The notes under the pieces were generated by a model, which had not been told where the DNA came from, did no database searches, and was given only the letters and a program-made list of their open reading frames with translations. DNA of 64,000 nt from Phoronis australis (lineage: Eukaryota; Animalia; Phoronida). Made by a program: the position numbers and the translations under genes. The DNA is taken from NCBI GenBank assembly GCA_002633005.1, contig NMRA01000002.1:2202655-2266654 (forward strand). Reading direction: 5' to 3'. Each line of letters starts with the position of its first letter. Position 1 is the first letter of the stretch. This document shows positions 1 to 64,000 of the stretch, in pieces.

Positions 1-251
1 TGGGCGGTAAACTGCATTGTGGGATATTGATCTAGTTTGTGTTCCCCAACACCATGTCACGGTGTCAAAGGTCAACTTTTCGCGGATTTTTTTTAATTTT
101 CGCTTTTTAACGTAACTACAGACACAATAACATGATAATTGGAAGAAGATATACCCAACTAACAATATCTTGAACATATTATTACAATTTAACATACTTA
201 GACCTTGCAATTTACACTTTAAGTATTCTATTTTCACGTTCGATGACGTCA

Positions 252-410
252 GCCGCTGAGAGGTGTAGTGGTAAAGACCGCGACTCGAAACTTTGAGGCC
301 CGGATTCGAATCCGGCCTCGGTTTCCCACCAAAATGTTATCTCACTAGTGAGATAACTTTATGGGTTATTACACGGTTGTATCTGCCATTCGAGGCTAAA
401 ATTGTCCATA
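252..410 (+). mobile_element. tRNA-derived SINE-like insertion
   Basis: A-box-like GGTGTAGTGGT at about 262-272 and B box GGATTCGAATCC at 302-313, followed by a non-tRNA body; absent from the paralogous position in gene B intron 4. Confidence 0.6.
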
Positions 411-622
411 CGGATATCTGTCTCTCCATCAAGCGTTATTCCGGCATTGCAATCATTTTTATTGCGCAACCTCTGGTCTGTCATCACTGTCTCATTGTCA
501 AGGTCATGGTCATTGTGCACTGTCTTGGACGTCACTACATCTGTGCCTCTTCACCCTGATAACTTAGTCCTCGTTATTACATGTAAACTAATTTTCACAA
601 TCATTCAGAGTAGCCAACTTAC

Positions 623-932
623 CCATGACGAATGCTGTCATGAAAATTCCAGAGTTCGATGCACCGACCAACAAGCGGAGGATGACAAATGCAATGTAAT
701 TTGGTGAGAATGCACAACCCACACCAGAAGTCCCTTGAAGGAAAATTGCAATAAGCAGCGTCTTCTTGCGGCCAATCCTAAACAAACATCGAGCCGTTTA
801 CCTCGAGGGTACCTAAGGAGTTTGCTATAAAGTTTGAAACACCAAGCTAATAATCTACGTATTTTATACAGTACAAGTTATGGAAATGTTATGGTCATGT
901 TCTGAGGCTGTTACAACAGCTGTTTCCTCTGC

Positions 933-978
<46 letters not shown>

Positions 979-3900
979 ACAGAACCTGGCAGGCTAAAGT
1001 ACTGATTCATGTTGAAGATCGGCTGAGTACATCCAAATTTGTATTCTTAAGAGCTATTCCTTTCACAGACTTTTAAGTGCTGCGTAGTGTGATGGAAATT
1101 TCCGTCCAGCGTCGCCTGGAGGGTCTATAACTAAGATGGCGTTTCGATCATTTCACTGTTGAGTTTGGATTAGGAATAGAGGCTGTCTTATACCACAGTA
1201 AGTACTACCATTGGTAGCTTCATATGAGAGGAACACGTAACAGCAGAAATTTAGTGTCAAGAACCTAAGCTGTGGTGTGTTCTAATGCTCAACTGGAAAT
1301 TCAGTGGGCGATTTGAAGGACAGGAAAGACGAAAGGGATTTTTATACATCGTTACTGGAGAAATAGATCTTTCATACGTTGGGGTGGGGGGGGGGAGGGT
1401 TCGGTGATGGGAAAGATGTGGAATTGTTGACAAACCCTACTTAAGAGATTGTGCCGACCAGTTGGTTGAAAGGACAAAATATTGACGACCGAGAAGAAAG
1501 TGTTACAAAACTGTCTTAATCCTACAAAAAGTCACCTGCGATTTGGCTTGATTGAACGCACGACAATAATGAGCCACAATATCAGAGCGACTTGGCAGGA
1601 TGTCTATGTCACTCCGTACTTACTCGTCGGATAAAAGTCCAAAGCCAAAGGCACCGACTAAGACACCTCCCATGAATATTACCGTGGCGTAGGTTGCTAA
1701 AGGGGCATCTTTACAAACAAGATTATACTGAAACAGAAGAATAATTATTTCTTACTTGCAGTTTATTTTTACGGACGGTGCAGAATCAAGGTTACTTAGA
1801 ACCATATCACGCACAAATCTGTAAATTTCGCTAAATATGCTCGAAACAACATATACAGAGTTTAATTAGGAAAAAGAAATATATTTTCAGATTTTTGGCT
1901 TTATACCAATCTGCAATTAATTAGGCACCCCTTTTAATAAAATTTTGCAAAAAGAAGAATGATACATTCATACCCAAACGACAGGATCAATTACAGTTTT
2001 CTAACTTATCGTTTCGTTTTTGTTTTAAAAAAATTATTTTTCTGAAAGTCATGCAAAGCTATTTTCGATAGGTCTTCGAGCAAAAGTGGAACATTTTAAA
2101 AGCATTTAGTGACACCTTTTGATGAACAGGACAGGAACCATATTATCTAAAAGTTTAATGTGATTTCGCCAGTTCTGAGTTGTGATGTATTTGCTGTTGA
2201 CTAAAAGTGGATAATTTTTTAACAATCATAGTTCAACGATGTCAGTGCTGACGGTGAAGTGGGTGATGGCAAAACGATGAGACTTATGGTTGCTGTGATG
2301 CTTGGCGATTGTGGTCTCAATGGAGATGTTGGTTTACATGTAGATACTGATGACGAGAACGAGGACTACGACAATGACGATAACAATGAAGATGATGTTA
2401 ATGACGATACTGATGATGATTATGATGATGATGATGAAGATGATGGCATAAGACATCTAAGCCAACGGCGATGATAAAGATTAAAAATCAGGTGGTGCTA
2501 GTGGTGGTAATCCGTATAGTTTTTAATTGATGGACGGACGAATTGTAATCCAATGATTGTTGATGCGGTCGGTTATCGTGTGAATGGTGGTGGTTGTGAT
2601 GACGACGATGATAGCGACAGAGATGTTGATGATTACGACGACAGCGATGGCAGAGGTCGTGACGATAACGATGACGTCAACGATGGCAACGGTGAGGGTA
2701 ATGGTGTTAATCATGTTGATGAGGAAGAAGGTAATGGTACATGGTAGTGTCATCGTTTGTCGGCAGGTCTAAGCATTGCAGGTACATTAAAGTACCTGTG
2801 TAATTATAGTTTCTTGGAACGTCGACCTGTCGTAAACCCAAGCTGTGCATTCTCTTTTATTCAATGTAATGTTAAGCTTCTCCCATGTTGATCCGTTCAA
2901 CTTTAGCAAGTCCCAAGATGGTGAAGACGTGTTAACACCAGTGTACACGTGACAAAAGTCATCGTCCGGTATGAAAGCTTTAACGTAGAGCTTGTGCGTC
3001 TGATTGATGGCGTCGTACGTGTCGCTGTCATATCCTGGAATGGCGCACCTGTGGAATAATAAAGATATTGGAAAAGAAAAATACTGATATAACCCCAAAC
3101 ATGGGGCGTATGGTCAAAATATTGCAAGAGGTAATAACGGTTACATTAGCCCCAGGTTTCCACCAAACAGCAAGATAGCTAGGCCTATAGCTTGCACAAA
3201 AAGGCGGACACAGTGTGACACGTTTCCTTCAAGTTCGAACTGGACTTGAGTTTAAATTTTATGGCGTTGGTTAAATGGAAGACCCACCAAATTAGTTCAT
3301 TTTGAACTGTGAAGGAGCGCTATGCCATGGAGCCCTGCAGAAGGACAAAACCCATCGTGCAATAGGCCTATCGGATAGAAGAGAGCACTTTGAAATAAAC
3401 TCCAAACATAAAAGCGTTCTTATTGTCTTTTGTTGACTCTCAAACGTCATAAACCAAATCTGTTGAATCGGTACACTTGAAAGTCAATCGGAAAATATTA
3501 AAAGTGGGTTTTATGTTTAGAACGCATATTCAAACTTCACAGAAGTTCAATTTACCAACATTTCTGCTGCCACGTCGTGAAAATTAAGGCATTTTAAAAG
3601 TCCATGGTTCAAGTATCATAGGGAGCGTAAAAATATTGATAGTAGGCAGCGTCTTTTTGGGAAGATTTTTGTGCTTTGACCGCAAATTTTTAGCTGAACT
3701 CGGTAGAGCAGGAAATCGTATATGGTATTGGGAGAAAGAACAATTCCTCATGGTTTGTTGAACTCCTGTTTTTTATGAATTAATTGAGTTTTGTGTTTGC
3801 TATGGACGGCTGAAATGAAGCACTTGTTGAATTTCTAGTCCGGAGTGTCATACCATATGGCATTGGGGACGGTCAGAAGCTGAGGACGCCTGTGCATCGG

Positions 3901-5510
3901 GGTAGCGGACCAGCGGACCAGCGAAACTGAGTGGAACCCGACCGGTGACGAGAAAGTAGAACACGTTGAAACTGACGACAACCGAGCGATCAGCTACATG
4001 TACAGCCTACGCCGTCAGTGGTAAGAAGACGCACATCAGTCAGACTAGCGCAATCCGATCAGATTCCGTCAGTTGCAGGGGCGGATCCTGGAATTTGANA
4101 ATAAACAAAATTTCGACAGATGCGCGCGCCCAGCCTAATTGTTGGCATCCCGAGGTCTCGAAGTCTGGGTTTTCGGACCTGTTGACTAAAAAAAAAAAAA
4201 CAGTAAACGGGGTTGTTCAGGGCCTATGCAATGTTTATTCACTTATTCACCCCCCTAGGCCCCTTGGTTGCGCGCATGTGCTAGTCAGATATTCGCATCC
4301 GAACTCCCAAATTGTATCTGGTGTGAATTTTAGGGGGGAGGGGCATGGCCCCCTTGGCCCCCCTAAATCCGCCACTGAGTTGCTCTCAGTTGTCGGTAAC
4401 CTAGCTGTTTACAACTGCATGGTTGCGTTCAGTTTTAAGGCCGATGTACGACGCTAGGCGTTTGGACCTTGCACAGACCTGACGCTATATCTTAGGGCCC
4501 TGCACAGACCAGGCGCTACTGTATATCTTGGGGCCCAGCACAGACCAGGCGCTATTTCTTAGGGCCCTAAACAGACCCGGCCAGGCGCTATATCTTAGGG
4601 CCATTCACAGACGCACTAGAGCCCTGCACTGACCAGGCGCTCCGGCTTCGCCCTCGCAGCCACAAGTGCACGTTTTGCAACACTTTTTACTGTATATTTA
4701 GTGACAATGGTGAGGCGCGAGATTAAAACTTTCCAGTGGCAAGACCAGGAAAAGTATGAATATCACGAATTGAAGACCCTTCACTAATTATCGTTCTCTC
4801 TTCTGATCTTACCTCGATTAATTCAAGTTCACGGTTTGTTATACGAGTCAATTGCCGAAAACAGATAATCAATGTTAGAGGCGAATGTGCGCATTTTTAA
4901 CAAGTATTCTTTGATTGATGGATATACAATGCTGCCTCCCATGCTACTGCATGTTTGACATTGTGATAGACCGTAAACTTTAACGTTCTCGTAAAAACAT
5001 TCCTCCTGGCCTTGATGTAAACAGGGAAGAACAAGTCAAAACAATAAATATTATTTCGCTACATTTACTGATTTCTTGCTTTAAACAAATGAAAATGCCT
5101 CCGTAAAACACATCAACACTAATTCATTAATGAAAAGTCTCGGCATGTGACCGCAGACGACATACCATTAATTCAACACGAATTCGACGTTCCTTTAAAA
5201 TGGGAGCTCCGATGCTCTTCCAATTAATGTATATATTTTTATTAAATACATGTATTTATTACGCTGTAATCACGATTTATTCAAAGATTTCCCTTTAAAA
5301 TGCAAACTAATACATTAGAAAGCATCTGTTACTGCACCGTAGAACTGACAAAGATAATACTGCTTACCTGTACTTCGGCGTATAGGCGATAAAAACAGAC
5401 GCTAACATGTGAATTGCGCACGGAATGGTAGGTAGGCAGAGCAAAAAGCAAATGCGTATTTGATAACGACCAAATGTCCCCAAACTTTGAAGAATTTCGT
5501 CAAAATTCAT
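623..5510 (-). CDS. SLC22/Orct-like transporter, gene C (exons 1-4, continues left of window; recent duplicate of gene B)
   Basis: Exons 5510-5368 ([17 protein letters not shown]), 3048-2796, 1727-1624, 777-623; lengths 143/253/104/155 identical to gene B, open frame, GT-AG sites, near-identical peptides. Confidence 0.88.
929..978. repeat. (GCT)n microsatellite (paralog about 30190-30250)
   Basis: Direct reading of the sequence. Confidence 0.9.
2340..2745. repeat. Degenerate (GAT/GAC)n intronic low-complexity tract (paralog about 31575-31985)
   Basis: Trinucleotide repeats; source of the spurious Asp-rich ORFs. Confidence 0.85.
4076..4377. mobile_element. MITE with CAG(G/T)GGCGGAT TIRs and 5-bp TSD (hAT5-like)
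   Basis: TSD AGTTG at 4071-4075 and 4378-4382; empty site in the paralog near 43490. Contains an N at 4099. Confidence 0.75.
4465..4642 (+). repeat. Minisatellite with a unit of about 31-35 bp, GGGCCCTGCACAGACCAGGCGCTATATCTTA (also about 42705-42820 and 43585-43740)
   Basis: 5-6 head-to-tail degenerate units with no spacers. Confidence 0.8.
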
Positions 5511-7261
5511 TTTGTCGATCAACGTAGAATATCAGAAATTCAAGAAGAACTACACGGTGCCAACTGATCTGTCTCCTATATGTGCTCTCCGTCACTGTGA
5601 CGAGGGGCCGAATGATGGCTGTCTTTTAAATAATTAATGTTTAACTTGAGATAACGATGTAAGCTGTCTAAGCTGAAGTTTGCTTATCTCATTTTAGAAG
5701 TTTTGCGGATCGCTGAAAGTTCTCAGCCCAACGAGCGTGTCCATGCAACGAGAACCGGAGAAAGACGAAACGTTTTAATTCATCATGCGTCGATTAAACT
5801 CGCCCCAACACGTTCCACTTTCAGGTTTTAAAAGATTTCTTAGCTTGTGAAGAATTGGCATTGAACCGGGTACAGCTGTTAGGGGTCTGGCAGACAGGCG
5901 CATGAGAATGATCATGTTGATGTCTACAGTTTCTAGTTATGACAAATGATAAGAACGCTATGACCTGGACAAGCAACTACGCCCTTGAAGAAGGCTATTT
6001 TTGAAATCAACCACGGGTGATTTTGGACTTTGGTTTATGGATATAATGTAGTAAAGCACAACTAAAAACATAAACATGTCTAAAACCGAGATCACTTAAA
6101 ATGACATAGAACGTAAAAACAGATTAAATTGCGTCATTCAAATTGGTTCTCTGTCACTGAAATATAAATGAAACTGTTCACCAGGAATTTTCACAGTTAG
6201 TTCGTAAAGATTTTGAATTTCTGTTTATGTCAAAGCATTTTCCTATAGTTTCAAATTTCAAAAAAACATCCGTCAACTGTTCGTCACTTCTTCGATTTTC
6301 TACCACACGGCAAAGCACCTCTCCTTACGTGTTAAGCGTAGCACATTTTCCTTGATCTTTGATGCGAACGAAACAATGGCGATTTCTAGCAACAGCAAGT
6401 CCGCTCACACATATTATTGGGGTTGAGAATTTGAGAACTGTATTGGGATGAAAGAGTTTTGATTTCTTCTGAGACTATGTTTCAAAAATTTAGACTCTAA
6501 CATTTGTTCTAGAAAATCTTGCAATATCCTGGGTAATTAATTTTCACAATAGCATACCCAAGAAGTAAATTCATAAAGGATCACGTGAAAGGTATTTTTA
6601 CGAGTTTTTGTGTTCCATACCTCTTTAAGACTTGCATCACTTCGTTGGGCGACCTCACAAGTAGTTTACAGAAAAATTCTGAGACCAGGAATCTCCTATT
6701 GGTGTCGACAGATACCTTTTTAGAAGAGACGATATCCTAAAACCCTGCTTGGTAATTTCCGAGTCTAATTAAAATCATTTACATCATAGGTAAATCATTG
6801 CCGTCGAAGTCAGTACCAGCACTGGTGACCGCATTCAGTGCTAAGTTCCCCCCGAGACGCGTGACCCGAGTTTTGCTCACTACGGTGGGGAACGACCAGC
6901 CTTAATTGGCTGGCGTCAGCACTTCAGCTACTAAACCCGATTTCTCAGCGGGAGACAGTTAACATGTGTCTCAGATGTTAAATTCGGTTGTGGCCGTCCA
7001 CTATTAAATTTTGACATTTGCGCTTTCACAGACGCGACTAATTTGTTGCGTGTGTTCGTCTAAAGCAAATACGTTTCAGCGACTTCAAATGAAAAAATGT
7101 AAAACTAGGTGAAGAAGTACACTAATTTGACGACCGAAAGTCACGGAATTAGCGGAGGGTGTTCTAGTAGTAAACTACTTTGATAACCTGACAGAAATTG
7201 CGTATCTCAAAGCAGCTCTTCCGGCCTCAGGAGGAAACTCGGCTATGGCAATGAGTAGCTG

Positions 7262-7530
7262 CAATAGCAGTAGCGTGGTAGCAAGCAGCAACAGTAATAG
7301 TAACATAAATAGTTGTACGATTAGTGCTAGTAATGGCAGTAAGTAGTACACGTAGTAGTAATAAGAGTAGTATCAGTTGTAGTAATAGCACTAGCCCTAG
7401 AATTAGCATTGAATTAATAGAAGTAGTAGTAATAGAAGAAGTATTGCCACTGCTAGTAGAAGTAGTAGTAGTGGTGGTTGTGAGTAGTAAAAATAGCACT
7501 AATAGTACATATTATAGCATTAAGTAGTAC
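7262..7530. repeat. Degenerate (AGT)n tract (paralogs about 16380-16645 and 46500-46705)
   Basis: Direct reading of the sequence. Confidence 0.85.
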
Positions 7531-7767
7531 TCCACTGGACATTCACGATGTCTCGATTTCAGGATGTTTTAAGCATACATTAAGCTTGAACTGAACAATG
7601 ACACAGCACTTTTAAACGGGGTGCACAAACAGTGACGAACTTTTAAAATGCAAATAATTGAAAACATGATAATACTGTTTGCTTGGTGTCAATTAAGCTA
7701 TTAACTTCAACAAAACAGGGGAAACATAATGGACGCCCTCTCCATCAAAGGAGATAGTGTATTCGAT

Positions 7768-8143
7768 GACCCCAAACTCCTGCTACGTACCTTGCTAAAT
7801 TGGCCTGCCGAACTTTGTAGGCTACGGAGTGTCCAAATACCAGTAAATCCGTAACAGCGAAATAAAACAACACGTTTTTATAATAACTCTTTGTATTTTT
7901 AAGGGTTTTACATCGAAGTTTGGTGATTCCGAACTGGTGTTAAACGTTGAATTCAAGCGATAAGCTGACACCACTAACCCGTGTTGTGAACTGCTGAACA
8001 GACCAATTACGTCATTGGATAATTTCAACACCTGCTCCGTCTGCCGTTAGGTGTCAGGTAATGCAACCGAACCTGACGTTATCGAGTAGAACTACTCGAT
8101 CTAAATTGATACAAAATAGGTTGTTTTTGGGTGGCATTCTCCT
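7768..8143 (+). mobile_element. Right-end fragment of the Kolobok-type element (also at about 16885-17257)
   Basis: Matches about 12017-12397 and ends CCT|TTAA. The paralogous site near 48892 (ttaagcgatgaccagg) is an empty TTAA. Confidence 0.75.
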
Positions 8144-9342
8144 TTAAGTGACGACCAGGAGTATTCAGATATCGTTGATCTCTATATCATGTGATTTTTC
8201 GGAAAATCTTCCACGTTCGATGCCTTAGGAACATGGATCGGCGTTTAGTGCTATACGAAGATTTGCTACCGACAGTTCTTGTCTTTCCATGGAACCTAGC
8301 TGCAACCTGTTGAGGATACCTTAGGTTGCAATCGACAAGAAACATTGTTGTGTCCATTTCCATACTCGGACGATATTGGATACTTTCGAAGTCAGAATTT
8401 TAGAATTATCGTCAGTAATTATGGCCGGGGTTTTTAAGGCTACTGTTGTAAGAAATTGCTTCGTTTTCAACCCGCAAAGTAGGCCTATACCTGTAAATAC
8501 AGCAGCGATTTGTTTCATACATTTCAACGGTTTCGCAATTGTTAAAAAGAGATTATGTTCACTGCGGTATCGGAGTGAAATTCTGTTGCCTATTAATCAA
8601 ACAAACGGATCAATGCAAAATTATGTTATTCACCCCCAAATGTCGAGAACATAATAGGCTTTCAACAACTCCGCCCGCCTTCGACTCAAAATTTGCTATT
8701 ACGTAGCTATGAATTCCAAGCTTAATTACGACAATGGCAAACATCTGATGATTATCACAAATCAATGAAAAAGCTTTGACAGACCGTTTAGGAAAAGCTG
8801 GCACATGACCTTGCCAGGCCACCGTGATCGGGCATCAGTTATATGTTTTGGTTGTACAAGTCAACAGGCTGTTGTTACCGCGGTGACCCAGCCAGGACAC
8901 TAAAACTCTAAACAGTGAATTCCAGAGGGTGCAACAACTGATAATAAGGTATATTTACAAACCATTTAGTTTTCGGCTGCCTTGGACGAAGAAGACTGTC
9001 GTAGAAGACAGCCAAAAACTCAATGGTTAGTAAATCTCCCTGCTTGTGATAAGGTAACCTAAACTATATGTTTGGACATGCCTAAAAACCAATAGTGCTC
9101 ATGATTTATTGTCAACTGCCAAGCAATGCTTTCAAGACAAATTCGGTGGCTCAGTTGGTGTCAGAATCCCAGGCTCATTGACCTTTGACCTAGCTTCAAT
9201 GTGTTGATTGGCTTAGTTGAGGCTTATGATGGCACTAAAAACCTATAAAGAATCAAGAATGTTGAAAATTTCTGGCGTTGCGCTAACTGGTACCAGTAGT
9301 TCTTTATAGCGTATAAAACTGTCGTTTTGTTCTTTCTTTGGC

Positions 9343-9460
9343 CTACATTCTGTTTTCGTCCTCCGCAGACATATCCATAGCAGAATTAGTGTAAGCGGTA
9401 TCATCTGGGTCACGTGCCGTGTCTTTTCTCTCTCCTTTCAGAGACTCACTCTTGTCAACT
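9343..9460 (-). other. Orphan copy of the gene A terminal coding exon with its 3' UTR
   Basis: VDKSESLKGERKDTARDPDDTAYTNSAMDMSAEDENRM* is paralogous to 50034-49902. The ttttgcag acceptor is intact, and AATAAA at 9110-9105 is conserved with 49776-49771. No upstream A-type exons lie nearby. Confidence 0.75.
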
Positions 9461-9896
9461 CTGCAAAATGAATGATACGACACCATGCCAGTTTCATAAT
9501 CCAAGAAAATCAATTTAAAATCGCAAACCTCTGTCGTACGAACAAAAACACATAGTGCGGCTACTCGAGTGTACGCTCTTTGAAAAGTATGCTCAGCTGG
9601 CAATGTATGCGAAAATGCACGTGTTTCCGAAGTTACGAAGGACCGTAGGTTATTATCTTTCTGCGTCAACCCCCATTTATTAAGTAGGTCACGCCTGTTT
9701 CGACTTCTTACGAGCTAACATGTAGGTTACGTGGGGCTAATTGTTGTGGTGGAAGTGTCGGTGGTGCTCGTTTAAGAGGACTCTGCCCGGTTGCATGATA
9801 CAGTCCCTAAATGTTAGGAATCTCCTTAAGTCTTAAGGACGTCCATAAAGTTTAGAGACTGTTGCATGAAAAGTTCCCAGTTAGTTTAGGCATTAA

Positions 9897-10520
9897 AGGC
9901 GAAGACAACCTTTTTCATGTCACTTTTAGCAAAAATAAGGTTCGTTGATTATCCCAGACACGTTTTTCACTTAATTACAGATTTTCGTAATTTGATTAAT
10001 TTCTCGTCCTCTGCTCCAGAAGTGACGTTTTGGGAGGCAAGAGTTTCGCGCCAATTTCTTTTCATTGTGGTCTGACTGTAAGGGCTGTCGCCGGGGTCAG
10101 TCATTGTTCTACCTCGGTTGTGATAAGTTCGGTCGTCGTTTGCTTTTGTTTACAAGTCAGTCAACATGCCGCGCTGTTGCTGCGTGCCGGGATGTACTCA
10201 TTATCGTCTCACACGTGCTTTGGGTACCTTGCGTCGCTTTCCGAAGGATGACACACTTCGCCGTACTTGGCTAGCTCGTTCATGTGAAGAACGCAGCGCT
10301 ACCCGTCCACGCAACGTACAAAGCAGTGGAGTGTGTGGCAAGCATTTTCTGCCGTCAGATTACGACAGAGATATGTACGCTGAATTGATGCTAGGTCCCT
10401 GCGAAACAACGTCTGAAGAAGGGTACCATACCGTCGCTGTTGATTTATGGCAGTGCTCCGTCGCCAACCCCGAGAAGTGCGTTTTTGAAGCGAGAAGACT
10501 CGTGAGCTGTGGCCACTATA
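9897..10520 (+). mobile_element. Left end of a second Kolobok-like family with THAP-domain transposase N-terminus
   Basis: TTAA|AGG terminus at 9893-9899. ORF 10166: MPRCCCVPGC...RRFPKD...RRTW...VCGKHF (C2CH THAP); the GTIPSL (AVPT-like) motif follows in a shifted frame. Truncated where the Maverick sequence begins. Confidence 0.65.
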
Positions 10521-13485
10521 TACAGTGACTGGAGGCACACATTACACTATCTAGTGAGGTCCTACAAAAACACATACCACCGATCTAATAAGACCACGCC
10601 CTCGTCTGTCACACGAGCTAATCAAGAGACAGTATGGCAGACACTTTACGGATCGTATACGAAACAGACCAAACCGAAATTTAAAGTAGAATACCACCCG
10701 ATATAATTAGTGTCTTTTACCGTCTTAATCGCTCTATATTCACATCGCCTCTTATACAGTCTACCTCACCTTGCCGAGAGGTGTCGCGGTAACCTGTGAG
10801 GAAGGTGAGAAACGACGCAGCGACGTCTGCAGAGTGAATTCCGCTATATTGCGGTGCATCGTTCCGGCTTGTCCGAACTATGAAGCTGCGAAGAAAGCGG
10901 ATATATCGTTTTTTTGACTACCTCGAGAGACCGAAATGCTTAAGAAGTGGCTCGCGATAGTGAAGAATGAGAGGTTAATAGCAAGTATGAGGCCGTGAAA
11001 CATCTGCGTGTCTTTGGCCGGCATTTAATCGACAGTGATTTCTCTGACGAATTCCGGCGTACCAAAGAACTATTCATATGTTCCGTTGCCTGTGCATGTT
11101 CACGGCGCCTGTCTAGTATTGCTTGATTAGTGTATTCCGGCTTGAACTGATAGCCTGTGAAACCTACCGATCCGACCCGTGAAGTCTTCGTCGGATGAGC
11201 TCTTAACTAAGACGGGATTGGCGCCGGGCGAGTTGCCATTTAGACGTTTATTATTGTGCGTTCTGTTTAAAAATGAATTATTCTCATCCTAACCAATGTT
11301 TTTATGAAACTGAAACAAAGTCTGTCTCATTAGATACAATTTATAATGCCTTTGCAGTATTCGTGAGTGCAAATGTTGAGAAGCCAGCAATGAATAAACC
11401 ACTGCGTTACCGGCTTTTGATGCCGGCAACAAGGGTAATATTGATCGGGCACCGAGGCTGTGTGAGTGCATGCTAATTCAGTGTTTGCCGACAGAAATCT
11501 ATTGTGAAACAATTACTCGATTTTATACGCTATGGTCACATGTTAAGGGAATCTTTATTTACTGAGAAATACAACTAATGTACATTATTCAAATCATTGT
11601 TACTGTAAAACCTTTGCTTTGATGGTCTGTGGAAGGGGAACCCGATTCGCGGCCCCCGACAAGAAAGAAGATTTTCAGTTTCGTGGCTAATTCACATAAG
11701 TAATTACGTGCACATTACTTTTTGGGCTCACTATTCTTGTAGTCTTTTCGTGACTGGAGGTTTAGTTTCCAACTGAAGCTGGTTTATGTTCGTACCAGTC
11801 TCGGCGGCCGCGACGGGCCTGATCGGGTTCCGAGCCACTGGCCGGGATATCGAGTCAGTCCGGCCGCGACGGGCCTGATCGGGTTCCGAGACACTGGCCG
11901 GGATAAGCGTTTTGTGTCTTTAGAACTAAAAAAAATCACAAGTATAAACAAAATATATTTAGGTTCTTCTGTCTGTATTTCACCGAGGAATATATTTCGA
12001 AGTTACCTCCGAGCAGACCCCAATTTCCTGTTACGGACCGTGGTAAATTAGCCTGCCGAACTTTGTAGGCTACGGTGTGTCCAAATACCAATATATCCGC
12101 AACAGCGAAATAAAACAACTCGCTTTTATAAGAACTCGGTGTATTTTCAAGGGTTTTACATCGAAGTTTGATGATTTATTGGTGTTAAACGATGAATTCA
12201 AGCGATAAGCTGACACCAGTAACCAGTGTTGTGAACTGCTGAACAGACTGCGTGTGAAACCAATGACGTCATTGGATAATTTCAACACCTCCGTCTACCG
12301 TGAGGTGTCAGGTAACGCAACCGAACGTGTCGTTATCGATTAGAACTACTCGATATAAATTGATACAAAATAGGTTGTTTTTGGGTGGCATTCTCCTTTA
12401 AGACCGGTGACCGAGTTGTTATAAGCATGGCAAAACGTCCTTTCAAGAAGGGATATTTACCCAATTGGACTGAAGAATTCTTCACTATTGATAAAGTGGT
12501 CTCAAGCACACCGACAACATACAAAGTGATGGATGATCACGGAGAAATACTCGAAGGAACGTTTTACCAACTGGAGCTTCAAAAAGTATCCAATAGAAAC
12601 GTATACAAATTGGAGAGCGTTCTCAAAGCGCGTCAAAGAAAAAAAGCAGACACGAATATCTCGTGAAGTGGGCGGGATATCCCGATTCCTTCAATGCGTG
12701 GGTTAACAATTTGTCACCCATAACAATGGATACTCACACCATTACTCTCATTCAAATTTCAAACTCATGTATTTCAACATTTAAGGCCTTGGCCCACATG
12801 TTACGTAAAATTTACAGAATAACGCTGAGCAGCTTTTCCCTGAGAGCAGTGGCGTGAAATACAAATTTCGTTAGATTAATCTGGGCAATGGGCTCCGACA
12901 TTTACTCTCATTCACTAGAATGAGTTCCAACGAAACGGACACAACCGAGGAGAATTTTGAACTTGGTAATATTACAGAGAGACGCTGGCCGTTATTCGGA
13001 CGAAAAGTACCGAAAAAGGAAATTGTCTATTTTAGTCAAATGATCATCCTTTTCACCGTCATAGTGTAGAGTTTGTAGAATTTGACAACAGGGAACGACA
13101 AGCAGACTCTTTGCGAGACGCTGATTAGTGCTTCACTCTGGGTTGTCTTACCTAATCCGTCTTTAGCCAAGAATGGCACCTGAATCGATGTTCTATCTCA
13201 CACTTCCGAGCAACAGCTCCATGGACTATTTCCCCGACAACACACTCGCGCAGTTTAAGACTACGGTAAATTTCCCAGATACATAGACCTGGACGGATTT
13301 TGGGAGGTAGGGCTTGCTTAAATTCAATGTCCTAACATGTATTGCAACATAACACACAGCGAAGCTTGGATGAGAACGATGCTAGGAAGGAACGACGGAT
13401 ATGCGCTCAAGACTCTCGCTCCGGGATTTTACTACAGCCCAAAAGAACTCGTCAAGAGTGTCCAAACCATGCTTAGAGAAACTTG
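10520..13485 (+). mobile_element. Maverick/Polinton remnant: integrase C-terminus with chromodomain-like end, small 2-TM ORF, minor capsid (penton) N-terminus
   Basis: 10520-10684 LVRSYKNTYHRSNKTTPSSVTRANQETVWQTLYG..KPKFK continues at 12402 as TGDRVVISMAKRPFKKGYLPNWTEEFF...GTFYQLELQKV...VKWAGYPDSFNAWV. 12920-13183 WPLFGRKVPKKEIVYFSQMIILF..LPNPSL (two stops). From 13173 MAPESMFYLTLPSNSSMDYFPDNTLAQF..DLDGFWEVGL, the typical Polinton penton N-terminus. Confidence 0.85.
10685..12397 (+). mobile_element. Non-autonomous Kolobok-type DNA transposon (full length) with decayed THAP domain
   Basis: TTAA at 10681-10684 and 12398-12401; TIRs AGtAGAATaCCACCC ... GGGTGGCATTCTCCT. A THAP remnant (CIVPAC...KKWL...GRHL) lies at about 10850-11060. 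TTAA TSD, RR termini and THAP together are Kolobok hallmarks. Confidence 0.8.
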
Positions 13486-14029
13486 GGGTTCAGGCAGAGA
13501 TAAAAAAATTAAACAATGAGACTAGCAAGATTCTGGTCGCGAAAATCGTTAGAGCCACATGGATGAACGCGAGCATGAATTGCGTTGAAAAACTTTATTC
13601 GCTTCTTACTTGTAGCTGCTCGGGTCAACTGTGACATACAAAAAACTTTCTATAAGACAATTGAACAATACGTTGGTCGTTTACAAAATTACAATACTAA
13701 TATTTAACATTGCATACATACTTATTCAAACAGACGTCAAACTACTTGAGGCAATGGAAATTAAAAATACAGAATGCGCGTTACAATTACTTTGAAGTTC
13801 TGACTATGTAACAAAACTAGGTACAATATACTTACACCAATTGGCAGCATAAATCACGACGATACTGGAATATACTCAACTCATCGGTAAGGACGTTGAA
13901 ATACGAATGAGCCAAATTGGCGCGTTACAGCTATAAACCATGGTCTGGTAAACAGTCTTAAGTATGCAAAATTCTATTGAAGAATTAGTCACGTGGGGGA
14001 AATAGACGCGGTAGAAGCTGCACAGCAAA

Positions 14030-15035
14030 CACATAAGCCACGAAACCGAAAATCTACTTACTTGTCGACGGGGGCCGCGAAGTTGGGTCCCCTTCCACAG
14101 ACCGTCAGGGCAAAGGTTGTACAGTAACAATGATTTGAATAATGTAGTTGTATTGATAAATAAAGATTCCCCTAACATGTCACCATAGCATATAAAATTG
14201 AGTACTTGATTCACAACAGCTTTCTGTCAGCAAACACTGAATTAGCAGGCGCTCACACGGCCTCGGTGCCCGTTCATTACCTTTATTGCCGGCACCAAAA
14301 AAGCCGGTGACACAATAGTTTATTCATTGCTGGCTTCTCAACATTTGCACTCACGATTACTGCAAAGGCATTACAAATTGTATCTAATGAGACATACTTT
14401 GTTTCAGTTTTATAGAAGCGTTGGTTAGGATGAGAATAATTCATTTTGATACAGAACGCATGGCAATTCACCCGGCGCCAATCCCGACTCAGTCAAGAGC
14501 TCATCCCACGAAGACTGACTTCACGGGTCGGGTCGTTAGGTTTCACAGGCTATCAGTTCGAACCAGAATACACTGATCACGAAATACTAGAGAGGTGCCG
14601 TGAACATGCATAGGCAACGGAACGTATGGATAGTTCTTTGGTAAGCCGAAATTCGGCAGAGAAATCACTGTCGAGGAATTGCCAGCCACGGACATGGACA
14701 TGTTTCATAGCCTCATACTTGCTATTAACAGCGTACCTTTCATTCTTCACTACCTCTAGCCACTTCCTAAGCATTTCGGGCTCTCGAGAAAGTCGAAAAA
14801 ACGATTACTCACTTTCTTTGCAGCTTCATAGTTCGGACAAGCGGGAACGATGCACCGCGATATAGTGGCATTCACTCTGCAGACGACCTATTGACGTCAA
14901 TGCGTCGTTTCTCACCTTCCTCACAGGTTAACGCGACTCCTCTTGGCAAGGTGAGGTCAACCATGTATGAGGCGATGTGGATATAGACCTATTAAGACGG
15001 TGAAAAAGGCTAATTAAATCGAGTGGCATTCTCCT
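14030..15035 (-). mobile_element. Truncated Kolobok-type copy (THAP end)
   Basis: Reverse-complement match to about 10685-11700; ends GTGGCATTCTCCT|TTAA at 15035-15039. Confidence 0.75.
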
Positions 15036-16030
15036 TTAACCCCCATAGAGACAATTTCAAGGCAGATATGAATGATTCGTGTGATTTTTAGTAATATTTT
15101 CTAATTTTAGCATTTTTAAGGGCGATTTAGCTCTTATTTATAAGCGATTCTTAAGAACTAAGCATTCGAGAGTATATGAAGATGGCAAACCGAAAATTAT
15201 TGTTTTGTTTAGTTAAAGCCTGCATCAAAGGAAATGCATCGTTGTCTGCAATACAAAAACGGAAAAAATAACGAATTATAAATTCTTATTATTTCAAAAT
15301 AGTTCTTATGCGAAGTTTTTTCACACCTACTAGTATCTGTGCATACCAGTTTTCTATTCGGAATTACGCATGGTACTCGGCATTGAATGTTTGATTGGTC
15401 ACAATTCGCATTGGTTGCTTTTCCGGCGCCATTAACAACATGCCTGAACTGAAATGCATGCTTTACCGATTAATTTTTGTAGCTGGTGAAGATTTAATTA
15501 GGATACAATCGTAGACTTGCTGTTATAAGAAAAGCAGTTTTGTATAATTTCCTTGTTTGTTCTAAAACTTTTAGAAATATTCTACATACACCAAAGTGAA
15601 GTGTCCAATCAATTGACATCGCACTGCGCTAAAATTAGTTGAAATTGTTTTGAAATCGTTTGTGTTTGATAGTCGATTTTTTCAAGGTATCGTTATGTGT
15701 CATTATAAGACACATATATTTTTTAAATTCTGTTTAAATTGCGCTTTTGATTCATGTTTTATAACTTTTTACTTTCTAGTTCAAGTTACATCAAAGCAAA
15801 AATGTGAAGAATCTTAATTGATTTACAGTAGCAGGCTACATTTGGCTCATGAAGTGTGAAGCTTACTCAAATACTTGATACTTGCAGCCTCACATTAGGT
15901 GACGGGATGTGGTGTGCAAACCATACTTAAACATGTTTGTGATAAACATGAAGATTTTTACCGTTCTTCAAACCGTTCTAAATCAAAATCACCAAAACTG
16001 AATGCCTAACAAAAAAAAAAAAAAAAAAAN

Positions 16031-19000
16031 GTCAGCACTTCAGCTACTAAACCCGATTTCTCAGCGGGAGACAGTTAACATGTGTCTCAGATGTTAAATT
16101 CGGTTGTGGCCGTCCACTATTAAATTTTGACATTTGCGCTTTCACAGACGCGACTAATTTGTTGCGTGTGTTCGTCTAAAGCAAATACGTTTCAGCGACT
16201 TCGAATGAAAAAATGTAAAACTAGGTAAAGAAGTATACTAATTTGACGACCGAATGCCACGAAATTAGCGGACGGTGTTCTAGTAGTAAACTGCTTTGAT
16301 AACCTGGCAGAAATTGCGTATCTCAAAGCAGCTCTTCCGGCTTCAGGAGGAAACTCGGCTATGGCAATGAGTAGCTGCAACAGCAGTAGCGTGGTAGCAA
16401 GCACTAACAGTAATAATAACAGAAATAGTCGTACGATTAGTGCTAGTACTGGCAGTAAGTAGTACACGTAGTAGTAATAAGAGTAGTATCAGTTGTAGTA
16501 ATAGCACTAGCCCTAGAATTAGCATTGAATTAATAGCAGTAGTAGTAATAGAAGAAGTATTGCCACTGCTAGTAGAAGTAGTAGTAGTGGTGGTTGTGAG
16601 TAGTAAAAATAGCACTAATAGCTACATATTATAGCGTTAAGTAGTACTCCACTGGACATTGACGATGTCTTGATTTCAGGATGTTTTAAGCATACATGTA
16701 GCTTGAACTGAACAATGACACAGCACTTTTAAACGAGGTGCAAAAGCAGTGACGAACTTTTATAATGCAAATAATTGAAAACACGATAATACTGTTTGCG
16801 CGGTGTCAGTTAAGCTATTAACTTCAACAAAACAGGGTAAACATAATGGACGCCCTCTCCATCAAAGGAGATAGTATATTCGATGACCCTAAACTCATGC
16901 TACGGACCTTGCTAAATTGGCCTGCCGAACTCTGTAGGCTACGGTGTGTCCAAATACCAGTAAATCCGTAACAGCGAAATAAAACAACACGTTTTTATAA
17001 GAATTCGGTGTATTTTTAAGGATTTTACATCGAAGTTTGGTGATTCATTGGTGTTAAACGTTGAATTCAAGCGATACGCTAACACCACTAACCCGTGTTG
17101 TGAACTGCTGAACAGAACAATTACGTCATTGGATAATTTCAACACCTGCTCCGTCTGCCGTCTGGTGTCAGGTAACGCAACCGAACCTGCCGTTATCGAG
17201 TAGAACTACTCGATCTAAATTGATACAAAATAGGTTGTTTTTGGGTGGAATTTTCTATTAAGTGACGACCAAGAATATTCAGATATCGTTGATCTCTATA
17301 TCATGTGATTTTTCGGAAAATCTTCCACGTTCGATGCCTTAGGAAGATGGATCGGCGTTTAGTGCTATACGAAGATTTGCTACCGTCAGTTTCTTGTCTT
17401 TCCATGGAACCTGCATTCTGTTGAGGATACCTTAGGTCGCAATCGACAAGAAACATTGTTGTGTCCATTTTCATACTCGGACGATATTGGAAATACTTTC
17501 GAAGTCAGAATTTTAGAATTATCGTCTGTAATTATGCGGTTTTTAAGGCTACTGTCCTAACAAATTGCTTCGTTTTCAACCCGCAAAGTAGGCCTATACC
17601 TGTAAATACAGCACTCACGATTACTAAAACGGCATTACAAATTGTATCTAATGATGCATACTTTGTTTCAGTTTTATATAAGCGTTGGTTACGATGAGAA
17701 TAATCCATTTTGAAACAGAACGCATGATAATAATCGTATACATGGCAATTCACCCGGCGCCAATCCCGACTCAGTCAAGAGCTCATCCGACGAAGACTTC
17801 ACGGGTCGGGTCGTTAGGTTTCACAGGCTATCAGTTCGAACCAGAATACATTGATCACGAAATACTAGAGAGGTGCCTTGAACATGCATAGGCAACGGAA
17901 CGTATGGATAGTTCTTTGGTAAGCCGAAATTCGGCAGAGAAATCACTGTCGACGAAATGCCGGCCACAGACACGGAGATGTTTCACAGACTCACACTTGC
18001 TATTAACAGCTCACCTTTCATTCTTCACTACCGCCAGCCACTCCCTAAGCATTTCGGGCTCTCGAGGAAGTCGAACAAACGATATACTCACTTTCTTCGC
18101 AGCTTCATAGTTCGGACAAGCGAGAACAATGCACCGCCATATAGCTGCATTCACTCTGCAGACGAACCATTGACGTCAATGCGTTGTTTCTCACCTTTCT
18201 CACAGGTTAACGCGACACCTCTCGGCAAGGAGAGGTCGACCGTATATGAGGCGATGTGGATATAGACCTATTAAGACGGTGAAAATGGCTAATTAAATCG
18301 AGTGGCATTCTCCTTTAACCCCCATAGAGATAATTTCAAGGCATATACGAATGATTCATGTGATTTTTAGTAATATTTTCTAATTTTTACATTTTTAAGG
18401 GCGATTTAGCTCTTATTTATAAGCGATTCTTCAGAACTAAGCATTCGAGAGTATATGAAGCTGGCAAACCGAAAATTATTGTTTTGTTTAGTTAAACCCT
18501 GCATCAAAGAAAATGCATCTTTGTCTGCAATACAAAAACGGAAAAAAACGAAATCACTCGGTGCATTAAAAAAATTATAAATTCTAATTATTCCAAAATA
18601 GTTCTTGTGCGAAATTTTTTCACACCTACTAATATCTGTGCATACCAGTTTTCTATTCGGAATTACGTATGGTACTTGGCATTGAGTGTTTGATTGGTCA
18701 CAATTCGCATTGGTTGCTTTTCCGGCGCCATTGACAACATGCCTGAACTGAAACGCATGCTTTACCGATTACTTTTTGTGGCTGGCGAAGATTTAATTAG
18801 GATACAATCGTAGACTTGCTGTTATAAGAAAAGCAGTTTTGTATAATTTTCTTGTTTGTTCTAAAACTTTTAGAAATATTCTACATACACCAAAGTGAAG
18901 TGTCCAATCAATTGACATCGCACTGCGCTAAAATTAGTTAAAATTGTTTTGAAATCGTTTTTGTTTGATAGTCGATAGTTTCAAGGTATCGTTATGTGTC

Positions 19001-19323
19001 ATTTTAGGACACATATATTTTCCGAATTCTGTTTAAATTGTGCTTTTGATTTATGTTTTATAACTTTTTACTTTCTAGTTCAAGTTACATCAAATCAAAA
19101 AGTGAATAATCTTAATTGATTTACATTAGCAGGCTACATTTGGGTCATGAAGTGTGAAGCTTACTCAAATTCTTGATCCGTGCAGCTTCACATTAGGTGA
19201 CGGGATGTGGCGTGCAAACCATACTTAAACATGTTTGTAATCAACATGAAGATTTTTACCGTTCTTTAAACCGTTCTAAATCAAAATCACCAAAACTGAA
19301 TGCATAACAAAAAAAAAAAAAAA
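16031..19323 (+). repeat. Tandem near-copy of 6915-16029 lacking about 8505-14346 (probably an uncollapsed haplotype)
   Basis: 16031-17613 matches 6915-8504 and 17611-19323 matches 14347-16029. The junction follows a poly(A) and a single N at 16030. Confidence 0.8.
17611..18314 (-). mobile_element. Truncated Kolobok-type copy (allelic/duplicate of 14347-15035)
   Basis: Same sequence, same TIR and TTAA, and the same right flank as 15036 onward. Confidence 0.7.
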
Positions 19324-20318
19324 CACTTTCACACATGTGCATTTGTAAGCAATAATCGTCTGCTCCTATACGAGAATTTTATGCGCGTGCATCTATATGC
19401 AAAACATTTGAGAAGTTTTTCCTTGAAAAAATTATTAATTCGGATATGCATATGCATAATTATACTGAAACGAGGAAGAATCATTCAATCTACCTCGTCG
19501 TTGACGCTCTCAAAGGACGTTGTCACCGTCGATTGTGAATAGCTTGAGATATGCTGTAAAAATTATTTTGATATATAGAACATGTACATACCATTGATAT
19601 TTGGAAGCCTTTTCTGAATAAAATCGTTCTGACATTTCCTGTTAATTACCAATTCATTTTATGAGACTCATTTGTAAATTAAAGATACCGTTTCCCTGTT
19701 TCTGCCAGTTTACTGTTAGGAGTGAAATCCAAAAGACAAGTATCACTAGGGAACATTTCATGCACAACAGACAATGTGTATATTTACAGTTTACCACGAC
19801 TTTTTTAAGTAAAAAGTGAATCTCGGTGTCAGGCATTCAAGATTGAGTTAGAAATTAAAACATGTATCCAAACATGGTATACTAAATTGATATGCATCAA
19901 AATGAATATTCCCAATAAAGATGAGGTGGAGCGTCAGTCTTTAGGAACTGCCTATGAACGTCGTCACCAACTGATCACGTGTCAGACACTTGTAAGAATT
20001 GTAAATGGACTGCCACACTACGAGTAACGAGTAATCAATCACAATATACATGTATGTGCAGAAAACGACTCAGCGTCAACAGGGTCGTCCCAACGAGCCT
20101 GTTTGCGGATTTTTCCCAAAATGTCGAACAGGTAAATAGAGGTAAACATTTTGTTTTATTCGATCACTCATCAACTTTACAAGGTGCAGAAAAATCTACA
20201 AAATTCCGCAAAGTTAGGACCCCGATGAACGGGGTTAACAACGCAATGGAATCGGGCAATCAATTTTGAAATTTATTCTAATTTTGCCATGCCCTATATT
20301 GAAATAAATAATCTCAAT

Positions 20319-23300
20319 CTACAGCCTGTCTTCGGCTTCAATTGCTTTGTCCAAAGCAGGATTACTGTACGCCATTTCTTCTGCATCACGTTTCTTGTAA
20401 CTCGGCACCACGTACAAGTTAGTGGTTTCATTATCTGGTCGTTTTTCATTCTTCTTGTCAGACCTACAAAAAAAAAACAGTGCAAATAAAATGGAAACTA
20501 AAAAGAGACAGCCGGATTATCCATTGCCTCTTTTGCAAACCATGGTTATAGAGAGCTTATACGCTGTCTGATGAGAAGACATCGGGCGTCTGATCCACCG
20601 GTTGTAAACTGCTTCACACGTGAACCGTCAAACGTCTAATCTGGTTACTTATTGTTTTTCCAAATCAGACGGCAAGTCAGTCTTCTTAAAATAAGGCTCC
20701 ACAAATTAATGACCTCATTGTTAGAGTCTGCCTGGCCGTGACTGTTGTACCAGATTGTCCTGAATACCAACATTTCTGCATGTTAGTGTTATGCTAACTG
20801 CTCGGTCGATGTGAGATGAGATGCAGTTCGAGCATCCACTTCAAAAGGATTCTAAGCCTTTTTTGATGATTTCAGCTGATCCTCACTCTGTCACCTGTTC
20901 ATGCATTATAGGCGTCAATGGTGACAAAAAAGGCGGAATCGTCTAAAAATTTATACTCCCTATCTTACAAATTGGACGTCATGGTCCTCGGTGGTAGTCT
21001 TTTCCACAATTGCCGTGTAATTTGATAAAAGCGTAGGCCACGCTTGCGCGTGTAACAGACTTTGAAAGGAGTTTTCAAACTTTCTTCCAAACATTTGAGG
21101 ATTGTCGTTGTTACAGAGATTTATTTTTTCAGAGAACTGGATGGGAAAGTGGTTTTAGTATCTGTTTTAATAAATGTGGAATGATTACAAAAAGGCAAAT
21201 AGAATGCATGATGAAAAGGTTGGCTAGCCGCTTTGAATAAGTGGCCTCAAAGGCGTCCAAATCAATCGCCGTAGCAGTGTCATTAATGTGCAAAATGCTA
21301 ATGTGTTGATCTGACCAGCACGGATAAACAGAACCAAAGCTCAAGTTACGACATTGAATGCAGCCTTCTCACGGAAAACAGATCTGACGCAAGACGTGCT
21401 TTCAGATGGGAAGTTTCCCAAATCAAATGTCCGATTAGTCTCCAGATGGAAAACTTTTTACTTTTGTCGAGATCGTAGGCGGCTCGATTGTTGCTGCCAT
21501 CAACAGTGAAATATTTCATGTGCACCCCCATGGCCGGTTGCGCCTCATAGAGACATTAGCACGCACAAATCCATCATCATTAAGTGAGAATCAGGGTGGT
21601 ACGATGTGGGTAAACAATGCGCAAATGGTAACTCTCACCCAATGAACATCAAGTAAGAACCTAACCTCAAACCTCATTGAATGTAGGTCAGTACTCATGG
21701 TGAGAAGGTTGATGTGTCGTTTGATTTGGGATCGAACGATAAGGAGACTGACCAGACGTCTGGCAACTGCTCAGACAGCGTATCGGATTTTCGACATGCC
21801 CTCTAATCGGGCGACATCTGAATATTTTATAAGACACGTGCATGTGCACCTCTTGGCATAGATTTCCCGATTAACAGATTGGGGCTGACCCCTGTGGAGA
21901 ATGGTTTGTGAACAAACAGGTGAGTCTGGAATTTCCGTCTCCATTCCTGATTACCCGATCAGCAATTTGCATTGCACACCTCTTTGTAACTTGCAACTAA
22001 TGTACATGTTGGCAGCAAAATTTACGGTTCAATTATCTAATGAAGAGCCAAACCTAATAGTTAAAGGCCGACGCTGCCTTGAAAGTGGCACCTCGGCCCC
22101 TTGCGAGAAGTCACATGAAACCCAGTCGCGGATTTAAGGTGGCCCAAGGGGGCGATGACCCCCTAAAATTCTCCTACTAAGATTCCATATGACAATACGG
22201 GGGTGCGAATGTCTGATGGGCAAAATCATGGCCACCTAACTCAAAATCCTGGATCCGCCCCTGGCACCCGACAAACAAACAAGATGTCAGAGGCACATAC
22301 ACTGTCGCTATACTACGTTCCTAATGGAATCGATGAATGCTTTCTGCACTTTCTGAAAACGCTTCGACAAAGACAACAGGCGATACTTTTCAGCTGAGAA
22401 TCGTACGTTTATGATTTGGAAATTTGTAAAGGCGACGATGAAAAAATAATTGTTCCAGGAAAAGTATTTTGGAGGTAGCAAAAATCCGAAGAACCCCACG
22501 GGGCTCACCTTCATTTGAAAACTGACAAGACAGCTGATGCGATATGTTCATGTAAGGCTGCATACATGTATGTACGTTAAAGTCGAATTATCTGTACGAT
22601 GCCATGGATTTTAGGATCTTTCAAAAATATCGGTGAAGATTCGCCGATATTTTTATTCTGCCGTCTGCTAAATTCCGCCAAATGAAAAATAGGTCACAAC
22701 TGATGGGATTCTCCAAGTAAAGTAGGTCGAGTCGACAGAACTGTTTATACTTTTCTAATATTCGATCAAAATATTCTGGTTTAAAATCATGTTCATAGCT
22801 CTGGCACATACTCATCTCATCCTAGGCAAGCAGTTAGCTCCGGTAGGTCTAGGTCTGTTAAAGTCAAATTAATGCATGGAACTTGCCGTCATCAAGTGCA
22901 CCATGAAGACATCAAAGTTAGGCCAACCTTCTCACAAACTTCATATTTTTTTAGTTTCATTGCATAAATGTATGTGTCATTTAATTTTAAACGTAGCATG
23001 GGTACTAAGCTTTGGTATGGTAACAAAAGATGACAAGTCTAGTGTAGTGGCAAAAAGTGGCCATTTACAAAAATAACTAAATTGTTTTTCAAAGCTTCAT
23101 AAATCCGAGTATCGTGTTTGAATACCTACAAAATGATCTCTCCTTAACTCTACAGGCGTATTGTATACTAGAGGTTCTCATCAAAAAGTAATTCAACTGT
23201 TTATTTTTATGACAGGAGCTCGAATGAGGCTTTAAGTTTAGTAATCTAGTGCCAGCCCCTCCCTGCAATGCCTATCGAATGTGACAATTTTGGTGAGAAG

Positions 23301-26300
23301 TCCAGTTGAACGCCAGCCTTCGGATTTTTGAATAACAAAAATGTACCTGTGCTACGAAACTGAAGGATCATTATAGGTCGAAATAAACGAAAAATAATAA
23401 AATGTCCTTACAAACAACTTTGCGGGCCGCCAAACTAATGCATTAATCCAGCAGATGCCGAGACAAAGGCGCCCCAGACTAGAGAAACCCCAGAATCAAA
23501 ATCAAATAAGCCTCCAGTATAGCCACCAAACTGAAAATTACGTATCTTTTAAAAAACATATTTGTTTTAACCTTCGAGTAATCCAGCTAACATTGCCAAG
23601 TTTAGCTGCTGGTGTGGCTGCTCACACAGTTTGATCCAATGTTTACACAGTCGACAACACTTTTGGCTTAGGGAATGCCCAAAAATGACGGGATGTTCTT
23701 GTCGAGATGAATAGCGGCTGTCAGAACTACACACGCCACATCAACACCGTTTCACCATTCTTATCGCACAATTTTTGAGCTATAAGCTAAAATAAGGTTT
23801 ACCGACAACGATGTTGTTTGTCGAGTAATGGCGGCTTGGAAACGCAGACGAATGTGTGTCAAGAATGCTGTGTTCTGTCAGTTAAGCCATTAGTCATAAT
23901 ACTGGCGATTGGTCAATTATACAAGACATGGGGACCTACCTGCTAAAGTTGTTGCCGTCTTGTATACTTTCAGGCAACTCCTTTCCGGTTGTCTCTGGGA
24001 GAATGAGGGAAAGAAGTCCGGCGGTGATAGTAAGTCCTCCAAACACGATTTGCGGCAATGCCACGCCGAAAGGTCCTCCGAGCATTTTGCCCTGTTGTAG
24101 TACAAGTATTTCAATTAACATGTCTTAAGAGACCAAAAGACGGAACTTTGCATACGCGTTTTAAATGCATAGTTAAGGACATTCCTCAACATGCAAATGT
24201 CATCATCATGAAATAGCAGGCCTCAAAAGCAGTTTTCACCCACTTCCTCACAATATCGTTACCTCCATGCACGTATGCATGAGTAGACGCCGACGTTATT
24301 TCCAGGTCGTGAAGCGAGAATCCCATAACAAATTCATAAAGACAATCACACTTGTTGAGCAGATCACTGTCACCCAATACACTATTACAGAGTCAACTGC
24401 ACAACGTACACGTGTTTGAAATCGCAGTGTCCGCCCACGTTGACTACTGGAATTGATTTCTTGAGAGTGGGTGATACATTGCTGGCAAACTTCAGAGCGC
24501 GTCAAGAGTGGTTCAATTTTAAGGTATAGACCTTTTAAATTCACAGGGTTAAATCTTTTGAGTATACTTTAAAGGGAAGAATTAAAATTACAATAGCTGC
24601 ATTATTTTTATCTCTTGTGTTTTTCACGTGCCCTTCAGGTTACAATGCTTCCGACCTGTAAAGTAGTCTTTTAAAGTACATGTACATGAATACCGAGCAA
24701 GTACAAATACACAAAGAAACGGATTTAATCATTTGCGTCATCAATATAAATTGCATTGAAATCTGTGGCAGAGACCATTAAACAGGTTGCCAGGTTTCTA
24801 GAGTCCACATTGAATTTCGAAATCATCATACGAAAACACTGGATCCATCTATAAGATCGGTCGGCAAGATTCTCAGATCAGACAAAACAATTACCGACCA
24901 TCAGTGTACATGTATAAGAAATTCTCAGCATTTTGTACTCACCGAGTCCGCAATTGGAGCGCATACCATACCACCTACACGAGCAAAAGTAGAGCTCAGT
25001 CCCATCAGTCCATTCCTACAAATCGTAGGGAAGATCTCGGCAGACCAGAAGTAAATGATGGCAAATCCAACGGAGGCGCCAAATTTCCCAGTCATTGAGA
25101 GGGCTATCAACCACTCATTGTTTGCTGGAAATAAATGATATAAAATTTTCACAAGCAAAGGTAAGTACTGGAAACGTGCCGGAGATGAAAGAACGTTAGG
25201 ACCTGATAGTACCGTTTTTACACAAAGATCAATGTGGACCGCTCTGTTTTAAAACTTCTCGTGATAAGAAACGCAAAACCAGATTGTTTATATTTGTATG
25301 GCCGGGTTACGCTTGTGGTAGCCAAATCTAAGTTATTCCTCTTTAACTGTACCTACGCTGTATAAGCCAAGTGATTGAGAAAAAAACTTAATGAAGTGAA
25401 CTTTTACTCACAATCAAAGTAAAGAACAACGAAAATGGTGCTGATACATGCGAGACCTCCTAGCACCATATTGCCGGCATGTGGATATTTTCTGCCCAGC
25501 CATTTACATGCAAAGCAGAAAGCATAGGCGGGGAATTCGACGAGTCCAGACAACATGAAGTTGACAAACACATCTCCTCCCAAGTTACCGCTATTCAGAG
25601 ATAACCCGTAGTAGACCATGGAAACCACCATCCTGAAATATTGAAATAGTAAAGATTTAGCTAGTATTCATGTTTGTGCGCGGAGACTTAGGTACTGAAT
25701 TAGTTATTAACTCGTGGAATTCAATTTTGTGCAGATAAAGAGTCAGTCAAGGAACAGTTGAGTTCCTCCGGTGGTTATAATTTAATATAACCATAAACTT
25801 GTTTGATGCAGCCCGAAACAATAACGGAAACTTACTACACGTGAATTCATGCAGACTTAACGCCACAACATGGTACACTCACTGCAAAATAACTTAATGA
25901 AATCTAATCTGCCTGTCTGTACCATAGACATCTTAATACTATAGACCGAGCGCACGCGCTACTGCAGCTGACAACTTGACGCCATATTGGATAGTGCTAC
26001 TAGTCATGTGACACGGTTAATTGCCGCGTAAACAAACGGGGCAAATTACTCTTTTCAAAGCGCGATGTCTAACAAATAAAGAGGCGGAAGAGCGTGATTT
26101 TTTCCAGAAACATAAAAAACTTGCACGGGGTTGAACCTAGTACACCGCTGTTTAGTACTCGTCTTCTTGTTCCAGTAAAAGGTCCAAATAGCGCGAAATT
26201 CGAGCCGCCACCTACACTGTATACTTTAGACTGGGTGCGCGCATGTGATCCTCTGCCTTGCCCCCCCCTAAATCAAAATTCTGGATCCGCCTTTGGAACG

Positions 26301-29300
26301 GATGAGTAATGACGAGACGGGTTTTCAGTGGCGTGAGGTCAAATTTTCAAGGGCTGAAAATTTTTCACATTAAATTTAGACCCTGTGAAAAAACTAGCCG
26401 GGGGCATTTGTCACGGGGTCATTATTTAATGCTACACCGGGTCGGTTGTGTATATTTCTACCCGGTTTCAAGTGGGAAATTCTGTATTTTGGTTATAGGT
26501 CGGATGCGCAATTCAGTCGTACAGGTTTGATATTTTGGTTACTATGCACTTTACTTTTTGCGCAAGTTTTGAGTCACAAAACAAAGAGCTCGTAAGCAAG
26601 CAGTGCAAATCCACAAAATTTCCAACATCAACTTTAACATAAGTACAGATTTTGAAGGGATATGGTTGTTTCAATACATCAGGAGAAATCTGATTTTGGA
26701 ATAGTTATTAAGAAATGAGTTCTTAAAGCAGTATACATGTCAACAGCGAATACATTATTCACTTAGATGTACTGATTTTGACTGCTAGCAAGTAGGTTCG
26801 GGGATGTTACTTTAAGAACAAGTAAAAACTACATATGATTGTCATTAATACCAAATATTTACTTAAATGTAATTAGCAAACAGCAGCATCATTGGATGAC
26901 AGCAGATGGTGATCAATAATTATCTTTTTAATTCATCTTATATGGTCTCAATCTCCAAGACTGATTTGGAAACAACGCATACATGTATAGTCGCTCCGCT
27001 TAAAGTATGGTGACATAACATAAAAACCTAGTTGCAGCACCACTAAACTCTATGGCAGCACCAAAAACCCCATGACTCAATGACAGGACCAAAAAACTTA
27101 ACACTTTGCCCGCATTTCCTGACTGATACCGTAGGGCTCCCAGTGTTTTCCGTTTTCCGTCATTTTTGTCCTGTGGAGCACTTTCCAATATAGCGTCATA
27201 TTGACAACGCGAGGTGCATGTATCTGAGTAGCGCGCGTCTATGGTCTGTACATCCCCGTGAAATTTTTTATGGATTCCGTCTTCGCAGTGATTCCAAACA
27301 GAAGCGTCTTGACTGCAAACAATGGGTACTTCGAATAGGTGAAACTTGCGCATAGGACGAAAAAGAGGTCTTTGAAACTGGCCTTCGAAATTATTTTAAA
27401 TTGTCTTTGATATCAGGTGCCCTGAAGTTTTTGTGGATCCTCTGCAAACACCAGGTTTGGTCACGTGACTTTCGACATGCTGCTTCCGACTTTTGCTTAA
27501 CTTGCTCCAGAAACTAAGTGACTTATCACGTGAGTGTCACCGTTTCTTCAAACTCACCAATTGAAAAAGATAACGAGGCTGCGTATAAGCAGTGTAGGTG
27601 CATGAATGAGCTCCTTCAGAATTTCTATAAGACCCATTGATGGACTCTTCGTGGTCTCTGCAGCTGGCTCTTCGTCGAACATTTTCTCAGGAAGTGTCAC
27701 ACGATTTTCCTGGGACAATTGAAAGGGAAACGCTAATCAATAAACTGTCAGAGCAGATAGACTAAGAGACAATGCTAATGTTTTTACATGTACATGTACA
27801 TGTACGTGGAAGGCTATTGATGGAAAGAATGAGATATCAAAGTTTGGGACGTCATTGTCAACCATTGCTTATGCAGATACAACACTTGGCGCTTACAAAA
27901 CTTGGATTTCTGTGTTCGCAATGTTTACACTTAGAGATGTGTTGTTCACAAAAGTGCTTACCTTGGCTGCGCGGCGTATTATTTCCTCAGCTTCTTCTTT
28001 GCGACCTTGTGCCAGGAGCCAACGCGCTGACTCGGGAACAAAGCTTTAATATCATCAGAAACAACGCTTAAAGTTAATCCAAGACGCCACCGTTTAATGG
28101 CAATAGTTTTCGTATTTTTAAAAAATACATGTATTCAAAGTCCTATTTATTAAAAGTGATAACTATCAAGAAAATATGACTTCTGAGATGTCGTAGTTAA
28201 CTTTCTTGAAGAAAATGAGTTTTTGGAACTTCGTTTGGCTAATATTAACTTAATATGGATTTTGCTTTGTAATTACAATGATATGTTTATGTAACATACT
28301 AAAATTAGTAACCAATCAAATGTCGATATTTTTAAAGAATTAAAAACATAAACTTGAGCGAAGAAGTCGATTAAGAAAGAAGAAAGACAGTTTTTGCACA
28401 CGTACCATACATAACAGAGAAACAGAAAGGACGGAGCGGAATAGGAAAGTTGAAGCCAGGTCCATTCTCTTAGAAGGTATCCGAGACCCGTTAAAACAAG
28501 TATGCCAGAGGCGAAAAAGAACTCTATAACGATCCCAGCAAAAAGTCGCATTGATGGAACCATTAGTTCCATACCTGAAAATGAAAAGATGAGTAGAAAA
28601 GCTAGAGATCTTACGAAAAAATCACCTTTCTGGCAAAGGTGCGTTCTCGCTGTTGGAAATCAGAACTTACAGTTTCGATATGGTGACATTTTATTGACTA
28701 ACGATGTCATTATCAGTATTAAACGGGCTGGGTGATGGTACATGTATTTCAATGTTTCTGAAACACTGCCGTTGCTAAATATGGGCTCAGAGTTTTGACG
28801 TGTTTTGCCTGTAACCGTCGAGGTACAGACTGTAATCGCGACCCCGTGCCGGGATCTTAAAGGTATGGGCGGGTAACTGCTTTCGATGGAGCTTTGATTT
28901 TGAGAAAAAGAATTGTTTTCGGAGGATTTCATCTGCAGCACTGTTGTCTTTTGTCAAATGCATTTTGAGACGGTTGTTGGGTAGTAAACATCCAGTGACA
29001 AATAACTTGGTGATTCGTGAACAATATGGCGGAAACCAACACCGCTTACTTGAGTTCACCACAATTGATGTGAGCATGCTCGTTCGGTACAATTCGCCAT
29101 TTTCACCACAACGTTATAAAGTACATATATAACGTCACACAGAAATGGAGTGACTTTTTATCGGAAGAGTATGGCTGTGAATATAACAGCCATGATGTTT
29201 ACGAGCCAGTAACCCTCCGGCAACGCATTTGAGAACTGAGTGAGAGAGGTTTGCCGTGGATGACATCCTCGGAATTAGCATACGTCTAGCAGGACTACAC

Positions 29301-32300
29301 ACGCTTTGATTTAGCTTACCATATACCGATAAAATATATAGCGGCGGTAGCAGACGCTATGAGCTGTATCATACTCCAGTCACGTAAGCCGTATGCCATG
29401 CCAGAGAGGATCGGGTAGGAAACGGCAAACAGACAAAACCGCACAAGGACCGTGTTTACGCGAACGTTTAAAGCAAATGTCTCCATCACTAAAACAGTAT
29501 GTGATTGCAAATATGTAATGCTTACTACAGCACGTCAAATATAAATTAAGTTTTTAGACTTTCATATTCTTTTTTTAAAACTAAAAAATAAAAAAGCACC
29601 ACATTGACATCTACCGAATAACCAACATTAGTTTGTAAAGGACGAGTTTGCACCATATCTCCCATTATAGACTATTCCGATATCTGTCTCTCCATCTAGC
29701 GTTATTCCGGTGTTGCAATCATTTTTATTGCGCATCCTCTGGGCTGCTATTATTGTCTCATTGTCAAGGTCAAGGTCAGTGTGCACAGTCTTGGACGTCA
29801 CTACATCTGTGCATCTTCACCCTGATAATGTTGTCCTCGTTATTACATGTAAAAGAATTTTTACAATCATTCAGAGTAGCCAACTTACCCACGACGAATG
29901 CTGTCATGAAAATTCCAGAGTTCGATGCACCGACCAAGAAGCGGAGGATGACAAATACAATGTAATTTGGTGAGAATGCACAACCCACACCAGAAGCCCC
30001 TTGAAGGAAAATTGCAATAAGCAGCGTCTTCTTGCGGCCAATCCTAAACAAACATAGAGCCGTTTACCTCGAGGGTACCTAAGGAGTTTTGCTATGAAGT
30101 TTGAAGCACCAAAATAACAATCCACGTATTTTATACACGTTATGGAAATAATATGACCATCTTCTGAGGCTGCTGCAACAGCCGTTTCCTCTGCTACTCC
30201 TACTGCTGCTGCTGCTTCTGCTACTGCTGCTGTTGCTGCTGCTGCAGCTACAGATCCTGACAAGCTAAAGTACTGATTCATGTTGAAGATCGGCTGAGTA
30301 TATCCAAATTTGTATTCTTAAGAGCTATTCCTTTCACAGACTTTTAAGTGCTGCGTAGTGTAATAGAAATTTCCGTCCAGCGTCGCCTGTAGGGTCTATA
30401 ATTATGATGGCGTTTCGATCATTTCACTGTTGAGTTTGGATTAGGAATAGAGGCTCTCATATACCACAGTAAATACTACGATTGATAGGTTCGTACGAGA
30501 GGGAACACGTAACAGCAGAAATTTAGTACATGTATCAAGAACCTAAGCTGCGGTGTGTTCTAATGCTCAATTGGAAATTCAGTGGGCGATTTTAAAGAAA
30601 GGAAAGGGATTTTTTAAGTATCGTTACTGGAGAAAATGATCTTTTATAAATCTGGAGGGGGATGCTATGGTGGGAAAGATAGGAAAATGTTGACAAACCC
30701 TACTTAAGAGATTGTGCCGACCAGTTGGTTGGAAGGACAATATATTGACGACCGAGAGGAAAGTGTTACAAAACTGTCTTAATCCTACAAAAAGTCACCT
30801 GCAAATTGGCTTGATTGAACGCACGACAATAATGAGCCACAATATCAGATCGACTTGGCAGGATGTCTATGTCACTCCGTACTTACGCGTCGGATAAAAG
30901 TCCAAAGCCAAAGGCACCGACTAAGACACCTCCCATGAATATTACCGTGGCGTAGGTTGCTAAAGGGGCATCTTTACAGACAAGATTATACTGAAACACA
31001 AGAATAAATTGTTTCTTATTTGCAGTTCAGAGTTAACGGTGTGGACGCAAGATTACGTAGAACCTTATCATCCACAAATCTGTAAATTCAGCTAAATATG
31101 CTCGAAACTACATGTATAGAGTTTAATTAGGAAAAAAAAAGTAAATTTTCAGATGTTTAACTTGATACCAATCTGCCATTAACAAAAGGAAGAACGATAC
31201 ATTCATACCAGAACGCCAGTATCAATTACAGTTTTCTACATTATCGTTTCGTTTTCGCTTTAAGCAAATTTATTTTTATGAAAGTTATACAAGTCCTATT
31301 TTCTATAGTGTTTCGTGCAAACGTGGAACATTTTAAAAACAGATAGTGACACCATTTGGTGCAGAAACCATATTATCTAAAAGTTTAATATGATTTCGCC
31401 ATTTCTGTGACGTGATGTTTTTGCTGTTTACTTAAAAGTGGATAATTTTCTAACAATCATCGTTCAATAATGTCAGTGGTTACGGTGATGAGGGTGATGG
31501 CAAAGCGATGAGAATTGTGGTTGCTGTGATGCTTGACGATGGTGGTCTCAATGGAGATGTTGGTTTACAGGTATGTACTGATGACGACGAGAACGAGGAC
31601 TACGACAATGACGATAACAATGAAGATGATGTTAGTGAAGATACTGATGATGATTATGATGATGATGATGATGAAGATGATGGCATAAGACACCTACGCC
31701 AGCGGCGATGATAAAGATGAAAAATCTGTCGGTTCTTGTGGTTGTAATGCGGATAGTTTTTAAAATATGGACGGACCACTAGTGATTCAACGATTGTTGA
31801 TGCGATCGGTTATTGTGTGGATGGTGGTGGTTGTGATGACGACGATGGTAGCGACAGAGATGCTGATGATTACGACGACAACGGTGGCAGAGGTCGTGAC
31901 GATTACGATGACGTCAAGATTGGCAATGGTGAGGGTGATGATGTTAATCATGCTGATGAGGAAGAAGGTAGTGGATGGTGGTGTTATCGTTTTTCGGCAG
32001 GTCTAAGTATTGCAAATACTTTAAAGTACCTGTGTTATTATAGTTTCTTGGAACGTCGACTTGTCGTAAACCCAAGCTGAGCATTCTCTTTTATTCAATG
32101 TAATGTTTAGCTTCTCCCACGTTGATCCGTTCGACTTTAGCAAGTCCCACGAAGGTGAAGTCATGTTAACACCAGTGTACACGTGACAAAAGTCGTCTTC
32201 CGGTATGAAGGCTTTAATATAGAGCTCGTGCGTCTTATTAATGGCGTCGAAAGTGTCGCCGTCATATCCCGGAATGGCGCACCTGTGGAATAATAAAGTT

Positions 32301-35300
32301 ATTGGCAAAGAAAAATACTAATATAACCCCAAACAAGGGGTAAGAGCAATTACAGTAAGTAAGGAAGTAAGTAATTTTTTATTGTAGTGGCATGTGCTCA
32401 AATGAATTTAAACAATGAAGACGTTACAAACACTAGGAACACCCAGACCTCCACGGGGCTTATAAGTCACTTCAGATACATGATACAAAAAAGAAAAGAC
32501 AAGTGTACGCACATTGCAAGAGGACCAGAAAGAGAAGGCCGAGGTAAAAGTGATCATAAATAAATATAATTTTTCCTTACTTCAAAAATATTTTTGATGA
32601 AAACTGAAGTTTTTCTAATAACATCTCTTTGCATGATTGTAATTAATTTACTTTCACAGCTTTCTGCACGGAATCGTGGATATTTAATCTCAACTTGACA
32701 ATAAAAGGTGTTTCTGGCATCTAAGAAAAACGGAACCTCAAACAGAAAATGTAGTTCAGTTTCGACCTGACCAGTGTGACAAAGACAGCAAATTCTGTCA
32801 TCAAAATATAGAGAACGAAAACGCCCAACCTCAACCAATAGGTGTAGGATTCCGGTTCTAATTTGAGCAAGAATTGACCTACTAGGCCGAGTTAAGTCTA
32901 AATTCACGTAAGGCTCAACTTCAAAGACATTCTTCATCAAAACATAGGTTCTTAACTTTGGTTTCGAACGGCTTTCAAACAACCACCTATTACATGCTAA
33001 ATCATCCAAAATATTCTTACAGTGAGACAGTTTAACTGAACGTAAGTCATGAAAACAATCCGAAATCCCTAATTCTTCAAAAATGCTCAAGACTTCAGAC
33101 GACCAATTATTAGTACAAGTAGTGTAGTCCCACCAAAATATTCGGTATATTAGTCTATCATCCTCGAAATTAATAATACGATTCCACATTCTCAAAAGCT
33201 CAATTTTCCGCCTAACACTGGGGAATTCCCACCCCATGTCACCCATAACAGCATGATTAGGAGCGAATTTGTGAACGCCCAAGAAAAATCGCGCGGCTCT
33301 ATTCTGAATGACATCATAATCCTGTAGACTAGAGCCGCCCCAGACACCTACGCAATAATCTCTAACAGGCACAACACAAGCATTGAATAATGTAGTGAAC
33401 GTTCTGTACCTCATATTTTTTATTCTTTTTAAATTTATTAATTAAAACGCCCAAAGCTCTTCCGGCAGATTCGGATAGAGTTTTAGCAGTTTCAGAAAAC
33501 TTCAAATGTTTATCTATAATTATTCCTAAAGATTTATATTTGGGTACATATTCTAGGTCTAGTCGACCCAACCGAAATGGATATAAACTACGTGAGACAT
33601 GCTTGGATCTGAAGTGAATAACATTATTTTTTTTCCTGATTGACAATTAGCCTCCATTTAGAGCACCATTTATCAACTATATTCAATAAACCCTGTAAAT
33701 TTTCTTCGCTCTCGGCAAGTACCACTATATCATCAGCATAAAACAAATTTAAAATGAAACATTATCAGCACCGATAGGAATTCCTAAATTTGACTGTTTT
33801 AATTCCTTTGCCAAATCATTACATTAGCACCGGGGTAGCCACCTAACAACAAGATCTCTAGGCTCACAGCCTGCACAAAAAGGCGGACACGGTGTGACAT
33901 GTTTCCTTCAAGTTGGACCTGGATTCGAGTTTAAATTTTAAGACGTTGTTTAATAATTTTCTTAAGGAAGACCAACCAAATTAGTTCATTTTGAACTGTG
34001 AAGGAGCTTCATGCCATGGAGGCTTGCAAAAAGAAAAAGCCCATCGAGTAATAGGGCTACCTAATAGAAGAGAGCACTTTGAAATACACACGAACACGTT
34101 ACACAACCTGGCCAATGAGAAAAATGAGTAGCCTTCTAGTCGAGACAAAGTCAAGTGTTAATTATTCCACTGTTCAGAAGCGATATCGCAGACAAATTTT
34201 CCACCGAGACTGCATCTCAAAGTCAAATTACTTAAAAGGATACCAAATTCTGTTTTGGCCTATTAACATACATTAATGGAGTATGCCACCCGAAAAACAA
34301 TCCATTTTGTATCAATTTAGATCGAATAGTTCTATTCGGTTGCGTTACCTGACATCTGACGGCAGACGGAGGTGTTGAAATTATCCAATGACGTCATTGG
34401 TTTCACACGCAGTCTGTTCAGCAGTTCACAACACGGGTTACTAGTGTCAGCTTATCGCTTGAATTCATCCTTTAACACCAAGAAATCATCAAACTTCGAT
34501 GTAAAACCTTTTAAATTACACCGAGTTCTTATAAAAACGTGTTGTTTTATTTCGCTGTTATGGGTTTACTGGTTTTTCCTACAAAGTTCGGTAGGCCAAT
34601 TTACCAAGGTCCGTAGCAGTAGGTTGGGTTCTGTTCGGAGATAAATTCGAAGTATTCTTCCGTGAAATATAGACAAGAGAACCTAGATCTGTGTTGCATA
34701 GACTTGTGATTTTTGGATTCTAAACCCACAAAACTCTTGTTATCCCGGGCAGTGGCTTGGAACCCGATCAGGCCCGTCGCGGCCGCCGGGACTGGCACGA
34801 ACATAAACCAGCTTGAGTTGGAAACTAAACCTCCAGTCACGAAAAGACTATAATAGTGAGCCAAAGAAATAACGTGCTCGTAATTATTTATGTGAATTAG
34901 TCACGCAACTGAAAATCTACTTACTTGCCGGGAGCCACGAAGTCGGATTCCCCTTCCACAAACCCTCAGGGCAAAGGTTGTACAATAACAATGATTTGAA
35001 TAATGTATTTCTAAATAAAGATTCCCCTAACATGTGACCATAGCATATAAAATCGAGTGATTGTTTCACAACAGCTTTCTGTCAGCAAACTCTGAATTAG
35101 CATGCGCTCACACGGCCTCGGTGCCCGGTCAGTTACCTTTATCGGCGGCATCAAAAGCCGGTAACGCAGTGGTTTATCCATTGCTGGCTTCTCAACTTTT
35201 GCACTCACGAATAATCCAAGGCATTACAAATTGTATCTAATGAAACAGACTTTGTTTCAGTTTTATATAAGCATTGGTTAAAGTGAGAATAATTCATTTT

Positions 35301-38300
35301 GAAACAGAACGCAGAATTATAAACGTTTACATGGCAACTCGCCCGGCGCCAATCCCGACTCAGTCAAGAGCTCATCTGACAAAGACTTCACTGGTCGGAT
35401 CGATAGGTTTCACAGGCCATCAGTTTGAGCCGGAATACACTGATCAAGAAATACTAGAGAGGCGCCTTGAACTTGCATAGGCAACGGAGCGAAATGCCGG
35501 CCACAGACATGGAGATGTTTCACAGCCTCATACTTGCTATTAACAGCGTACCTTGCATTCTTCACTACAGCGAGCCACCTCCTAAACATTTCGGGCTCTC
35601 GATGAAGTCGAAAAAAAAACGATATACCCGCTTTCTTCGCAGCTTCATTGTTCGAACAAGCGGGAACGATACACCGCAATATAGGGGCATTCACTCTGCA
35701 GACAAACGACTGATGTCGCTGCGTCGTTTCTCACCTTCCTCACAGGTTATCGCGACACTTCTCGGCAAGGTGAGGTCGACCGTACAAGAGGCAATGTGAT
35801 TTTAGACCGATAAAGACGGCAAAAAAGACTAATTAAATCGGGTGGCATTCTTTAAATACGTATTTTATATCAAATTCTCTGAAACAAAATACTACTCTGT
35901 AACCCATCGACAAACCTCAAAAGTTTGGGGGAAATTTTGACAACTCCTTCAATATCTACGAAATGGGCAAGCATGACCTCCGCTTTTACCTAATTACACG
36001 TCAACTGTGGGGAAAGAGCACTCATTAAGAACCACAATATCCAATCTCTGACGTAGAGAGTCTGAATTTTTACTGGCCCCTGCTTGTATCGTTCAATATG
36101 GACGCCAATAATGCATAACCATATGACCGATCGAGGGTTGACTTAAATCATCGAAACAGAGTTTATTACCTTTTTAACCGAGACGAATTCTCAAAAGGCT
36201 TAACAATCAACAGAGTCCATGAAATGTCCTCATCAATGTTCACTAAGGAAGAACGTCCAGAAATATGGAACGCCGGTGTGTTCTTTTGAGAACGCTAGCA
36301 TTGCACGCGTTCGTACAGTGAGAGCAATACGGTAATCACTGACAAATGCCTGCATGAATTCGGAAATCGAGGATCGCGCTCTGATCATTGTTCAATGGCA
36401 ACGAAGGATTTCATAGTAGCCAATACTCAGCTCTTAAACAGCGATACCAACTTAAGGGTTGGTTTACCGACTAATTTTAGTCATTGCAAATCAAGATGTT
36501 ATTTTGAGAATGCGTTCATTGGATTCCTCCACACAAGTGCATTGTACGCGTTGATACGCGGCAGTTGAAATCATCACTGGAATAGACCTATCGCAAGCTC
36601 CGCCCCTATGCGACAATCGAACGAGATGTCAGAGGCAAATACACTGTCGCTAAACGACGTTCTTGGTGGAATCGATGAGTGTTTTGCACTATTGCAAAAC
36701 GCCTCGACAGAGACAAGAGGCGACGCTTTTCAATAGAGAATCGTACGTTCATGATATGAGAATTTGTAAAGGTGACGATGAAAAAATAAGTGCTCGAGGA
36801 GGCAGCGAAAATCCGAAGAACCCCTCGGCCTCGGGGCCACCTTCACCTGACAAATGACAAGGCCACTGATACGATATGTTTATGTAAAACTGGGTATGTA
36901 CCTTAAAGTCGAATTATCTGTACGATTCCATAGATTTCATGATCTTTCGAATAAAATCAGTGAAGATTCACCGATATTTTTATTCTGTCGTCTGCTACAT
37001 TTCGCCAAATGAAAAGTAGGTCACAACTGGTGGGACTCCTGGAGTAAAGTAGGTCATAAAAATTCAGATTCATTGCTCAGGTACACACTAATCTCGTCCT
37101 AGGCAAACAGTTAGCTCCTGTAGGTCTAGGGCTGTGTCTAAATCAAATTAATGTCTGGAATTCAGTGGCGGATCTAGGATACCACAGGGGGGGGGCAACG
37201 GCCAGGGATGAAGACCGTTGGACCTCCTGTTCAGAAAATCTATCGGTGGACTAAAAAAACAGGAACACGATTCCGCCAAAATCTGTGGTCTGAGCCCCCC
37301 TCTTAAGCTACCGGTCCTAGTTACTGAACCCAATATTTCCTCACACTTCATGCTCTTGCTGTTTCATTTTGCTTAAGGCAGCCAGGGGGGGGGGTGTTGC
37401 CGCTGCCCCCACCCCCTAAATCCGCCTATGGAATTGTCCGTCTGCGCCATTAAGACATTTAAATTTGGCCTACCTTCTTATGAACTTGGCATTGTTTTGT
37501 AGCTTCATTCCATAAAGGTAGCTTTCATTTAATTTGGAGGTAGCATGATCACTAAGTCGTGGTATGGTGACAAAAGATTACAAGTCTGGTGTGGTATTTG
37601 CAAAAATAAGGTATTTACAAAAATAACTCAAATTCTTTTTTAAAGCTACATAAATCTAAATATCATGTTTGAACAACTTCAAAATGAGATATCTCTAACT
37701 CCGAGTCTACAGATATAGTGTATATTAGAGGTAGACGCCAAAAAGTAATTCAATAGTTTATTTTAGTGACAACAGCTTGACCAAGGCTTTGATTTCCGGC
37801 AGTAATCCACTGCTCTTCCCTGTGCCGATCGAATCTCTGAGTTTTGACCGGGAGAGATGTTCAGTTGAACGCCAGCCTACAAAAATGTACCTCTGATACG
37901 AAACAAAATAATGTCCATTAGGTTGAAATAAATAAAAAAAAACATAAAATAAAAATGTTCTTGAAAACAACAATTTCCGGGGACTATCGCTAGAGTGCTG
38001 AGATTCAGCAGGTGCCGAGAAAAAGGCGGCCATACGTAGGAAACTCGGGAGTCAAAATCTGAGATACGCACCATAGTCACCAAGCTTAAAAGTGCGTATC
38101 TTGGAACTAATATATTTGTGTTTATTATAGCCTTCGAGTTGTCAACCAACATCGCTGAGTTCAGCTGCTCCTGTGGCCGTACAGTTTGATCCATAGTTTA
38201 CGCTTTTCAACATCATTTTTTGGCTTAGGACATGCCAAAAAATGACGGGATATTATTCTGGAGAAGCATAACGGCTGTCGGTGCTACACACGCCATATCA

Positions 38301-41300
38301 ACACCGTTTCCCCATTCTTAGCGGACAATTTCTTGAGCTATAGACTAAAGTAAGATTTACTCGAGTACGTGTGGTTTGTCGCGTAAAATGGCGGCTTGGA
38401 AACGCAGACGAAGGTGTGCCAAGAATGCTGCGTTCTAATTGGTCAATTAAGCCGTCCGTCATAATCCTGCCGATAGGTCAATTGCACGCGTGAATCCGGA
38501 AGTAACTGATCAAGCTAATGTTAACTTACATTGGAGGATTCCATAACAAAATGTTTTATTTTTGAGAATGTGTTCTTTGCACTTGTCCATACCAGTTCAG
38601 TACAATCGCTCCAGTAACAACGAGCAAGTGAAGTCAAAGCTGGAGCTGTTTATTCTCTCAGGATACCCAGGGTACTTTTCAGCGCCTTCCGGATTGACGG
38701 AGTGCAATGCACCCGTATAATGCACTCGTATGGACAAGTGCAATGTTTTCGAAAGAAAACATTGACCTTCCATACATGTAGATGTACAGGAAAGCATCAG
38801 ACAAGTGTAAAATTCTGGCACTGGGGCAAGACTAACTCCGAAATTCGTACCCCAAAGAACCATAACAGATTTTGTACCTTTTAAATTTGTAATGGTGCAC
38901 CAACAAAATAGTCTTTCGCAGCAAAATTGATGAGATTCGCCATTTATTCATTTAAAAAAGACGAACAAGCCCGGGCTATACACGGTGATATATTTCAATT
39001 GATGTGATTCGTTCTTAAGCTCCAAACCGTTGTTTAAAAGGAAAGTGTTTATTTAAGTTGCAACTTAACGTTTTGAGTGACCTGCCGTTAGAAAACTTGG
39101 GCTGCGTTTTGGAAGACTACATCACAAATCCGTTGACAAGGTGTTGCAATCTCCGGCAAGAGTCACTATGCACTTCACACGTGAACGGCCATTGTTTATC
39201 CCTTGACTGTACCAACAACTCTGGAGTTTGCATGCCGGTATATCCAGCATTGGGTAGTGATCCCTTTGGCCGGATTGATGAAACAGGGGTAAGTAGAAAC
39301 TCCGTCGGATATCCAAATTTTCTGCGCATGTATGGTATTCTCCTTTCTATCGTCTTCCTATCGCTTCATCTTTGTTAGAAGCTCCTCTTTTACTGGCGAC
39401 ATTTTATCACTGAGTCCTAATTCCACTGACCGAAAATAAATAGAAACTTGGTCCCTAAATTAGGGGTGTTGTATAATTGCAAACGGTTGACCTAACAGAA
39501 AATAATAGAAGAATGCGCTGAAGATTTAGGGAAAGTAGCTGAGTTCCTGTCTGGGGCATTTCATACAGTCAGAATAGATTGAACATAAAAATAAAGAGCT
39601 CGTTTACCAAAGTTTTAGAAAAATTTCCTTCGTCGGGTACGAGCTTATCCATTGTTAGCCTTTGTGCAAAGATATATACAAAATACACAGCTTTGCGCGT
39701 CAAGAGCATAGTGTTTTCAAAACGACGACATACTTTTTATTGCTACAAAAGCCTGAGAATTAAGCAAGAAAACGACGTTTATTAAATTGTTTTTCACTTA
39801 AACCACTGTAACAAGCAAGGTGAGTGTCAGTTGACTGAAAGAGTTTGCACGAATTCCCGCCGTTTGTTAGCTCTACATGTTGATACAAGTTTCACGACGA
39901 GGTGACGAGCAAAACTACCTGGGTTGTGTGAAATTTCGGCGCCAACGGTGCTCAACACACAGTGTTACACTGTACCTAGCTGTACTTTGACGTCGTCATA
40001 CAGCTAGCTGGCTGATTAATCAATTTATTGTATGTCTAGTAGAAGATTGGGAGATATTCAGTGTCCTAATGTCGTATGAAATCACAAATATCGCTATACT
40101 TTTTTGACTTCGTCATATCGTAAATACGAGTGCTATTCTGGTGACGACCGGGACTTATTTACATAACAGCGAACTCTAAGCACGGATTCCTGTGCATCTT
40201 TCTTTTATCTGGTACTCGTGTATAATCTCATATGTAATCGGTTTGAGTGCGAAGTAAACAAAAAAGGGTCAAACTTCACGTCTTGCACATATACGTGGCC
40301 ACGTGACTTGTGCAAAATCTATATTGGCAATTACTCAGGTTTTCGAAAGTCAAGGACATGGAAATTCTGATCCACTCGTCTATTTAGTTTTTAAGTATTA
40401 ATAAAAATAAAAAATATGGGACAGCTATTTTTTGAAGAATGTACATGCTTTTGATATTCACGATGAAATAATCTAAGCTTTGTACACGTAGTTGATAAAT
40501 AAAAGGTTACTGCACTACAAACTTCATGTGCCAGTCTTTGCAAGTGGTGTAGTGGTAAAATTAGAAGTAAGTAGGCGCTCAATGCCCACCGTATCACCTT
40601 GAGCACTGAATTTTAAAAGTGCACTGAATTCGCACTATAACGCAACTTACGGTGCTTAGGCGCTACGTTTAAATGCCAAAAGGTGGTTGGCTTCGCCTAC
40701 GTGCGCCTACGCCTCACTACAGCACTGTGTCTTTGTAAAGTGTAACCTGAGCAAAATGTGTTGACATTTTTTTACGTGTGGTGGCAGTGTCTCAAGTTTT
40801 GGAAATCCAAGTACTTGGTGTGCGATTTTTATGAGCTCTGACACAACACGCTCAGATTTACTACTACGTGTCCTCAGCTTACGAGAACGTGTGCATTGTA
40901 CTCGTTCATACTGAAATATGTGAGTATTTTGCAAACGTATATTTACATGTATAACGATGTACATGTGAATCCCTAAGTCGTTCTCATTGCGAATATTTAT
41001 ACTCTGGTACCCGCGGTTGATTAAAATCAAGATGGTATGATTTTTGCCTTCACCATGGGGGTACTGTGATCTGTGCGTGATGTTTCAGCGATATTCGTAT
41101 TCATGTGTGCATTGTGCAGTGACAATTGCAAAGCAATGCACGCATTCGGAAAATAACACTTGTGTTGCTGCGATAGGCTATTGCAGTACAATCTGAGCTC
41201 CACGTGTTTTTCGGTGACTTTCAGATTGACACCTTCATTGTTCAGCGACGATAGCGCTGTTCAGGTGCAACGTGAACGTGTGAACGAGTCATTGCAATGA

Positions 41301-44300
41301 CGTTCCTTAGCAATCAATTTTAGGCCTCTGTTATTCACGGTGAATTACCAAAAACTTTTGCTAACTAAAATGATGACGTTATATGTACGCAGTCTTTGTA
41401 AAGTGTAACCAGGGCTCCTTACTCTCTCTAATGACAGGCTCAACAGATGCATTTCTTATGGTAAACGACCGTAATTTCTACAAACATGATTTTTCGGTCG
41501 AAACTTGCAAATTTTATTTCTTTATTCCATAAGCTACAAAGAGTGCCCGGGATTTTCTTTGAAGGCTTTATTACATGACAACAAACTGGCGTTCATAGTC
41601 CTCATTAAACCTTTCTCGGACGTTTTGAGAACGAGTAAACTGATGAGTGCTTTTCCGTCTCTGATACTATTATGATAAACGTAAACGTAACTTTCATTGT
41701 TTTAACCCACCTAAAATATATCATACTGAAATTTTGCTTTAGAAATTCAGTTAATTTTTTTGAAAATCAGAATGGTTGAGTGTAAGTACGTAGTTTCATG
41801 TTTTATAAGCATAATGTGCCTTGACAAGACTGAAGTTTTGATGAAGAGAAGAAGTGAACTGATCTAAAATTCCCAGAACAAAATAAACCATGGGCCAGCG
41901 TTGGTGGTTCGGTCGGCTGATTTTAAGTGAAAGTAAGCTGACTATAGGCGAGAGCTGTGAGCTCAGATAATTTTCAGCTGAGTCAGCCAAATGAAATCAT
42001 CGCTCTCCATCTGCGCTGGCCCTCAGGCTTAAGAGCAACCAGCTTATAAGCGAACCAATGCTCGAGCATCAAGCGCAAGCGTAAGGCTTCTGAAAGTTCG
42101 TGCAGCAGGCAACTGTCTCATTTGAATCGGCCTCGTCTTACGACGTGTTGCGCCACACAATTCGAAAGGCACTTTCCTACGGGGGACAGATAGATAAAAT
42201 TTGACCAGATTCACAGAGGACAACGCTTGTCCTCTGATAAGGCTTGTCATCAAATTATCTCTCCTACATTATTTTTGCCAGTTGTTGCTGGATAATGCTC
42301 CTGAGCATATATTGGCAATGGTTTTATCGCAGTGCTGAATTAAAGAGGCTACAAACCAAACTTGCCTAACTCCGTCGAAAACTAACTGTTGATCTAGGGG
42401 ACTTGCTGTTACAAATGTAGCCTCTTTCTTGTTTCTTGTTCATATTAGGGATGATTTGCGGGCTTGGGTACAACTTTCAAGATCAAGCTCTGTAATTTGG
42501 TTTGTCACAGACTGTCATTTCTTTCATCAAGATTGGCTTTCGAAGCACAAACAATTACACTGTCAGTTCTTTCATACTGTATACAAAATATCATTCTTCG
42601 TCCGAGAAGGGAACACGTTGAGATAAGTTTTATAGAAAAAAAGTGGTCTAATTTGAACGTAGCTTTATTTTTGATGGTCACTGGAGGGCTTTTATTCGTG
42701 TCAAACAAGGCCCTGAACAGACCAGGCGCTATGTTTTAGGTACCTGTGCAGAGCTGGCGCTATGTCTCAAGTCCCCCCCTCTATAATCTTAGGGCCCTGC
42801 ACGGACCTGGCGCTATATCTATAGCTACCGACAAGGCAACTGGCAGATTCCGGACATGTCAGTTTCTAACCACGCGTATACCGAATTTAGCGATTGTGAG
42901 AAACTAAGCAGTCCCAGTTACCCCCAGTCACGCTTGCGCACTCCGTTGAAAGCGACTGCCGTGCAGTGACAGAGTTGTGAAACATTGAAAAGTACGCTAG
43001 GAGGCGCTTGTAATCACGTGACTTACATAAAGACGTGTGTATTTGCCACTGTAACTTAGATACATGTATTTGGCGGGTAGTTATATACTTTCCGGCAGAA
43101 TTCCTTTTTATGCAGTTGACCAGTTTTCTTTTCATACAGTCCTTAAGATCAAGTTTTGAGTAAATATCCACATTTCAACGAGAACATCGTCCGCAGAATT
43201 GGTCCAAGCCATAAACATCACATGATATCTATGGTCCAAACATTCGTTCTTTTATTGGGTTTTAGTGTAAAATTAGGTCACATGACAATCACATGGTCGC
43301 TAAAATATGACCACTAGTTGCAGCAAGGCGTACATCGGGGTAGCGGACCAACGAAACTGAGTGGAACCGGTGGCGAGAAAGTAGAACATGTTGAAACTGA
43401 CGACAACCGAGCGATCAGCTGCATGTATACGCCGTCAGTGGGAGAAGACACACATCGGTCAGGAAAGCAATGACAAACCGTTCAGATTCCGTCAGTTGCT
43501 CTCAATTGTCGGCCGGTAACCTAGCTGTTTACAACTGCATCAGGTTGCGTTCAGTTTTAAGGTCGATGTACCACGCTAGCCTTTAGGACCTTGCACAGAC
43601 CTGCACAGACCAGTCACTATATCTTGGGGCCCAGCACAGACCAGGCGCTATTTCTTAGGGCCCTAAACAGACCCGGCCAGGCGCTATATCTTAGGGCCAT
43701 GCACAGACCAGGCACTAGAGGCCTGCACTGATCAAGCGCTCCGGCTTCGCCCTCGCAGCCACAAGGGCACGTTTTGCAACGCTTGATACTTGTGACAATG
43801 GTGAGGCGCGAGATTAAAACTTTCCAGTGGTAAGACCAGGAGAAGTATGAATATTTGTTCGCTCAAATCACGAATTGAAGACGCACTTCACTGATGATCG
43901 TTCTCTCTTCTGATCTTGCCTCGATTAATTCTAGTTCACGGTTTGTTATACGAGTCAATTGCCGAAAAGAGATAATTAATGTTAGTGGAGAATGTGCGCA
44001 TTTTTGACAAGTATTCTGTGATTGATGGATATACAATGCTGCCTCCCATGCTACTACAGGTTTGACATCGTGTTAGACCGTAAACTTTAACATTCTCGGT
44101 AAAAACTTTCCTCCGAAAAATCAGTATGCAAACAAAAAAGCCGCTTTAGCGGCTAATCTTCCATTCTTCAACATTTCCTTTGAGTGTGTGGACATGAAAA
44201 AAGACAAATCGTGCGAAACACGGAGACTAACAGCTTAAACTATACCTGTAGAAAATAGGGCCTTGATGTAAACAGGCAAGAACAAGTCAAAAAAATAACT

Positions 44301-44787
44301 ATTATTTCGCTACATTAACTGATTTGTTGCTTTAAACAAATGAGAATCCATCCGGAAAACATCAAGTGAACTGCAAAAAACACATCAGCAGTAATTCATT
44401 GATGAAATGTCTCTGCATGTGACCGTAGACGACATGGCATTACTTTAACACGAATTCGTTCCTTTAAAATAGGAACTCCGATGCTCGAGCAATGTCTTTA
44501 TACATTACATTTAGTGTATATATTTTTATATATTTATTGCCCTGTAATCACGATTTATTCAAAGATTTCCCTTTAAAATGCAAACTAACACATTAAAAGC
44601 ATCTGTGACTGAACCGTAGAACTGACAAAGATAATTCCGCTTACCTGTACTTCGGCGTATAGGCGATAAAAACAGACGCTAACATGTGAATTGCGCACGG
44701 AATGGCAGGTAGGCAGAGCAAAAAGTAAATGCGCATTTGATAACGACCAAATGTCCCCAAACTTTCAAGAATTTCGTCAAAATTCAT
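20319..44787 (-). CDS. SLC22/Orct-like organic cation transporter, gene B (complete, 11 coding exons, 585 aa)
   Basis: Exons with GT-AG boundaries: 44787-44645, 32282-32030, 30990-30887, 30043-29889, 28574-28406, 28043-27962, 27709-27558, 25632-25412, 25124-24943, 24091-23940, 20463-20319; sum 1758 nt, in frame. SLC22 motifs: [81 protein letters not shown]; ends AEDRL*. The exon 6 acceptor has a weak polypyrimidine tract, but its 82-nt length matches gene A. Confidence 0.92.
20540..21900 (-). mobile_element. One or two heavily decayed Tc1/mariner transposase remnants in the last intron of gene B
   Basis: Minus-strand fragments LEGM..AVARRL (about 21810-21755), IGHLIWE (about 21435-21410), GKTTTED (about 21005-20985) and [10 protein letters not shown] (about 20715-20683) resemble the Tc1 HTH, RKTT and SPDLNPIEHLW motifs; many indels. 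Confidence 0.45.
22123..22263. mobile_element. Same MITE family, short copy
   Basis: CAGTCGCGGATTT ... GGATCCGCCCCTG; degenerate 5-bp flanks aaacc/gcacc. Confidence 0.6.
29320..29488 (-). CDS. Candidate alternative (mutually exclusive) exon 5 of gene B
   Basis: 169 nt, tttag acceptor and gtaag donor, phase 1 start and phase 2 end exactly as exon 28574-28406. Open frame [56 protein letters not shown] aligns without gaps to the canonical exon. Confidence 0.7.
32355..33817 (-). mobile_element. 5'-truncated non-LTR retrotransposon (L2/Crack/Daphne or RTE-X-like) in gene B intron 1
   Basis: FYADD RT motif near 33740; C-terminal [23 protein letters not shown]; AATAAA plus (TTAC)n tail near 32355-32385; ATTACA TSD at 32349-32354 and 33818-33823; absent from gene C intron 1. 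Confidence 0.88.
34277..35851 (-). mobile_element. Second full-length copy of the same Kolobok-type element, inverted
   Basis: TTAA at 34273-34276 and 35852-35855; same TIRs; THAP ORF 35694-35410 (RCIVPACSN...RRWLAVVKN...VCGRHF). Confidence 0.8.
36584..38480. mobile_element. ISL2EU/PIF-Harbinger-like non-autonomous element (other copies about 22278-23915 and 62812-63012)
   Basis: AT|AGACCTATCG ... CGATAGGTCA|AT termini; about 1.6 kb collinear with 22278-23915; right-end fragment at 62812-63012. Superfamily inferred only from the termini and AT TSD. Confidence 0.6.
37163..37430. mobile_element. Same MITE family, nested in the ISL2EU-like element
   Basis: TSD GAATT at 37158-37162 and 37431-37435; absent from the other copy of the host element near 22876. 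Confidence 0.75.
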
Positions 44788-47002
44788 TTTGTCGATCAAC
44801 GTAGAATATCAGAAATTCAAGAAGAACTACACGGTGCTAACTGATCTGTCTCCTATATATGCTCTCCGTCACTGTGACGAGGGGCCGAATGATGGCAGTC
44901 TTTTAAATAATTAATGTTTAACTTGAGATAACGGTCTAAGCTGTCTAATCTGAAGTTTGCTTATGTCACTTTAGAAATTTTGCGGACCGCTGAAAGTTAT
45001 CAGCCCAACGAGCGTGTCCATGCAACGAGAGCCGGAGAAAGACGAAATGTTTCAATCCATCAAGCGTCGATAAAACTCGCCCCAACACGTTCCACTTTCA
45101 GGTTATAAACGATTTCTTAGCTTGTGAAGAATTGGCAATGCATACAAGTGTTAGGGGTCTGGCAGACAGGCGCGTGAGAATCATATTGAGGTCTACAGAT
45201 TCCACTGAGTTGTGACAAATGATAAGAACGCTATGACGTGGACACGCAATGTTCAACGCCCTTGAAGAAGGCTATTTTTGAAATCAACCACGGGTGATTT
45301 TGGACTTTGGTTTATAGATATATTGTAAAGCACAACTAAAAACATCAACATGTCTAAAACCGAGATCACTTAAAATGGCATAGAACGTAAAAAACAGAGT
45401 ATGGGATATAGTGCGCTGTTTTCGTTCAATGAACATTTCTGGCTGCACGTGCATGGCTGATGCCTTGGGTTTACACAACGCATCTAGGACGAGAAATCTG
45501 TTTTCGGCAGTCTTACGTCTACGATTTTCAGACTTATTAGTGTTAGTGTGAATGATGCTTTAGTGATGTTGAGTATGCTAATAAGGCATGAACAATGTAT
45601 ATAGTGTTTTCACCTTCTTTTCTGTGTAACAGAGACGAGAATTTGAATGTTCATCAAAATTACCAGAAGTTGGATGAAGGCAACAGAAAATGCATCATCT
45701 GTGTTGAAACAAATCTCCGCCGAGGCTGGACTTGTACATTTAATAATCGCCGGTAAGGTTTGTGCTTTGTAAAGTACTGGAACAATAGTTTTGAAAGAGA
45801 AAGAAGTTTCAAAACGGAGATCTAATCTGAAAGCACTACACTTTGTGCCGGCAACAGTGCCCGGGGTCTAAACGTTTTAATTGAAATTGAACTCGTAATT
45901 ACGTTTGGCATATTCTATTCTACTTTTATGCGAATTCAATATAAGTGTCTCTTATTCTGTGCTCGAGTACATAATGGCTTTTGTAAATAGCTCTAATTTC
46001 GATTCTGAATTTAAAATTTCGAGTAAAAATTCGAAAGCAGCAGCCGTCGAAGTCAGTAGCAGCGCTGGTGACCGCATTCAGTGCTAAGTTTCCCCCGAGA
46101 CGCGTGACCCGAATTTTGCTCACTACGGTAGGGAACGACCAGCCTTAATTGGCTAGGGTCAGCACTTAGATTTTAAACCCAATTTCTCAGCGGGAGACAG
46201 TTCACATGCGTCTCAGATGTCAAATTTGGTTATGGCTGTCCACTATTAAATATTGAAATTTGCGCTTTCACAGACGCGACTAATTTGTTGCCTGCGTTCG
46301 CCTAAAGCAAATACGTTTCAGCGACTTTGAATGAAAAAATGTTCAACTAGGAGAGAAGTTACATTAACTTGATGAGTGAAAGTCACGGAATTAACAGATG
46401 ACGTTCTACAAGTAAATTGCTTTGATAACAAGACAGAAATTACGTAACTCGTCGGGCCCTAGGGGGAAACTTGGCTATGGCAATGAGTAGCTGCAACAGC
46501 AGAAGCGTGGTAGCAGTAATAGTAACAACAGTAGTAGCAGTAGCAGTAGTAGAATATAGTGGAACGAGTAGTATAAGTAGCTGAAGCAGTACTAGTAATG
46601 GCAGTAGTAGTAATAGAAGAAGTATTGCCACTGCTAGTAGAAGTAGTAGTGGTGGTTGTGAGTAGTAAAAATAGCACTAATAGCTACATATTATAGCATT
46701 AAGTAGTACTCCACTGGACATTTACGATGTCTTGATTTCAGGATGTTTTAAGCATACATGTAGCTTGAACTGAACAATGACATAGCACTTTTAAACGGGG
46801 TGCACAAACATGCAGTGACGATTTTTTATAATGCAAATAATTGAAATCAAGATAATACTGTTTGTGCGGTGTCAGTCAAGCTATTATCTTCAACAAAACA
46901 GGGTAAATATAATGGACGCCCTCTCCATCAACAATATTTCCAGACGAAAGGAGACAGATTGTTCTTCGAAGAACGTGGCACACTCAGCACCGTCAAACAA
47001 TC

Positions 47003-47246
47003 ATCACCACCACATTACCACCACCACCACCACCACCTCCACCACCAGCACCACCACAACCACCACCACCACCACAACCACCACCACCTCCACTTAGAAG
47101 TAAAGATTTCAGGCAGTTTACAGAGCACGAACAAGGAAAAGTGGCAGAGGTTACCCTAGCCAATAAATTGAAGTGGTTGTTCAATGTAATTAGGCCACCT
47201 AACCCTTTTAGGTAACTACACAAACACACACACACACACCCACACA

Positions 47247-47290
<44 letters not shown>

Positions 47291-47300
47291 CACACGCACA
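47003..47300. repeat. (CAC)n and (CA)n microsatellites
   Basis: 47003-47092 (CAC)n; 47223-47300 (CA)n. Confidence 0.9.
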
Positions 47301-49901
47301 CGTGTTGGCTTGAACAAACTACAAAGATGAAAAAAAACCAAAAGGTAAGCTTCAGATCTAACACAGTTCTTCTCCGTTTCTCTGCCTGGACTAGAAACGT
47401 GGCTACATTGGTTATAACATGGGTGAGAATAAACAAAAACTCCAGAACTTCAGGTGTGATAACAGCCATCAACTTTTACAAATATTTCATTTCTAGTATT
47501 TGCATGGTGTGAATAACCATTTCCCATATACATGTACCTGCCTGTTGAAATATACCTTATCGCAAGATGACGATAGAGTAGTTGGATTTAATGCAGTGGG
47601 GGTATTTTTCAACGTTTCGTATAAGTTGTTTACGACCACCATGCCATCAAATTTCCACACTCCACCCAAGATTGTCTAACCTTTTGAACTGTCCGTGAAC
47701 GACGTCCCTGTCAACACTGGAGCCTGCCTTGCCATACAAGAATTAGAAATTGAGTAAAAATCAAAGGCTGCGTTCTTGCGGCTCTCGAGATCACAGGACT
47801 ATGAATAATGTTTTTAAATAGTGAAGACCTTGAGACTGATAGCCCATGTGATTTACGGAAACGTGAACTAGCCGTCAACAGCCTATGCTGGGGTCTGTGT
47901 CTCAAAAAGACGACCTTTGTTTTTCACTTAATCCAAAAGTAATAAATCTAAGTAAAAATGGCCAAAACATGATTATTTATTTCGCGTTTATCGAAAAGTC
48001 TCGTTTTCTGTATATAGTCTAGCACACTACGGATTTCTGTCTTTTGATTTCGAGTTGTAGACAGATTACCTGTCCCAAGTTTCAGCTGTAACAGAGGTGG
48101 TATCTACGATCAAGGATTCCCGACTTTTGCGAGCCCGGTGCGGACAGAGGGTGATATTGAAATCTAAAATCGGTGAATAATACATAGTTTTATTATAATA
48201 ATATAAAAGTACAATATGTCACTCTTACAAGCAATCCGTCGGTATATCGCAGCGTTGTGATTTTAAGCACTTTGGTACACGGGCAGGCCAGTCGCTATTT
48301 GTAAGTTGTATGTGCATAAATGGAGACAATTTAGTTTTTGATCCGAAATATGAACAGCAATCAAGCTCAGGAGGAGTCTGAGAATTGCTGGGGACTAACC
48401 TATTGACAACAAGGTTCGGGAGGAGCCCGAAAGCTGCCGGCACGAATAGTTGGAGTTTGGTGTCAGTGAGAGTGTAGATGTTGACTTCTTGAGCTCAGCG
48501 ACTGGACTCCTCTTGTCTAACAAAGACGATGCTTATGTACACAAGTTCATCCGATTAGACACGATCTGAAGGGGCTAGGCCCATAATTCCTAGGATCTGA
48601 CCAAGCATGGCCAAATTTGGTCATGGCCAAAGGACCCAAAAATACAGGAAAATTCCACACGTAATGTACAGCTTGACCACCAGAGGGCGCATACAACTCA
48701 ATTACATAATCGTGCACAGTGCACTCTTAGTACAGCAGCCCGCTTGACAGGCTGATGAAAAAAATCCGTCCCTTGAAGTTTAAAATTTTTCCCGTTCAAG
48801 CCTGTGTGAAGGATCGCTCAGAAGGCCAATACATTTAAGTCCCGTTTTTCGTGAAATTCATATCGCTACCTGATTCAAGTTTGTCGATAGATTAAGCGAT
48901 GACCAGGAGTGATATCATTGACTTCTACTTCGTCGGAAAGTCTTCGATGCCCTATTGAAGATGGATCGGCGTTTAGTGCTATACAAAGATTTGCTACCGA
49001 CCGTTTCTTGTCTTTCAATTGAACCTGCACTCTGTTGAGGATAGCTTAGCTCGCAATCGACAAGAAACTTTGTTGTGTCTATTTTCCGACCCGGGACGAT
49101 ATTGGGAATAATTCTCGAAGTTAAAATTTTAGAATTATCGTCAGTAAGGCTACTGTCTTAAGAAATTACTTCGTTTTCAATCCGAAAATTAGACAGATAC
49201 CTGTAAATACAGCAGCGATTTGTTTCATCCATTTTAAGTGTTTGGCAATCTTGTTAAAAATGATCATGTTCACTCCGGTATTTGCCTAATAATCAAATAA
49301 ATGGATCAGTGCAAAAGTATGTTATTCTCCCCAAATGTCGAGTACATAATTTCAACAACTCCGCCCGCCTTCGTCTTATTTTATGTTACGTAGGAATGGA
49401 TTACGAGCTTATATACGACATTGTCAAACATCTGAAGATTATCACTAGCTATTGGAAATGCTTTGGCAGATATCAAAGTAAGCTGAAACATGCATTCCGG
49501 GCGGCTGTGGCCGAGCATTTGGTGAGTCAACAGGCTATTGCTACCTCCGTGACCCAGCAACGACTCTAATACTCTAAACTGTGAATTCCAGACGTTGCAA
49601 CAACTGATGATAACGTATATTTACAAACCATTTAGCTTTCGACTGTGATGGATGAAGAAGACTGCCGTACAAGACAGTCAAAAGCTCTATGGTTTGTAAA
49701 CCTCCCTGCTTATGATAAGATAACCTGAACTACATGTTTGGACATGCATAGAATCCAGTAGTGCAGATGATTTATTGAAAACTGTCAAGCAATGCTCCCA
49801 AGACAATTGGGTTGCTCAGTTGGTGTCTAGCCCTGGCTTACTGACCCAGCTTTGACCTAGCTTCCATACGTTCTTATCATTCGTTAAGTTGAGTCTTTGG
49901 C

Positions 49902-52900
49902 TTACATCCTGTCCTCCGTACACAAATCCATAGCATGATTAGCGTAGGCCATATCATCTGGATCTCTCATCTTGTAACTGGGTACAAGGCATATGTCTTT
50001 TCTCTCTCCTTTCAGAGGCGCACTCTTGTCAACTCTGCAAAATGAATGATACATGCCAGTTTTGTAATCCAGGGTAATCAATTTCAAATCGTAAACCTCT
50101 GTCGTACCAACAAAAACACTAATTTATACGTCTACCCATTCGTACGCTCTTTGAAAAGTATGCTGGCAATGTATGCGAATGCATAGTGGCGTATTTCCGA
50201 AGTTACGAAGGAACTCGGGTTATTAATTGTTCAATTCTGCGTCTCCCCCTATTTGTTAAGTAGGTTGCGTCTATTCCGACTTCCCACGTGCAAAATGTAG
50301 AGGACCTGGCGTCAACTGTTGTGGTGGAAGTGTCGGTGGTGCTCGTTTAAGAGGTCTGGAAAGCGGTAAACAGTCTGAATTGCAATATTGAAAATGGTGC
50401 TTTGCCACTGAAACATAATTCAAACTGCTCGACGCCAGGTATTTTTAGGGTTTGTTCGTAAAGATTTTTAAGACCTGTTGATGTCAAAGGAAATACTTTT
50501 AGTTTCAATTTTCAAAAACACAATCTGTCAACTGCTCGCCTCTAAGTCGATTTTTCTCCCATAAGCCAAAGCACGTCTCCGTATTTGGTATGACAAGAGA
50601 TAGACGTAGCACATTTCCCTTAAATGGAAAACGTGACCTTTGACTTCAAGCGACTTCAAGCAACTGACTCTCACTGGTTCCCTGCGTGCCGCTAGGTGGT
50701 CAGTAGCCATCACGCAGGTATCACTTAATTTTCCTCGAGAAATTACACCAGCGTTTCTGATTGGCTAGTCGAATTCTCAACAGGCAGTGCTTTACGCAAA
50801 CAAACGGGCATAACAGATACTCTGTAGTCTATGCTGGCATAACTCAGTGATGGACTGAAGTGTAAATGAGGTCTATTGTACAGACAAATCGGTGCCTAAA
50901 CTTTATGTTCAGGAAATGTGAATCCTAGAAGTTGTGGTTGCGCCTTTTCAGAATGCATCTTTCTACGGTCGATGACTTTTGTTTACGATATTGTCCTATG
51001 AATAACATAAATCGGCCAGATATGTGAACTTTATTGTACATGTATGTGCCGTTTCAAGCACGCGACTATTAAACATCACTGCAGAAACGAAATATTTGCT
51101 GCGACGCCACTTGCATGACAATGCTAAAAATCGTTCACAATCCGGCATTTTTTCATGGTGTTGTAAAGCTAACAAATGACTGCTGAGATTACGTCAAGCA
51201 ATGCTAAAGCGCGTGCCACTGCGTAATACCTGCGTGCTGGAGGCTAGGCACGTAGGGGACCAGCGAGGCAATTGACTGTGAGCAAACTCCCGTTTTACAG
51301 TAAATAAGAAAGTAAGAAAACGTTTAGTTTAAATTTAATTGTTTCAGGTCATTGCACCAACTAATTGATTCAGGTAATTTGTTTCTCATACAGACACAAC
51401 GATTATGAATTGAGTTTAGGCCGTAAGTAGATGAACGAAATCTCGATACAGATAAGACATTCTGTCCCCGGAAGTTACATTTATGGGATGATTGGCGTTG
51501 TTGTTTGAAGCAATCTAGAGGACATGGGCCAACATGGTGGACTTGTTTAAAAACTTTTAAAACTAGACACATCATACATGTACGATTAGCCACCAAAGGA
51601 ACAGAGTTTGCCCTTGAAATCAAAGCTGAATACGAGGACTGGTAATCATAAAACACAAACTTTTATCACAAGTGACTGGGAGATTAGTTTTGCCTTCGCG
51701 CGTATTTCAAAATCATGAAGTTTGTCATTTTTCATGAAAATTGGGAAAGTGAATTAGACTGCACTAGACGTTGCGAGATGGTACTTTCGTTAGGAATTCT
51801 TTAAATAGAGAATCCAACACTGGTCTCAGGTTTATGACATAGGCAAAATATCTCAAAATCTCGAGGCTTGACAAGAGGTTTTGCCTATGTCAACATGAGA
51901 CGAGTGTAGGATTTGTTTTTTTCACATGAACCGGAAAAACGATTTTTTTGCCAAAAAACTCGACGTGCATAAAACTTTCAACCACGTGACGCAACTTTTG
52001 TAAAAACGCGCTTGCGCAATGTAAAGTAATTCAGTTACTTTTTTTGTTAATAGTTTTGTTTTAAACTTAGCAAGTGCCAATTTCATTCAGCTTAGGTAGC
52101 AAATGTTCAAGTTAGAATCTAATCAATAGTCTTTGAAGTTGTAAAATTAAAACTTCAAAAATGTTTATAAAGAACAGTCAGCAAGGCTTCCCCGATCGTG
52201 AGCTCTGATTTAACCTCGAGACAACACAGCTAGACTGTCTCATAGCGTTTCTGGAGTTCGTCTCCGTTTGAATGAACGTGGAGATGGAATTCACCGCCGA
52301 AGATGGGTCCGTTTAAGAAGTTGTTTGCATGTCCCTCCGACTGGGAAAACGTAAAATTGCCACACCCGATTTGTCAATCATAACCTTGTCACCTTCTCGA
52401 AATTCCGACATTGTTTGGTTGGCGCGCGTTTGGTTGTTTTGGTGTATTGCAGACGATAAAATGAAAGGCGTATGGATTTCTATTTTGCACTACTTTGTGA
52501 TTCGTCCATGTAATATCAAAAATTACGTACTCGGTGTTATTAACCAATCGTGTAGTAACACATTCCAGGTCATGTGAGAAAAGATATTTTTGACGAGCTT
52601 TAGTTTTCCATGCCTGTTTAAGTCGACGAGACTGTTATTGTCGCGGCTGAGCTTTTAAAATGGCATAATTGTGTACTTACCCCGTTAGTGTCGTGATAGA
52701 ATTCTTTACGTGTCATTAAGTTTCATGTTGTGTTAAAACACAGAACTCTTGAACAGGCAGATTCTGACTCCGATCATTATATCTTAGTGATTGCACCCAA
52801 AATACAATTACATTTCTGGTAAAAGCATCAGATCAAGGATGCATTCAAATCAAGCTATAAATAAAAGACATTTACAAAGAAGATTTTCCTTCCGAATTCC

Positions 52901-55900
52901 TGCACAAAATATAGCAAGTGCCTTCTTTGGTTGTGTACAACAACACATAATCTAATACGATAAAGCTTCATTCGCCCTGTTTTGCTGGCTAATTACGGAA
53001 ATGGAGGTAGATCTTTTACCCTGTCTTATAATTTTTGTTACCATGGTAGGTACAGTACCGTGTATCTCCGTCCGTTACCAACAAGGATAATGAAAACATC
53101 AACGGATCAAAATGCATGGGAGTTTACAGCTGTTCCTACATCAACGTGCTTACTTTCCAAAGTTGTTTCCGTCCTCGATTGTTTCAGGCAACTCCTTTCC
53201 TGCCGTCTCGGGCAGAAACAGTGACAGAAGTCCAGCGGCGATAGTCAATACCCCGAACACGATCTGCGGCAAAGCTACACTCATGGAACCCCCAGCAAGC
53301 CTGCCCTGGAATAAGTTCAAAGGGAATGTTTGGTACTGAAGTTTTCAAGTTGTTGCTTCAGTGTCAGCTATTGAGCATTCTAAACACACAAGATGAAAGC
53401 CAGTAAATTTTACTGGCCATCGCGAGAGAGTATCATTGGTGAAGTTTAGAGCGAAAAGAGAAGATTTGGTTACAACCGGCGGCGTAGATTGAAATGGATA
53501 ATTCTCATTATTATCAAGCTAACAATGCAATCAGAGCGCACGAACAAGTTTAGGCAACGACAGTCCGCCATCATTGTTTCACAAAAATAGTTGTGAACGG
53601 AAGTGAAAAGTTGGTTTTACCATGCATTTTGTGCACTTGCAAAGCAGGTCAAAGATATGGCGAGGACGAATGAGGAATAAGTCACCGTGGCGCTGCTAAA
53701 CTTATGAATAAGACTCCTCGATCAGCTTAGTATACATGTACGTCCAACGTCAGGATAGGCATGCAGACACGTTGAAAGAAATTCACTTTCATTGATGGCA
53801 TTTCACAAATAAAGTTTTATTTCATTTTAGTTGCTTCAATGTGAAATCTAACACGAATTACCAATTTAGCACATGAAGCGGTGAGTCACAACACACAGAG
53901 CGACGTGTCGATTCGTGATCTCGTTGACAGCATAAGGCAATTTATTGTTCCCAACACCAGTGGATACCAAAACACTTTCAAACGCTTTCAAGTTGTACCA
54001 ATGTAGCTTTCCCTACAACTGTTTGTATTGCGAAATACACCATGTAGCTTACCGCAACACCGATTGTCGTGATCGCGCACACGAGTGCAGTGCGAAAAAA
54101 CTACTCGGAGTGCGTCTCGCCAAAAGCAAGAACACGCAAGACCACGGAAAATCACGCGGGTGAAAGGCCAGTGTTTCGCGAGTATGCGTGGGACCATTCT
54201 TACGTACCATAGCAAAATGGTGATTAGTCGGTGCGGTTGCATTGTGGAATTATCTGATGTAATTCACTTTTTCCACAAGCGAAGATTTCTCGCAGCAAAT
54301 CAACCATAGTGGGTCTTGGGTCAAAGGAGAACGCACCTAATACCTGTCTAAATCTATGAGCATCGGTCACTACGATTATAGTCAAAGGCTTAGCATTCTG
54401 GATATTCCGCTGGACGGGACAGTACGTTTGAATAACACGAGGTCTACCCGACTTTCACTGGTTGCAGACATGAATGTCCACGTGAACGAAACGTAGATTC
54501 CATTGTTAATGACTTAGCAGTTATTAAACTTCGTACCAAGTCTGCTATAGGAGCGGCGGACATGCTGCCTATACGAGCCACCATGGAACTCATGCCCATC
54601 AGCACATTTCTGCAAACCGTTGGGAAGATCTCAGCCGACCAGAAGTAGATGATGGCATAACCCACCGTGGCGCCAAATTTTCCAACCATAGAAAGGGCAA
54701 TCAGCCAGTCGTTGTTGGCTGAAATTGTATACAACCATCCTTTAGTTTAATACAGACCAGTTCTCCAGTCAATGGCCAATAATACTGCTGTTGCTGAAAA
54801 GACGAGGATGTGAAATTTTCCTCGAAAAATAAGATACCTTAATAAGTATTGTAGAACAAAAAATACACAACCACCGTCTTTAAAGGATTTCTGTTTGTAC
54901 AACGTAAACTGCAAGACAAACAGTGTCTTCCTGAAAGTCAATACTTACAGCTCATGTAAAGGACAATGAAAATCGTGCTGATGCAGGCCACGCCCCCCAA
55001 AATCATACTTCCGACGTGTGGACCCTTCCGACCAAGGCACTTGCAAGCGAAGCAAAATGCATACCCCGGGAACTCTATCAATCCTGAGAGAAGGAAGTTG
55101 AAGAAAATGTCGCCACCTAAATTTCCACTGTTGAGCGCCAATCCGTAGTACACCATGGACAACACAATCCTTAAAAGACAATAAATTCGTCTGACCTTGA
55201 AGCTGGTACGAACCCCCCTTTTGATGGTTTTGGTGCCTAATGTTTTATTTGTCGAAATAAGAAGAGATTCTGGGCTTGGACAGAAGTGATCATTTGTTGC
55301 TGCTCGTGACCCTACTCCATGGTTGACTTAAAGGGTCATTTTGCCACGAAATCGCTTCTAATTTGAGCAAGGGACGTGTGCAGTCCACTTTTATTTCTGT
55401 AAACGAAGAATGATCTTAATAAAATTATTCTTTGATGTCATATGGCAGGCTCATATCCACTATTTAAATTTCATGTGTGCTAGTCTTATTTCCGGATGCG
55501 TATTGTGTGTTAGTTTACTTTGATGTCAGCGCTTCGAGTTTTTCATATGCCAAAATATTTGTATAAAAAAAATCGCAACGACAAACTTGTACTTGTCGCC
55601 GACTTCCTTCCTAGGCCAATAGACAAATATATCGAAATGTCACTAAATTTTACAAAGAAAATAGTAACTTAAGTAAGTTCTCAGATCTTTGTGACATCAA
55701 GTCGATCAGGTGAACCAATAACCGAAAGACATGACTGTCATCTGGACAGTGTCTTACCAATTAAAGAACACAATAAGGCTGCGAACCAGTAGAGTTGGTG
55801 CCTTAATCAGTGCACGCGGGATTTCTTTAAACGTAAGTGTCTTGCCCTCTTGGTCATCACCGTCAAACAATTTATCTGGGAGGGTCACACCATTAACCTG

Positions 55901-58900
55901 AAATTTAATACATGTACATGTAGTGTTTAATCGATAAACTACATGTACTATGCATGCCAAAATTTTCTTTTTAAATTACGAAATATCCGAGAATAACAGT
56001 GTTCTGTAACAGAACTTTCAAGGTGTTATGACTTCAGGAGTCTACCTTAGCAGCGTGCTGAACGATGGCTGCCGCCTCCTCTTTACGGCCTCGTGCTATT
56101 AACCATCGGGCAGATTCTGGGACGAAACTACAAATAAAAATGCTTGAATGTTCAACTTGATTAATGTTCATCGATGTGGAATCAGTTAGTATATTAATAT
56201 TTACTTAAGCCTTAATAAAAAAGTTTTGTTATTTTAGGCGTATTGGGTTAACCAGTCCCGGCAATACTAGTGTAAAATAAGAAAACACTTTTCAATACCT
56301 TAAACGTGGAATTTTCAAATCACACGTGAAGTAACTTTTCGCGCTATATAACATCACCTCTACAGCACGGAACAAGCAAGGCAAGGCCAAAAGGAGTTGT
56401 ATAGGTGGAACTCAATAGTTTTTGAGCCGCGGATGATTTTAGTTCCCCAATTCCATTAATAAATAACTGCTGTTGGCTTGGCTGTGCATCTCAAGGTTTT
56501 TGCTTCATTTTTAATCTGTTCTGAGCACACTGATTCGATACAATTCGTCACTTAACGTGAGACTTTATAATTCGCATCAACAAAAGTATTTATCCCATAC
56601 GCGTCGAATATGTTGAGTGCAATTCGGCTATGTGGTATTGTTTCCCGTATCACTCCCTTCACTACTTTTAATAGTGTCCTCTATACACATTGGAAGTACA
56701 GAAGGTAGGTCAACCTCCAGTCTAAGTCATCATAGCCGGCTTAATCGTCTAACTTCCCCGAAATAGTTTAAATAATCACGTTGCAGTAGTATAAATGACA
56801 CTCAACATGCAATCATGTCCGGAACGTAACATCTGGTACAAAACTGATACACTTCTGTCACTTTTATTTGCTGAAACGTTGTATCGTCTGCAACACTAGC
56901 AGCTGTTTCCGCCGTAACCCAATGTCAAATACCTTTCTTGTCATTTATTTACTTTCAAAAATACTACAACTGCAACGTACAACTACCGATATTTTGATCT
57001 TTGCTATTTCTTTTCAGGTAATAAATCTTTACATCTAATACTGTGATGCATGTACTGTTTTCCTTTACTAGAGTAAACTAGTATCATAGCGCGCAGGTAG
57101 GCCTACATACATTTATGCACTGTGAGTTGAGATAGGCCAGGTGAACAGTCTGGGTGACGTATTAAAAATATTTGCCCGAAAATAAAAGAAACTAAACGTT
57201 TGGGATAAGTACGGTCGATACGCAAAATGGCGCCTCAGTACGTTTTGTGCGAGGAAATGAGCAAACTGTGTAGCCCCAATATACGAGTTTGGTTTTATTA
57301 AAGATAGGCTGTTGTTGACCCCTTGATCCACTTATTAGTCAGCCGTGGCTTTTTTGAACCTTTAATGAGTGCAAGCGGGAAGTTAAAAATTAGCAGGAAT
57401 TCTAGGTTTACCCTCCGGACACTTTGTATTTGTAAAACTCTCGTTGGTCGACTCCCATGCACTTTTTACTTGATTTTCGTAACTTGTGGAGAGATTTGGC
57501 AATCTGAATCCACTGTCTCTCAGTTCCTAGTAATCTAGGGCAAATAATGGCCTTGGGGTGAAAACTTCTCATTTGGTGTATTTTTGCACCCCTTCGTTTC
57601 AAGTGGCCTGCCGTGCTTCCACATGGGCGGCGCAACACTGAAACAAGTGGGGGCGCTACTTTATGCCCCAGCCCCCTTTGGTGTGCCGCCCATGTTGTGG
57701 TAGTCGTAAAAGATCGAACGTTGACTTTCTATCTCACTTGACTTTGTGCAAGGTATTTTGCCGAGTGCATACTTTTCATATTTTCAGGTTTTGTACATCC
57801 GGTGGAAATGAAAGACCTTGGAGGAGACACAACCTGCCTCCCGTTCAGTAACGCTAGGACCTCGTTAAAAAGCAAGACTTCGCGAGATTACGTGAGATAT
57901 TGCCGTGCATTTTAAATGAGAACACGTGACTTTGACAAGGTTTTAGCTAGGTCCTAGCGTAGGTCCTTGCGTCTACTGAACGCACGCCTGGTTTTTCAAG
58001 ATCAAAACCAGTGTACTCAGTGCCATAAGCGTGTGGATAGAACGAAAGTGACATAGACTAACGTACGTAAGTCAACAAGCCCCAACTGTCTATTACATTT
58101 AGCACGTGAGTTTTACGAATGAGACACAAAACGTATTGTAACACACAAATTGTTGTTCTGCTGCCACACGCCAGACGATTGCATAGAGTCTACGAGCGAG
58201 TACATATTAGCTGTCTAACAAAACGTACAGTACAGTCGTGCCTTCAACCAAGTTTGTGTCAATGAAGGGCAGCTGCCGAGCTTTACTAATCTTTAAGTGT
58301 CTTTAAGAACAGTAACTTTGACCAAACTCACAATCCATAGGACAGTAACAGAAAGCATGGCAGAGAACAGGCTAACTGAAGCCACGTCCAGTCACGAAGA
58401 AGGTAGGCCATGCCTGTCAGAATGATGTAACCGGCGGCAAAGAAGAATTCGATAACTATACCGGCGAACAGTCGCATTGAAGGAACCATAAACTCAATAC
58501 CTGGAAAGATTTGAAGAGTTACAGCAATAAAAATAAATGGACAAATGTGAAAAATATGCAATTACAACGATTTTAGTTTTAACATCATCTTCAAAAGTAA
58601 GTTTAGTACTCTTATAATACACATGTGTGCAGTCAAAAGTTGAGATGTCATAAAGGAATGATTAAAAAGTAGATTCAGTTCAGCAAAGCACAGTAATGGC
58701 ATACTCAATTGAAAATTTTCCATTACATCTGTACAGATTTCACCACATTTAGAGATTCGTCACCTTATCTCGATTGCATATAAGTTTCAAAACTGTTTGG
58801 ATTGTTTCAACGTTTCGAAAGAGGTATAACATCGAAATTGCAATATTTTCAAACAATATGTATGCAGTCTAAATACAAATTATTTACAAATTGTTTTCTT

Positions 58901-61825
58901 CTAAAAAATATTGTGTCACATGGCTACAGTCACTTACCGACTACAAATGCCATCAAAAAGACTCCCGTAGTGGAAGCTCCGGTAAAAAAACGGAAAATAA
59001 TGTAGGCGATGTAGTTTGGTGAGAACGCTGTGGCGACCCCTGTGGCTCCTTGTAACAAAATCGATATGAGCAAAGTTTTCTTGCGGCCAATTCTGAAAAA
59101 TGTCACGCTATTAGCACAGAAATGAGCTTGTTAGGAATTCTAATATTTAGATAACGTACAATGTTTTCAGTAAACAATACTAAATTCCCATAGTTTTTAA
59201 AAATACTTACAGAACATCTATCTTTCTGTGGCTAAACGTTCGAATTACAAGAAATAGACATGGTTACATAACCATTCAAAAAGTTGAAATAATTTACAAG
59301 CTACCTAACTGATAGGTTCAGTAGTTGAATGTAACTGAAAACTTCTGTAGAGATGGTCTTAAGCCAAGGTCACACTACCCGCCGTTCGGCAGTCGACGTC
59401 CAAAAACTCAAAGAAACGCACGGAGGGCTGCCATATATATATGTAACCTGCTGGCCGCAGACTGACGCAGAGGTTTTTCGTCATGTCAAATGCAATCTAC
59501 GAGCCATTATACTTTTTTTCAGCAATTTGGGAACGCCAAAAATGGCACGGTCAAAAACTAGCACATCCGGTTGTGACTTAGGTCTTACATGTCCATTGAC
59601 AGACTTTGCAGATATATCGAGAAGTCTGCGAAATTAATAAGGGGACAAACTGTGTGAAATACCCCAAAAAATGCCCTAAAGCTGGAGAGATTGTGGTTGT
59701 CCATTCCCTGTTCTCTTAGTAAACTTCAGTAAAAACCGATGCGACATGTAGCCGACATTTTAAACGCAATCAACTGATGAAGTCATACATGTATGCCTCG
59801 ACTTCATCCTACCGAATGGATGGAAGCCAACATCGGGAGTGGACGATTTCAAACCACAATATCCGTCAAACGCCTTTCAAGCCCCGGCGATTTCGCGCCA
59901 TTGTTGTTGCCGTATTCTTTACAAGTTTTTCTCTGCAGCATTACTCCATTCGAAAACCTCAAAAATACATAATAAACCGCTTATGTCTATTCATGACCCA
60001 TCTTTGTATACAGTGTACCTGCGTTTTGGTTCAAGTTTCAAGATTAAACCTCTTGTTTTTGTTTTTAATTCGGAGAGTTAGCGTTCATAATTACACGTAA
60101 TTAAACATGGTCCAAATGGAGATCACTGGTTACTTTAACGGAAAGCTTCACTGCCGCTGATTTTATTTAGTTGAGTTAGTTCGCGAGTCCGCCTTGGCCG
60201 CTGCTGTCTTAACATCGCTATTACAAAAATCAATTATAAGTAAGAATATTCAAAATGCATACATACATACAAAATATACCAAATTTTCTAAAACACCTTC
60301 AAAAAGGTAGCATTTCCGTCAATACAATATGACTAACGTGAACTTTATTTTTTACCATTCGTTCTTTTTTCTGCTTAAAACATCCGATTAAGGTATAAAC
60401 CAAATGTTCTACTTTGCCAGTAGAACAAGGTGCCTTAGTTATACATTGCCTGCAGAATCCTTGAGCGGTGAGATGTATTTTTTAAGCCTACAGAGGACCA
60501 AAAATATCTGAATGAAGATATATTTCGTGAAATTTGAAAACTTCGGTCAATTTTTTTGTTTTGTAGTCTATACTTTTCTATCGAACGTAAACAGATTTAG
60601 TAAATTGGACGCTTTATATTGAGTGGACGATGGAACAGTTTCGTTTATATGTTACTGTACATGGTGACAGCAAGCGTGACAATACTTTTTCTTCCTGTTA
60701 CTCTGCGGTGAGATTTTTCTATGATGAACGTTACGTCAAAATCAAAATGAAGTTTCTACGAATTTTTAGCAGTGATGTTGCTTTGACTCGAATTCCGCTA
60801 AGTCCAAAAAATACATTATTGCCTTACTCAAAGCGTCATATATCACTATTACGAGATTAATTGAAGTCGTCCCTTCCAAATTTAATTCACAAGTATTCAT
60901 TGACTTGAAACGTGTTTCATTGATAATCTTACTACATCCTCATTTCTCTAAGACAATCATGCTTGCGAACTGTGCGTAACTGTTGAAAGAGTTGATCAGA
61001 ACCTAATGAGTTTGAAAGGTAGTTCAAATCTTAAACGTTACCACGCTAATGGCCGTGAACTTGTCGACAGTCTTTCGAGTGAAACAGTCCCTCTCTAATT
61101 TTAAGTAAATCACAATATAAACAAATTCATTTTGAGGAATATCTCAACAAAATTCACAATACTTATCACAAATGTCCATATGAAACCACCTTTTTCAAAG
61201 CTCTCAAATTTGAAATACATGTGCTGGCTCCTTGATATGTACTTATTTCCCGTAACCCTTTCTGGAAAAATTACTCACGCGTCGGACAGAATACCGAATG
61301 ACGCTGCCCCGGCCAGATTTCCGGCCATGAGCATAACGGTCGCCAATGTTGCTTTACCCTGGTCAGCGCATACGAGGTTGAACTGAAAAAGATGGTTCAA
61401 TTTCAAAGTACATGTACATGTTTAATGAATAGCGGAATTTGATTGTTTTATTCTGGCTCAGAACTACACCGGAAAACCCAAGACCTTCCTGTTGCTTCAC
61501 GATTAAGAATTCTGCATAATATCTAAATCAATAAATAAACAAACAAATAAAGGAACACATAAATTAAAAGCTAACCTGAGTGACGACAGTCTTTTGGAAT
61601 ATGGACGTGTCATAAACCCATGAAGAACACTTAGACTTATCGGTCAGATTAAGTGTCAAGTTCCGCTGGAAAATTTCCACAGCCCATGTGAAGTTGACGT
61701 CGGAGTAAATGTTGCATTTGTCAATAGTTCCGTCATCGTTTATGGGAATGAACGCGTTGACGTAGGCTTGATGCGACTCGTTACGAATTTGGAATGTGTC
61801 TCCAGAAAAACCAGGTATGGCACAC
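49902..61825 (-). CDS. SLC22/Orct-like transporter, gene A (exons 2-11; exon 1 not found, probably right of window)
   Basis: Exons 61825-61576, 61382-61279, 59092-58938, 58500-58332, 56127-56046, 55897-55758, 55169-54949, 54718-54537, 53305-53154, 50034-49902. All are GT-AG with the same phases and mostly the same lengths (104,155,169,82,221,182,152) as gene B. Motifs [44 protein letters not shown]; ends TEDRM*. Confidence 0.9.
51324..51660 (-). mobile_element. Decayed CR1/L2-like LINE 3' fragment
   Basis: [16 protein letters not shown]...LKVFK...[14 protein letters not shown] resembles the CR1/L2 ORF2 C-terminus. Confidence 0.55.
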
Positions 61826-63420
61826 CTACAAAGCAAAATTTGGCATGAAGTAGCAGTGCCGGATTGAGGTTACTGAGGATTCATAAGCAGTAAAAAGGCT
61901 GGAAACCTCAGAAATTTAGAGGTGCCCATCGACAGAATTCCCTTCCGCTTGACTATAAATGGAGCTTCTCCTAGTCGCCTTGCTGTTCAACCCCCCTTCC
62001 CCCAGTCGCCACACGTATGATTTCACAATTTATGATCTCAGTCCCCAACAGATCACCACAATTCGAAACCGTCGTCACGTAATTTTCAGTGTAAATTTGG
62101 AGGGGCACCTGAGGCTAAGAGGTGAGCACCTATTTTGCGGGTTGTCCTAAGCAGTAGCCTAGTCAGCATAATAAATAATCTGGGTCCTGTTCCGTTAAAA
62201 ACACACATAGCAGCTATTACTTACTCATTAGAACTGGGAAAATAAAATGACAAACGTCTGTTTTGTGTGTACTGTGTTGTCTTTCACCATCATCACCGGG
62301 TTTGGTGTCATTTCGGAAACAAAGTCTGTTGGTAACAAGTGTTAATTTCACTCTGACAAAATATTTTGCATTAATAGAAATGGATGCTCTATAGTCACAA
62401 GTTGCAAACAGTGCATTGTTATGCTTTCTCACACAAGTGTAACTGTGTGCCGTTCAGGTACAAATAGCAAAGACAGATATCCAGGAGGTAATGTCTTTCC
62501 TGGATCACCACCACACGGCCAGTCAAGAAGACTTGATAGTGTTGCAAGATGAACATGTACATTGTACGTGGCTTTTTGTGTCTGTTGCACTAGACGCACA
62601 AAACTCGTGGAGGCATGAGATGCTGGCTTTACCTAAGTAACTAGGCATTATAGTTCAACCAGAGTACATGTAAAACATCTAATAACCACTAAAAAGACGG
62701 CTGACAGAACACTTGAGGAAAATTTAGCTATTTCAGTCTTTCGATCTCCTGTTCTCTGATTTCGAACTTTGTGGTATTTTGTTTCAGTTGGTGGTTTTAT
62801 TTCATGTTATTGTCGGAATCATACACGCCATATCAACACCGTTTCACTATTCTTATCGCACAATTTCTTGAGATATATACTAAATTAAGTTTTACTCGAC
62901 AAAGCGTTGCTTAGGGTAAAATGGCGGCTTGAAAACGCCGGCGAAGGTGTATTAAAATTCTGCGTTCTGATTGGTCAGTTAAACCGTCAGTCATAATCCT
63001 GGCGATAGGGCAATTTCCAAGGCTTTGCAAATCTTAGTGTGCAGCAAGCGCTTACCTGCAGGTCAACGCAACACGTGTCACCACGAAGCAATGGTTTTCC
63101 AAGGTGCAACAAAAAATAAAATCAATACAATTGAACACGTCATCACGTCAGATCGAGTGTCACTGGACTCTGGTGTGGTGGAACATGGTATTCGTGCTAT
63201 ATCAGTTTTTGTCTGCGACTTCTATCGAATTTGGTATTTGTGTGGCTGACTCAAAAAAGTTTGCAATATCCACATAAATCGCCAGCGAGAAAGGCTCGTG
63301 GAGTTATGCATACTTGTCTATTGGCTCTAGGAAATTGCTTGTAGACGCAGAAGACTATTGTAAAGTAAACTTTATTGAATTCAGATCATTGACCTGAATT
63401 CAATTTTACATAATAATTAA

Positions 63421-64000
63421 AATAACAATAACAATGACAATAACAATAACAACAATAATAATAACAACAATGGCAATAAACACAAAAGTAATAATAATTA
63501 CCCTGAAGATTACCAATACTATACAAATACACGGCTTGGACTAGGTTACAATGTAAAAACAATAATTCCTTTTTAAGAATGAAGACAAATGTTTTGAGTT
63601 CGACTAGTTTGTGAATAATGCAAGCTTCACACTCTGACGGTAGAAAATTTCTCCTCAGATTAGCAAGTACAAAGCATACAAAAGGAAGGTGAAGGTCTGT
63701 TTCAACTTCTCTTGCAATATAAATCTGGTGTAAGCATTCTTTTCCTGTGGAGTTATTTCTTCTACCAACTTTCTGTATTCAACTTGTGAGTGTTGCCCGT
63801 GAAATGTGTAAGGATAAATTTAAATGACGGATGTAGCTTGGCAGATAAGTGCAGTTGACAACAGAGGTCGCTCTTAATGTTATAAAAATAGACTTTTCAC
63901 AAATTTTGCATATCAGTTATCCATTTTTGCAACTGTACATCTCTCAATCTTTCTTCAGATTTACTAAGAGATGAATGGTCGTTTTCAACACCCTGGAACA
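63421..64000 (-). mobile_element. Decayed LINE 3' end with (ATT/GTT)n tail
   Basis: The minus strand reads EVETDLHLPFVCFVLANLRRNFLP near 63710-63640, like the LINE C-terminal HFLFxC motif; simple-repeat tail at 63421-63500. Confidence 0.55.

What the first reader, a model, noticed from the sequence alone, without database searches (positions are those of the whole stretch)
29320..29488. Hidden second exon 5 in the SLC22 gene B: candidate mutually exclusive exon swapping the TM5-TM6 substrate-pocket segment
Seen: intron 4 of gene B holds a 169-nt open segment with canonical AG/GT sites, the same length and phases as exon 28574-28406. It aligns without gaps, but only about 16 of 56 residues are identical (ME-x6-R, FA, L.G..Y.LR.W..QL..SA kept). 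169 is not a multiple of 3, so including both exons or neither frameshifts the transcript, which is the classic mutually exclusive layout. It is far more diverged from B exon 5 than gene A exon 5 is, yet has no stop or indel. Inference: this pattern suggests selection. From my recalled human OCT1 sequence, the canonical IVIEFFF aligns to the Q241/F244 pocket region. The alternative reads LVRFCLF there (Glu lost, Arg gained), so splicing could switch substrate or charge preference. I do not know of this arrangement in SLC22 genes, but cannot search the literature.
Basis: partly seen in the sequence, partly recalled or inferred. Interest (0 to 1): 0.75.

Follow-up and report, generated by a model that had tools for sequence, protein, structure and literature searches.

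The report
Spare pocket exon in SLC22 transporter
An invertebrate relative of the human drug transporter OCT1 carries a second, strongly diverged copy of the exon that lines its cargo pocket; RNA shows the copy being spliced, and a sister gene copy uses its own version in frame, so this gene likely makes a second transporter predicted to prefer different cargo, although the clean swap was not seen for this exact copy.

Summary
The sequence observation holds. 29488-29320 (minus strand) is a 169-nt AG/GT exon in the same phase as canonical exon 5, with 16 of 55 residues identical. Either exon alone gives an open 537-codon model; both or neither give a stop. The exon is transcribed: exon 4 is spliced to it in all 4 RNA runs laid (two studies). 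Exclusivity is leaky and only partly shown. Four reads join it to the canonical exon (frameshift), and the exact junction 29320>28043 was not listed in any run. A diverged copy (about 21% different, probably another paralog) has the same length and joins exon 6 directly in up to 16 reads; the two copies show dN/dS of about 0.2-0.3. The exon keeps the residue matching OCT1 F244, changes the Q241 position from Glu to Phe and puts Arg at the Y240 position. It has also lost 7 near-invariant family residues. Verdict: a real tandem-duplicated substitution exon of a known kind (SLC7A2, SLC12A1), not found in print for SLC22 in my searches, and apparently being divided among tandem paralogs. Earlier scan notes report this kind in other transporter families, not in SLC22.

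The parts
29320..29488 (-). Alternative (duplicated) exon 5 of SLC22 gene B, 169 nt, TM5-TM6 segment
   Evidence: AG/GT, open frame; acceptor used from exon 4 in 4 of 4 runs, donor used to the canonical exon in 4 reads
28406..28574 (-). Canonical exon 5 of gene B, 169 nt; most pyrimidine-rich acceptor of the ten compared (0.85)
   Evidence: exon 4>canonical 6/9/1 reads, canonical>exon 6 9/8/0 reads in X2/X3/X4; acceptor scan
29889..30043 (-). Exon 4 of gene B (TM3-TM4 region), shared upstream exon
27962..28043 (-). Exon 6 of gene B (PESARW motif), shared downstream exon; holds the premature stop when both exons 5 are included
28575..29319 (-). 745-nt GT-AG intron between the two exons 5; too long for steric exclusion, no convincing docking/selector pairing
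   Evidence: 50-nt steric limit from PMC5740500 section 7
23940..44787 (-). Gene B, exons 1-10 as modelled (44787-44645, 32282-32030, 30990-30887, 30043-29889, exon 5, 28043-27962, 27709-27558, 25632-25412, 25124-24943, 24091-23940); last coding exon not located
   Evidence: tblastn with scallop homologues; open model with GT/AG ends; about 50% identical to molluscan OCT-like proteins
58332..58500 (-). Single exon 5 of upstream paralog gene A; no second copy detected in gene A
623..5510 (-). Exons 1-4 of downstream paralog gene C (4/143, 22/253, 2/104 and 4/155 nt differ from B); its exon 5 region lies outside the window

Best explanation
The segment is a transcribed, spliced duplicate of exon 5 that likely serves as an alternative coding exon, replacing helices TM5-TM6 and so likely retuning one wall of the substrate pocket. 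Shown: the exon is spliced from exon 4; only one exon 5 keeps the frame; a diverged copy of the same length splices straight to exon 6. Inferred: in gene B nothing physically prevents double inclusion (745-nt intron, strong canonical acceptor), so exclusivity would rest on frameshift and nonsense-mediated decay plus sample-dependent choice. Inferred: the tandem paralogs are dividing the two forms. Gene A has only the canonical type, a fourth copy seen in run X4 uses the alternative type, and B keeps both. Predicted effect on the protein: the aromatic cage residue (OCT1 F244) and the loop Glu (E226) stay, the Q241 position goes from Glu to Phe (Ser in the X4 copy) and an Arg enters at Y240, which would shift cargo preference or affinity rather than abolish folding.
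For: Exon 4>alt joint in X2 4, X3 6, X4 8 reads and one X1 contig. The X1 contig matches gene B exon 4 with 0 differences over 94 nt, including 3 sites that differ from gene C; no canonical-exon contig was laid in X1 while exons 6-7 were. In X4 the diverged copy joins exon 6 in 4 two-sided reads and 12 loose-end reads, against 0 canonical>exon 6 reads; the lengths add up to the same 169 nt. Between that copy and the window's, 29 differences over codons 9-54 fall 7/6/16 on codon positions (third-position excess p=0.013), dN/dS 0.19-0.33, Fisher p 0.00006-0.007, no stop or indel seen (hand count; statistics). Neutral decay does not reproduce the exon (0 of 476 and 0 of 495 stop-free simulations). 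Pocket mapping. Q241A and F244A strongly inhibit metformin but less MPP+ transport (PMC10940649 passage). Joining reads occur in 83 of 377 frameshifting human MXE clusters (PMC5740500 section 7).
Against: The junction 29320>28043 is not listed for window-like reads in any run, whereas alt>canonical has 3+1 reads. In X2, depth suggests that about 4-5 of 7 reads run unspliced through the alt donor (my estimate from binned depth). The X3 reads into the exon mostly carry the gene-C-type exon 4 end, so they may not come from gene B. The exon keeps 5 of 16 near-invariant columns against 12 for both canonical exons; it has lost the TM5 Gly and TM6 Pro found in 113 and 106 of 113 relatives. Pairwise dN/dS cannot say which copy was under selection; of 4 variants seen in window-like copies, 2 change the residue. 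No relative with this exon type was found. No transport data.
Confidence: 0.55

Rival explanations
1. The alternative exon is a true coding exon only in a sister paralog (the X4 copy). In gene B it is a leftover, for instance from unequal crossing-over between a canonical-type and an alt-type gene, and acts as a leaky or poison cassette whose inclusion upstream of the canonical exon sends the transcript to decay.
For: The only listed partner of the window-like donor is the canonical exon (4 reads), which gives a stop at codon 350. B and C are 88% identical through introns, so recent duplication or exchange is active. Divergence to the X4 copy is patchy (12 of 30, 4 of 69 and 13 of 41 nt), as conversion tracts would give (hand count).
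Against: X1 shows gene-B-type exon 4 joined to alt with no canonical contig laid (a hole in contigs proves nothing). Gene B's copy has intact splice sites and no stop or indel despite about 21% divergence from the X4 copy. About 4 of 9 X3 reads stop at the alt donor with no listed partner and could include 1-2 exon 6 joins (estimate).
Confidence: 0.3
2. The X4 copy is a divergent allele or cryptic-species orthologue of gene B and not a paralog; the gene is then a plain mutually exclusive pair whose choice differs between individuals or tissues.
For: All listed runs carry the same species label. The window ends inside gene C and no whole genome is held, so a fourth paralog was not seen as DNA.
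Against: X4-type exon 6 letters occur in 2-4 of about 30 X2 reads, and window-type letters in about 4 of 27 X4 reads. That fits paralogs at different levels better than alleles, unless samples were pooled.
Confidence: 0.1
3. The exon is a dead duplicate everywhere; splicing to it is noise and the alt-type transcripts encode a non-working transporter.
For: Very long branch (4.8 changes per column) and loss of near-invariant Gly, Pro and Tyr; profile score 38 bits against 79-83.
Against: dN/dS about 0.2-0.3 between alt-type copies and failure of the neutral simulation; dominant in-frame use in X4; the unusual Arg16 and the loss of Pro47 and Tyr54 are shared by both copies.
Confidence: 0.05

Closest known systems
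SLC7A2 (CAT-2A/CAT-2B)
   Same: One SLC gene, two homologous internal exons listed as annotated MXEs (supplement rows); the splice forms differ in 42 residues and in substrate affinity (PMC12839458 passages).
   Different: Different fold and family (SLC7). The CAT-2 exons are visibly more alike and the event dates at least to vertebrates; here identity is 29%, the event looks lineage-specific, and function is untested.
SLC12A1 (NKCC2) exons 4a/b/c, SLC25A3, SLC39A14; invertebrate NALCN
   Same: Tandem duplicated exon substitutions in transporters and channels. SLC12A1 exons cannot be joined without frameshift and NMD (PMC8373072 passages). NALCN exons switch Ca/Na selectivity (PMC9741552 passage).
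   Different: Those events are old and conserved across species; no conservation outside this species label could be shown here.
Splice isoform separation after gene duplication (Abascal 2015, PMC4494069, abstract only)
   Same: Each paralog keeps one of two homologous exons; 11 events reported. Gene A (canonical only) and the X4 copy (alt type in RNA) beside gene B (both) fit this pattern.
   Different: Here the separation seems incomplete and within one tandem cluster; whether the X4 copy has lost the canonical exon is unknown.
Human OCT1/OCT3 (SLC22A1/A3) and molluscan OCT-like SLC22 proteins
   Same: The canonical exon aligns without gaps to OCT1 233-278 (E 1e-7) and OCT3 235-284; gene B is about 50% identical to molluscan OCT-like proteins.
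   Different: No SLC22 entry in the supplements of three human MXE catalogues as held. No exon-5 swap among 450 near-identical pairs of 201 fetched invertebrate SLC22 proteins.

Membership tests
Tandem duplicated (homologous) exon substitution / MXE | Adjacent homologous exons of like length and phase covering the same protein region | tested here: met
   169/169 nt, same phase, ungapped, family HMM 31 bits
Tandem duplicated (homologous) exon substitution / MXE | Each exon spliced from the common upstream exon | tested here: met
   exon 4>alt 4/6/8 reads plus contig; exon 4>canonical 6/9/1; haplotypes of exon 4 differ between the two sets in X3
Tandem duplicated (homologous) exon substitution / MXE | Each exon spliced to the common downstream exon | tested here: inconclusive
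   canonical>exon 6 9/8/0; window-like alt>exon 6 not listed (under 3 reads per run); met for the diverged copy in X4
Tandem duplicated (homologous) exon substitution / MXE | Both-included transcripts absent or non-productive | tested here: inconclusive
   4 joining reads exist; they are frameshifted with a stop at codon 350, four junctions upstream of the last modelled one; decay not tested
Tandem duplicated (homologous) exon substitution / MXE | Exclusion mechanism: steric, U2/U12 incompatibility or competing RNA pairing | tested here: not met
   745-nt intron, all GT-AG; inverted repeats at most 74-85% complementary and mostly A/T runs; only the frameshift route remains
Tandem duplicated (homologous) exon substitution / MXE | Purifying selection or cross-species conservation of both exons | tested here: inconclusive
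   dN/dS 0.19-0.33 between two alt-type copies from partial read consensus; no other species available
SLC22 (MFS) organic cation/anion transporters | Homology over the length to SLC22 members and SLC22 motifs (exon 4 MFS match, E-x6-R loop, PES-x-RW) | tested here: met
SLC22 (MFS) organic cation/anion transporters | Near-invariant TM5-TM6 residues in the alternative isoform | tested here: not met
   5 of 16 columns kept, against 12 of 16 in the canonical exons and 13 or more in 111 of 113 relatives
SLC22 (MFS) organic cation/anion transporters | Transport of organic cations or anions | not testable with these tools
   needs uptake assay

The most novel reading that the evidence does not exclude
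A single SLC22 gene switches its cargo class by splicing. The alternative TM5-TM6 removes the pocket Glu, adds an Arg and turns a cation-type transporter into one for neutral or anionic cargo, and the tandem cluster is caught while handing the two splice forms to separate paralogs, whose alt exons keep varying the Q241 position (Glu, Phe, Ser).
Probability: 0.15. Interest if true: 0.75.

Novelty: new member of a known kind. Interest (0 to 1): 0.5.

Why it matters
If the swap is productive, it is a natural chimera experiment on the SLC22 pocket: two transporters identical except for TM5-TM6, differing at a position (Q241) that affects cargo choice in human OCT1. It would show how far this segment can drift (29% identity, loss of residues thought invariant) and still transport, and it would give a recent example of splice forms being divided among duplicated genes. 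The arrangement itself is a well-known kind, and this genome appears rich in it, which limits the surprise.

Tried and rejected
No whole genome is held, so gene C's exon 5 region and the X4-type locus could not be read; gene C's visible intron (622-1) has no alt-like segment. The run search listed no RNA holder with a large share; the lays, not that list, are the evidence. Homologue searches with the alt peptide: 0 of 33 candidates; 1 hit among 1.84 billion representatives, a 3982-aa repeat protein unrelated to SLC22, rejected; 2 metagenome loci matching only 17-19 residues, treated as chance and not followed. Pfam gave no family for the 55-aa alt peptide, nor for gene A's exon, so it is uninformative. 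The alt peptide's best PDB matches are OAT4/URAT1 (E 0.003-0.04) rather than OCT1 (E about 2); in the alignments shown this rests largely on the short loop motif and is too weak to infer anion transport. Lowering likeness to 80 did not bring up the 29320>28043 row. I considered arguing from Logan's 150-bp contig filter that X1's missing contig was the short alt>exon 6 one; the paper's wording (PMC12424806 passages) does not allow it. No docking/selector structure found. Y240 in OCT1: only a figure legend naming a Y240F mutant was seen, without its result. My first gene model had three boundaries off by one and was corrected. Literature searches for an SLC22 mutually exclusive exon listed nothing on it; the library lacks most subscription papers.

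Full report
Observation. The window holds three tandem SLC22 genes on the minus strand: A (exons 2-10), B (exons 1-10 modelled) and C (exons 1-4). Gene B is about 50% identical to molluscan 'organic cation transporter-like' proteins, and the best hits to its exon 4 were scallop proteins at 53-57%, so the species seems not to be annotated in the protein collection. Intron 4 of B contains 29488-29320, 169 nt, AG/GT, in the same phase as canonical exon 5 (28574-28406) and open in the homologous frame. The two share 16 of 55 residues and 73 of 169 nt. Either exon alone gives an open 537-codon model; both give a stop at codon 350, neither a stop at 240. A profile from 113 distinct homologous segments finds three exon-5-like pieces in the window and nothing else above 1.4 bits. 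Substitution-only neutral decay from the canonical exon left 476 of 5000 copies without a stop, and none of them scored as well as the alternative exon; from gene A's exon the figures were 495 and none.

RNA. Three raw-read runs of one study (18-19% of each read) and one contig run of another were laid. Exon 4>alt: 4, 6 and 8 reads and one contig. Exon 4>canonical: 6, 9, 1. Canonical>exon 6: 9, 8, 0. Alt>canonical: 0, 3, 1. The junction 29320>28043 was not listed, which means fewer than 3 reads in every run. The libraries hold much unspliced RNA (intron depth up to 13). From binned depth I estimate that 4-5 of 7 X2 reads run through the alt donor unspliced, and that about 4 of 9 X3 reads stop at the donor with no listed partner. 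Several gene copies contribute. The X1 contig into alt has gene B's exon 4 (0 differences in 94 nt, 3 of them diagnostic against C), and X1 laid no canonical-exon contig while exons 6-7 were laid; contigs show presence, not absence. The six X3 reads into alt mostly carry the gene-C-type end of exon 4, and the X3 reads into the canonical exon carry a third form.

A diverged copy used in frame. Run X4 is dominated by a copy that differs from B at 7-8 of 82 nt in exon 6 and shares none of gene C's four exon 4 differences among the rows shown. Its exon 5 is of the alternative type and joins exon 6 directly: 4 two-sided reads and 12 loose-end reads at that place (these may overlap), against 0 canonical>exon 6 reads. 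The visible pieces add up to the same length. Over codons 9-54 I counted by hand 29 differences from the window's exon, 7/6/16 by codon position (p=0.013), about half of them silent, giving dN/dS 0.19-0.33. The count rests on 30-nt consensus strings and the listed rows (61-82 rows were not shown), so it is approximate. There is no stop or indel in the visible part. Arg16 is kept, position 17 is Ser, and Pro47 and Tyr54 are absent as in the window's copy. Minority reads of each type in the other run suggest a fourth paralog rather than an allele.

Protein. The canonical peptide aligns without gaps to human OCT1 233-278: position 16 = Y240, 17 = Q241, 20 = F244, and by the same register position 2 = E226. 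Q241 and F244 contact metformin and other ligands (PMC10567722 passages); Q241A and F244A strongly inhibit metformin but less MPP+ transport, and E226 belongs to an intracellular network with R287 (PMC10940649 passages). The alternative exon keeps E226 and F244, changes Glu17 to Phe (in none of 113 relatives) and Ile16 to Arg (in none of 113). It keeps two hydrophobic stretches and the TM5-TM6 loop motif, but only 5 of 16 near-invariant columns against 12 for the canonical exons. In a tree of 38 peptides (35 drawn at random from the 113) it groups with the window's own exons (95/81) on a very long branch (4.8), which suggests a lineage-specific duplicate with fast change; long-branch placement is unsure, and it is no closer to B's canonical exon (16/55) than to A's (19/55), so the duplication cannot be dated.

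Mechanism. The intron between the exons is 745 nt, all sites are GT-AG and no convincing pairing was found, so steric, U12 and docking mechanisms are not supported. The canonical acceptor is the most pyrimidine-rich of the gene, which fits the observed alt>canonical leak. Exclusivity would therefore depend on frameshift and decay (inferred) and on regulated choice. Joining reads do not by themselves refute an MXE: they were found in 83 of 377 frameshifting human clusters (PMC5740500 section 7). My best reading (0.55) is a working alternative exon with leaky exclusivity, in a cluster that is dividing the two forms among paralogs. The main rival (0.3) is that it codes only in the sister paralog and is a relic or poison cassette in B.

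Comparison with what is known. Substitution exons in transporters are a known kind: SLC7A2 (affinity differs between splice forms), SLC12A1, SLC25A3, SLC39A14 and invertebrate NALCN, and separation of such exons between paralogs has been described (PMC4494069 abstract). I found no SLC22 case in five full-text searches (listings only) or in the held supplements of three human catalogues, where SLC7A2 or SLC25A3 served as positive control (long files may be cut). No exon-5 swap appears among 450 pairs at 85% identity or more from 201 fetched invertebrate SLC22 proteins of 300 residues or more; cluster members were read for 20 of the 120 listed clusters. Earlier scan notes, unchecked, report pocket-swapping exons in SLC6, SLC13, SLC20 and ABC transporters of other genomes and many MXEs in this genome; none overlaps this locus.

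Verdict. The feature is real and expressed, a new member of a known kind, probably the first noted in SLC22 within the literature I could search. Productive use in gene B itself and any change of cargo remain unproven. Interest 0.5.

Noticed in passing
window 28449 (canonical exon 5), runs X2 and X3: A 1-nt deletion appears in 6 of 19 and 2 of 18-20 reads. It may mark a dead canonical exon in a paralog or allele. Arithmetically, alt (169) plus a 168-nt canonical exon restores the frame, and the shifted frame is open, so a double-included transcript of that haplotype could escape decay. Not phased.
   Followed up: partly
proteins P0011/P0214/P0215, P0019/P0131/P0135/P0137, P0061/P0204: Annotated SLC22 isoforms of Mizuhopecten, Mytilus and Patella differ only in residues about 2-50, which looks like alternative homologous first exons (TM1).
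   Followed up: no
window 413-3106 versus 29679-32340: Genes B and C are 88% identical through introns 2-4; similarity breaks at 413, where different sequence begins in gene C's intron 4. Five X2 reads carry this gene C intron sequence, so gene C is transcribed.
   Followed up: partly
window 6800-19323 and 34273-35857, 43342-50583: Several kilobase repeats (78-95% identical, both orientations) recur between and within the genes; some belong to the B/C duplication, others look like mobile elements.
   Followed up: no
window 28998-29041: A short intronic stretch is covered by opposite-strand reads with loose ends on both sides in all three raw-read runs, probably a repeat shared with another transcript.
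   Followed up: no
window 30160-30230 and 31800-31960: Degenerate triplet repeats in introns 3 and 2 of gene B.
   Followed up: no
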